NCBI GenBank assembly: GCA_002269645.1
Contig: NIVC01000815.1
Span: 376,083 to 440,082 of the forward strand
DNA length: 64,000 bases
Direction of reading: 5' to 3'
DNA from: Macrostomum lignano
Taxonomy: Eukaryota
Both the position numbers and the translations under genes were made by a program. Of this stretch, positions 1 to 64,000 are shown one piece after another (positions within the stretch are counted from its first letter, which is position 1; the number at the start of each line of letters is the position of its first letter). The notes beneath the pieces were generated by a model. The model saw only the letters and a program-made list of their open reading frames with translations, had not been told where the DNA came from and did no database searches.

Positions 1-3000
1 CACACAGCAGACTCACACTTGTCAGTGTTGAGCACAGCTGCTCCATGACCCACACACAGCAGACTCACACTTGTCAGTGTTGAGCACAGCTGCTCCATGA
101 CCCACACACAGCAGACTCACACTTGTCAGTGTTGAGCACAGCTGCTCCATGACCCACACACAGCAGACTCACACTTGTCAGTGCTGAGCACAGCTGCTCC
201 ATGACCCACACACAGCAGACTCACACTTGTCAGTGTTGAGCACAGCTGCTCCATGACCCACACACAGCAGACTCACACTTGTCAGTGTTGAGCACAGCTG
301 CTCCATGACCCACACACAGCAGACTCACACTTGTCAGTGTTGAGCACAGCTGCTCCATGACCCACACACAGCAGACTCACACTTGTCAGTGTTGAGCACA
401 GCTGCTCCATGACCCACACACAGCAGACTCACACTTGTCAGTGTTGAGCACAGCTGCTCCATGACCCACACACAGCAGACTCACACTTGTCAGTGTTGAG
501 CACAGCTGCTCCATGACCCACACACAGCAGACTCACACTTGTCAGTGTTGAGCACAGCTGCTCCATGACCCACACACAGCAGACTCACACTTGTCAGTGT
601 TGAGCACAGCTGCTCCATGACCCACACACAGCAGACTCACACTTGTCAGTGTTGAGCACAGCTGCTCCATGACCCACACACAGCAGACTCACACTTGTCA
701 GTGCTGAGCACAGCTGCTCCATGACCCACACACAGCAGACTCACACTTGTCACTGTTGAGCACAGCTGCTCCATGACCCACACACAGCAGACTCACACTT
801 GTCAGTGTTGAGCACAGCTGCTCCATGACCCACACACAGCAGACTCACACTTGTCAGTGTTGAGCACAGCTGCTCCATGACCCACACACAGCAGACTCAC
901 ACTTGTCAGTGTTGAGCACAGCTGCTCCATGACCCACACACAGCAGACTCACACTTGTCAGTGTTGAGCACAGCTGCTCCATGACCCACACACAGCAGAC
1001 TCACACTTGTCAGTGTTGAGCACAGCTGCTCCATGACCCACACACAGCAGACTCACACTTGTCAGTGTTGAGCACAGCTGCTCCATGACCCACACACAGC
1101 AGACTCACACTTGTCAGTGCTGAGCACAGCTGCTCCATGACCCACACACAGCAGACTCACACTTGTCAGTGTTGAGCACAGCTGCTCCATGACCCACACA
1201 CAGCAGACTCACACTTGTCAGTGTTGAGCACAGCTGCTCCATGACCCACACACAGCAGACTCACACTTGTCAGTGTTGAGCACAGCTGCTCCATGACCCA
1301 CACACAGCAGACTCACACTTGTCAGTGTTGAGCACAGCTGCTCCATGACCCACACACAGCAGACTCACACTTGTCAGTGTTGAGCACAGCTGCTCCATGA
1401 CCCACACACAGCAGACTCACACTTGTCAGTGTTGAGCACAGCTGCTCCATGACCCACACACAGCAGACTCACACTTGTCAGTGTTGAGCACAGCTGCTCC
1501 ATGACCCACACACAGCAGACTCACACTTGTCAGTGTTGAGCACAGCTGCTCCATGACCCACACACAGCAGACTCACACTTGTCAGTGTTGAGCACAGCTG
1601 CTCCATGACCCACACACAGCAGACTCACACTTGTCAGTGCTGAGCACAGCTGCTCCATGACCCACACACAGCAGACTCACACTTGTCAGTGCTGAGCACA
1701 GCTGCTCCATGACCCACACACAGCAGACTCACACTTGTCAGTTGAGCACAGCTGCTCCATGACCCACACACAGCAGACTCACACTTGTCAGTGTTGAGCA
1801 CAGCTGCTCCATGACCCACACACAGCAGACTCACACTTGTCAGTGTTGAGCACAGCTGCTCCATGACCCACACACAGCAGACTCACACTTGTCAGTGTTG
1901 AGCACAGCTGCTCCATGACCCACACACAGCAGACTCACACTTGTCAGTGTTGAGCACAGCTGCTCCATGACCCACACACAGCAGACTCACACTTGTCAGT
2001 GTTGAGCACAGCTGCTCCATGACCCACACACAGCAGACTCACACTTGTCAGTGTTGAGCACAGCTGCTCCATGACCCACACACAGCAGACTCACACTTGT
2101 CAGTGTGAGCACAGCTGCTCCATGACCCACACACAGCAGACTCACACTTGTCACTGTTGAGCACAGCTGCTCCATGACCCACACACAGCAGACTCACACT
2201 TGTCAGTGTTGAGCACAGCTGCTCCATGACCCACACACAGCAGACTCACACTTGTCAGTGCTGAGCACAGCTGCTCCATGACCCACACACAGCAGACTCA
2301 CACTTGTCACTGTTGAGCACAGCTGCTCCATGACCCACACACAGCAGACTCACACTTGTCACTGTTGAGCACAGCTGCTCCATGACCCACACACAGCAGA
2401 CTCACACTTGTCAGTGTTGAGCACAGCTGCTCCATGACCCACACACAGCAGACTCACACTTGTCAGTGTTGAGCACAGCTGCTCCATGACCCACACACAG
2501 CAGACTCACACTTGTCAGTGTTGAGCACAGCTGCTCCATGACCCACACACAGCAGACTCACACTTGTCAGTGTTGAGCACAGCTGCTCCATGACCCACAC
2601 ACAGCAGACTCACACTTGTCAGTGTTGAGCACAGCTGCTCCATGACCCACACACAGCAGACTCACACTTGTCAGTGTTGAGCACAGCTGCTCCATGACCC
2701 ACACACAGCAGACTCACACTTGTCAGTGTTGAGCACAGCTGCTCCATGACCCACACACAGCAGACTCACACTTGTCAGTGTTGAGCACAGCTGCTCCATG
2801 ACCCACACACAGCAGACTCACACTTGTCAGTGTTGAGCACAGCTGCTCCATGACCCACACACAGCAGACTCACACTTGTCAGTGTTGAGCACAGCTGCTC
2901 CATGACCCACACACAGCAGACTCACACTTGTCACTGTTGAGCACAGCTGCTCCATGACCCACACACAGCAGACTCACACTTGTCAGTGTTGAGCACAGCT

Positions 3001-5302
3001 GCTCCATGACCCACACACAGCAGACTCACACTTGTCACTGTTGAGCACAGCTGCTCCATGACCCACACACAGCAGACTCACACTTGTCAGTGCTGAGCAC
3101 AGCTGCTCCATGACCCACACACAGCAGACTCACACTTGTCACTGTTGAGCACAGCTGCTCCATGACCCACACACAGCAGACTCACACTTGTCAGTGTTGA
3201 GCACAGCTGCTCCATGACCCACACACAGCAGACTCACACTTGTCAGTGCTGAGCACAGCTGCTCCATGACCCACACACAGCAGACTCACACTTGTCACTG
3301 TTGAGCACAGCTGCTCCATGACCCACACACAGCAGACTCACACTTGTCACTGTTGAGCACAGCTGCTCCATGACCCACACACAGCAGACTCACACTTGTC
3401 AGTGTTGAGCACAGCTGCTCCATGACCCACACACAGCAGACTCACACTTGTCAGTGCTGAGCACAGCTGCTCCATGACCCACACACAGCAGACTCACACT
3501 TGTCAGTGTTGAGCACAGCTGCTCCATGACCCACACACAGCAGACTCACACTTGTCAGTGCTGAGCACAGCTGCTCCATGACCCACACACAGCAGACTCA
3601 CACTTGTCAGTGTTGAGCACAGCTGCTCCATGACCCACACACAGCAGACTCACACTTGTCAGTGTTGAGCACAGCTGCTCCATGACCCACACACAGCAGA
3701 CTCACACTTGTCAGTGCTGAGCACAGCTGCTCCATGACCCACACACAGCAGACTCACACTTGTCAGTGCTGAGCACAGCTGCTCCATGACCCACACACAG
3801 CAGACTCACACTTGTCAGTGCTGAGCACAGCTGCTCCATGACCCACACACAGCAGACTCACACTTGTCACTGTTGAGCACAGCTGCTCCATGACCCACAC
3901 ACAGCAGACTCACACTTGTCACTGTTGAGCACAGCTGCTCCATGACCCACACACAGCAGACTCACACTTGTCAGTGCTGAGCACAGCTGCTCCATGACCC
4001 ACACACAGCAGACTCACACTTGTCAGTGTTGAGCACAGCTGCTCCATGACCCACACACAGCAGACTCACACTTGTCAGTGTTGAGCACAGCTGCTCCATG
4101 ACCCACACACAGCAGACTCACACTTGTCACTGTTGAGCACAGCTGCTCCATGACCCACACACAGCAGACTCACACTTGTCACTGTTGAGCACAGCTGCTC
4201 CATGACCCACACACAGCAGACTCACACTTGTCAGTGTTGAGCACAGCTGCTCCATGACCCACACACAGCAGACTCACACTTGTCAGTGCTGAGCACAGCT
4301 GCTCCATGACCCACACACAGCAGACTCACACTTGTCAGTGTTGAGCACAGCTGCTCCATGACCCACACACAGCAGACTCACACTTGTCAGTGCTGAGCAC
4401 AGCTGCTCCATGACCCACACACAGCAGACTCACACTTGTCACTGTTGAGCACAGCTGCTCCATGACCCACACACAGCAGACTCACACTTGTCACTGTTGA
4501 GCACAGCTGCTCCATGACCCACACACAGCAGACTCACACTTGTCAGTGCTGAGCACAGCTGCTCCATGACCCACACACAGCAGACTCACACTTGTCAGTG
4601 TTGAGCACAGCTGCTCCATGACCCACACACAGCAGACTCACACTTGTCAGTGTTGAGCACAGATGTTCCATGACCCACACACAGCAGACTCACACTTGTC
4701 AGTGCTGAGCACAGCTGCTCCATGACCCACACACAGCAGACTCACACTTGTCAGTGTTGAGCAGAAAAGTTTTTCTGCTCCATGACCCACACACAGCAGA
4801 CTCACACTTGTCAGTGCTGAGCACAGCTGCTCCATGACCCACACACAGCAGACTCGCACTTGTCAGTGTTGAGCACAGCTGCTCCATGACCCACACACAG
4901 CAGACTCACACTTGTCAGTGCTGAGCACAGCTGCTCCATGACCCACACACAGCAGACTCACACTTGTCAGTGTTGAGCACAGCTGCTCCATGACCCACAC
5001 ACAGCAGACTCACACTTGTCACTGTTGAGCACAGCTGCTCCATGACCCACACACAGCAGACTCACACTTGTCACTGTTGAGCACAGCTGCTCCATGACCC
5101 ACACACAGCAGACTCACACTTGTCAGTGTTGACCACAGATGTTCCATGACCCACACACAGCAGACTCACACTTGTCACTGTTGACCACAGATGTTCCATG
5201 ACCCACACACAGCAGACTCACACTTGTCAGTGTTGAGCACAGCTGCTCCATGACCCTATGTCACCGTTGGCCCTACACGCAGCAGACTCACACTTGTCAG
5301 TG
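1..5302. repeat. 52-bp minisatellite, about 100 copies in window, runs off the left edge; lies in intron 1 of gene Y1
   Basis: Unit CACACAGCAGACTCACACTTGTCAGTGTTGAGCACAGCTGCTCCATGACCCA repeats with period 52, with variants GTG(T/C)TGAG and GTCA(G/C)TG. Confidence 0.99.
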
Positions 5303-5535
5303 CCGGGCAGCCTGCCCAGAGCTCTGTTGCACTCTCCATCGTCGCCAAAGTACTCCTTCCAGATCTCCACCTTCTCCCCGGCAGGCGGATCCAGCCAGAC
5401 TGACCGGGACTTGCCGTCGACCGTGTAGCGCTTATTCTTGCCGTTTTCTATTATCAAAGCTTTTTGCTTCTTAACAGCCGGTGTATTAACAGCATTTGAG
5501 GTGTAGACTGTGGCGATGAGACGGGTGCTCGGCAT
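5292..5535 (-). CDS. Exon 1 of unknown small protein Y1 (paralog of Y2); downstream exon lies beyond the window
   Basis: ATG 5535 (MPSTRLIATVY...GRLPGTDK), GTGAGT donor after 5292 (phase 1); clear homology to 20802-21042. Confidence 0.8.
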
Positions 5536-6954
5536 TATCTGCGATGGACAATAATCAATTTTGTCTAATTCCTTTCCTAACAACAAAGATAACAGGGCAC
5601 ACTGTCACAAAAGGTCTTGAAAGCGCCTCAAAACTTAAGAGATAGAATCCTTAAGCTAAAGGATGCCTGCAGCGTCAGCAGCAGCAGCACATCCTGTACG
5701 GGTTGTGGGTAGAAAGCCTCAGCGCGGATGATGTGGCCTATCAGATGTCGCTGACGTTTTATTAAAGGGGTCGGCAAACTCCGGACTGCGAACCGCATGG
5801 CGACTCGCAAAGCTTCTCTATCCGGCCTTCGAGTTTTATAACTTCACAATAGCAATTCTTCTCATTTTTATTCCCTCAAATCGATCGTCCCAATCCTAAC
5901 AAAATCTGTCTATTTACTTCGCTATACTTTTCTTTGATTCGCCATAGCTACAATTATTAGTAGAGCGTCTTGCATTTTAACAGTTCTTTGCATACTGACT
6001 GGTTCTCTCGCATAGAATCCTTAGCTGTTGCTTGAATAATTTAATTCTAATATAGACCAGGCTTTTAACACAGTAATCGCAAGGAAAATTGCTATGCACG
6101 TCAATTTGGTAAGCAAAGCTACACATTGCAAACATCGTTAAACTGTAAAGCGTAACAGATTAGAGAGCTTGGAAAGCAGTAAACCGCTGCCAATTTGCGT
6201 AAATTTGTGCAACCCAGTGAGGCTTATGATTGAAAAAATTCGACCGTAAATTTTCTTACACTGGCTCCGTTGGTAGCCAACTGGCCCAGTAACACTTCCT
6301 GTTTAGATGCTGAATCTTAAACTATCTATCCTATACTGTAATGTAAAGGCCATGTCACTGGCTTTTCCTTTCAATGCATATTGCTTCTTTTGGAGAAGCT
6401 TGAATGCGATAGAATTGAGGCCGTTGCAAAAGCTTTGTTTATTAACTAAACAAGAGAATTTACATGAAGTTCTTGACAAGAGAGGTGCGGTCATTTAAAA
6501 ACCATCATCTCTAAGATTTGGCAAAGAAAATTGACTCACTTCGAAAAGAGATTTCACTTTTTCTGGCACGTCGTGCGGAAAATTCGATGTGCTTAGCAAC
6601 TGATCAGTGCTTCCCTTCGATTTGTCCTTCTTCCGGTTGAGAAATGAGAGCGGTTTTCTGCAATTTCACATGGTGAATTCAGCGACCACAAGTGCACTTC
6701 ATATAGTGATTGCATCAAGTTGAAAAAACGCGCACGCTTCTAGACTTATAACAAACCTTAATACGAGCTACAAGTACATGTAGATAAATCGAAAAATATG
6801 ATCATACTCTGATAGTAATTCAATCTTTCCTGTTGATTGCATGCATGGCCTTCCTGGTGAAAGACCTGCGAAAAAGCTCTTGTGCTCGTGAGTCGTAAGC
6901 GACTTTGACTAAATTAAATGAATTTGAATAATCTTAATTAGATTTCAAAGTGAA

Positions 6955-7225
6955 CCCTGTAGATTGCTGTATGAATATCTGTAGATTAATTGCTACATGC
7001 TACATGAATTTTGTAGATTGTTCAAGGAATATCTGCAGATTGCCGTAGGAATACATGTATGTATAGATTGTTTAGGAATATCTGTAGTCTGCTGTATACC
7101 TTGTTGTTAGGAATATCTGTAGATTGCTGTAGGAATATCTGTAGATTGTTGTTAGGAATATCTGTAAGATTGTTGTTAATTAGGATCATGTCTGTAGATT
7201 GCTATCAGGAATATCTGTAGATTGT
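6955..7225. repeat. Degenerate ~22-bp tandem repeat
   Basis: Recurring GTAGATTGCTGTAGGAATATCT-like units. Confidence 0.7.
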
Positions 7226-7304
7226 TGAGGGGATTTATTAGTTTCTGCGTGGATTTTTTAGATTTCTGGCTGTTTATTAGGCCTGGATCTCTTACGCACT
7301 TCAC

Positions 7305-9403
7305 TCACTTGATGGGTGGCTTCGGCTTCTCGCTGACTGGTGGCGGCGCGTCGTTCACAGTCGCCTCGCCTCCAGTTTCGCTGTCAACGGTGTTCGAAGC
7401 GGATGCTGCGGCGGCGGCGGATGCTGCTGCTGCTGCAATTTCTGCAGCTGCCCTCGCCTTGCCCTCGTCGTGCGTTGGCACGCTGACTTCGCTGTCGGAG
7501 CTGCTGCTGCGGCGCGAGCCGTCGCCTCCGTCCGGAGGGTCCAGTCCAATTTCAACCGGCTGCTGCTGATCGCTGGGGGAGGGGTTGGGTGCAATTTTAA
7601 AGCCTAAATTTGATGACGTTCTCCACCATCAAACAAAACTAAAGCACGAGTAGTGAGTAGTGAGAGATCTCATAGCACGATTTCATAAAGATCTGTGCAG
7701 ACTTCCAACTTACATCACTCCTCTGAACCAGCCTGTTTTAGTCTGCTAAACTATCCTTTTCAAACCAGTCTGTCTTCGAATTCCATAGTCGAAGTGCTCC
7801 CTTACTATTTTGATTTTCGTTATTTCTTGGACCGCGGAATCCCATACTGATTCCGCGGCATTTCCGCCCCTAGCCGCTCCCTACTATTCTGATTCCGCCC
7901 CCCCCCCAGCCGCTCCCTACTATCCTGATTCCGCCCCCTAGTCGCTGCCTACTATCCTGATTCCGGCCCCTAGCCGCTCCCTACTATCCTGATTCCGCCC
8001 CCTAGCCGCTCCCTACTATCCTGATTCCTCCCCGTAGCCGCTCTCTAGCATCCTGATTCCGCCCCTATCCACTCTCTCCCAACCCTGATTCCGCCCCGTA
8101 GCCGCTCCCTACCATCCTGCTGATTCCTCCCCTAGCCGCTCCCTACCATCCTGAATCCGCCCCTATCCACTCTCTCCCACCCTGATTCCTCCCATATCCA
8201 CTCCCTACCATCATGATTCCTCCCCTAGCCGCTCCCTACCATCCTGATTCCTCCCATATCCACTCCCTACCATCATGATTCCTCCCCTAGCCGCTCCCTA
8301 CCATCCTGATTCCTCCCATATCCACTCCCTACCATCATGATTCCTCCCCTAGCCGCTCCCTACCATCCTGATTCCTCCCATATCCACTCCCTACCATCAT
8401 GATTCCTCCCCTAGCCGCTCCCTACCATCCTGATTCCTCCCATATCCACTCCCTACCATCATGATTCCTCCCCTAGCCGCTCCCTACCATCCTGAATCCG
8501 CCCCTAGCCGCTCCCTACCATCCTGAATCCGCCCCTGGCCGCTCCCTACCATCCTGATTCCACCCCTAGCCGCTCCCTCCCATCCTGAAATCCGGCACTC
8601 ACGGCGGATGCAGCTGCCGATTCGAGGTTGTCAGCTTCCCGCCTCCGGCTGATCCGTCGGCGCTCGAACCCGAGACCGTCCTCCCCCCGCGGGTTGCGCC
8701 GGCCGCCTTCTTGTCAGATGAATCGCGCTTGGGCGACTTTTTTCTTTTAATGATTTTGTGGAGCCTGAAAAGAAAGACAAAAGCTTTTTATGCAGTCATG
8801 CAGCTCAATGTCAGAATTATTACTCATTCAATAATTGTAGTGGTTTTCAATATTTTACTGTTTTATTGCACATTAATGGAGTTAATTTAATTGATCCCTC
8901 GCGATGAGCATGCAATTAACTTAAAATAACTTCCGTACATTGACTCCTGAAAGGGTGAAAGATAATTTAATGCGTAACGTAATCAATTATGAGCTTTTGC
9001 ATAAGTACATCTGTGCATTCTGATAAGCATTCAAATCACTATACATGTATCTGTGCAGTGGAGCTGCTTCTGGGTTCCAGCTCACCTTCTTCTTAATTTT
9101 CTTATCGCTGACAGGCTGCTGCTCAGCACTATGGCTGTCCCCATCCGCTGTCGTGACGTTGACCTCCACCTCCGCCTGCTTGACCACCGGTTTCAGCTCC
9201 AGGCCGCTGATCTTGACGCTGATCGTTCGGATTTGCACCGTTTCGTTGTTGATGACGAGGCACAAGCCGGGCAGATTGGCGCAGCCGTCTGCTTGCTTTG
9301 GCGAGTCAGTCGATTCTTCCAGCGTCTGGAGTTTCGAGTCCAGCGAACAGCGCGACTCAACCTCCTGATCCACTTCTTTGTCGCGGCCGAGCGTGGCTGA
9401 CAT
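7305..9403 (-). CDS. Unknown low-complexity protein X1 (~251 aa), 4 exons including an 8-nt microexon
   Basis: Model complement(join 9403-9086, 8946-8939, 8764-8603, 7572-7305); all GT-AG, phases 0,2,2 give one open frame (756 nt). No recognisable domain. Confidence 0.6.
7845..8590. repeat. ~31-bp minisatellite in last intron of X1
   Basis: Unit CCTGATTCC(G/T)CCCCTAGCCGCTCCCTACCAT with alternating variants. Confidence 0.95.
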
Positions 9404-10357
9404 TTCCTGTTTTGTACGTTTGCTAAATGTGAATCGCAGCCCAAAAAATGAATATACGCTCTTAGCTAGCTATGGCCGCCTATATACGGAATCGAACCCT
9501 TGTTCGTTGCGCTATTTTTGTAACTATTTTTGTAACTTAATGTATATAAATCTACCTGCATGATTATAACAAGAACATTAGATTAAAGAAATGAATTAAA
9601 AGTATAGAAATCGATCATATTGGCTTTTTTACAGATAAAAGCTACAGACAGTTGTAGTAATAAAGCTAAAATATGAGCGAGCAATTGGAATTTTTATAAA
9701 AAAAAACATGACAAAGTAAAAACAGTAGGCCATGGAATTCAACCTCGGTTAGTAATTCCCCTTAATAGGTTATAAAAAAAGAAATTTATAGTAGATCTTT
9801 TCTATACACGAGCGTGTTTTAATTGAAAACTATAAACGGGAATAGCAGTTCTTTTGAGCATGTTCAAAAGCTAGCTAATCTTTTATTAAATATATTATAA
9901 CTTATAGGAACTCAGAGAACAAATTGTTTTTCTAAGAGAACAAAATTTTGTCCGTATATTTTCTTGACAAAAATCTTCCTGGATTCTTAGAGCTAATAAT
10001 AAATATATAGAAATCCACATACCTTTAGAGCAAACAGTAAAGTGCCGGTATTATTAAAGCAAAAGTGTAGCAATTTCAAATGAATTCCAACTGTGTGGAT
10101 GAAGTTCATTTGAAATTTAAACAATCTGCCCCGTTATATTTAATTCTACATAGAACTAGTTATAACAAAGCATATCTTTTTTTCGTTCATGAACTTTATT
10201 CTATGCAGAAGTTTGCATGCTGCCAACGTAAATCTTTAAGAGAATTTTCGGTGAAATTTATTTAAAATTCTAAGCTAAGAGCTAGAAGTCGTAATCCGAG
10301 TAATTCAGTTAAATTTATTTTTTAATTTTTCTTACTGTATGTAAGTTTCTGTATTAA

Positions 10358-11074
10358 CAGTAGAACTACCAAGAGAGGGGATCCCCCCTGACAATTTTTT
10401 TTGCTGCGCCGGAACGGAGCAACGCAGGCACACGAAATTCAAGAACACGGGCTAACTTTTTGTTGCGCACCTTCTCAAACAAGAATCAAGTCGCCAGCCC
10501 TTCGGACCGTCGAGATATTCGACGATTCTGCCAGAAGGTCGGGTTTTTCCCATAAGTGCCAGTGTATTCAGTACACCCCTGTGCGCCAATCAGCACTGCG
10601 CCTCAGTGCAGCCTTGCCAAGTCTCCGAATTTCATCAGCACGTCGAACACATGTGTCTGCATCAGCTCTGACTTCGTTGGTCACTGGCCTTCACCCAGGC
10701 GGAGCTTCTGGACCTTCAGCAGGTGGCACCAGGTGACACCCTGATGCGGATTTCTCTAGTTTCGCCGATCAAGGCTCGACTGCTGGACTCAATTGCAACT
10801 GCTGGACTCACAGCAGAGCTGATGCAGACACATGTGGTGACGTGCTGATGAAATTTGGAGGCTTGGCAATGCAGCACTGAGGCGCAGTGCTGATTGGCGC
10901 ACAGGGGTGTACTGAATGCACTGGCGCTTATGGGAAAAATCCGACCTTCTGGCAGAATCGTCGAATATCTCGACGGTCCGGAGGGCTGACGACTTGATTC
11001 TTGTTTGAGAAGGTGCGCAACAAAAAGTTGGCCCGTGTTCTTGAATTTCGTGTGCCTGCTTGGTATTCCTACTG
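10358..11074. mobile_element. Foldback/MITE-like non-autonomous DNA element with TTAA flanks
   Basis: Outer TIR CAGTAG(A/G)A(C/A)TACCAAG; ~245-bp imperfect inverted arms 10424-10670 and 10814-11059; TTAA immediately outside both ends; no coding capacity. Confidence 0.8.
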
Positions 11075-12520
11075 TTAAGTTAGTTTAATGAAAAATATTT
11101 TTTACTTTACCTTGCACTGTGGCAAGTGCATTAATACAATTCAATTAATTGAAATCACATTTTTCGCTTCCGAATCTCTCATAACCAATGAAATCACGTT
11201 TATTAAACAAGAAATAATCAATATATTCAGGCGATATTCCCATTCACCGTAAATCTATAAGCTTATAAATAAGCTTTATAACATGAAAAACTGCTCACAG
11301 GTCGAGGCATTGAAACGAAAAAGTAGCGAGCCTTTTTCAAAAAGAAAAATATAAGCAACATCTATAGATAAAGACATTTATACAGTAAGACAGACAGACA
11401 GAGTTTTGATTTTTATAGGTAGAGATATAGTCAGAATCGATTGTAGAATGATATCAGTATAAGGGTTTTTGCTTTGGGGCTTTGTCAAGGTATAAGCTAA
11501 AATAAACAGTAACATATATATTAGCATATGCATACATGCAGGCATTTAAGTAATATGTAGCTGATTATTATAACGATTAAATTAAACATGATTATGTGAT
11601 GAAAGTTAACGCACCACTGCGAAAGCGACATATTAAAGGATTAATTTATGGCTCTAATGCATCACTGAGGCTTTTTATGAAACTTATGGCATTAAAAGGC
11701 TATGCAGTTTAAGAACAGGCCCGAATTGCAAGCGCACTTAAATTATAAAAATAGGTACAATTTAGTAGGGAACTAAAAATTTTTTTCCCATGGACCACAC
11801 TCAAACACCAACTGAACCGAATTTGAGAAACAAATCTCTCGTATGAGCTGGTGACTGATGGCCTTGATAGGGATGCGTCTTAGGGTTTATAATATTTGAT
11901 GCAAAAATATATTTAAAACTAATCATTTTCAGATTCGTCTGCAGGCCTTCTCTGGCTCACCTGTAAACTTTTAGTCATGTAATTTAGTTCTCTGCAATAA
12001 CTAAACGCTCTTAGCTCGTATCTCACATGTTATCTTGATGCCTTCTGATTGGTTATCACCTCGTGCCCTCTGGCTTCTATCCTTTACCCTAAGGTCTTAC
12101 TTATGCGTGTTCTTCTCCCTTCCTCTCGCTGCCTTCTGATTGGTTATCATTATCAACACATCATCCCCTCTGGCTTCTATCTCTTACCCTAGAGTATCAC
12201 ACAATGTCAACCAAGTTTTTAGTGAGCTAAGATTCTTGCATCAAAAATCAAATTGAAAAAAATCAACCATTTTAAATCATTAGCCACTCTAACGAGCTAA
12301 AAAAGATCCCAATTTTAGGTTGACTATTAAATTTGTTTTTTTCTCAATACCGAGTCCTTAAGTGTTACGTGAAATAATAGAAACTGTGTATGCGTTGCAG
12401 ATGATTTTATAACTTCTTTAGTATCGCATTTATGAGATTTACCGGCTTGTTGAATAGTTAAGTATGGGAATATAAGTTTTTATGAATGCAGACTGCCTGG
12501 AATAAACCGAGATGCACGCG

Positions 12521-15500
12521 CTACCCGGCACTCTCGCCAGCCTCCCCGCCTTCAACTGCACCAGCTGAAGGCTCAGACTGCTGCTCACCAGGTGGTGCCG
12601 ACTTCTCAATCAGTCCGGCTGACTCGCTGCTCTCAGCCCACGGCTGCAGCTCGCCAGAAGAGCAGAACAGATAGAATAGCGAGGTGGCCACGTGGACCAG
12701 GGCTGCGATGAAGAACACCAGCTGCCACTCGCCGGCTGTGCCGTGTCGAGTCACTGCGCTGGCCACGATGGGAGACAGGACGCCTGTGCGGTTTCAGGGT
12801 GGGGGGTTATAGCGGCTGAGTTGATCAGGCTGCGTATGCTCTATACGGATTATTCCTTTTGCACACATCAGATTGCTAATTAAGGACTTCTTAGAAGATA
12901 ACGCAGGGGAGGGGCTACGGCTCTTTTAAAGAAGACGCTCCAGTACATGCATTTAGCCTCTTGGGCAGGACATCTGCCTACCTACCAAAAGAGACAGGTG
13001 CGCCCACCTATACATGTAAATCCGTGCATCCGACGTCAGACGTTCCCGACATCGTGCGACGTCCATTGCAAATTTTTATTTTTATACCTTACACAGACGT
13101 TCACCCGACGTTAGTAAAAAGTATTTAGGACGGCAGGAATAACAAAAAATAATCAGAAGTACTCGATTGGTCATCGTAGGATGATGGATACACCTGTCAA
13201 TCAGTGGAACATGTATAGCTACGAGCTACATGTAAAGCGCGATCAAGTAGAGCTCGGGACCAAACCCGAGACACTTTATCCAAGTCCCTCTCTTGTAGGG
13301 TTTTCAGCCGACTTTTCCGACAATTTATCGATTGCATTCAGTAGCCCTCCCTCTGTTTCATTTGCCAACCAACAAAGTTCGACAGTCTGGCGCTCACCTG
13401 ACACGGTGCCAACACCATTGGAGATGCCCATCAGGAATCCAGCGAATCTGGGCGCAATGTCCAAATGGTTGACGCCGTAGCCGGACATGCCAATCCCCGT
13501 GAAGCCCAAGCCTATGGTCAGGAAGGCTGTGGACAGGTAGAGATTGCGCGAGATGCCCACAACAACTAGGCAGGCCGCCATTACGCCGAACCCGACAGTG
13601 TTGAATAGACGACGCGTCGCCGTGGTGGACAGGAACTTGCGACGAACGCAGTCGGCAAGGGTGCCACCTGCAATTTTCAGGGAGAGTTTAAGATCCATTT
13701 AGCATACTTGCGGGAGTATTTTTATAGTATTTTTCTAGGATTGTTACGAAAGACGCTAATTTAGGTTGGGTTTAGTTTGCTTAATAGAGGAAAGGCAGAC
13801 TCAAGGATGAGGGAACGGAGAGACTGACTCAAGGATGAGGGAACGGAGAGACTGACTCAAGGATGAGGGAACGGAGAGACTGACTCAAGGATGAGGGAAC
13901 GGAGAGACTGACTCAAGGATGAGGGAACGGGGAGGCTGACTCAAGGATGAGGGAACGGAGAGACTGACTCAAGGATGAGGGAACGGAGAGACTGACTCAA
14001 GGATGAGGGAACGGAGAGACTGACTCAAGGATGAGGGAACGGAGAGACTGACTCAAGGATGAGGGAACGGAGAGGCTGACTCAATGATGAGGGAACGGAG
14101 AGGCTGACTCAAGGATGAGGGAACGGGGAGGCTGACTCAAGTATGAAGGAAAAGAGAGGCTGACTCAAAGATGAGAGAACGGGGAGGCTGACTCAAGTAT
14201 GAAGGAACAGAGAGGCAGACTCAAGGATGATTAATCTAATTGCCTCGCAATATTGTTATCGATTTGTTCTTAGTGAGTGAGTTATATTCTAACATAAATG
14301 TACATCTTGGTTTGCATAATTCATGTACATCGTATTGTTCACTTTTAGAACCTCAAATATATAATCGCTAACTTGGCCAGTTTGGGCCTCACGTTTTTTC
14401 TCGCTCAGCTTAAACCGCAGTCTTCAGACTTTACAATGAAGGAAGACTCAAGGATGATAAAGGAACGGAGAAGCAGACTTAAGGATGAGGGAACGGAGAG
14501 GCTGACTCATGGATGAGGGAACGGGGAGAGGCTGACTCATGGATGAGGGAACGGAGAGGCTGACTCAATGATGAGGGAACGGGGAGAGGCTGACTCAAGG
14601 ATGAGGGAACGGGGAGGCTGACTCAAGGATGAGGGAACGGAGAGGCTGACTCATGGATGAGGGAACGGAGAGGCTGACTCAAGGATGAGGGAACGGGGAG
14701 GCTGACTCAAGGATGAGGGAACGGATAGGCTGACTCAAGGATGAGGTAACGGAGAGGCTGACTCAAGGATGAGGGAACGGAGAGGCTGACTCATGGATGA
14801 GGGAACGGAGAGGCTGACTCAATGATGAGGGAACGGGGAGAGGCTGACTCAAGGATGAGGGAACGGGGAGGCTGACTCAAGGATGAGGGAACGGAGAGGC
14901 TGACTCATGGATGAGGGAACGGAGAGGCTGACTCAAGGATGAGGGAACGGGGAGGCTGACTCAAGGATGAGGGAACGGATAGGCTGACTCAAGGATGAGG
15001 TAACGGAGAGGCAGAATCAAGGGCTGAGCTGGAGAGCGAGTTAAGAAGCAAATTTTAGAAAGGTTGAAAACTTATTATAATAGTATATCTAAAAGCAATT
15101 GAAAAGCTTGAATAAAATGGACAGAACTGAAAGCAGACTTTGAACTGGGCATTTCTTGAAAAGCTTTAAAAAGAACGCACCAACTGGCGTGAGCCCGGCC
15201 ATGAGCAGGAACGGAATCATTAAATAAATTCCAACCTCCTCGCTATTCAAATCGAACACTCGCGAGAAATAGGCCGGCAGGCCGATCATGCTGAACTGGA
15301 AGCTCCAGTTGCGCCCGACGTTGGCAAATACGATGGCCCATACGGGCAGCGACCTGACCATCGCTGCGCAAGGCACCTGGCCTGTAGCTGTGGCTGGCAC
15401 GCTGCTGCTCTCAATGTAGGCCAGCTCCTCCGGGCTGATGTAGGGATCGGTTGCCGGCCTAGAGTGCACGATGAGGAACCAGGCAACCGCCCAGGCGCAG

Positions 15501-16150
15501 CCGAGCGCCCCAAAGATGTAAAAATTCACTGGCCAGCCCAGATTGGTGGTGACGGCGCCGCAGAGCGGCAGGCCAACAATGGGCCCGAGGGCCATGCCGA
15601 AGAAGGAAATCGTCACTAGTTTGGATCGCTCCATCTCGGGCGCCCAGAATCGCCAGATGCCGTGAACGGAAGGATAGAGGCAGCCCTCGGCCATGCCCTG
15701 CAGCAGCCGGATGGTGAGGGTGACGCCGAATGCGGCGGACGGCACCTCCAGATGAGCGGCCGTCGGCACGGCAATGTTCAATAGGCAGGTGATCAGCACG
15801 GAGCTTCCCAAGAGCATGTTTGGCTCCAGGTAGGACGACATGAAGCCAGCCGGTATGCTGAACAAAGCGTAGCCGATAAAAAATGAAGCCTCAATGATGC
15901 CAATGTCCAGGTGATCCCAGGCCACCTCCTGAACCAGCTCGATTTTGTAGTAGGTGTGATTCCGAGCGGTCATCTCCACCTTCTCCGGTTGCTTTTTGGT
16001 CATCTTGATAATGGCGATGCCCATCTCTGAGCGCATCGCCAGCACCACCATGAGGCCGAGGCAGCTGAGCCACGCCACTACGTAGCGCTTCCAGCCGGGG
16101 CCGGTGCAGCGGCCTTCAGCTATGCCGACGCCCGCCGATTTGCCCGACAT
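12521..16150 (-). CDS. VGLUT-like: SLC17 family MFS anion transporter, vesicular glutamate transporter-like (~500 aa)
   Basis: Exons 16150-15181, 13667-13398, 12783-12521 (1503 nt, phases consistent). Motifs QGMAEGCLYPSVHGIWRFWAP..ERSKL, VNHLDIAPRFAG.LMGISNGVGT and EWQLVF.IAALVH...SGELQPWAE match VGLUT/SLC17A6-8. Start codon uncertain; 16150 is the first in-frame ATG. Confidence 0.9.
13797..14230. repeat. 28-bp minisatellite, block 1, SLC17 intron 1
   Basis: Unit GACTCAAGGATGAGGGAACGGAGAG(A/G)CT. Confidence 0.97.
14445..15020. repeat. 28-bp minisatellite, block 2, SLC17 intron 1
   Basis: Same unit as 13797-14230, separated from it by ~210 bp of unique AT-rich sequence. Confidence 0.97.
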
Positions 16151-17343
16151 TTGTCTTCGTTTTTCGCTTCCGCTCCGTCCAAGGCCGATGCCGCTGCCTC
16201 CTCTGCTGTCCCAGATGACGTCGGAGTCGTCTGCGTCGCTATTGTCGCTAGAGCCGGTTGAAGGCACCGGTTGGTGAGTCGCTGCTGTCGCTGCCGCCGC
16301 CGCCGCTGCGGGAGTGCCTCTACGATGGCTGATCGTCTTGCTCTACGCGGTCGGGAGTTCTTCCGTCTGGAATTTTCTGCGCTCTAACGAATCTGTAGAT
16401 TCAGTGCAACAGTTTCCAGTGAGGCCAATATATGCCTGAATTTAGTACGGAAATGGAAAGAGACCGACAGTGGGAAGAAAAATCAAGCAACCCGCGTGTG
16501 CAATTCCTTACAATTCTGACAGTGAGAGATCAAGTTATAGGGAAGGAAATTGCAGGGTTAGTGGTCTCTTAGACTTGCGTTGGAAATATTTGCGCTTGAA
16601 TTTTTTATGTAGGCGTACGTCTCAACGCTGAACCGGACGAGTGGGTAGGAAAGATCGGTTTCGGTGTAGAGCTGGCCGGGTATTGCAGCAGGAATTGGAG
16701 CACTATAAAGCTCAACTGAGCGAGTTCTGTATAGGGGCTTGAGCAACAACGGATTAGAAGCACGGATGTACAGTTCTTCCACTCCATTCAACTGGAGTTT
16801 GTCGCCTCGGTGTGCCATTTTAAGGGAGAGGGGGAGAGAAATACTAGGAAAAGAAAAGAGAAAAGTATACCAAACTTCTCGATCCCCATTGACTCTAACA
16901 TTTTGCAAGGAGGCCCATATATGAAGGCGAATTGATTTGGGTTAAATTCTATACAGACGAAAAATTATATAAAGCTCCTGCTGCTACGGAAGGACAAAAT
17001 TTTACAGAGCGGCATGGCGACTGACGATTGTGGCAACAGCTGGCAGCTGTTGCTCGCAGAGGGGCGCGTGTATAACAAGGTACATGTATTAATAATGTCC
17101 GTATATGTACACTATATATACCTCAATGCTCAAAAGGCAAATTACACTCTAATCATACACAAGTGTATTGTACATGTCGTAGCTTTAAATTCCTGCGCTG
17201 AGCACTCAAATCAAGGATTTGTCATTACTTTGCTCAATAAATGCGTGTAGCTACGAACGTGCGTACGTACTTACTGTCTTTGTTTACCGAAATTCCCAGT
17301 TTTTGTTTTTTTGCGCACACTCGGACGGAAATTAATTATTGAA

Positions 17344-17578
17344 GGGTCTGTATAAAAGCGTATTGGACACTGGACACATTGGAACCCCTTATTTTAACAT
17401 TATTTATATATATACTTTGTCTTTATAAAAACGTGTAAATATTTTTTATTATTACAATTTTGCATACGCTTTTTGCAATCTTTGAATTATTAGTATCAAC
17501 AAGTTACGACTTTTGTTTAAAAAAAGGGGTGTCCAATGTGTCCAGTGTGTCCAATGTGTCCAGCTTTTATACAGACTC
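17344..17578. mobile_element. Short MITE-like element
   Basis: Imperfect TIRs G(G/A)GTCTGTATAAAAGC..TGGACAC(ATTGGACAC) around an AT-rich core; no convincing TSD. Confidence 0.55.
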
Positions 17579-19009
17579 ATTATATTGAACATTTAAACAC
17601 AAATGGCCAGAAAATTAAAACCAGTACGGAAGTTTTTTAAAATTATAATTAATTTAGAATAAGAATTATTTATTCAGAATTAAAATATACACAAATTATG
17701 CCGTTTTGCACTCGTAAACACAAATTGAGAAAATTAAGTTCAAGCAACGGTAAAGCGCCACATATTGGCGGAAAGGTGCGCCGTTAAATACGCGCGGAAA
17801 TGGCGAGCACCAATAATGCAAAATGGGACCAAGGTGATAAATACAGCAGCATTTTGCCGTTAATTTGCCACCTTCTTGTCGGCAAACTTTAAAGTGGTTC
17901 CTTTACTAATGGTAGATGATCAGTCTATAACAAAGAAAACAAAACTTGACTATAAGAAGATGACCATTCGATCGAACTATATTCAAATTATCGCGATTTT
18001 TATGCCGTTAAAATGAAATGTTTTCATCTTCGTAGAGTATTGTTGCGCAAATTTGTTTGTTGCAGACAAGATTTATCGTAGAGTGGTGTTCACAAAAAAC
18101 GATCCGAGTATGTAATTAAAGACAGGAAATAAAAGTGACTAGTGTTGCTATATAATGAATCATGCAACTAAACAAGTTACAAAAATTCAAATTAAATTCA
18201 TTAAAATTCGATGAATGGCAGTAAAACTTTGTTATTTTAATGGAAAATTGTAAATTTAAAATATGTATCAGTTATCGTGTTTCAAATTGTAGAATTTTAT
18301 GGCTAGAGGAATTCAAGAAAACTGTTATAGAAACGAAAGCGTACCCTTCTGAAAATTCTTGTTGAGAAAGTACACCTTGGTAAGACTGATATCAATAAAA
18401 CTATATTTTCTCGTTTCTCGTCCTTTAACACAATGAAACTTCTGCTATCAAAAGAGCACTTCTAGTTAAAAAGAAACTTCCCATAATTTCTAATGTAAAG
18501 TAGTGGTCGTGGATATGGAGAATTTATTTTTATTTTTGTTTTTACTGTGTTGGAATAGAGACTAAAAACATTTATAAAACTTTACACTAAATTTTATCAT
18601 TAGTTCTTACTTTAGTACCTCATATATCACAACGTACATTAAGACAGCAAAAAATACAGCACGTCATCGATCTCAAAGCCAGCGCATTCAGTTTAAAATA
18701 CAATATTTACTGGTATCTAAGCTATAACAAATGCTAATAATTTTTCATGTAATTTTAAGTTTTATTTAGACTTGTACTTAATTGTTTTAAGTGGTACTTG
18801 TATATCAGTTGTTTAAACCCATCGCAATACTAATTATATGACCAAAAGTGCATGTATAGATCGCGAATATTAATTTCTACCTTGACTATAATTGAAAAAA
18901 CTATTCACTTTATTGCAAAGCAAATTTAAGTTATATTCATTTTTCCTTGTTCCTGACAAAAACCATTTCGTATAGGCGCTTCCAGCCACGTGGCTACAGC
19001 TATCAAGCA

Positions 19010-20434
19010 ATGAACGAAAGGCCATCGCGAGATCCGGCAGTGGACCCAAAGAACGTCAGCGTTCAGCTGCCTGTTCCAGGCGGCGGCAGCAGCCCGAGGA
19101 ACCTCACGATCACCCTGGCAATCAGCGTGCAGGTGACGGAGATTCCGGGCGTCACAATCGGGCTGGCCGGCGTGGATTTGAAGCATGCCGGTCCGGTGAT
19201 CCCGGATGTGTCCACCGTTCCGGCGAGCACGATGCAACAGCAGCCTGCAACACGATGCGGCACGGACGAAGCATCTTCTATCAACAAGGAAAAGAAGGTA
19301 GATAACCAATCAAATTTATATCATGACTAGAGGATTTCTGTGACAGAAGACTTGATATTGGTGACTCTCGGTCCAATTTTTTCCCATTTCAGAAGTCGAA
19401 TTTGTAAGCAAGATATTTGTTGAAGCTCAAGGAGCTGCGATGCTGCCGACCTGTTTAAATAACCTGTCAAACGTAAAATGAACGTTTGTCTTTTTTCAGC
19501 TTTTCCCGGAAGAAGAAAACCCAGAATTCGCAGATACTTCAACAGCAGCAGCAGTTGGCAGGACCAGGCGAACCAGCGACCTCTGAAGCTCTTATGCCCC
19601 CTGAGCCTGTGAACAGCGCTCTTCCCGTCGCTCCGCAGGGCAAACCTTTGCCACCGACTTCTAGCGGCACCCTTGAACTGCCTACGCAGCCGTCGCTGCC
19701 TCTGCCCTCGGCCAGTTCAGCTAGAGCAGGCAAAAAGTACGACTCTGCGAGCATTGCTAGTCCGTCTGCTTTTTTAAATCAGAAGATAAAAAACCTATGG
19801 CAAGGGAGTCTGCGAAGGCGGGGATAGGAGGGACCTGCCTCCAATTTAGTTGCCTCACATTAGACTTGTGGAGAAATAAAGAAGCGCTAGCAGTAACCAA
19901 TGAAACAAAGTGTACTTGCTTTTGAGAGAGTTATGGACTAAAAATGGAGCTATAATTCTGGACTTCTGCGGCGCCAAAATAAGTCCCATGGGCGCCAAGA
20001 TAGGTGCCAAAAACTGCTGTTACTGTCCACCCCACCAACCTGACAAAGAAGACGATGTACGTTTGATCGTCCTATATTCACGTGCTTGTACAACATTGGT
20101 TCCTGAATTGACCATTCTAATATTCAAAATCATATTAATAGCTCGTACAGCTAGTAAAACAAAATAGTAGAAATGCTTTAACCTAGTATAACAAAACATA
20201 CTTTGAGTTGCTAAAAACCCCTATGAAAGGCCAAACAAAGGCGGCAAAACTGATGAAAACAAAACTGAAAACGGCGACGACAGCTCGGACGACGAAATCG
20301 ACATGACGAAGGCGGCGGCGGCGGCGGATCTGGGCGGCAGGAACACGGTGGAAAGCGAGATTGGCGACAATGGGGAGAACACCTGCGGCTCAGGCGGCGC
20401 TGGCAAGGCGGGGGCCTCTGGCAGAAGCAAGTAA
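19010..20434 (+). CDS. Unknown low-complexity protein X2 (~246 aa), 4 exons including an 11-nt microexon; probable paralog of X1
   Basis: Model join(19010-19297, 19393-19403, 19500-19736, 20230-20434); phases 0,2,2, open frame (741 nt). The last acceptor is weak. Confidence 0.55.
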
Positions 20435-20801
20435 GCAGCTATTTGGTCTTCGATCTACGAGTATTACAATAGTTAGCTAGTGCGCAGAGGGCTCTAGGCT
20501 ATCTCTGTAACCCGAGCACACATAGTACATCTTTTACATATTCAGACTTCAATGACTGCCATATTGAAACCACAGGCAACAATTAAAATAAATTTCCCCA
20601 TCTTTTTAGAAAGTTTCAACTCTTTGGCAGAAGCAAAAAAGACAAACCCAAGGGCAACGCCGATTCCGGAACGTTCAACTTCCCGCAAGATTTGCCAGAC
20701 AATGCCAAGACGCTGTTTCAGGTAGGCTTCGGTGGCAATACCTATGCAATGGCGCAGCTGCAGAATCTCAGCAATCCAACCCGTCACTGCACTTCTAGAT
20801 C

Positions 20802-21647
20802 ATGTCGGACAGCCGCCTCATCGCCACAGTCTACGCTTCTAACGCCGGTCGCACTCCGGCCGTGAAAAAGCAGAAAGCCCTGCTGACAGAGAGCGCCGAG
20901 AAGCGCTTCACGGTCGACGGCAAGTCCCGGTCAGTCTGGCTGGATCCGCCTGCCGGGGAGAAGGTGGAGATTTGGAAGGAGTACTTTGGCGACGATGGAG
21001 AGTGCAACAGAGCTCTGGGCAGGCTGCCCGGCACTGACAAGTGTGAGTCAGCTGTGTGTGGGTCATGGAGCAGCTGTGCTCAGCACTGACAAGTGTGAGT
21101 CTGCTGTGTGTGGGTCATGGAGCAGCTGCGCTCAGCACTGACAAGTGTGAGTCTGCTGTGTGTGGGTCATGGAGCAGCTGCGCTCAGCACTGACAAGTGT
21201 GAGTCTGCTGTGTGTGGGTCATGGAGCAGCTGTGCTCAGCACTGACAAGTGTGAGTCTGCTGTGTGTGGGTCATGGAGCAGCTGTGCTCAGCACTGGCAA
21301 GTGTGAGTCTGCTGTGTGTGGGTCATGGAGCAGCTGCGCTCAGCACTGGCAAGTGTGAGTCTGCTGTGTGTGGGTCATGGAGCAGCTGTGCTCAACACTG
21401 ACAACATGACAACTGAATTTGTTGCGTGCTGGGTCTTAGCGGAGCCAAGATTGAATGTTTTTTGTCCCCATCAAACCAGAGTTTGCTGAGGAACAATCTT
21501 TTTCAACTATCTTTCAACTCAGACGGCTACATCCTGAGAGACGAGATCGATGAAGAAGGCCAGTTTGCGCCCAAGGAGGAGCAGGAAGCCTACAATGACA
21601 GCCTCCAATTGCTGACCATGTTCATGGACATCTACGGCAACGATTGA
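20802..21647 (+). CDS. Unknown 121-aa protein Y2
   Basis: join(20802-21042, 21523-21647): GTGAGT donor phase 1, pyrimidine-rich acceptor ...CTTTCAACTCAG phase 1. Product MSDSRLIATVY...GRLPGTDKYGYILRDEIDEEGQF...DIYGND. Conserved paralog at 5292-5535. Confidence 0.8.
21032..21400. repeat. 52-bp minisatellite, 7 copies, reverse complement of the 1-5302 array; intron of Y2
   Basis: Unit CACTGACAAGTGTGAGTCTGCTGTGTGTGGGTCATGGAGCAGCTGTGCTCAG. Confidence 0.98.
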
Positions 21648-22469
21648 GCAGCAGACTTTACTAGTATATTGCTTCTTTTTTTATTAGGCTCATATGAGTC
21701 AACAAACAGAGCACGGGGTTACAAAGACTCCGATAATCTTAACTATTTCAGACCCGAGGTGTCGGAATAGAACCCTCACTAGGGAGCCATCAGACGCATT
21801 CTACTCTCGAAATTCGACTGATTTAATCTTAGTCGCCAGTTCACTACCTGCTTCCGTTACCTGTTAAGCTTTGAAGCAATATATCATTAAAGCACACATA
21901 ATTATTCATATCGACAGTTTCAAACCACAGTTACTATCTTTACGACTGCATGCCAAATGTTTAGAACTAAGCTCGACTTAGAAGCGCATGAAAATAAAGT
22001 CTAAATTTTGTATTCCCGCAAAGCTTCATCGAACACATTTGAAATCGAGCATTAAGAGGTTGTGCCTAGTAGTTAATAGATCGAATATCATCATTGTCTG
22101 GCTGGCTGACTGAATCATTTGGTTTGCTCCCGGCAGATCTGCCTGCTAAATTAGTCCTGTCTAACCTATTTTGGATCAATTAGGGTTTTGAACAGCAAAT
22201 GCAAGCGGCAGGATGTTTGCATTCTACGCATCTCTGATGGTGAAGGCTGTTCTGAAAGTAGACAGTCCCACAGAGGAAATGTTCAATGGACATCTACTTC
22301 CGCGTACACGGCTTGCAGAGTGGTATTCAAACCGGAAATTCCAAGTCACTGGAAATTACAAAGGCCTAGCAAAAAGCTGTCACTGTACAATCATGCACGC
22401 AACTAAGACATAAAATGGATCATTTTACACACACCCCAGTTCTCTGTATAGTACAAGACACATGAATCA

Positions 22470-23140
22470 CTGTACATTCAACCAAGGCCTCACTAAAGTG
22501 GCACCAGACACACACATCGGATCACTGTGCATTCAACCAAAGGCCTCACTAATGTGGCATCAGACACACACACATCGGATCACTGTGCATTCAACCAAAG
22601 GCCTCACTAAAGTGGCACCAGACACACACATCGGATCACTGTGCATTCAACCAAAGGCCTCACTAAAGTGGCACCAGACACACACACATAGGGTCATTCA
22701 CCCAAGGCCTCACTAAAGTGGCACCAGACACACACATAGGGTCATTCACCCAAGGCCTCACTAAAGTGGCACCAGACACACACATAGGGTCATTCACCCA
22801 AGGCCTCACTAAAGTGGCACCAGACACACACATAGGGTCATTCACCCAAGGCCTCACTAAAGTGGCACCAGACACACACATCGGGTCACTGTACATTCAC
22901 CCAAGGCCTCACTAAAGTGGCACCAGACACACACATCGGGTCACTGTACATTCACCCAAGGCCTCACTAAAGTGGCACCAGACACACACATAGGGTCATT
23001 AACCCAAGGCCTCACTAAAGTGGCACCAGACACACACATAGGGTCATTCACCCAAGGCCTCACTAAGGTGGCACCAGACACACACATAGGGTCATCACCC
23101 AAGGCCTCACTAAGGTGGCACCAGACACACATCGGGTCAC
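22470..23140. repeat. 48-55-bp minisatellite between Y2 and the USE1 3' end
   Basis: Unit CACCCAAGGCCTCACTAAAGTGGCACCAGACACACACATAGGGTCATT. Confidence 0.97.
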
Positions 23141-23413
23141 GATGCGAGTGTACGTGCTCCTGATGTGTGATTAAACGTTGGCACTCTTAACTTATCCATG
23201 TTAGCTACAGTAATTTAATCCGTCAACTACTTAAGATTAAGAATATGCAGTGTAGAATATGAATAATGCATAGTTTCTGTGTCAACAAGTCACCAGTGCA
23301 CCTTTAAATACGCGTAAATCTGGTTAATTTAATATTTTAAACAGTATATTTTTACAAATTTATCAACAAGTCAATAAAAATCACCAAAGTAATTCCAATC
23401 GAATTGCACGCGC

Positions 23414-25312
23414 TCACACGCTAGACGCGGGTCTGATTTTCTTAGAAAACAGTCGCATAAACAGCACCATGCCGACAAAGGTGACAGCAACTAGCGCAAC
23501 CATGAACCACAGCAGCCAGTTGCACTGCCGGGCCAGCTGCTGGTCCAGCCGGCCCGATTCCGACTTCAGCCGGCCGTAATTCACGTCCGATAGGTCTGAC
23601 AGCTGACGGATTTTGTCCAGATCGGCTCGGACAGTGTCCCCAGACATGCGGGCGGACTGTTTAAGCGACCTGGCCAAGCTGAGCATGTTCTCGGTGACGC
23701 TGTCCTGCAGGGCGCGCTCCTCGTCTGCTGCCGCACCTGCCGAGGCTGCTGCCGGCTTTGCTGGCGCAACGACCGGAGCGTCCTGCCGAGGCTTGGAGCG
23801 GTGCTCGGACTGGCTGAAGCTGAGCAGCTCGCGGCGGGCTTGAGTCTAAAAGATTAGACATTGGTGAGTAAAAGCAGGTGACCATCTGAGTCAAAGGGTG
23901 ACCATCTGGGTCAAGGGGTGACTATCTGGGTCAAGAAAGACCATCTGGGTCAAGGGGTGGCCATCTGGGTCAAGGGGTGATCACCTGGGTCAAGGAGTGA
24001 CCATCTCGGTCAAGGGGCGACCATCTTGGTCAAGGGGTAACTATCTCGGTCAAGAAAGACCATCTGGGTCAAAGGGTGGCCATCTGGGTCAAGGGGTGGC
24101 CATCTGGGTCAAGGGGCGACCATCTGGGTCAAGGGTGACTATCTGGGTCAAGAAAGACCATCTGGGTCAAAGGGTGACTATCTGGGTCAAGGGGTGGCCA
24201 TCTGGGTCAAGGGGTGACCATCTGGGTCAAGGGGTGACCACCTGGGTCAAAGGGTTCCATCTAGTTTAAGGGTGAGTGTCAGTAAAGACCCCCGAGCTTC
24301 ACCTCCAAATGCGCCTTGCTCAGTGCCAGCACGTCCTTGGAGAACAGAACGTCACGCACGATTGATTCGTCGACGCCGCCGCCAGACGAAGACAGAGCAG
24401 CCCCGGTCTGCGCTTCAGTGCCGCCGCCGCTTGAGCCGTTGGAATTTGCCGCGGAAACGGCGGCTGCTGCAGCAGCGGCTACTGGCGCCGGCACCGATGA
24501 GAGGAGGTCGGTCTTCTCCTGCAGACTGGCCGACCGCTGCTCAGCGTCCAGAACGGACTGCAGCATTGTCAGGCGTTCTTCGTAGTACTTAATCCGAGCC
24601 TCGTCCGGCCGGAGAGGGCCTTCCAGCCGCTTTAGGTCGCCCAGGCGAGTGCGTAAGGACTGAGCAGAGCATGGGTGAGGGTGAGAGATTGGCCAGATAT
24701 CCCCATCCTGACTTGCTATCCTCATTTGAGATTGGCCAGATATACCCATCCTGACTTGCTATCCTCATTTGAGATTGGCCAGATATCCCCATCCTGACTT
24801 GCTGGGATCTTTATCCTCATTTGAGATTGGCCAGATATCCCCATCCTGACTTGCTGGGATCTTTATCCTCATTTGAGATTGGCCAGATATCCCCATCCTG
24901 ACTTGTTATCCTCATTTGAGATTGGCCAGATATCCCCATCCTGACTTGCTGGGATCTTTATCCTCATTTGAGATTGGCCAGATATCCCCATCCTGACTTG
25001 CTGGGATCTTTATCCTCATTTGAGATTGGCCAGATATCCCCATCCTGACTTGCTGGGATCTTTATCCTCATTTGAGATTGGCCAGATATCCCCATCCTGA
25101 CTTGTTATCCTCATTTGAGATTGGCCAGATATCCCCATCATGAGATTTTTATCCTCATTCGAGATAGACACTACACACTAATAGACACTACTAACCTGAA
25201 GGTAGCGCCCAAATCGCCAACCAGATGCAGCCCTGTCTCGCACCATCTCCTCCATGCGCCTGGCCAGTCTTGTAAAATTCACTTCAGCAGCGCTGCGCCT
25301 CTGTCCACCCAT
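23414..25312 (-). CDS. USE1: Vesicle transport protein USE1 (ER Qc-SNARE), ~301 aa
   Basis: Exons 25312-25196, 24659-24303, 23845-23414 (all phase 0, 906 nt). N-terminal AEVNFTRLARRMEEM...WRFGRYL; SNARE motif MLSLARSLK...LKSESGRLDQ; C-terminal TM CNWLLWFMVALVAVTFVGMVLFMRL. Confidence 0.92.
23878..24252. repeat. 20-bp minisatellite, USE1 intron 2
   Basis: Unit CCATCTGGGTCAAGGGGTG(A/G). Confidence 0.95.
24683..25165. repeat. 43/52-bp minisatellite, USE1 intron 1
   Basis: Unit GAGATTGGCCAGATATCCCCATCCTGACTTGCT(GGGATCTTT)ATCCTCATTT. Confidence 0.96.
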
Positions 25313-28129
25313 CCTGCCTCTTTCTAAGTAATTTATAGCTAAGCTTATTGGAGTATCTAATAAAGCTTTTGTAGTTAATGAATTGTTAATGCTTGAAGTT
25401 AAATCTGAGCATATATATCCCAGAAAAGAATTTGGTGTATAAAAAGAATCAGGTCAATTGCTATGAGCATACTGACAGTTACAATTATAAAAATCTAAAG
25501 AAAAAGTACAAATGAACTATACATTAAGAAGCATACATAGCATCTACTAAAGGATATAGCAAGGTCATAGAACATACAAGAAACTCAACTAAGAGCCTAA
25601 TCAAAGAGTCTGAATAACAATTTTGAATATAAAATTTTAGCATGGGTATATATTATTACATGATATATCAAAATCAAGATATATAGTATATTATACCTAA
25701 AAATCATGAATTGAAAGATAGCAAGCAAAGTAAGGGCCTATCAACTGAAGCTCATAAAGTGGAACCTGAATAACTTATGTATTCAAATGATAGGTCATTC
25801 TGCTCACAGTGATACTAGGAAGCTGGGTTTGGTAAAAAATGTTATAAAAATTGGACCTGGGATAGTTAGAGACAATAAGGATTTTCACTGGATGATAATA
25901 AACTATTATTGTTTTCAGAGAAATGGCTTTTTCATTTTTGATTGTTTTTCTTTTTAATAGGGGCCTAGGTCCAAAGTCAAGAAAGTGGCATAGTGTGCAC
26001 CAGAATAATTTTTTGGGACAATCTGTGTGCTATCTATGTGCCATTTGTGCGCCATCTGTGCACCATGTTTCAAAGCTATTGCTTCTTGCTCTATTGCCTT
26101 TGTATGAGAGTCAAGAGTTAAGACAATGATGTGCATTAATCCATATAAAAAATACAAATAAATTAAACATTTGCTACCTTGGCTTTAGTCCAGAATAGGT
26201 CCTATCACAGTCTATTATAAGAAAAACAAGTAGCTTGATTAGGCATTAGTTATAGCAAAAATGGTAAAATGTTCTTTTATAGTCCTTTTATGCATTTTAA
26301 ACCTAAGACTAAATTTTTAGATATTAGGCATATTGCAACTTAGATACAGGGTGGTCTATAGGCCTAGATATAATGGGATAGTAAGGGTTGCTTATTCCAC
26401 TAGGTATTATTGCAAAGTTTTTGCTACTTTCCTTAGCTATATTAGATTTATTTTTATCAATTAAAGTATAGGATAAAACTATAAAAGTTAAACAATATAT
26501 AAGGGGACTAAGCATATAAATTGATTAAATAAAAAATATCAAAAATAAGTGAGATGGCTAAGCCTACTAGATCTGAGATCTCTATATAGTTATAGACCTA
26601 GCTATTAAAATAGGATTTAATGCTACAAGTCTACAACTAGGCCGACATTATATTATATATAGCCATTGACAAAATTAAATGAATTCAATTTCTATTATTG
26701 CATTTTAATAATTCAATTTCATTTGTTAGCTAGACTGTCTAAGAGGGAGATAGACCCTTATTGGCATTCAGTAAGCCATGCCCATAACATAAGGGGCCAT
26801 CCAGGTCATGGAGCCTGGAGGAAGACCAATAAAATTTGACTGAAAGTCACCAGTCAAAGGCACCATTTCTTTTAATGTTTATCGGCTATGTCCTAGGCAG
26901 TGCAACTGTTCCTTACCCCTAGATCCAGCCAGGTGGGAAGTGCCCCTCAGATCAGACTTCCTGGTAGGCCATAGCCCATACCATAGGCTTATATAGACCT
27001 ATAGAATAGACCTACCTACCAGTACCACAAGCCACGAGCAACCAAGTCATCCCTTACAAAATATAGTAAAAATCGTGTGCAACTTTATATTTACTTAGTT
27101 AATTAGGTTTTTAAACGCACATCGTCTTATACGAGACTAGAGACTGTTAGTATATTATTTAATATATTACATCATTAGTTTTATTTGGATTCAGATAGCA
27201 TCGATTCGACTCATTTATAAATTGTTTGCATTGCTGTTTTCTTGGAATAATAGGAGTTTAAATTAAATTATGCTTTACGTAGCATTCTAAGAATTATTTT
27301 AGGAACTAATATTTTTCATAGGTTTTATTTTTCAGCTGAGGCTTTACGCTTGAAACAGCAGAAAATAGAAAGCTAAAAGTTATTTTAAGAAATGCAACAA
27401 ATTTTTATGCTGAGTTTACAATATTTTTAGTACGAAGAATAACATGTTTATCATATAGTGAATGGATAATTGAAATTACAAACTTGTTTTCAGTGTAGGC
27501 CCTATAGTGTGTATTGTAAAACATTCAAAAATTAATTAAGTAGCAAAATTCACGTGAAATGCTTATAAACATTGAATCAAAGACAATGGTGTTACCGTTG
27601 CATGGTTGTACCGTAAGTTTCCATAGGAGTGTGCTACGTCCTGACACAACGGTTTTAATTATAATATTGTACAGTGTATGCACATCCACATTCGTCTATT
27701 ATATAAACTAATTGTTGCAAGTTTTTCTCACCATGTCGAAACGTTTTGCAGTTTTAGCATTCAATAGAGCAGCTATGCAAGGAACTACAGGTATAATTAA
27801 GGAGTTGTGGCTAAAATATTTCAGCTCATCTTATTAATTGACATTCCTGTCGTTCAACATACAGCAACTTTAATAAAGAGCGCAGAAGGGTTAGCATAAT
27901 ACACGCGGAGAGTTTTCATTGGCTGGCGGGAGAACTTGAAATTATCGATCGTGCAAGTTTTCTACGGTCGCGCGCGAGGATTGCAAAGTCACGCAGTGAT
28001 TTAGCAATTGACACAGATTCGTTGGGCGCTACTACGAGTAAATGTTAAAATAAACTATTGGAGAATTTAAAATGAAAAATTGTAGAGAAACTGCAGTCCA
28101 ACGGCCCTTTTGCGGGACCACCTCAAACT

Positions 28130-28600
28130 GGCAACGTCACAGCGTCCTTTCCAATTTTCGCATTGAAGTCTCCTTGCTCCACCAAAACGTCCTTCCTTTT
28201 AATTGCTCTTGTAAAATTCACCAGGTCTTCGTAGAGTTTGACAATCACATCCTCGCCGCAGTCATCGATCAGTAGGTCGTAGCATTTTCACATTGTTCCC
28301 GCAGCCCTTATTGCAATTATATTTTGTCACTAATTAGTGGGACGCCTTCCGAAATAGAGTTTGGTTAACCATGAACTAGAAAATAGTGAATGCTCTTTTG
28401 TCATTCATGCCTTCAAATCAAACTTTGTGTCCTGCCTCTGTTTTTCCTTCTCCGATTTCTTTCCAACGCATCTCAGGCCTTCCAAGGCTTTTACAGTCCG
28501 TCAGGCCATCTCAGCCAGAGGTTCCATCTTTCCACTCTGACGCAGCGATCGCACATTCCAACAAGTAACAATCGTGGTGATTACATGTACCTTCACCAGT
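28130..28600 (-). mobile_element. Decayed non-LTR retrotransposon (RTE-like) apurinic endonuclease fragment
   Basis: Broken translation gives IVTCWNVRSLRQSGK and KLYEDLVNFTRAIKRKDVLVEQGDFNAKIG, matching the APE motifs TWNVR and GDFNAK; contains stops and frameshifts. Confidence 0.7.
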
Positions 28601-29127
28601 CTCCTTCCCTTACTTTCCACTCCAGGGAGTCCATTTCCAGGGAGTTCAGAATTGGCAGCGCGCGGCCGTTGTTGACTCGTGCTAGATCGATTCGGTATAT
28701 GATTGGTTGTCGTTGTCATTTCATGGGTGTTTAGAACACAAATCAGTGGGGCCAATCTCCTCTCCTATTGGTGTGAAGGCCGTTGGCTCTAAGAAAAGCC
28801 AAGTGGGAGAGCCGGTTTAGTCACCCACTACCTGACCATGAACTCTATTTCGGAAGGCGTCCCACTACAGAAATAGCTAGCACCTTTGCTGGTTCACTGA
28901 GTGTTTTTTGCAATAGTCTGAAATCGAGCTTTATTACACGATTGCTACACAAAAATACGCCATACTGCATATGATTCTCGCGAGGGGTTTCGGCAAAAAA
29001 GTAAATGCTAATGCATTTGAATGTATGTAGTCACGTCCGTGTGGCATAAATGAATTTGCGCCAATGGAAAGATAGTGCACGGCTTGCAAGTGCAACAACG
29101 CCTAGGACCACGAGTGCGCGTGTCTCT

Positions 29128-30004
29128 ATTATCATATAGACTAGCCAACAGTGGCTATTCATTTTTGTCTATGGCAATTTGCAAAGAACAGGGTTGAGGG
29201 AGGCAAGGAACATCTTTCTCTCCACTACAGCGCGATATTTTTTCGTCTCAGTGTGCGTTCATTTGAAAACATGATTCATCTGTCTCAATTCCCGGACAAT
29301 TGCATAACCGGCTTGACTACGGCGGAAATCGAGAAGCATGTAGAGCTCATGGACAGAAATTCGTTGATCGAGCGGACGATGTTCGATGATGAGCCGCTCC
29401 TACCTACTCTTCGTTAGCTACTTAACAAATGGCAAGCGCAAGGCGAGCGAACTGGGCAAGATGTCCGACGCGTTGTCAGCATCGCTGTATGGAGCCAGTT
29501 CGTCTTCTGCGACCAACGATAAGTCTGTGGCTATCGTCGGACCATCTGGCGATATGGATTCGGCGGGGGATGCTACGTCTATCTCCGAGGTCCCAAAGCG
29601 GGTGGCAAGTGTTGGAATGACGACGTCAGTCCAAAATGTCAAGGTTGACGTTCAAGCATCTTCGGCCGATACTGTTCGACCGGAGCTACATATTCATCTG
29701 AGTGGTAGTTTCAGCAATTGCAACTTCAAATTCGGTGATCAGTGAGTACTGATGAATACTGAGTGAGTTACTGAGTTTTCGAGTTACTATTTGAGCACTG
29801 ACTACTAGACAAAGAGCTCGTTAAAAATGTTCAAATATTTGCTACGTTTGCTTTTCGTAAAATATAAAGTTTGTGTTGTTGCATTCTTGCACGCTGAAAG
29901 CCGCCAGCGTGCATTTTTGGCGCATTATTGCACCCTAATTGTCAATTGTCTATGGTAAAATCTCCATTATTTTGACTCACTTGTTGGCTAAACTATATGA
30001 TAAT
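29128..30004. mobile_element. TIR-bounded non-autonomous element with an internal ORF remnant (29386-29745)
   Basis: Left end ATTATCATATAGACTAGCCAACAG; right end reverse complement ATTATCATATAGTTTAGCCAACAAG. No TSD seen. Confidence 0.65.
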
Positions 30005-30458
30005 GCAATTTCATCTGAACTTGCTGTGCCAACGAACTCGGGCCATAAAAGGAGCACATTGCTATCTTATGTGGCAGGTTTTCTGGCTACGTAAACACGG
30101 CTTGCATTCCACGAAGCGGCCTTGGCAGGGCGAAGGGCTGTGCAGAGAAAGACAATGCAAAGAAAGATGGCTAACAGCAGCTGTAGTCAATGCCCCCCTC
30201 CCTATGCTTGAGAAGCGCCCAGCGGTGACAATTGAAAAAGCGGTAAAAATTTTTTATTGCACTTGGCCTAAAGACTCAAAAGAAAGCAGCCGCTCGTGAA
30301 GGCCATTGAGAAAACAGAAAAAAACAACTTGCGGAAAAACGTGCTGAGTTTATCTGCATAAATGCGAGACGCCTAAGAGAGCAGAACTCAACCAACAGCA
30401 AACGAGATATCTCTCAGCTTCTCAGCTTCATCAGGCTACACAACTCAACCAAGCAAGC

Positions 30459-30484
30459 ATGAGATGGCAGTTCGTTCTCGGACT
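30459..30484 (+). pseudogene. Truncated paralog of the secreted cationic peptide gene (MRWQFVLG then minisatellite)
   Basis: ATGAGATGGCAGTTCGTTCTCGGACT matches 31757-31782; ~450 bp upstream is also duplicated; the frame runs into a 10-bp repeat. Confidence 0.8.
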
Positions 30485-30915
30485 GGAACAGACTGGCACA
30501 GACCGGCACAGACAGGCACATACTGGCACACACTGGCACAGACTGGCACAGACTAGCACAGACTAGCACAGACAGGCACAGACAGGCACACACTGGCACA
30601 GACTGGCACAGACTAGCACAGACAGGCACAGACAGGCGCACACTGGCACAGACTGGCACAGACAGGCACAGACAGGCACAGACAGGCACACACTAGCACA
30701 GACTGGCACAGACTGGCACAGACAGGCACAGACAGGCACAGACAGGCACACACTGGCACAGACTGGCACAGACTAGCACAGACAGGCACAGACAGGCACA
30801 CACTGGCACAGACTGGCACAAACTGGCACAGACAGGCACAGACAGGCACAGGCAGGCACAGATTGGCACAGACTGTCACAGACTGGCACAGACAGGCACA
30901 GACAGGCACAGACTG
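30485..30915. repeat. 10-bp minisatellite GCACAGAC(T/A)G interrupting the peptide paralog
   Basis: About 43 units of (G/A)GCACA(G/C)AC(T/A). Confidence 0.97.
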
Positions 30916-31654
30916 CTGCTTTCCTAGCTGCCCTTAGGTAGCTGCTGCAGAAGTGACAATGTACCATATCACCCTGTTGAGGCTGGAAAGCCAATGCTTT
31001 GGCTTTGTATTTATCGTGTGACAGCTCCATGGAACTGATGACCGTGGTCTCCCACAATGCATTGAGGCAGGGTGCCCTCAGCTCTTGCATTCGTACAGGT
31101 AAAAAACTCAATAAAATAGGAGCATTATATCGTACCAAGGTTAATACGATTATGAGATCCGTTCGTAATTCAGACTGGAAACTGAACTGCAAAAGCGATA
31201 AGCAAATCATAAAGGAATTCAATTCGATAGGAAATTTCCGAGCAGAACCAGTCGAAGCAGATTGAATCGAATCAGATTGCAGTTCCATGCAGTTCTTCTC
31301 AGTAAGCATCAATAATGCAGTGCAATTTCATCTGAACTTGCAGTGCCAACGAACTCGAGGCCATAATAAGAGCAAATTGCTATCTTATGTGGCAGGTTTT
31401 CTGGCTACGTAAATACGGCTTTTATTCCACGAAACTTTGCAGGGAAATACAATGCCAAAATGGCTAACAGTAGCTGCGGTCAATGCCACTCTATGCTTGA
31501 GAAGTGCCCAATTATGATAATTGCAACAGCGTTCAAAGATATGAAAGCAATTTCATTGTTCTTGACCTGAGTCTAAAAGAGAGCAGCCGCTCGTGAAGGC
31601 CATTGCGAAAACAGAAAAAGAACAACTTGCGGAAAAACGTGCCGAGTTTCTCTG

Positions 31655-31662
31655 CATAAATA
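31655..31662 (+). promoter_or_regulatory. Possible TATA-like box of the peptide gene
   Basis: CATAAATA about 100 bp upstream of ATG 31757; GCATAAAT is retained in the duplicated copy near 30357. Confidence 0.3.
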
Positions 31663-31756
31663 TGAGACGCCTGAGAGAGCAGAACTCAACCAACAGCAAA
31701 CGAGATATCTCTCAGCTTCTCAGCTTCATCAGACTACACAACTCAACCAAGCAAGC

Positions 31757-32032
31757 ATGAGGTGGCAGTTCGTTCTCGGACTCCTGCTGTGCGCAGCTCT
31801 GGCCGTCGCCAGACCCAGCCAGGAGATGTCGGAGGAGGACGCGGAGTCGATGGCGGCTCTGGAGGCTCTGGCTGACATGGACGAGCCGGAGATGACGGAC
31901 GAGAAGGCTGCTGAGCTGCAGAAGAAGTGGCGCATCAGATTCCGTCGCATCCGCATCAGGTGGAGGCGGGTGTACCGCGTGGTTCGCACTGCCTACAGGA
32001 TCTACCGCCACTTGCCGTTCCCAGGCAAGTAG
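31757..32032 (+). CDS. Secreted prepro cationic peptide, putative antimicrobial peptide precursor (91 aa, single exon)
   Basis: Hydrophobic signal MRWQFVLGLLLCAALAVA, acidic pro-region, KK site, Arg/Trp-rich WRIRFRRIRIRWRRVYRVVRTAYRIYRHLPFP, terminal GK. GC-rich codon usage like the other exons in the window. Confidence 0.85.
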   Translation: MRWQFVLGLLLCAALAVARPSQEMSEEDAESMAALEALADMDEPEMTDEKAAELQKKWRIRFRRIRIRWRRVYRVVRTAYRIYRHLPFPGK

Positions 32033-33229
32033 GCCGCAGGTGCTCCGCTGCACCGACTGACCTCGGACACGGACCGGACTCTGCCCACCACTGCCGTCTT
32101 GATTTGCTGATGTTGATGTACCGTATTTCCACGCTCAGAGTACTTCTTAAATTATATTTCTAATTATTTTTTAATTAGAAAAGTATACAACGGAAAAACA
32201 TTATTCATTTATCACACTTCATATTCTTGTCTTCCTTTGATTGAAATATTGATCAAAGTGGTCAAAATCGCCATGTCACTCACAATTTCATGGTAAAAAT
32301 AGTCTTCCGATGGGCGGGACTCAGAGTGCTACTGAGCCGCAGTGAAAATTGAGTGCATTTTGGATCATGTGGGAAGTTATACTTATTTTATTTGTGCTTC
32401 GTTAAAGTCCTGGTTGGCTGATGCTGGAAATGTAAAAACCCCTAGTTTTGATTGAAACATCCTATACATCTTTGAATATTTTTATAGTCATGACCGTTGT
32501 CAACTGGATTCTTATTGCATTTTGTTAAATTGTGTGCACCCAAGCTTCAAGTGTTTCGAAGAATTAGGCATCGAAAAATTTGTCAAGAGTGGGGATGGCG
32601 TCTTCCTCGTGCGGTTTTTTTATAGAAAAAATGAGTGGAAAAAGGCTCGACACTTCACTGCAGCATAAAGTTTTGTTCTGAAAGCACCTTTAATTGCATC
32701 TGGACGCAAAGCTTATATAAACCCAGCGTCCCAGAGTCACTTGCGTCGCCCCCAGAGTCTTTTCAGAGTCTTTGTAGGTAACGCAGGTAAAATAGGAAAG
32801 AAGTGACTCTAAATGACTTTAAGACAACGATATACGAGTATGTAACAGTGAAAGTCGCCCAAAAGTCGTCAAAGAGTTGCGACTCTCAAACGACACTGCA
32901 TGGGACGACGCAAGAGACTTTGGGGCGCTTCTATAATGTCTCTGGGGCCATAGAGTCGTATCTGAGGCGTGCTGGAGTCGCTTTAGAATAACTGAGTTGC
33001 GTCTAAAGCGCATCTGCATCAATTTATGAATTTGAATCGCATCTCGCATTTCTAACAACTCTGTTTAGTCTACTTGAGTTAGTAGAAAGTTAAGCGCTAA
33101 CACAACGACTGTTGGACGACTTGTTTTCGTGACTTTTCGCTTCATATGGGATTTCGTGCAATTTCGGGGTTCAGACTTTGGACTATGCTTTAACTACGAT
33201 TAATTTGTTGAAGCTGGCTTAAGGGTCGT

Positions 33230-34262
33230 TTACATTGCCATCAAATCAAGTCGGTCACACGGCTTGTATACATAGTTTGTCGTCACTTTGACCATATCTC
33301 GTGTGATCCAACGGCTCATTTTATGGCACTGTAAACGAGTCTTTAGGACACTGACCCTGTCACCAGCTAGGAGACAAATGGTCTTGTTGATTCCGCAGGC
33401 ACAGACTCGCACAGGGTGTGCAGCGGTCCTGGCTTTCCGATCGTCAGGAGTGCACACTCTGTGCTAATTTGAGGCCATTTGAGGCAATTTGTTGCGGCCA
33501 CACGCGGAAACAAACCCGGCCTGGAGAGTCGAACGCGTTACCGCTGAGCTGCTCTGTCGCAAAGGCTCTCTATTACAGTGTAATGTTTTAATTATCGGAT
33601 TACAACTGGAACTTCCCAAACCTGTCGCAGTCGGGAAGAAACTCTTAAACTGTACTTCTTAATCGGGCAGCTGTTGATCGACACGTCACCACCGCTTTCT
33701 CTCGAGCCATAGCTGCGATGCTAAGAATGACAGGCGCTCGATATCACCTAGCAGCTTAGCTAGTGGCTCCTGACTGAGCAGCCATGTCTAGAGAAGTCCT
33801 ATGCAAAGGCCTAACAGGCTTATAATATTTCTGCCTCACTATACTCTATTAAAAATAAACAAAGGAGGTCATATAACATCACTAATTTCATGCAGCCTCT
33901 CCTGGTTCTTGAACTGAATTCCCGACTGTCCCAACTTTTCCTGGCCGGCCGAGCCCTATCGGAGACTGACAAAAGTGCAGTTCCAACAGATGTATAGCCA
34001 GAGGATTTTGCACTTTTCTTACAGTGCACACTGTGGCATCAGATAGCGAATTGCAAGCGAGTTGAGTTGCAATTCGATCATCGAACATGGCGATGCGTCG
34101 TAAAGCTGAGATGCGAGGGGCGCAGATCAGGCATCTAAATCTCTTTATCGGAAGTCCCCGCTGCCACGCAGGCCTTCCTCCGTTTCCTCCCATTCCGGAA
34201 AATACTTCGCATCGGTATAAAGGACTGGAATCCCGACATGACAGGTTTCAGCGCGTCGTTTT
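33230..34262 (-). mobile_element. Highly decayed non-LTR (CR1/L2-like) reverse transcriptase remnant
   Basis: Fragments PRISALRRIAMFDDRIATQL, GYTSVGTALLSVSD and VMLYDL resemble RPIS..IAKIFERI / STETALL / LLDLSAAF; many lesions. Confidence 0.45.
33500..33552 (-). mobile_element. tRNA-derived SINE-like head fragment
   Basis: Minus strand AGCTCAGCGGTAACGCGTTCGACTCTCCAGGCCGGGTTTGTTTCC has A-box-like and degenerate B-box-like motifs; no complete cloverleaf. Confidence 0.35.
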
Positions 34263-34449
34263 TGTTGTGGGTTGATGGCTTTGCCATAGACATTTTTGTT
34301 ACGCGACTGCGTTGATGAATTGAACCATGCTATTGAGTTATGAAATAAATAATAGACGCGTCAGAGGTCAGCAGACCGCTAGACTGACAATTGCTAAAGG
34401 CTAAAAGCCAAAAGCACAACAGTGGCGTCGGCAAGCATAGGCTACGAAA

Positions 34450-35598
34450 ATGCCTGGAAGTACGCCAGCATCGCCAACTAAAGGAGTTGGTAAAACGGTT
34501 TCGAGCGACAAAGCACCACCGCTTGCGATCTCGTCGAAATCAGTCCAAGCGACAAAGTCGGCAACAGCGACAGCGCAGAACCCAAGCGCACAAGTATCGA
34601 GAGGACAGCAAGTTGACATCGAAAAACTCGATGAAAGTTCGAACTTCCAGAGGTGGTTGGACCGATTCACACTGTGCAGCGAACTCAACGGCTGGCAGGA
34701 CGACACGAAAAACAAGCTGCTGCTGATGAAGCTCAGCACCAAGCTGTACGACGCATTGGCAGATCGAGCCGCTCCCAAGAAGCCGGGAGAAAAGAGCTTC
34801 GATGAACTGACCAAACTACTGGCCAGCATCCTGGAACCAAAGACGTTCGTCATGGCTGAGAGATTCAATTTCCAGCATATCACTCGCACGGCATCAATGA
34901 GCATTCGTGAGTATGCACAGCAACTCTGCATGCAGGCAGACAAGTGTCAGTTTGGCCTATCCAGAGATGAGAGACTGAGAGATCAGCTCGTATTCGGTTT
35001 GAATGACAAGGTTGCCATCAGCAAGTTATTGGAACAGGACTTCAGCACTCTCACGTTTGAGACAGCTATCAACATCGCTGAGGCGCACCAGAACCTATCA
35101 CAAACGCAAATACTAAAGGGTTGCACCAGTCAGCCGCAGTCTTCTGAAGTAATGAAAATTTCAGCATCGGTGACCAGAGGCTCCCATTCTACAAGCTCCA
35201 AGTGTGGCAGATGTGGCACAATGCATGGCTCCAATGGAGGGTGTCCTGCGAAAGGAAAAACGTGCAACAAATGTGGCATGCAAAACCACTTCGCAACAGT
35301 TTGCAAAACGAAATCAACTGGTTTTGGCAAAGGCCGAAAATCGTTCAAAAGCCCGTCAGCATCTGGTCAATTTAGGCGAGCTGCAGTGTGCCCAAGGACC
35401 ACAAGCTTTGTAGATGCAAGCGAAGCTGAACAGGAGGATTGTTTTCACATTCGACATCCCGTTGATAGCTACACCGTGCCTGTTAGGCTCAGACACACGA
35501 GCGGGTCGATGCTTAGCGTGAACGCACAAATCGATACTGGGGCAGGAGTTTCGGTAATGTCAAAAACGATCTGGAAACGATTGGGTTGTCCAAACTGA
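34450..35598 (+). CDS. Gag (double Cys/His knuckle) and N-terminal half of aspartic protease
   Basis: CGRCGTMH..CPAKGKTCNKCGMQNHFATVC; QIDTGAGVS protease motif. Confidence 0.9.
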   Translation: MPGSTPASPTKGVGKTVSSDKAPPLAISSKSVQATKSATATAQNPSAQVSRGQQVDIEKLDESSNFQRWLDRFTLCSELNGWQDDTKNKLLLMKLSTKLYDALADRAAPKKPGEKSFDELTKLLASILEPKTFVMAERFNFQHITRTASMSIREYAQQLCMQADKCQFGLSRDERLRDQLVFGLNDKVAISKLLEQDFSTLTFETAINIAEAHQNLSQTQILKGCTSQPQSSEVMKISASVTRGSHSTSSKCGRCGTMHGSNGGCPAKGKTCNKCGMQNHFATVCKTKSTGFGKGRKSFKSPSASGQFRRAAVCPRTTSFVDASEAEQEDCFHIRHPVDSYTVPVRLRHTSGSMLSVNAQIDTGAGVSVMSKTIWKRLGCPN

Positions 35599-36452
35599 CA
35601 CCTACAGACACTGTTCTGACAACATACGCTGATACGCAGATGAAGGTCTTTGGAACACACGACACTGAGTTGGAGTACAATGACGAGTTCATTCCAATCA
35701 CATTCTTCATTGTGGAATCGCAGAGGAACTTTGTTCTGGTTGGCCGAGACAAGCTCAATTTCACGCTAAACGCTGTAGACAACAGCTGCACATCGGCAAC
35801 CCAGTCATGCGAATTTCCACCAGTAACTCTTAAGATCAAGGAAGGAACCACTCCAATTCATTGCAAACCCAGGCCGCTACCCTTCGCACTCAGACAGGGA
35901 GTCAAGGATGAAATCGATCGGTTGCTTGAAGAAGACACCATCAAGCCCGTCAAGTTCAGTGAATGGGCCTCACCAATTGTCGTGGTCAAGAAACCTTCTG
36001 GAAAGCTCAGACTTTGCGTCGACTACAAGGTGACAATCAATTCTCATCTTATCAACGATTCAAATCCGATGCCTGCACCTGACGAAGTGATTGCAACTGC
36101 TGCTGGCAGCCGGATATACACTCGTCTGGACCTAGAGAAAGCTTATCACCAGATCCCACTAGATGAAGCTTCCAAAGAGCTGACAGTAATGTCAACACCA
36201 TTTGGGATGTTCGCTTTCAACAAGCTTCCGTTCGGAGTGAAATCAGCACCTGCGATCTTCCAGCGGTACATTAGCCAAGTCCTACAAGGAATTCCTGGCG
36301 TCATTGCCTACGTAGACGACATATTGATATGCGGCAAAGGCGTAGAACAATTGGCAGTTCGTGAGACGGAAGTATTGCATCGACTAAACCAGCAAGGATT
36401 GAGATCAACACGGCGAAAAGTGAATTCCGCAAGACTTCGATCAAGTTTCTAG
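35586..36452 (+). CDS. Pol segment: protease C-terminus and reverse transcriptase
   Basis: SEWASPIVVVKK, RLCVDYK, KLDL-like RLDLEKAYHQ, LPFGVKSAPAIFQ, AYVDDILI. Confidence 0.9.
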   Translation: MSKLTPTDTVLTTYADTQMKVFGTHDTELEYNDEFIPITFFIVESQRNFVLVGRDKLNFTLNAVDNSCTSATQSCEFPPVTLKIKEGTTPIHCKPRPLPFALRQGVKDEIDRLLEEDTIKPVKFSEWASPIVVVKKPSGKLRLCVDYKVTINSHLINDSNPMPAPDEVIATAAGSRIYTRLDLEKAYHQIPLDEASKELTVMSTPFGMFAFNKLPFGVKSAPAIFQRYISQVLQGIPGVIAYVDDILICGKGVEQLAVRETEVLHRLNQQGLRSTRRKVNSARLRSSF

Positions 36453-36460
36453 GCTACTTA

Positions 36461-38407
36461 TTGGAAGGAGATCAGCTCAAGCCGGACCCAGCCAAAGTGA
36501 AGGCAATCCAGGACATGACACCACCGCAGAACGTTGGCGAGCTTGAATCTTTCCTGGGTCTCGTAAATTTTAGCGGCAAGTTCATCAGAAACCTAGCTGC
36601 ACTGACCAAGCCTCTCAATCGACTAAGAAAGAAAAATGAGGACTTCGTGTGGACAAAGGAGTGTCAAATAGCATTTGACGAAATCAAGGTCACTCTCTCT
36701 GATCAATCGAGTCTTCAAATATTTGATCCGGAGAAGCCCATTGAACTGGAATGCGACAGTTCTCAGCGAGCTCTGGGCGGAGTGTTGACACAAAGCGGTC
36801 AATTCGTGCTGTACATGAGCAAGACTCTGTCTGACGCCGAAACAAAATATTCGCAAATAGAGCGTGAAGGCCTGGCACTGGTTTGGTGCATTCAAAGATG
36901 CCATCGGTTCTTGTATGGCCGGAGGTTCACACTGATAACTGATCACCGGCCCCTCACATACATATTCGCGCCAGACAAACAGCTGCCCACCAGAGTTTCA
37001 GCTCGACTACAACGATGGGCAATCATGCTAGCTGCTTATGACTATGTCATACAGTATCGACCATCAAAGCTAATGCTGTCGGATGCGCTATCTCGACTGG
37101 TGCCCGCTAAGCTGAATGCACAGACAGCATCGATCGGACTCCTCGAAGCTGACAACCCGGGAGTAATTCAGCTGGATCGCATTGCACACGCAACCAGAGA
37201 GGACCCGGAGTTCAGATGCCTGGGCGCAGCCATAATTAACAATAATCTATTTGACGACCCACACCTACTCAGCTACTCGAAGGTTCAAGATGAGCTAACT
37301 GTCAATGATGGAATTATTTACAGAATGAACAGAATTTTATTGCCTCGTGTCCTGAGAGAAACTGCCCTGGCAGCTGTACACTCAACGCACCTTGGGGTTG
37401 AAAAGTCAAAGTCAATTTTGAGGGAACAGTTCTGGTGGCCACAGATGGACCGTGACATCGCTGACTACATTGGACGATGCAACGTGTGCAACGCGTACAA
37501 GTCCAGAAATAAGAACTTTCGGCACTCGTGGCCAGAACCTGACAACCCCTGGGAGCGAGTGCACATTGATTTTGCCGGTCCGATAGAGGGCAAGTACCTA
37601 CTCATCATTGTGGATGCGCACTCGAGCTACCCGGAAGTCTTCATCACGAGCGACATGAAGGCCGACACAGTCATTTCCAGACTTAGAAGATTGTTCTCAC
37701 AACAGGGGGTGCCCAAGTGTCTCGTGTCAGACAACGGCCCTAGTTTTGTGAGCGAAGCGGTGACCGGCTGGCTCACCCAGATTGGCTGTTCGCACATCAC
37801 AACGCCCGCCTACCATCCACAGAGCAACGGCATTGCAGAGCGAATGGTGCGAACCGTCAAAGAGACAATCAAGACCAATGGTTTATCCCAAAGAAGTATT
37901 GACAGATTTCTACTGTTCTACAGAGCTGCCAAAGGGAAGCAGCAAGCATCACCGTCCGAGTTGTTGAACGGCAGACAAATAAGACTCCCCATCTCGGAGA
38001 GCAGCACTCAGTCCAAGTGGATCCCAGAAGAATCACTCATCTACCGTGCATCGAGTTCTCATGAGCCACGAACTGTGAGATTCGCCAAAATGCTTGGCAG
38101 CAACACAGCAGTCGTCACCACAGAGACTGGACGAAATCTAAAGACCCACCTCGATCAACTACGAATCGGTGAGGTACCTGAGGCTCACGGAACTACGGAA
38201 ATGGGGGATTCCAAGCCCGGTGGCAACGGTCCAAGTGACGACGGCCAACAGACGCGTCCGTCATCGACAGACACTGAGATACTACCGGGAACAGAACAAG
38301 CTGAGAGAGCACAACAGCAACAGACTGAGGTTGGAGTTCAATCCAAGCCGTCACCCAGGCGAAGCGAACGCTTGGCCAAGAAAACTAGAATTTTTTATCG
38401 CACCTGA
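36461..38407 (+). CDS. Pol segment: RT thumb, RNase H, integrase
   Basis: LECDSSQRALGGVL, YSQIEREGLA, HHCC zinc finger (HSTHLG..CNVC), HIDFAGP, VSDNGPSF, NGIAERMVR. Confidence 0.9.
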   Translation: MEGDQLKPDPAKVKAIQDMTPPQNVGELESFLGLVNFSGKFIRNLAALTKPLNRLRKKNEDFVWTKECQIAFDEIKVTLSDQSSLQIFDPEKPIELECDSSQRALGGVLTQSGQFVLYMSKTLSDAETKYSQIEREGLALVWCIQRCHRFLYGRRFTLITDHRPLTYIFAPDKQLPTRVSARLQRWAIMLAAYDYVIQYRPSKLMLSDALSRLVPAKLNAQTASIGLLEADNPGVIQLDRIAHATREDPEFRCLGAAIINNNLFDDPHLLSYSKVQDELTVNDGIIYRMNRILLPRVLRETALAAVHSTHLGVEKSKSILREQFWWPQMDRDIADYIGRCNVCNAYKSRNKNFRHSWPEPDNPWERVHIDFAGPIEGKYLLIIVDAHSSYPEVFITSDMKADTVISRLRRLFSQQGVPKCLVSDNGPSFVSEAVTGWLTQIGCSHITTPAYHPQSNGIAERMVRTVKETIKTNGLSQRSIDRFLLFYRAAKGKQQASPSELLNGRQIRLPISESSTQSKWIPEESLIYRASSSHEPRTVRFAKMLGSNTAVVTTETGRNLKTHLDQLRIGEVPEAHGTTEMGDSKPGGNGPSDDGQQTRPSSTDTEILPGTEQAERAQQQQTEVGVQSKPSPRRSERLAKKTRIFYRT

Positions 38408-39543
38408 GTGATAATTGTACACCTACCTATAGAAGAGGGAGGGTGTTGTGGGTTGATGGCTTTTCCATAGACATTTTTGTTACGCGACTGCGTTGATGAA
38501 TTGAACCATGCTATTGAGTTATGAAATAAATAATAGACGCGTCAGAGGTCAGCAGACCGCTAGACTGACAATTGCTAAAGGCTAAAAGCCAAAAGCACAA
38601 CAGTTTTCTCGGACACTTTTCTTCACCAAACGGTAAAAGGTTTCGACGGATGAAGTTCCCAACGGCTGAAAGCATGTATGCCTTGTATGTAGTCAGTCCG
38701 GACTTAAGAAGCTTTGACAGTCGAATTGCAACTGACTGGCTTAAGTGCTGGGAAAAGGCGTGTGTTAAAATTGTCTCTCGCGCCGAGACTTCACACCCTG
38801 TTTCTTGTTCAAAGCCGAATCAGGCACAGCGATGCACAGCTGATGAGATAAGGCCAGTTGTTCCGCAAACTCAACACCTCACGTCGCACCTTGTCTTACC
38901 AGATACGCGGTAGGTCAAGTTTCAAAGTGAAAGCTGGTTGCTTGAAACATTTTCTAAGCCTTTATCGGTTTGATATAAACATAATCTGTTGAATAGCATA
39001 CTCATAATTACGAGCTCGTAAGCTCATTTAGTCACTGAGAACTTAATCCAGTTCACTACAACTACAATTTGAAAACGTTTTAGAAATTATGGGCAACCCT
39101 GACGAAACGCCTTCACGGCGAAATCAATCCCACAGCCAGCACCGAGGCAATTCTGGACATTTCTCTGACTCCTGAGCAAATGCAAGCGCGCCAATACTGT
39201 ACACAGGCACTCGTGCATGTACACACGCTCAAACAGGATGTAAAGTGGCCCAAGGCAGACTATCAACAGTGGTACACTGACCAATCATCAAGCCATCCAA
39301 TGGCAAAGAGAACATTCTTTTCAACTCTCCAATTGCAATCTCGTATTGGCCTCAGCCAATAGCATTTGGAGGACGGATTTCACATTCGTCTTTCTACTTT
39401 AGGCGTCAAACTCTACATGTGCCATATGCAATAAGCCGCCACTAATTATGCATCAAGTGCACAAAGCTTCAATAAGCCTGCTTCGTACAAGTTGCGGCAC
39501 TATAAATAGAAATTGCTGCTACTGGAAAAATCAGAGGACAGCA

Positions 39544-42500
39544 ATGCTTCTGCTCACTGTTGCACTTCTGCTGACTCTGTACCAGTCAGTCACAGCGGAT
39601 TTGCCAGCTCTAGCAGCAGGGCGTCCGCGGGCGTCCAAGTTGGCCGCCACTCTGACCGTCTGCGAAGGCGCCTCCAGTGACGATTTTCGCGTCCAGCTGT
39701 CAGACCTGCCGCTGCCAGTCAGCGAAAGCGGCTTCGCACTGAGCCGAGGTGCTGCGACCGCGCAACCGTTTGTGATTGAGGCGGGCAGGTGGCTCACGTT
39801 GAACGGGCCGCTTGACCGAGAGGCACTGTGCGGCGCACTAGGGGGGCAGTCATCGCAATGCCAAGTTGAGTGCTGTCGGTTGCTCAGACTGGAACCAGTG
39901 GGTTTCCATCAACCTCAATTCAGCTTAGTGAAGGTGAGTGCCAGAATCTTTCCTATTTTCAACAAAAGCGGCGAAATTAGATGCATCAGTGCGCTTATAT
40001 TTGCGTTAGTGGTTGGTGACAATGACTTGAAAGTACTGTTTACAACCTTGCAAATTACGAGCACGAGTCAGACGGCAAAGATCCCGCCCGGATTAAGGTG
40101 TTCCAGAGCCCAAGCAAGTACAGCAGCTAAAAGTGTTGTTACTCATCGTCTCATACAATCCAGATTGTAATTTTGGACGTCAACGACAACCCGCCAGTGT
40201 TTCAAGACGGCAGCCGTCGCCGCTACGCGCTGACAGAGGACACGCCGTCGGGATTCAGCCTGTCGCTGCCGGTCGCTTTGGACGCTGACGAGCCGGGGTT
40301 GAACGGGGCGATAAGCGAGTACCGGCTGGCTGCTAAGCGGCCAGACGAGGCGCAGTTCGATCGGCATTTTCGTCTGCTGCCGCTCGAGTCTGGCGAAGTT
40401 CAACAGCCGACAGTGAAGCTGCTAGCGCCACTGGATCGAGAGGCCAATCCTGACGGTTTTGGCTTCGTCTTGGCGGCAGTGGACGGCGGAGAACCTGCGC
40501 TGACCGGCTGCCTGACGGTAACGCTGGAGGTCGTAGACGTCAATGATCGACGACCGCGGTTTGTCTGGCCAGTGCAATCTGGCTTGACCGCAATTTTAGT
40601 TAACGAGACAAGCCGCCCGGTCTTGCTGATTCGATTCGCAGTTGTGGATGAAGACCTTGGAGAGAATGGGCGAATTAGCTGTCAGATCAGGTGCGTCTGT
40701 TTTGATGGACCTTGCAAAGTCAAAGTGCCATTATAGGGTAGGTTTTAGTCTCGGTTGTAGCGTCGGACTCACTACTGAAAGGTCGTCTGGTACAGTTTGT
40801 GTCCTTAAGTGAGACACTTTACTCTGCATTGCTTCAGTTCACCCAGCTGTAAATGGGTGACAGCATTAGCTGGGGTAATTGAGGGTGTGTGTGGCGACTC
40901 CCCAGTCCTTGGGCTGAACAGCCGTACGCAGCCTTCGGATGCGCCTCGCAACAGCTGCGAATGAGCTGTCGGTTTCCCATTCTAAATCATTTATTATATA
41001 AAAGACCTTGAACTCCTTTACTGTGGCATACTTGGGCATCTAACCTTTTAGGCGGCATAAACAGCAGTCAGGTTAATAGTTACGCCTTGCACCCCCCCTT
41101 GAATTCGTGTTGAACAGACCGCTGCCGGCGGCGCTGCTGGCCCGGCATCTGCTGCCCGAGCGTCACCTGGAGCTGCACCGAACTGACGGTGCAGGTTTCG
41201 GCTCCGATCTTTTATCGAAAGGCGCCTCCAACTGGAAGATCTTGGCGCCGCGAGGACTGGACTACGAGCTGACGCCGCGACTAGAGCTCCTGCTGGTGGC
41301 CAGCGACTTCGGCAGTCCGCCGCTCGACGCCACCGCCACGCTGACTGTGTCAGTTGCCAACCTAGACGACAACCCGCTGACAGTCACCATCTGGCGCGGC
41401 GGTTCCAGGCGACAGCGCGTCGACGTCCCGGAGAATCGGCCGCCCGGCCTCCAGGTGGCGACAGTGGAGGCACGGGACCTGGACTTTGCGTCGCCAGGCG
41501 AAGCCGAAGCACGCGTCCGGTGCCGCCTGGATGCGGGCGACGTAGACAACGGCTACTTCAGGTGGGACTGTAGCTATCGCGCTAAACAGCGCTAACCCAA
41601 GGTTTTCATAACACAGTAGTTTTTCTCCGATTTGGCGCGTTCAACAGTCTCCAGTAGCATTTTTTCCTGAATGAATTCCATGCACTTGTGAAGTCACCTT
41701 GGACCAAATGCTTGCTAGATTCACAATCACGTGATAGTTGAAGGTACGGAATCGTCCAATGAGTGTTGGAAAAAAGTGGAAAAGTGGATAATTTCTATCT
41801 TGGTTGAACACGAGTAGTAGAGGATAACACAACTCTGCCACAGGGAAAGCCGCGGAAATTCCGTGGGCCCAGATCAGAAGGGCGCCTATGTGTTTGCATA
41901 GCTCAACTCTGCCGCAGGCAAAGCCATGGGAATTCCGTAGACTCCTAATGAGAGTACATAGGCGCCTCATGGAGGAATCCGCAAGTATGCACAAAGCCGA
42001 GCTAGGGGAATCTCTAGAAATTGTGTTGAGCGATTGGCAAATATCAGCGATATTTTATTGTATTCAGTATTATACTAATACTTTATTATATAATTTTATA
42101 GGCAATAACAAACTTCTGTAAACAAAAATAGTGGTAGCCAAGCCTCTCTCCCGCTGTCTGGAAGCTGGCGGCGGCGGCGGCTTTGTTGCTGAAAGGAGAG
42201 AGTGGATCAGTTTTATTGCCACCCTCGACTGGGTGGGGTAAAGTTGGCGGCGTATGAAGATTGTCCATAGAACGTGACTGTTGCGTCTTGATACAAACGC
42301 AACTTCTAGTGGTCCTTGTTCTCGTATGCACTCTGCTCGTGCATAGCGTCGCTCTGGAGGGCATTACCCGAATAGTAGCACTATTTCTTCGAACATCAGT
42401 TTCTTCAAGTCGTGATTTCACGAATGTCCGAAAACACCTTCATCGCGCAGACTCCAGCCAGCAGCTGCAACCCACGCACCAGGCATCGGCCCCGGCAGCG

Positions 42501-45233
42501 GCGGCGCCAGGGAGTTTCTTCTCATCACCTCGGCGACGCTCGACAGGGAGTTGATCGCCGAGCACCTGCTGCGAGTCGCCTGTTGGACTGACAGCGACGC
42601 AACGACAACGAAGTTGACAGCAACAGCAACGCTAACCGTGGCTGTCACCGACGAGAACGACTGCGCGCCGGAGTTCGCGGCGCCGGCCTACACCGGCCGC
42701 GTGGCGGAGAACTCGCCGCTGGGCCGCGCTGTCGAGCTTCATCCGCTGCCCAGACTGACAGCCGTGGACAGAGACGCCGCACCCAACAACCGTGTCGCCT
42801 ATCGACTCGGCGGTAAAGACGCTTCGGCGTTCAGCGTCGAGGAGCGCAGTGGAGAGCTGCGAGTGTCTTCAGTCTTGGACTTTGAGGAGCGCAGCAGGCC
42901 GTTCAGCTTCCGCGCTCTGGCCGTCGATCCAGCCAGCAACGCGACCGCCATCGCCGAAGCGAGCATAGTCATTAAAGTGGTCGATGCTAACGACAACGCG
43001 CCGATCATTTTGCCGGGCAGGCGGCGATTCCGTCTGGATCCGACGGCGCCAGCTGGCAGCCTCGTCGGCCAACTCGAAGCCGCCGATGCAGACGGCGATC
43101 CTCGGAACCGGCGCCTGCGCTTCAGCATTGTCCGACAGACGGGCAGCGGAGACGCGACGATGACATCGATGATAGCGCGGCGCTATTTTGAGGTTCACCC
43201 GAGCACCGGGGAGATCCGGCTGGCTGCGCCGTTCAGAGACGCCGCCTCATCTGCGGAGGCTCGCCAGTTCCGTTTCCGGGTGCGTGTCGACAATGAGCTG
43301 CCGCTGGAGCACGGCACCGGATATTCACCGGCTTCAGTTGCCGAGATTTGCATCGATGTCGGTCGGCCGTCATCGTCTCCTCCTCCGATGTTTTCAACGC
43401 CGCCGGTACCGGAGCTTCCTCCACGACTGTGCCGGCTGCCGCACGCTGTCCCCGAGCGCGGATGCGTGGAGCCGCCCGACCCTCTGCCTGTCGATCTCGT
43501 CAACGATGCGGTGGTCGACGCGGATGGCCGGTTGGTCTGCGCAGTGCTGAGCTACGGAGTCGCGTCGCTGGCTGGCGGCAGCTTTGAGGCGACATTCGGT
43601 GAGCCACAGCCGCTTCAGCCAGACAGCTCTCACGGCGAGCTTCACTTCGAGCTGCCACCAGACAAAGGAAGTCAACGCATCTGTCTTCGGCGACTTCCTC
43701 CAAAGAGTTCCTCCGCTGCACAGGGCGAGCTGGAGGTCAAGACTTTCCTGCTGCCGATGCGGCTGATAAATCGCGCGGTTTCTGTGGATTCCGCGGGGCG
43801 GACCTACCGGCTGCTCGTCACGGCCGCCTTGCGGCAGCGCCGGCGGCAGCCAGCGGGGTGGGGAGCGGCGTCCGCCAGCCGAAGCGGCAGCCGCAAGCTG
43901 GTCTTCGCCGTCGCCGTTGCAACCCTGTGCGTGGGTGTCGGCGTTGTTCTGATCACAGCGATCGCCCTGACCGGCTTCGCCGTGGCTTGCGCGCGGCGGC
44001 TACGGGTGCAGCAGCAGCGCGAGGACGGAGCGGGTGAGTGCGCGAGAGCTTCTTGCTTGATGTGGCGCTTCATGAGATTCCATGGGATTATCCATTAGAA
44101 TCGATGATATTCAATAAGATTATCCATTAGAATCGATGAGATTCAATAAGATTATCCATTAGAATCGATGATATTCAATAAGATTATCCATTAGAATCGA
44201 AGAGATTCCGTGAGATTATCAATTAGAATCGATGAGATTCAATAAGATTATCAATTAGAATCGTTGAGATTCCACGAGTTTATCCATTAGAATCAATGAG
44301 ATTCCATGAGATTTTCAGTTAGAATTGATGAGATTCCATGAGATTATCAATTAGAATCGTTGAGATTCCACGAGTTTATCCATAAGAATCAATGAGATTC
44401 CATGAGGTTATCAGTTAGAATCGATGAGATTCCATAAGATTATCAATTAGAATCGTTGAGATTCCACGAGTTTATCCATTAGAATCGATGAGATTCCATG
44501 AGATTATCAATTAGAATCGTTGAGATTCCACGAGTTTATCCATAAGAATCAATGAGATTCCATGAGATTATCAGTTAGAATCGATGAGATTCCATGAGAT
44601 TATCAATTAGAATCGTTGAGATTCCACAAGTTTATCCATTAGAATCGATGAGATTCCATGAGATTATCAATTAGAATCGTTGAGATTCCACAAGTTTATC
44701 CATTAGAATCGATGAGATTCCATGAGATTATCAGTTAGAATCGTTGAGATTCCACAAGTTTATCCATTAGAATCGATGAGATTCCATGAGATTATCAGTT
44801 AGAATCGATGAGATTCCATGATATTATCCATTAGAATCGATGAGATTGCATAAGAATCAATGACATTCCATGAGATTATCAATTAGAATCGATGAGATTC
44901 CATGAGATTATCAATTAGAATCGTTGAGATTCCACGAGTTTATCCATAAGAATCAATGAGATTCCATGAGATTATCAGTTAGAATCGATGAGATTCCATG
45001 AGAATCATCTGATATTTTCAATGAGAATCGGAGATTACGTTAGATCATTGACTTTCATTCACCCTGTGGCGTGTTTATGCAAGAGAACTGCAATGATTTC
45101 AGAGCAACAAGCATATTATACTATTGGAGAACAGCCGATGGGTCACGCTGCCAGCACAGATGAATTCTCCAGCTCAGTGAACGGAACCGTGAGTGCAAAA
45201 GCTGTTCCCCACAACAGTTTGCGAGTAAGATAA
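39544..45233 (+). CDS. Protocadherin-like membrane protein (about 6 cadherin repeats, TM, short tail; ~1024 aa)
   Basis: join(39544-39933, 40164-40690, 41118-41561, 42451-44033, 45103-45233), phases consistent. Signal peptide, EC1 LDREALCG, DVNDNPP/DENDCAP/DANDNAP linkers, DRE/DYE/DFE motifs, TM KLVFAVAVATLCVGVGVVLITAIAL. The last exon is less certain. Confidence 0.88.
40737..41000 (+). mobile_element. CORE-SINE-like element in protocadherin intron 2
   Basis: Degenerate tRNA-like head followed by GTGTCCTTAAGTGAGACACTTTACTCTGCATTGCTTCAGTTCACCCAGCTGTAAATGGG (40799-40858), resembling the MIR-type CORE domain as I recall it. Confidence 0.55.
44075..45003. repeat. 32-bp minisatellite, protocadherin intron 4
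   Basis: Unit GAGATTCCATGAGATTATCAATTAGAATCGAT. Confidence 0.96.
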
Positions 45234-45689
45234 GAAACCGCAGAGGACTAACAAGCTGTCTTAATGAGCTCAGCCGGCTTTCTTGGCTAGAAAGCAAGAC
45301 TAAAAAGATTCGGCCCACTTTTGAGTAGAGGGAAAATTCGCCTGACCAACGTCTTGCTTTTTTTTAAATCAAAGCAAATCAGACAAGCCAAAGCCGGTTC
45401 GCGAAAATGCGTAATAAAATTTGTACGACAGGTGAGCAGCAGATGCTCATTAATGCTTCGATGCTCAGTTATCAAAGCCAGAATCTGATACTCTAACGAA
45501 CGAAATGGAATGTGCGGCAGTCTAACTGTTGTTTTAGCTAACAGAAAAGTAGATGGTGTACTTTATTGGCAAATACGAGTACAAGGCTAAAATATATGGT
45601 AAAACTATGTAAACTAGTGGTATAAATTAATGATTGACAGTTGCAAGACATGCTTGAAGCCAATTTCGTTATTAACAAGGAATGACAGG

Positions 45690-46215
45690 TGAGAGGCCAC
45701 TGGAAAGGACAGGTGAAACAGGGAATGAAGAGGCGACTGGGGTACAGGTGGAACAGGGAATGAAGAGGCGACTGGAGCACAGATGGAACAGGGAATGAAG
45801 AGGCGACTGGGGCACAGGTGGAACAGGGAATGAAGAGGCCACTGAGTGACAGGTGGAACAGGGAATGAAGAGGTCACCGAAGGACAGGTGGAACAGGGAA
45901 TGAAGAGGTCGCTGAAGGACAGGTGGAACAGGGAATGAAGAGGTTACCGAAGGACAGATGGAACAGGGAATGAAGAGGTCACCGAAGAACAGATGGAACA
46001 GGGAATGAAGAGGCCACTGAGTGGCAGTTGGAACAGGGAATGAGGAAGCGACCGGGGCGCAGGTGGAACAGGGAATGAAGAAGCGACCGGGGCGCAGGTG
46101 GAACAGGGAATGAAGAAGCGAACGGGGCGCAGGTGGAACAATGAATGAGGAAGCGACCGGGGTGCAGGTGGAACAGGGAATGAGGAAGCGACCGGGGCGC
46201 AGGTGGAACAGAGGA
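45690..46215. repeat. 35-bp purine-rich minisatellite between convergent protocadherin and RFC3 3' ends
   Basis: Unit CAGGTGGAACAGGGAATGAAGAGGCGACTGGGG(T/C)A. Confidence 0.95.
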
Positions 46216-46629
46216 CGAAAAGCTTTTAATTTCTGTTCCCATTGCAGACCAACCGAGCAGGACTGCAGTTGTCATTCAGGACACCAAACTGCCTACTAAC
46301 AGAAGACTGCATTGACCAGATGCACAGCAGCACTGTATAGCAGAAAGTGTCGCTCTAAACAGAATGAATGACAGGATGAAGATAATTATTGCGAATTTAT
46401 TACTATATATTAACTGATTATAAATATAAACTATCAGAACCCGCGCAAAGCTGGCTGTTATTACAGGTATATTGATTATTTATTAATCGCCGTTATTTTG
46501 TATTACAGAGCAGTTCAAAGCAAATCAATTACGAGTAGAAATAGTCAATAGAAGAATAAACTGCTTGCGGAGTAAAAATGCCAGGTGTCGTATTTGTAAA
46601 CGCATCGTGAATAGCGGAGCCAACCGCTC

Positions 46630-49174
46630 TCACCAATCGGCCATGATAACCTCGTCCATGAACTTTTTATACACGGCCATGAACCTGGCCACGAAAGCCT
46701 CCAGATGGAAGATGGCCTTCTGGCCAAGCCGCATCCTGTGCTCGTACTCGGCGCCAAGAGTCAGCACCTCGGCCTTCAGCGTACCGTCGCATGAGCTGAT
46801 CAGCTCGGTGACCAGGCAGCGCATGATGAGGTCAGGCGGGACGCAGTGGCTCAGCAGTTCGTACAGGCGAGTTCGGACAATCAGCAGGCGAGCCGGGCTC
46901 TGCTCTTCCAGCACTTTCTTGGCCGTCTCTTTCAGGTAGAGCTGCCAATCGCCCAGGCAAACTGACTGGTCCGGATCGAAGGGCTGCTGCTGGGCTCTGC
47001 AGGCCTCGGCCATTAGCAGGGCTCGACGCAGGTTGCGCTCGGACGCCTGGGCGATGCGGCGGGCCAGACTGTCCGGCAGGCTCAGGCCCTCCTTGCGGCA
47101 GGTGCCTTGCAGCACCTGAACAATCTGTAAGGGTAGAGAGTGGGGAATCCACAGTTCTAAAAATAACCCACCTCACTTCCAGCAAATCGGCGGCTTTTAT
47201 TCCACACCCACCTCACTCCCAGCCAATTAGCAACTCTCATTCCATACAAACCTCACTCTCAGCCAATCAGCGGCTTTCATTCCCCACCGAACCCACTCCC
47301 AGCCAATCAGCGGCGCTCATTTCCCACCGTACCCACTCCCAGCCAATCAGCGGCGCTCATTCCATACAAACCTTACTCTCAGCCAATCAGCGGCTTTCAT
47401 TCCCCACCGAACCCACTTCCAGCTAATCAGCGGCACTCATTACCCACCGAATCCACTCCAAGCCAATCAGTGGCGCTCATTCCATACAAACCTCACTCTC
47501 AGCCAATCAGCGGCGCTCATTACACACCGAATCCACTCCCAGCCAATCAGCGGCGCTCGTTCCCTACCAAACCCACTCCCAGCCAATCAGCGGCGCTCAT
47601 TCCCCACCGAAACCCACTCCCAGCGAATCCGTAGACCCGCAATAAAACTGACCTCATCCTCTGTAGGCGCAGATACTCTAACAGCCAAACATCGACTGCG
47701 AATGGCCTGAATAACTTTGCTAGTGCTGTTGGCGCACAGGATGAGCCGGCAGGTGGCCATGTACTTTTCCATGGTGCGGCGCAGAGCGTGCTGGGCGTCT
47801 TTTGTAAGCCGGTCGACTTCGTTTAGCACCACCACTGAAACAGAAACAGGAGAATGTGACGGCGCCTTAATTAATCCCCGTTTAATAGGAAAGAACTGTT
47901 TTTTGTCGCAAAGGATACTGCTATTTAGCAGAGGGAAAGGATCGGTGTATGTATGAATGATTCACTCCTGTTTGTCGGTAAGAGACCCCCTTGGCTGTAG
48001 GTAAGAGACACCCCTCTCTGCAGGTAACAGACACCCCTGTATGCAGGTAAGAGACACCCCTATATGCAGGTAGGAGACACCCCTGTCTGCAGGTAAGAGA
48101 CACCCCTGTATGCAGGTAAGAGACACCCCTATATGCAGGTAAGAGACACCCCTTCTGCAGGTAAGAGACACCCCTGTCTGCAGGTAAGAGACACCCCTGT
48201 ATGTAGGTAAGACACCCCTTCTGCAGGTAAGAGACACCCCTTCTGCAGGTAAGAGACACCCCTGTCTGCAGGTAAGAGACACCCCTTCTGCAGGTAAGAG
48301 ACACCCCTTCTGCAGGTAAGAGACACCCCTTCTGCAGGTAAGAGACACCCCTTCTGCAGGTAAGAGACACACCTTCTGCAGGTAAGAGACACCCCTTCTG
48401 CAGGTAAGAGACACACCTTCTGCAGGTAAGAGACACCCCTGTATGCAGGTAACAGACACCCCTTCTGCAGGTAAGAGACACCCCTGTATGCAGGTAACAG
48501 ACACCCCTATATGCAGGTAAGAGACACCCCTATATGCAGGTAAGAGACACCCCTGTATGTAGGTAAGAGACACCCCTATATGCAGGTAAGAGACACCCCT
48601 GTATGTAGGTAAGACACCCCTTCTGCAGGTAAGAGACACCCCTGTCTGCAGGTAAGAGACACCCCTGTCTGCAGGTAGGAGACACCCCTGTATGCAGGAA
48701 AAGGAGCCAGTATAACCGGTAATCTATAAAGAGATATTGCTACCAACAATCAAATCAGCTGCCCAAATACACAGCAAAATCACCTTTAAACTCGCGCTGC
48801 TGACTGGCATCCAGCTGATTAACCGAGGCCACCTGTTTAATCAACTCCATGACAACAACCCGATCGTAGATGCCGGCATCGCCCGGACTGACCTCCAGAT
48901 GAAAATTCGACGAAACAGTTTCAATTTCAACTTTCCGTTTCGACGGCGCGGTGAAGCTCTGCTGCTCCAACCGGAGCCGCTCAACGCCGGCTCCGTACAG
49001 CTCCCGCAGTAGCGCGTGAATGCGAGTCTTCTTGCCCGCCCCAGGGGGCCCGTACACCAGCAGATGGGGGAAGTCGCCAGACTCCACCAGGGCTCGAAGG
49101 CGGTCGGCTTGATCAGTGTGATAGTCTAGCTTGTCCAGCCGCTTGGGCCTGTACTTGTCTACCCAGAGACTCAT
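46630..49174 (-). CDS. RFC3: Replication factor C subunit 3 (355 aa)
   Basis: Exons 49174-48784, 47834-47653, 47124-46630 (1068 nt). [74 protein letters not shown]. Confidence 0.98.
47165..47630. repeat. 40-bp minisatellite with a CCAAT core, RFC3 intron 2
   Basis: Unit ACCCACTCCCAGCCAATCAGCGGCGCTCATTCCCCACCGA. Confidence 0.95.
47975..48700. repeat. 22-23-bp minisatellite, RFC3 intron 1
   Basis: Unit GCAGGTAAGAGACACCCC(TTCT/TGTAT/TGTCT). Confidence 0.96.
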
Positions 49175-49207
49175 TGTGACTGGTCAGATCTGAGGGGTGG
49201 CGCGACA

Positions 49208-49800
49208 GAGAGATGAGTAGAGAAATGAGTAGACAGATGAGTAGACGGATAAGTAGAGAAATGAGTAGACAGATAAGTAGAGAGATGAGTAGACATATAA
49301 GTAGACAGAAAAGTAGACAGATGAGTAGACAGATAAGTAGAGAGTTGAGTAGACAGAAAAGTAGACAGATAAGTAGAGAGATGAGTAGAGATGAGTAGAC
49401 AGATAAGTAGAGATGAGTAGAGAGATGAGTACGAGCCGTAGACAGGTAAGTAGAGAGATGAGTAGAGATGAGTAGACAGATAAGTAGAGAAATGAGTAGA
49501 CAGATAAGTAGAGAGATGAGTAGGCATATAAGTAGACAGAAAAGTAGACAGATGAGTAGACAGATAAGTAGAGAGTTGAGTAGACAGAAAAGTAGACAGA
49601 TAAGTAGAGAGATGAGTAGAGATGAGTAGACAGATAAGTAGAGATGAGTAGAGAGATGAGTACGAGCCGTAGACAGGTAAGTAGAGAGATGAGTAGAGAT
49701 GAGTAGACAGATAAGTAGAGATGAGTAGAGAGATGAGTACGAGCCGTAGACAGGTAAGTAGAGAAATGAGTAGACAGATAAGTACTCGTATATATGAGTA
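49208..49800. repeat. Purine-rich compound repeat just upstream of the RFC3 ATG
   Basis: GAGATGAGTAG / ACAGATAAGTA modules with a higher-order duplication. Confidence 0.93.
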
Positions 49801-50041
49801 GACAAATAAGTCGGAGAGGCGAAAGAGATGACAAAGATATACTACAAAGACATAGGAATTCTAGAAAAAAGCCGAAGTATTAAATAATTTAATAAGCAAG
49901 CTACTGTACACAATGAAGACATCCTAACTAGTATATTTATTAAGCTCATAAATAGGTCCATACTAAATAAAACTATTAATTTACAAAAAAATTATGCTTG
50001 AACCATTATTCAGTTTACTATAAACAGTACTAAACATGAAG

Positions 50042-50825
50042 AATCAAGGACACTGAGGGGAGCGGAGAGGCAGATTCAAGGACACTGAGGGGAGCGGAGA
50101 GGCAGATTCAAGGACACTGAGGGGAGAGGAGAGGCACATTCAAGGACACTGAGGGGAGCGGAGAGGCACATTCAAGGACACTGAGGGGAGCGGAGAGGCA
50201 CATTCAAGGACACTGAGGGGAGCGGAGAGGCAGATTCAAGGACACTGAGGGGAGCGGAGAGGCAGATTCAAGGACACTGAGGGTAGCGGAGAGGCAATTC
50301 AAGGACACTGAGGGAGCGGAGAGGCAGATTCAAGGACACTGAGGGGAGCGGAGAGGCAATTCAAGGACACTGAGGGGAGCGGAGAGGCAATTCAAGGACA
50401 CTGAGGGGAGCGGAGAGGCACATTCAAGGACACTGAGGGGAGCGGAGAGGCAATTCAAGGACACTGAGGGGAGCGGAGAGGCACATTCAAGGACACTGAG
50501 GGGAGCGGAGAGGCACATTCAAGGACACTGAGGGGAGCGGAGAGGCAATTCAAGGACACTGAGGGGAGCGGAGAGGCAGGGTCAAGGACACTGAGGGGAG
50601 CGGAGAGGCAGATTCAAGGACACTGAGGGGAGCGAAGAGCCACATTCAAGGACACTGAGGGGAGCGGAGAGCCACATTCAAGGACACTAAGGGGAGCGGA
50701 GAGCCACATTTAAGGACACTGAGGGGAACGGAGAGGCACATTCAAGGACACTGAGGTGAGCGAAGAGCCACATTCAAGGACACTAAGGGGAGCGGAGAGG
50801 CACATTCAAGGACACTGAGGGGAGC
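50042..50825. repeat. 32-bp minisatellite upstream of RFC3
   Basis: Unit CAAGGACACTGAGGGGAGCGGAGAGGCA(G/C)ATT. Confidence 0.97.
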
Positions 50826-51481
50826 AGAAAGACAGATAATTTCACATAATCCATATACTAAAACTGATGAAGACAACATCAGCCGCCACAACAGACAGTA
50901 TTAATTGAACAAAATTGTGCACTTATATATTTCGGTGAAAAGCTCCAGCAGGAGCAGCAAGAGTGACAGAGATTATATAAAGAGTTGAAAAAAAACTGAA
51001 AAGCAAGTACCTATTCTGACAGAGTCAAATGCAAACGCACCCATGCAATGCTAAGTGTACAAACCAGAGTGCAAGGCGCGTCAGTCTATGATTGAATAAT
51101 CAGGTTGGCGAGGTCTGGTAAAAATCCAATTTAAACACACTGCAGCATAATCAGACACAGAGAACAATAGGAACAAAAAGTAAACAGAGGACAAAAAAGC
51201 ATTATTTAATTTTTCACTAAATGCTAGCGTGAGCTGTAGGTTAATCCTGCTTTTTTATGATCACTCGGACTTGAAAGAAATCGTTCAAACAGCTCAAAAT
51301 ACTACAGAGAAAACGTGAAAACAAAACAAAAACAACAACAAAAAAACGCGGACGCAATGTTTAGCACCGGATATAGAAAATAAATGTCTTTTGGTCGCTA
51401 TATTAAAAAGTACAAAATGTTCTACAAAAAATCAAGCCGGCGAAAATGCCTGAGAGCAATCTAAAAAAACTCCGATTACTT

Positions 51482-52229
51482 TCAATCAAACGGCTTTGTA
51501 TCTTCAGCTTTAACGTAGGCGCTTTCGCTAACCACAGCTGTTCCGTCGCTGGGGTCAGTCTCCAGGCTCTCTTCTTCATCATCCTCGTCATCGTCTTCAA
51601 ATTGAAAATCACGCGATTCGGTTGGCACGGGGCACTCCGGTGTGGATAGTCGGCAATCGTTGCTGCTGTTATTGTTATTGTTGTTGTTGTTGTTGTCGTT
51701 GTTATTGAGCAGCTGAGTGTTGGGCGAGCGGCCACCGTCATTGCCATAATAAGAACCGTAGTTATAATAATAATTGTCGGACAATCCGCTACTGTCGGCA
51801 CTGGAGAATCTGCTAGAATCTTGTTGTTCTCGCGACTGCTGCTGTTGATGCTGTTGCTGGCAAAAGCAAGCTGTCTTCTGCCGCGGCTGCTGCTGATGAT
51901 GATACTGCATCAGCGTCGATGGCGAATCCGACAAAAACTGCCGCTGAAACTGCTCGTCCAGGCCGCAGTCGCTACTAAAGAGATAAGCGTCTGGAGAATA
52001 CGAGTAGAAAGCCGATGACGTCATCGAGGCCTGAGCCGGGGCTGAGGAAGAGACGGTGGCGGCGGAGGCGTAGCCGATGGAAACTGGGAGGCGACATCGC
52101 GTCTTCCATAGTAGCCAGCAGGGCTGGGTGCAGTATAGGCGGTATAGGCGACTGGCCGATGCTGCTGCTGATAAGGATGCTGGTAGTAACGCGCCTGATC
52201 GTAATAACTCGGCATCGACTGCTGCGGTA

Positions 52230-52263
<34 letters not shown>

Positions 52264-54286
52264 ATTGGCGCAATAGGCCGAATAATAAAATTGCCAGTAA
52301 GAATTGTAAACAGATTGCTGCTGCTGCTGATATCGGGGTTGTTGAAATTGCGGCGGCGGCGGCGGCGGCGGCTGTATTGAGGGCGGAGAAATTTGAAGCG
52401 AACAATTATTATTGAAGCCAGGATGACTGTTATAGGCGCAGTAGTGAGGAACTGGCAAAGATAGCGCGATAGGCTGTTGCTGCTGTTGCTGCTGCTGCTG
52501 AGGCGGCAGCGGCAATTGAAACGCGGCAGTTGAATTGGCCGACGATGGCGTTGATGTGGCTGAGGACGCTGGCAATAGTGGCGGCGGCCGGACAGTGCTA
52601 CTAGCGGCAACTCGGGGCCGCTTAGCCGCAGGCGGATACTCGATGCCAATCAGCTGTACGGAGTCGTCAACCGAGCTGCTGCCGGCCGGGTCTGAAGCGA
52701 CTCGGCGAGACAGAAGCGACTGGAATGGCGGCAGCAGGCGCGGCCGGATCGGCTGGTAGCGCCCGATGCCGCTAGCGGCAGTTGCAGCAGCGGAAGAAGC
52801 CGAAGCCGATGTTGAAGCAGACGATGCAGCTTTGCCCGGAGCTGCTTTTGGTGTCTTTGTTTGCCAATGAGGAGTTGGATAGGGTTGCTCATGGATAGGG
52901 GATAGCGGCTGGGATATTTTAATGGACATTAACTTTGACAATTGAGAGGTACGGCTCAGCCTTAGGATCAGAGAGTGTTGCTGAGGAACTGAGAGTGCAG
53001 CTGAGGATCTGAGAGTGTGGTTGAGGATCTGAGAGTGTGATTGAGGATTTGAGAGTGCTGCTGAGGATCAGAGAGTGCGGCTGAGGATCTGAGAGTGTGG
53101 TTGAGGATTTGAGAGTGCAGCTGAGGATTTGAGAGTGTTGCTGAGGATCTGAGAGTGTGGCTGAGGATTTGAGAGTGCAGCTGAGGATCTGAGAGTGTTG
53201 CTGAGGATCTGAGAGTATTGTTGAGGATCTGAGAGTGTTGCTGAGGATTTGAGAGTGTTGCTAAGGATCTGAGAATGTGATTGAGGATCTGAGATTGTTG
53301 CTGAGGATCTGAGAGTGTTGCTGAGGATCTGAGAGTATTGCTGAGGATCTGAGAGAGTGGTTGAGGATTTGAGAGTGCTGCTGAGGATCTGGGAGTGGTA
53401 CTGAGGATTTGAGAGTGTTGCTGAGGATCTGAGAGTTCAGCTGAGGATCTGAGAGTGCTGCTGAGGATCTGAGAGTGCAGCTGAGGATCTGAGAGTGTGG
53501 TTGAGGATTTGAGAGTGCTGCTGAGGATCTGAGAGTGGTACTGAGGATTTGAGAGTGTTGCTGAGGATCTGAGAGCATTGCTGAGGATCTGAGGGTGTAG
53601 TTGAGAATCAAAGTGTTTCTGCCCAATATGAATAAGCGAAACTATGGGGCCAGTGAGCCGCACACACACAACTATAGCTCCGGTGACTCACCCCACAAGG
53701 CTTCCGCTGAGCCGCACACACACACAACTATAGCTCCGGTGACTCACCCCACAAGGCTTCCGCTGAGCCGCACACACACACAACTATAGCTCCGGTGACT
53801 CACCCCACAAGGCTTCCGCTGAGCCGCACACACACACAACTATAGCTCCGCTGACTCACCCCACAAGGCTTCCGCTGAGCCGCACACACACACAACTATA
53901 GCTCCGGTGACTCACCCCACAAGGCTTCCGCTGAGCCGAAGACACACACAACTATAGCTCCGGTGACTCACCCCACAAGGCTTCCGCTCGAAGTCTAAAT
54001 CATAGTTTTCGCTAGTTGACGAAGACGCCGCATGAAACCTGCACTGGCGGATGAAGTCCAGCTTCCTCTTGTCAGGAAAGCAGTCGGCACGCTGGCAGTA
54101 GTATAGCTTAGACGACAAGTCCAGCGCGGCCCACTCAGACTTGAGCTTCCGATCGAAAGCTTTGCCTTTAACAGCCGCAGCGATAACCGGAGATCTGTCC
54201 TGCTTAAATAGCCGATAGGGCTTAGTGTTGCTGCTAGACAAATAATGCAACTCCCCGGCTGTTAGCGAAGCCCGAAACCGATCCAT
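51482..54286 (-). CDS. Putative HMG-box-like protein with a long Q/P/S/A-rich and acidic tail; apparent frameshift near 52030-52070
   Basis: Exon 54286-53972 contains RLFKQDRSPVIAAAVKG..KLKSEWAALDLSSKLYYCQRA (F..R / W..L...K..Y..A spacing of HMG helices); GTGAGT donor phase 0. Exon from ~52932 needs a frame switch (ORF 52021-52941 to ORF 51482-52405) to continue. Confidence 0.5.
52960..53600. repeat. 20-bp minisatellite in intron of the HMG-like gene
   Basis: Unit CTGAGGAT(C/T)TGAGAGTG(TTG/CAG/CTG). Confidence 0.96.
53655..53987. repeat. 54-56-bp tandem repeat (6 units) spanning the exon/intron junction of the HMG-like gene
   Basis: Unit GAGCCGCACACACACACAACTATAGCTCCGGTGACTCACCCCACAAGGCTTCCGCT. 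Confidence 0.97.
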
Positions 54287-54404
54287 GTCGCAGCTGTACT
54301 ACTGCCGCTGTAAGTAGTTAAGTAGTAATAATGAACTATTTTGATGCAAAATTGAAGTAAAATAGAAAAAAAATGCATAAAACTTCATAAAAACTGTGGA
54401 ATAT

Positions 54405-54815
54405 CATGGATGGAAATTTGTGGTTGGAATCTCATAGGTGGAGATTGTGGGTGGAATCTCATAGGTGGAGATTGTGGGTGGAATCTCATAAGTGGAGATT
54501 GTGGGTGGAATCTCATGGGCTGAAATTTGTGGGTGAAATCTTATGGATGGAAATTTGTGGGTTGAATCTCATGGGTGGAGATTGTGGGTGGAATCTCATG
54601 GGTGGAGATTGTAAGTGGAATCTCATGGGTGGAGATTGTAAGTGGAATCTCATGGGTGGAGATTGTAAGTGGAATCTCATGGGTGGAGATTGTAGGTGGA
54701 ATCTCATGGGTTGAGAATGTGGGTGGAATCTCATAGGTGGAGATTGTAAGTGGAATCTCATGGGTGGAGATTGTAAGTGGAATCTCATGGGTGGAGATTG
54801 TGGGTGGAATCTCAT
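54405..54815. repeat. 27-bp minisatellite
   Basis: Unit GTGGAATCTCATGGGTGGAGATTGT(AA/GG). Confidence 0.95.
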
Positions 54816-55374
54816 GAGGGAGATTTCTGAGAGAAAAGCGTACCACAATGTGCAGAGATCTCATTAGCCTCCGAAGTAAGAGTCTCACAGGGGATACCAA
54901 TGCTTACAAATTCTATATTTCTATTGTAGTTGTACTGGCAATCAAAGTACAAATAGTACTTCTGAAATTCAGAACAGCGTAAAAAGCTGCGAGAAGCAGT
55001 TGAGCAAGCTGCTTGTATTTTGGCAAGCCATTCTTTTGCAAGAAAAACCAAATAAAAATGCTTTCTTTTAAACAGCAAAACTAAAAAACTGAATATCTGG
55101 AAAAATACAGCACCAATTTACTGTGAGATTTTTACTGGCTAATATTAATGCAGATTTGCTTATGCTTTGCGGGAATTGCAATTGATGTTAAACTTGGACG
55201 AAACTGCTTAGAAAAGCAAGTGATAATAAAGAACAATAGAAAACAAATTAGGTGCGCTTTAGGATATGTTTTTGCAAAAAATAAACAAATGCTACAAATG
55301 TTTTCCGATATTGCAAAAGAATGAAAATAAAGCTCGGAAAGTACACGAGGACCTTTGTTTTATCGCTTTAGCAG

Positions 55375-55935
55375 CATTGTGATTGGCTGCCGCGCTTTAC
55401 TGATAACACTGACTCTTATCCCTCTTTTAGATGCACTGCGATTGGCTGCCGCACTCTACTGATAACACTGTGACTCTTATCTCTATCCTAGATGCACTGC
55501 GATTGGCTGCCGCACTTTACTGATAACACTGTGACTCTTATCTCTATCCTAGATGCACTGCGATTGGCTGCCGCACTTTACTGATAACATTGTGACTCTT
55601 ATCTCTCTCCTAGATGCACTGTGATTGGCTGCCGCACTTTACTGATAACACTGACTCTTATCTCTCTTTTAGATGCACTGCGATTGGCTGCCGCACTTTA
55701 CTGATAACACTGACTCTTATCTCTCTTTTAGATGCACTGCGATTGGCTGCCGCACTTTACTGATAACACTGTGACTCTTATCTCTATCCTAGATGCACTG
55801 TGATTGGCTGCCGCACTTTACTGATAACACTGTGACTCTTATCTCTCTCCTAGATGCACTGTGATTGGCTGCCGCACTTTACTGATAACACTGTGACTCT
55901 TATCTCTCTCCTAGATGCACTGTGATTGGCTGCCA
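55375..55935. repeat. 59-61-bp minisatellite downstream of NCAPH
   Basis: Unit GATTGGCTGCCGCACTTTACTGATAACACTGTGACTCTTATCTCTATCCTAGATGCACTGC. Confidence 0.96.
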
Positions 55936-56390
55936 CATTGACACTACGCACTAACACTATTGCACTGGCACTCCGATCTGTCTCTCACACCTGAAAGGTG
56001 AACAAAAATGGGTACAATGTGATCAACAGTCACATTACAAATAGAATAATAGACAGTGCTAGACTGCACAAAAAAACAATTGCAAAGCCTATTTGTAATT
56101 GGCGTGCACTACAATGTGAATCAAATTGCAAAGAAGCATTTAAATGTGAAAAATAATAGGCACACAAAGATCTTGAGAACAAAATTGGAACATTTTTTGA
56201 AAATAAGTTTGACAAAAAGAGCTACTAGCAGTAGGCTCTTCGAAATTTGAGCACCTAAACAGATAAAAACGCAGATGCTAATTCGACCAAGGTTGGATTC
56301 TAATTCTAAAGAAATGTTTTGCTGCACCTTTTGCTTAAACTAATCAGCTTTCCTTTAGTCTAAAAATTGGAATCTTAATTATTTTTTAAA

Positions 56391-59300
56391 TCAGACAACT
56401 TCATCTGCCTCATCATCTTCATCGCTGGATCCCCAGATTTCGTTCAGGGTGTATTGGCGCTTTTCACCCTGACCACTGCGAGCGGGCTTCTTTAGTTTCT
56501 TCATCTTTGTCTTGCTTTTCTTGGCTGTCAGCAGTTTCAGCCCCTGCGCAGCCAGCAGTTCCGGATCGTCGGGAGCTTTTGGACTCACGATGATATCAGC
56601 TAGACTAGCCGATGAAGATAGATCCAGTTTCTGCAAGGTGATCACGGGGAGATAAGAAAAATCAGGCCTCTGTACGCTACTGATAGTAGCCTATCATCGC
56701 ATTTTACCATCAAAATTTTCGATAAGCTATGAAAGAAAGATGGATTTCTCTGGTCCTCACCTTCTCATTTGCCAGGTACAGCAGACAGGTGAACACTATA
56801 GACACGGACAGATCCTCCACAGCGGCAGCGCTGCCAAGTTGACGAGGCAGCAGCTCCAGCATGCTGGCAAACGAAGCCGGCGAGTCGGGCATCCATTGAT
56901 CCTCGGCGTCCGCGGCAGCGGCGCTTTCCTGACTGCTGCTGGCGGGCTGCTGCTGATTCTCAATTCCTATGCCGTCCGGCTGGATTTAGTGAGAGAGCGC
57001 AAACAGTTGGAAATGACAGGCGGTTGCACTCAGTATTGGGCAGCAGTATACTGATTTTAAAGGTGTGTTGTAGAAGATAGCGCCATAGGAATTGGGTCAT
57101 GCTGATTGGACAGGATTGAGGTCATGGTGTACAAGATTGAGATAATGCTGTACAGGATTGTGATTATGATGTACAGGATTTGACATCATAATGTACAGGA
57201 TTTGAGATCATAGTCTACAGGATTTGAGATCATAAGTGTACAGGATTTGAGATCATAATGTACAGGATTTGAGATCATAATGTACAGGATTTGAGATCAT
57301 AGTGTACAGGATTTGGGATCATAGTGTACAGGATTTGAGATCATAGTGTACAGGATTTGAGATCATAGTGTACAGGATTGGAGATCATAGTGTACAGGAT
57401 TGGAGATCATAGTGTACAGGATTTGAGATCATTGTGTACAGGATTGAAATCATGGTGCACTGCTCAGCAACAATGGAACAATGTTGTGGAAAATTTCAAG
57501 GACTGCATCAGAATCAATGTGCCTCGAACAAATATTTTGTACCTGAGCCAACAGTCGCCACATGCTAGTCTTAAGCCGTTTAACGTTAATCCGCTTAGCA
57601 GTCTTGGCGTAGTCGATCATGACCTGACGCACCTGATAGCCAGGCGCCTGCGACATATTATCTAGGAAACCGCTCTTCTGCTGCTGCCAAAGCCGCTGCT
57701 GATCAGAGCAGTTCAGCATATCGTAGTCCTGATTATCTCCAACGCCTTCAGCGTCGAGAGCAGTTCGAAAATTAGCAAAAGACCTCGTCGCGCCCTCGTA
57801 GCCTTCGTCGAATTCTTCATAGCCGCCATGATGATCGTCCTCGTCTTCGTTAACGCCGGCAAAGTCGTGCAGAGCAGGGCGCCGATTGTTGTTAGAGTCG
57901 TCGCTACAATCTTCTTCGTCGCTGCCAGTGTCCGTCTGCTTGCCGACATCTGAGAGTTCATCGTTTATTCAATGTGGAGCTTAAATGAGCCTCGGTGTAC
58001 AGCCCCCCTCAACCTTCACTCTCTTGCTACACAACCAACGACTCAATTTCCCATTGTCGAAATTTCAAAACGTCAAAATTTTCACACTGTCAAAAACTAT
58101 TCAGTTAATAAAATCTAATTAGAGATACCATTACTCCGGTATAAATCCCTAATTATGGAGGTCCCACTGTCCATAATTAGAGATCCTTACTAGACAGGTA
58201 GTAATCCCTAGTTAGAGACCCCGCTAGTCAGGTATTAATCCCTAATTAGAGATCCTATTACTCAGGTATAAATCCCTAATTATGGAGGTCCCACTGTCCA
58301 TAATTAGAGATCCTACTAGTCAGGTATTAATCCCTAATTAGAGATCCTACTAGTCAGGTATTAATCCCTAATTAGAGATCCTACTAGTCAGGTATTAATC
58401 CCTAATTAGAGATCCTACTAGTCAGGTAGTAATACGTAATTAGAGACCCCGCTAGTCAGGTATTAATACCTAATTAGTGACCCCGCTAGTCAGGTACTAA
58501 TCCCCAATTAGAGACCCCGCTAGTCAGGTACTAATTGCTAATTAGAGCCTGTTAGTCAGGTATGATTCCCTAATTAGAGATCCCATTGTCCCATGAATTT
58601 GATTCCAATGATGTAAAATTTCGACATTGTAAAGCGACCCGCAGCCAATCAGAGCTCGCGAATCTCTCCACCAATCAAGAATGACTAAAACTCACCAGCG
58701 GCGCTAAACCGAACCACGTGCCGACTATCAATAGTAAGGCTCAATAAGCCGCCCTTAAAAAAAGCAACAGAATTATCCGGGCCAATAGTCGAGGCCCGAG
58801 GCGCAGCTGGTGGCGGCAAATCCAGGACCCGATTCATATTGGCGTTCACAACGCAGTCGCTCATTTTATTGTCGGTCCGCTGCGGCTTAGCCAGCTTGGC
58901 GAGCCAGTCGATCCGTTCGGCGCTTAACAGTCGGTTGGTTTGGGCCTTCAAGGCGGCCGCGGCAGCCGTTGTTGATCGACGAGGCCGCTTTGCAGACGGC
59001 GGGCCGGCAGCGGACTCGCCCTGGTCAGCCGGATTGTCATGCGACTGTTCGGCTGCGGCGGCTGCTGGCAGCCTGGCCGGTCCGAACACGCCGCCGATAG
59101 ATGTCAGGCGGCATTTGCGCCGCCACTGAGCGGGCCCGGTCCAAGCGCCAAGCCGGAAGCTGGCCTGCCGCTGCCCGCCCAGCTCCCAATCGGACTCGTC
59201 GCCCCATAGTAAATCGCGAAGGCCATCGATGAAGCTTACGGAGCAGCTGGTAAGAGTTAAGTGAGAGAAAGAGCTGGCTTTGGTAATAAAATGAGTTAAT

Positions 59301-62270
59301 CTGTTTACATGTAGCTAGAGTGACGCACACTGGCACTAGAGTGACGCACAGTGGCACTAGAGTGATGCAGTGGCACTAGAGTGACGCAGTGGCACTAGAG
59401 TGACGCAGTGGCACTAGAGTGACGCACAGTGGCACTAGAGTGATGCAGTGGCACTAAAGTGACGCAGTGGCACTAGAGTGACGCACAGTGGCACTAGAGT
59501 GACGCAGTGGCACTAGAGTGACGCAGTGGCACTAGAGTGACGCAGTGGCACTAGAGTGACGAACAGTGGCACTAGAGTGACGCAGTGGCACTAGAGTGAC
59601 GCACAGTGGCACTAGAGTGACGCACAGTGGCACTAGAGTGACGCACAGTGGCACTAGAGTGACGCACAGTGGCACTAGAGTGACGCACAGTGGCACTAGA
59701 GTGACGCACAGTGGCACTAGAGTGACGCACAGTGGCACTAGAGTGACGCACAGTGGCACTAGAGTGACGCACAGTGGCACTAGAGTGACGCACACTAACA
59801 TTAGAGTGACGCACACTAGTGACGCACAGCGGACGCTAGCACAGGAGTGACATAACGTCACTCACAAAATGGCACTCACACAGTGGCGCTGGTGGCTCCA
59901 CCTGGCACAATTGTGACATCGCCACCGGCGTTATCATCAGCAACCGCGGACGCCAGCGTCGCATCAACGCCAGCGTGGTCGTCGCGTGCATCGTCATCGA
60001 CAATGTCGTCGTCGTCATCGACCATATCGACATCGGGAGGATCGGCAGCAGACAAATCCTGGGCCTGGGAGGCCACCGGAGCCACAGTCGCAATCAACGA
60101 CTCGTCATTTTCGGCACCATTAACGCGAGCTGTCGGATTGGCAAACACAAAGTTCGCATAGTGACCGCAGATAGTATGCGCAGCCGACCTAGCAACGGTT
60201 GCCAGGGCTCCCACTCCAGGCGTGGGCAGGTCGCAAGGCGGATCCGACCAGGCCACGTTGGCGATGGCTAGCACGGACTGGCGGCCCAGATTGAGCGTAG
60301 CATCGGAGTCCAGCAGGATCTCGCAGTCATTGTCAATGACGCACACGTTGTTAAGACGCATCTCCCCGGTGCCGCCGTTATCGTAGGCGGCCGCCTGCTG
60401 GTGGAACAGCGGGTCAACATCAAAGCGTAGGGAGGCCGGCTTCAGGCGGATGCGCGTCAGGCTAGTAGCGATTACGGCCTTGCGCTTGCGCTGGCGCCGT
60501 TTGGCCGCGGCGGCGGCGCGGGCTGCCAGCATGGCCTCGTCGTCACCTGCGACTTCGGCTGCGGCGGCTGGAGAGCGATTTAAAATGGTAGATAGATTGA
60601 TTCTGTAAGAAAGAACGCGCTTGACTGGTGGCTATGATATGTCCATTGCGCATGGGTGACAGTCGTGATGGAATGTGCATTGTAGATCGGGAATGTACAC
60701 TTGGAATGGGTGCAGATATGAGGGAATGTACATAGCAGATGGGGAGTGTGTATTTGGAATGGGTGCAGATATGAGGGAATGTACATAGCGGATGGGGAAT
60801 GTGCATTTGGAATGGGTGCAGATATGAGGGAATGCACATAGCAGATGGGGAGTGTGCATTTGGAATGGGTGCAGATATGAGGGAATGTACATAGCGGATG
60901 GGGAATGTGCATTTGGAATGGGTGCAGATATAAGAGGAATGTACATGAACTGGCTCAGGTAGCACTGAGCTACTCGCACTTCCACCTACCTCCTCCGGCC
61001 TCCTCATCACCGTCCGAGTCCGCAGCAGCCGGGTTGGCATCGTTTCGGCCAAGTCCGCCCATGACTTTGTAAGCTTCGCGGTGGACGGCGTCCACTCGGC
61101 CGGCGTAGATTTTGGCGCCGGCGTCCAGCGAACTGCTGGCCAGCTGGAAATTGTCGATGCCCTTCACCGTGCCCTGCAGGTAGTCGATCAGGTGCAATGC
61201 GAAGGCATTCTTGGAAGAGATCTTCCCTTCGACCGATAGTTTGATGCAATTCTCGTAGTGGTCGCTGAGCTCCCTGAGGTTCGGCATTGTTAGAGCAGCG
61301 TTAGCGAACTGTTAGTGACTCAATTAAAGCTATTAGAATTATGAACTATACACTCGTACACAATGTACTTCTAATCTCGAGCAAGGTGAATTGGATAAAA
61401 CAGGCGCAGACAAGATATTCTCTAACATGCTGCCATGTACATATTTACTACAGACTAACACAGTGAACAGCAGCAGTCATGTACAGGACACAATACAAGA
61501 TGAGCATGACCCCGTACAGCCTGTACAATCTAGATATCAGAAGGGCCATTGTACAGCCTGTACAATCTAGATATCAGCAGGGCCATTGTACAGCCTGCAC
61601 AATCTAGATATCAGCAGGGCCATTGTACAGCCTGCACAATCTATCAGCAGGGCCATTGTACAGCCTGCACAATCTAGATATCAGCAGGGCCATTGTACAG
61701 CCTGCACAATCTAGATATCAGCAGGGCCATTGTACAGCCTGCACAATCTATCAGCAGGGCCATTGTACAGCCTGCACAATCTAGATATCAGCAGGGCCAT
61801 TGTACAGCCTGCACAATCTACACTGTAGATATCAGCAGGGCCATTGTACAGCCTGCACAATCTATCAGCAGGGCCATTGTACAGCCTGCACAATCTAGAT
61901 ATCAGCAGGGCCATTGTACAGCCTGTACAATCTAGATATCAGCAGGGCCATTGTACAGCCTGTACAATCTAGATATCAGCAGGGCCATTGTACAGCCTGC
62001 ACAATCTAGATATCAGCAGGGCCATTGTACAGCCTGTACAATCTAGATATCAGCAGGGCCATTGTACAGCCTGTAAAATCTATCAGCAGGGCCATTGTAC
62101 AGCCTCACAGCCAAATACGCTCACCTAGCCGTCATTCTCTGCAGAGGATCCGATGGAGCCGCCTGCGACCGACGCCTGGCCAGCCGCTCCAGAGCGTCAT
62201 CATTAAGTAATTTGGCTTCGTCGGCAAAAGCCGAACCAGACTCGTCTGCAGCTAGTAGTGGCTGCGACAT
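56391..62270 (-). CDS. NCAPH: Condensin I kleisin subunit CAP-H / barren (~844 aa), 7 exons
   Basis: Exons 62270-62125, 61273-60990, 60567-59880, 59246-58696, 57949-57543, 56979-56761, 56630-56391 (2535 nt, phases consistent). NDDALERLARRRS, DHYENCIKL...KNAFALHLIDY, LDAGAKIYAGRVDAVH, FDVDPLF, WTGPAQWR, YAKTAKRINVKRLKTSMWRLL, FTCLLYLANEK. Confidence 0.95.
57105..57450. repeat. 21-22-bp minisatellite, NCAPH intron 5
   Basis: Unit TGTACAGGATTTGAGATCATAG. Confidence 0.94.
58125..58590. repeat. ~34-bp minisatellite, NCAPH intron 4
   Basis: Unit TCCCTAATTAGAGATCCTACTAGTCAGGTATTAA. Confidence 0.93.
59317..59825. repeat. 19/21-bp minisatellite, NCAPH intron 3
   Basis: Unit AGTGGCACTAGAGTGACGC(AC). 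Confidence 0.97.
60665..60950. repeat. 57-bp minisatellite, NCAPH intron 2
   Basis: Unit TTGGAATGGGTGCAGATATGAGGGAATGTACATAGC(A/G)GATGGGGA(A/G)TGTG(C/T)AT. Confidence 0.94.
61510..62105. repeat. 37-bp minisatellite, NCAPH intron 1
   Basis: Unit GATATCAGCAGGGCCATTGTACAGCCTGCACAATCTA. Confidence 0.97.
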
Positions 62271-64000
62271 GAAACAATTTAATTTTAACAATAAGGATGA
62301 AAACCAAGGCTTGTTGAGTGATTACTGTTTCATTTTACTCATGCATCAACTTAATAAAGATTTATATACTTTTGTCATAATAAAAACTTTAGTCGTCAAA
62401 AAGGAACCTCTTTGATCTATGCCCATGGCTACTAATGGAGTGGAGTTTGCTTTTTATCTAAAAGATGTCTACAAGGCAATGATGTTTCAAATCATGCTAT
62501 ACTTTAGGATTGTCATTGGGATGTGGGAGGCCTGCTTGGGATCTGGTCTTTGTTACTTAGATAGGTTTTTGTTAGAAATTAATCTAGGACACAATTCAAA
62601 TGTGCATTATATTTAATTAAAATAAATGCATTATTCACTTTTTGTATTTTAAAATGAATGTTTGTACAATTTTATAGTACATTTAAAACACTAAGTGCCA
62701 ACTAAGGCTAGATCTAAAATTGGCAAACTAAAACATTTATTGACCTAATACAAAAGCATTTACCTAACTATATTATTAAATCTACTTAAGTATAATTACA
62801 GAGCTAAATATAATAAAAGATTCCAGTGAGACTTTCAAAGTTATTTTTAAAAATATTTTTAATTCATTTTATAAATCTCATTTGCTTGAATAAAAAGACT
62901 AATAATAAATCTAATACAAATAGACTTGCTATCACACTCTCAAATCTATTATATCGTATGCTAGAAAATGACCTTTTATGCTATATATTAAAGTTTATGC
63001 CAGAAAAAATGTTGCACAAAATTGCAATGCTATGCCAAATTTAACTCACATTTTAGGTATCAATTTTAAAGCTATTTTTAAACAGAGGAATCTTTAAATG
63101 AAAGAATAGTGATTGTTTTCGTGTTTTTTTGTATTTTGTTTAGTACTTTTTAACAAAAATTGCTTTAAAAAGTAATTTATATTATGCCACTATTGCTATG
63201 CCATATGCCAGCACAGTGGTGCATAAATTTATGATGAAATAGCTATTGGGTATGCTAGATACTATATTGCCAACATATTTTTAGGTCTACTATACACTGG
63301 AAAAATGAATGATTCAGGATTCAGGAGTGGGAATTTGCTATAGGCTTAGCTATGGCCTTTTATAGCCAAGGGCCATTATTGTAGACAGCATCTGGCACAG
63401 ATTGGCCCCTTGCAATGGAAGTGCCATCTGGCTTATTGGTGTTGTCTAATGAGAAAGGGGATGTCTTTGAAAGTGGGAAGGGAGCATCAATAGTACTTAT
63501 CACCCCTCCTTTTTTAGGAACTTTTAATATATATTTTCTAAATAGGAGGCTAAAATTATAATTTTTTAGCTATTTAAATAGCTATTTGCTACTCTTATAT
63601 CTCATAGAGACAAAGACTAAAATATAGATTAGATTTAGTTAGATCTAAGATCCAAGATCTATTTGATTAGTAATTAATTGATTATAACAAATGAATAGGA
63701 TATCATGATCATAGATATCAGAACAGAGAGGCAAGAGGAGCATCAATGGTCTTGCCAGTTGCCTTTCTCAATTTTTAAAATGTTCCAATGCCTATAGTAT
63801 AACTTAGGGCCTACTGAATATTTTAATATGATTAATTATATTTTATTTGCCTAGCATTTAGATTAGCATCGGGGCTTCTTTATCCAAAAAAGGACCCTAA
63901 GTTTGTCCTTGTGGTAGTTGTCAGTTCATTGACATTGGTCTAAGCATCTTGCATGCCTAGATGCCTCTTTCAATAGTTTTTCTAGGTTCTGCTATATTGC

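Follow-up and report, generated by a model that had tools for sequence, protein, structure and literature searches.

An intronless ORF on the forward strand of Macrostomum lignano genomic DNA (positions 31757–32032 of the window, which is the whole 64,000-nt stretch analysed) is an expressed single-exon gene for a 91-aa prepropeptide (MRWQFVLGLLLCAALAVARPSQEMSEEDAESMAALEALADMDEPEMTDEKAAELQKKWRIRFRRIRIRWRRVYRVVRTAYRIYRHLPFPGK; ATG at 31757, stop codon at 32030–32032) belonging to a large, lineage-restricted family. Common to the members are a near-invariant signal, an acidic pro-piece, a junction that ends in Lys, a basic tail, and a promoter box beside the TATA box. The best-fitting explanation of the family pattern, as read from the sequences, is that these genes encode secreted, amidated, membrane-active defence peptides, a reading that we favour with moderate confidence.

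A computational screen had already listed the window gene and at least four of its paralogs as resembling antimicrobial peptides (AMPs) (Irvine et al. 2023, PMC10414684, S5 File); in it, 9 of 11 AMP predictors were positive for the window gene and 73–100 % for other members. The family members are scattered there over 'Ungrouped #544' and the 'Same genome' groups 116 and 142, and were excluded from prioritisation (PMC10414684). AMP predictors are prone to high false-positive rates, and Irvine et al. caution against relying on them alone (PMC10414684). An earlier, sequence-only reading of this DNA had called the peptide undescribed; this holds for the family, which was never described as one, but not for the gene, which is annotated in GenBank and listed, ungrouped, as AMP-like by Irvine et al. 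What is new is the family, itself of a known kind.

The gene and its precursor

The features of the gene and of a neighboring stub are as follows:

30333..30915, + strand: truncated paralog stub with intact promoter box and TATA box (30333–30363), a 5′UTR, an ATG at 30459 and 8 family codons
31631..31641, + strand: family-specific promoter box GGAAAAACGTG, consensus GGAAA[AC]ACG[TA]G, kept in the upstream alignment of 9/9 family genes
31656..31661, + strand: TATA box ATAAAT, ~96–101 bp 5′ of the ATG, invariant in 9/9 aligned promoters
31690..31756, + strand: putative 5′UTR (minimum extent), strongly conserved among paralogs
31757..31810, + strand: signal peptide of 18 aa, MRWQFVLGLLLCAALAVA, with the cleavage point placed by the -3/-1 rule
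31811..31921, + strand: anionic pro-piece of 37 aa with 13 Asp/Glu, pN/pS 0.33 among paralogs
31922..31927, + strand: Lys-Lys junction, presumed to be processed, with a P1 Lys in 22/22 members
31928..32023, + strand: cationic 32-residue tail WRIRFRRIRIRWRRVYRVVRTAYRIYRHLPFP, net charge +12, hypervariable among paralogs
32024..32032, + strand: Gly-Lys and stop; given the specificity of peptidylglycine alpha-amidating enzymes, the Gly would donate the amide once the Lys is trimmed
32033..32130, + strand: conserved 3′UTR segment (blastn)

Our own residue counts agree exactly with the anatomy given in the sequence-only reading: 18 aa of signal, 37 aa of pro-piece (13 of them Asp/Glu), Lys-Lys, a 32-mer, and a final Gly-Lys. 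On recounting, the tail does hold 12 Arg and neither Asp/Glu nor Cys, and the claim that the gene lacks introns extends to every family gene fetched. The hydrophobic N-terminus closes in A-V-A and shows the n/h/c organization of a signal sequence, with A-x-A ahead of the presumed cut. Its residues M1, Q4, L7–C12, L15, A16 and A18 are invariant among 12 aligned members, and its pooled pN among paralogs is 0.015. SignalP 4.1 was positive for the gene and its paralogs in a published pipeline (Irvine et al. 2023, PMC10414684), in line with the proposed secretory signal. AF2 places helices at residues 3–17 (signal) and 26–40 (pro-piece).

The ORF stands beyond chance because of its identity to a transcript-derived product, the pN/pS among paralogs, its GC island, and the position of its allelic differences. 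GenBank carries the gene as BOX15_Mlig001477g4 (M. lignano), a chimeric 139-aa model whose C-terminal 91 aa are 100 % identical to the window ORF, and RNA-seq transcripts are the sole source of the models for this assembly. An exact look-up of the 91-aa product returned no record, because the GenBank model is the chimeric one. The CDS forms an island of high GC (0.63, with a GC3 of 0.84) between flanks of 0.41–0.46. Over 531 bp compared between two alleles, all 6 differences fall outside the CDS, leaving the protein identical. Among paralogs, a small set of non-independent sequences, pN/pS is 0.35 for signal plus pro-piece, the range given for purifying selection on these parts being 0.22–0.35.

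The promoter is family-specific as well. Within the window, matches to the pattern box-N(8–24)-ATAAAT are confined to family promoters; the pattern is present at 8/10 loci, with a chance expectation of 0. The transcript-derived model of one paralog (P0004) starts at the equivalent of window position 31690, ~30 bp past the TATA box, and the translated 5′UTR of this partial GenBank model aligns with window 31690–31797. Downstream, conservation runs into the 3′UTR, as window 31628–32128 matches positions 9873–10365 of a paralogous locus (L001) at 88 % in blastn; no canonical AATAAA was seen in the 3′ region. The stub upstream of the gene runs, after its family codons, into a 10-bp microsatellite (GACTGGCACA, 43.5 copies, 30481–30915), resulting in an ORF of 35 aa, and the GenBank allele holds two such truncated stubs. 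The region is rich in minisatellites and transposons, and an Rfam search of the window gave no matches.

A family with a conserved prepro region and a hypervariable tail

Clustering at 90 % identity divides the family into at least 27 clusters. One is a run-assembly contig (SRR31628392) and the others are from M. lignano; when 1.84 billion representative proteins were searched exhaustively with the family HMM, no sequence outside the family came up. Intact paralogs occur at many loci, and the window gene itself lies in a tandem, copy-number-variable cluster that contains, in the GenBank allele, 2 degenerate copies in addition to the truncated stubs. For the window protein, no Pfam family scored above threshold; HCMV_UL124 (E=0.1) was dismissed as noise, and PF22991 on paralog P0019, scoring 27.1 bits where the cutoff is 27 and only over an acidic 17-mer that is duplicated, was rejected as spurious. 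In the PDB, the tail had no match and the family profile reached only E=0.05, which is meaningless.

Across the family, precursors are 88–95 aa long, whereas tail length varies between 6 and 37 aa, with indels restricted to the tail. Among paralogs, pN is 0.232 in the tail vs 0.066 in signal plus pro-piece, a ratio of 3.5. The C-terminal residues of the tail vary likewise (FP, PI, LL, IC, PL, RL, HI, RF, FH). Short tails show strict alternation of hydrophobic residues and Arg (FVRVRVRL-G, IFRVRVRI-G, WLRVRARVRI-G), and some members carry uncharged, 6–7-aa His tails (FIHIHF-G, GFHVHFH-G), which are atypical of membrane-lytic peptides at neutral pH. The suggestion that the pro-piece neutralizes the tail gains support from the family, as the charges of the two parts covary with a rho of -0.86 over 22 members and of -0.89 (p=0.0015) over 9 subfamily means.

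How the tail would be released and trimmed can be read in part from what is conserved around it. The dibasic site proposed earlier exists as Lys-Lys in the window gene, and P2 is Lys in most members, but three subfamilies have E-K or L-K instead. The 32-mer that a convertase would release is perhaps not the final product, because the tail holds two internal furin-type RX[KR]R sites (RFRR and RWRR) and ProP predicted 3 cleavage sites for the gene in the published pipeline (Irvine et al. 2023, PMC10414684). The C-terminal Gly is retained in 19/22 of these otherwise hypervariable tails (as G, GK or GKR ends) and missing in 3/22, a retention that argues for the proposed amidation. The two amphipathic halves described earlier were both recovered: residues 1–15 peak at 150–160 degrees, as in a beta-strand (muH 1.05, permutation p=0.007), and residues 13–28 at 100–105 degrees, as in a helix (muH 0.93, p=0.002). 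The AF2 model, of modest confidence (pLDDT 67), renders the tail all-helical, contrary to its beta-like N-terminal half.

Arminins and other cationic peptide precursors

The closest likeness is to the arminins of Hydra. In arminin 1a and 1c (ARM1A_HYDVU, ARM1C_HYDVU), the 88-aa precursor consists of a signal of 18 aa, then ~39 aa of acidic pro-piece, and lastly ~31 aa of cationic tail; the arminin-like layout claimed for the window gene is real and conserved across its family. The WRFRR-like motif that the sequence-only reading ascribed to arminins is genuine in the retrieved arminin sequences. The window tail and arminin 1a both open with W-R and have W-R-x-R-R...R-x-R-W-R-[KR]-V in common (8/15 ungapped identities), with RFRR at an equal offset. 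Both groups are multigene, and both close in an amidation signal of Gly followed by Lys, ...VGKK in arminins and ...PGK in the window product. Their hosts belong to different phyla (Cnidaria and Platyhelminthes). The activity of arminins is experimental (PMC6217004, referring to Augustin 2009), whereas that of the Macrostomum family is a prediction.

Profile comparison with hhalign aligned the family and arminin collinearly (probability 77.6 %, P 1.9e-5), and the real arminin profile outscored 399/400 architecture-preserving, segment-wise shuffles. Within this score, the share of the pro-piece is purely compositional (z about 0.4) and that of the signal peptide reflects generic signal-peptide order. 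The tail motif reaches a z of ~3 (1/150), as does the unrelated control BMAP-27 (z=3.0). BLASTP against arminin gave E=6, and the family-profile HMM search of 1.84 billion proteins did not retrieve arminins. The likeness in layout and in W-R...R-W-R-[KR]-V appears to exceed composition. We consider it unlikely that the two are true homologues; if they were, they would descend from an old family of eumetazoan defence peptides, amidated, rich in Arg and Trp, built on a W-R-x-R-R...R-W-R-[KR]-V core and evolving too fast for ordinary searches. A weaker variant would have the common core as a convergently optimal membrane-active motif.

Other precursors share the layout or the pattern of evolution. 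In amphibians, dermaseptin and temporin precursors combine a conserved signal and acidic spacer, a basic site, and a hypervariable cationic amphipathic peptide that often ends in Gly(-Lys); they form large, species-specific paralog sets, usually with a K-R site and Lys-rich helices. The Macrostomum family shows this evolutionary pattern but differs in its K-K or x-K junction, its Arg-rich tails and, often, their beta-type alternation, and we know of no sequence relationship between the two. The short tails also match designed beta-sheet AMPs such as (IRIK)2-NH2 and (IRVK)n-NH2 in length, alternation and amide precursor, a comparison that is physicochemical only. These are synthetic or derived peptides, as is the linear, bactenecin-derived Bac2A, which aligns to the window peptide no better than expected by chance (z=0.0).

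Several known classes were rejected. Cathelicidins have a cathelin-like pro-domain of ~100 aa with four Cys, which is absent here, the pro-piece being 37 aa long, free of Cys and without a Pfam match. A protamine-like or nuclear Arg-rich protein is ruled out by the conserved signal peptide. In myticalins, the signal is followed by the cationic peptide and then by a C-terminal anionic extension; the window product instead has its anionic piece ahead of the cationic one. Irvine et al. report no homologues of Myticalin in flatworms (PMC10414684).

Two further sets come from a placozoan and from another flatworm. The 'arminin-like' AMP1–4 of Trichoplax (PMC12013895) were so called on the same grounds (signal, acidic N-terminal region, basic C-terminal region and C-terminal Gly) and are, like the Macrostomum family, highly paralogous and lineage-specific; they are expressed in the epithelium by FISH. 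This is a likeness by description only, and the Trichoplax precursors differ in their length of ~150–250 aa and their acidic (DE) cleavage motifs (PMC12013895). Mesco-1/2/3 of Mesocestoides corti are computationally mined, secreted, cationic flatworm peptides, and mesco-2, reported to form a kinked helix and to carry a GRGIGRG motif, is unrelated in sequence to the Macrostomum family (PMC11546468).

Proposed function and competing explanations

We propose the following course for the precursor. The TATA promoter and the family-specific upstream box, both conserved, would drive transcription, and the signal peptide, given the published SignalP call and its invariance, would bring the precursor into the secretory pathway and probably be cleaved there. 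The acidic pro-piece may mask the Arg-rich tail in transit, the charges of both having co-evolved, until a protease presumably cuts after the conserved Lys(-Lys). Trimming of the last Lys by a carboxypeptidase would then expose the conserved Gly for conversion into a C-terminal amide. The freed cationic amphipathic peptide (the whole 32-mer, or shorter pieces if the internal RFRR and RWRR sites are cut) would hit microbial membranes as a host-defence effector, as its physicochemistry and evolutionary pattern suggest. Three generic features of linear cationic host-defence precursors are present (signal, cationic amphipathic segment, and conserved prepro region with hypervariable tail), and an effector role seems to fit an evolution that conserves the prepro region, lets the tails vary, and leaves pseudogenes and tandem clusters of variable copy number. 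The literature and supplements searched contained no activity, tissue-localization or infection-response data for the family: neither its gene IDs nor its peptide sequences were matched in full texts, and the accessible parts of the supplements of PMC5816591, PMC5946080, PMC12896417 and PMC12732829 yielded only the unrelated Mlig024774.g6 (PRPF19).

Three other explanations have to be weighed against this one. That the ORF is a chance frame or a dying pseudogene within a repeat-rich region is highly improbable: minisatellites and transposons do abound, the neighboring copy is a truncated stub, two cluster copies of the GenBank allele are degenerate and the GenBank model is chimeric, yet frame-specific purifying selection, a protein unchanged between alleles whose flanks differ, the high GC3, transcript-derived models, the conserved promoter and paralogs intact at many loci all speak for a working gene. 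If the gene instead encoded a neuropeptide or hormone precursor, cleavage at basic residues and amidation would yield a C-terminal receptor ligand, for which VYRVVRTAYRIYRHLPFP-amide in the window gene and, among paralogs, IFRVHVRF-amide are candidates. The canonical prohormone layout does combine a signal with a basic cleavage site and a C-terminal Gly, short peptides would come from the internal RX[KR]R sites, some paralog tails close, RFamide-like, in R-F-Gly, R-L-Gly or R-I-Gly, and Macrostomum has known amidated neuropeptides. However, the presumed bioactive tail is the least conserved part, in length, sequence and C-terminal residues, which is the opposite of receptor constraint; nor would signaling lead one to expect so many divergent paralog clusters (at least 27) in tandem, copy-number-variable arrays with pseudogenes, or give the charge matching of pro-piece and tail a role. 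With no match in the literature to any named flatworm neuropeptide, we regard signaling as quite unlikely.

It is possible, though doubtful, that the peptides are secreted effectors with a main role other than an antimicrobial one: they could be seminal-fluid or reproductive peptides shaped by sexual conflict, toxins of an anti-predator or allomonal type, or constituents of mucus or rhabdites that assemble by themselves. Fast tail evolution and family expansion are found in reproductive proteins and toxins as well. Strict alternation of the FVRVRVRL type is a classic motif for self-assembly into beta-sheets, and strands that alternate hydrophobic residues with Arg might bind the acidic pro-piece, the matched segments forming a complex after cleavage. 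Many fast-evolving, reproduction-related genes exist in M. lignano, according to PMC7336406, but none of the family's IDs turned up in the searched portions of the germline and neoblast lists, and Pfam and PDB searches linked the family to no known adhesive protein, toxin or seminal-fluid protein. Conserved amidation signals together with cationic amphipathicity are most economically accounted for by membrane targeting, which favors the defence peptides over these effectors.

M. lignano is a model organism with working transgenesis, and the compact family promoter of roughly 130 bp could serve directly as a reporter and for finding the transcription factor that controls it. The natural 8–10-residue amidated alternating peptides (IFRVRVRI-NH2) are cheap to synthesize and test, and the covariation of pro-piece and tail charge is a clean case, found in nature, of co-evolution for charge masking. 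The likeness to arminins also touches the question of whether AMP genes called 'taxon-restricted' are true orphan genes; if the homology were true, arminins would not be a Hydra-restricted 'orphan' invention but the cnidarian branch of an ancient family. If antimicrobial, the family would be a major set of defence effectors in a free-living flatworm.

The precursor gene and its relatives

The 91-codon ORF at 31757-32032 (+) runs from ATG to stop and encodes a precursor ordered MRWQFVLGLLLCAALAVA, RPSQEMSEEDAESMAALEALADMDEPEMTDEKAAELQ, KK, WRIRFRRIRIRWRRVYRVVRTAYRIYRHLPFP, GK. Recounting the translated ORF reproduced all residue counts of the sequence-only reading:

Parts of the window precursor
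Signal MRWQFVLGLLLCAALAVA: 18 aa, hydrophobic
Pro-piece RPSQEMSEEDAESMAALEALADMDEPEMTDEKAAELQ: 37 aa, 13 D/E
Tail WRIRFRRIRIRWRRVYRVVRTAYRIYRHLPFP: 32 aa, 12 Arg, no acidic residue, no Cys; followed by the Gly-Lys end

The two-part amphipathicity proposed for the tail was also borne out, with significant hydrophobic-moment peaks (vs permutations) at 150-160 degrees for residues 1-15 (p=0.007) and at 100-105 degrees for residues 13-28 (p=0.002). AlphaFold2, at modest confidence (pLDDT 67 overall, ~80 at residues 51-80), instead gives a single helix over the whole tail.

A protein search placed the window in the free-living marine flatworm Macrostomum lignano. The ORF matches the C-terminal 91 residues of GenBank BOX15_Mlig001477g4 at 100 % identity; this GenBank entry is a chimeric 139-aa model in which an upstream paralog's first exon-like piece is joined to the window gene's 5′UTR. 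The annotation is indirect evidence of transcription, because the sole source of the assembly's GenBank models is RNA-seq-derived transcripts with TransDecoder ORFs (PMC5730564). The CDS itself forms a GC island (GC 0.63, GC3 0.84; flanks 0.41-0.46).

An HMM search for relatives, proposed on first reading, revealed a large family to which the window ORF belongs. A first profile search, run on 1.84 billion representative proteins, returned nine matches only, eight of them from M. lignano (including the family protein P0004) and the ninth on a 929-bp Logan contig (L005) assembled from run SRR31628392; a second search gave 27 family clusters at 90 % identity. L005 is the sole member outside the GenBank/UniProt M. 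lignano records; it shares the family's promoter box and TATA, and its Pro-Arg repeat tail (RLPRVRMPRVRLPRVRLPRLRVRFRW) recalls proline-rich AMPs. Gene models of the older ML2 assembly combine a family member with unrelated sequence (P0005, UniProt A0A1I8JEL3, 634 aa; P0027, A0A1I8G6Q8). The names they carry, 'Sushi domain-containing' and 'SERPIN domain-containing', are probably artefacts of annotation that could misdirect attempts to name the family by homology.

Across the family, the signal peptide hardly varies (M-[RK]-W-Q-x-x-L-G-L-L-L-C-x-x-L-A) and the pro-piece is acidic. The junction ends in Lys without exception: most members have KK or KKK, and three subfamilies have EK or LK. Of 22 members, 19 terminate in G, GK or GKR. 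The tails are hypervariable:

Tail types in the family
Arg-rich, 18-37 aa, window gene among them
Pro-Arg repeat (RLPRVR)n
Two-Cys form
Arg/His/Tyr-rich form
8-10 residues with strict hydrophobic/Arg alternation, in many members: FVRVRVRL-G, IFRVRVRI-G, WLRVRARVRI-G, IFRVHVRF-G
6-7-residue His forms: FIHIHF-G, GFHVHFH-G

Five intact paralogs from the subfamily of the window gene give a pooled pN/pS of 0.35 for signal plus pro-piece and 0.62 for the tail; pN is 3.5 times higher in the tail, and indels occur in the tail only. Pro-piece net negative charge tracks tail net positive charge over 22 members (Spearman rho -0.86) and on nine subfamily means (rho -0.89, p=0.0015), which supports the proposed charge neutralization as covariation; masking as its role is our inference.

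Cluster structure and shared promoter

Features of the window
1-5256: 52-bp satellite, 101 copies, 98 % identity
15089-16267, -: coding exon, Pfam Major Facilitator Superfamily transporter
21031-21404: 7-copy patch of the 52-bp satellite, reverse orientation
30333-30915: truncated paralog stub (ATG onward: 30459-30915)
31631-31641: promoter box, family consensus GGAAA[AC]ACG[TA]G
31656-31661: TATA box ATAAAT
34450-38407, +: Ty3/gypsy-type LTR retrotransposon with gag-like DUF7083, RT, RNase H and integrase ORFs
42551-44098, +: coding exon, Pfam cadherin repeats
59876-60532, -: coding exon, Pfam condensin complex subunit 2 (Cnd2)

The family genes fetched are all single-exon, several of them in tandem or head-to-head pairs. 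GenBank contig NIVC01001664.1 (L001), an allele or homeolog of the window, is 96-99 % identical to it; the two versions differ at six places over 531 bp around the gene, with none inside the 276-bp CDS. In L001, an extra ~25 kb (window 29069-30002 against L001 8156-33061) holds four more family copies: two intact paralogs of 88 aa and 95 aa, and two degenerate ones, the first with a 1-bp frameshift within the signal peptide and the second clearly dead (ATG lost, stop codon, frameshift). Cluster copy number thus varies between alleles, homeologs or assemblies. The same ~25 kb also holds a non-LTR-type reverse-transcriptase ORF and other repeats.

The stub keeps its promoter (box and TATA), 5′UTR, ATG and eight codons, after which a 10-bp microsatellite (GACTGGCACA)n directly replaces the body; it may still be transcribed, since box and TATA are intact. 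L001 has two such stubs vs one in the window.

Alignment of the 260 bp preceding nine family genes, some of them from subfamilies at only 45-57 % protein identity, revealed an invariant TATA box and, ~12-20 bp upstream of it, the promoter box. Within the 64-kb window, the composite of both occurs at family promoters only (0 expected by chance), and it was found in 8 of 10 loci fetched, again at family promoters only; the two loci of family protein P0012 (L007, L008) have no exact match. A partial transcript-derived paralog model begins at the position corresponding to window 31690, ~30 bp past the TATA.

The Ty3/gypsy-type element lies ~2.4 kb downstream of the window gene. Window 34262-38603 has no counterpart in L001, whose aligned coordinates step from 39555 to 39551; the insertion is therefore polymorphic. 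Minisatellites are very dense across the window (56 Tandem Repeats Finder rows, some overlapping on one array), with periods of ~10-60 bp and many arrays of 0.3-1.2 kb. No functional link of the MFS, cadherin or Cnd2 neighbours to the peptide gene is evident.

Arminins and the earlier flatworm screen

The arminin-like architecture seen on first reading holds as geometry: arminin precursors, at 88 aa, have the same three parts. The arminin 1a-C peptide is KPWRFRRAIRRVRWRKVAPYIPFVVKTVGKK-NH2 (PMC6217004), and WRFRRAIRRVRWRKV and WRIRFRRIRIRWRRV are identical at 8 of 15 residues, ungapped. Smith-Waterman alignment of seven family tails to arminin 1a-C gave z 2.2-5.6 over composition-matched shuffles, and one of 12 unrelated cationic control peptides, BMAP-27, also reached z=3.0. 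Profile-profile comparison returned a collinear match (probability 78 %) whose score was reached by only 1 of 400 shuffles keeping the three-segment architecture. To this match the pro-piece contributes nothing beyond composition (z 0.4) and the signal peptide only generic signal-peptide order, leaving a short tail motif at z ~3. BLASTP between family and arminins was non-significant (E=6), and the exhaustive family HMM search of 1.84 billion representative proteins did not retrieve arminins. We therefore consider homology unlikely and describe the family as arminin-like in look and putative mode of working, with membership not established.

Irvine et al. 2023 screened the proteomes of 35 flatworm genomes, both M. 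lignano assemblies included, with SignalP 4.1, ProP 1.0 and 11 AMP predictors (PMC10414684). In their S5 File, BOX15_Mlig001477g4 is 'Ungrouped' entry #544, with a signal peptide, three ProP sites and VVRTAYRIYRHLPFPGK as the peptide, and 81.8 % of the predictors were positive for it; paralogs stand in separate entries (Mlig008283g1 and Mlig025063g1 in group 116; Mlig024774g1 and g2 in group 142, 100 % of predictors positive) (PMC10414684). The AMP-like call is thus not new, and 'undescribed' applies to the family rather than the gene. As the pipeline removed ungrouped peptides and single-genome groups, no family peptide was described or prioritized for synthesis there (PMC10414684). Within the literature searched, no earlier account treats these genes as one large family, and its evolutionary pattern, charge covariation, promoter and arminin comparison are likewise new there. 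The family is new, lineage-restricted and of a well-known kind, flagged piecemeal by a published screen.

Predicted processing and function

A single 32-mer as the product is uncertain. The tail holds RFRR and RWRR, furin-type RX[KR]R sites absent from the short-tail subfamilies, and with the three predicted ProP sites (PMC10414684) these put the final product of the window precursor in real uncertainty.

The family combines a conserved prepro, hypervariable cationic amphipathic tails, a conserved Gly as putative amidation donor, pro-pieces matched in charge to their tails, and tandem clusters that evolve by birth and death. This five-part pattern is the signature of secreted host-defence peptide families, as in amphibian skin peptides, arminins and the pro-piece charge balance of defensins. 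Receptor-constrained neuropeptides show the reverse, with conservation lying in the mature peptide. For these reasons we lean towards a membrane-active defence peptide as the product, one that is secreted, processed at the Lys site and amidated at its C-terminus. The precursor would be secreted and cleaved at the junction Lys, the acidic pro-piece would mask the cationic tail, and the tail, once amidated and released, would act on microbial membranes. The original reading is supported in part. The gene, family, selection pattern, covariation and promoter are shown; the cleavage positions, amidation, masking and antimicrobial action are those we infer. The value of the family lies in a tractable model organism, a compact shared promoter, very short natural peptides predicted to be amidated, and the arminin question.
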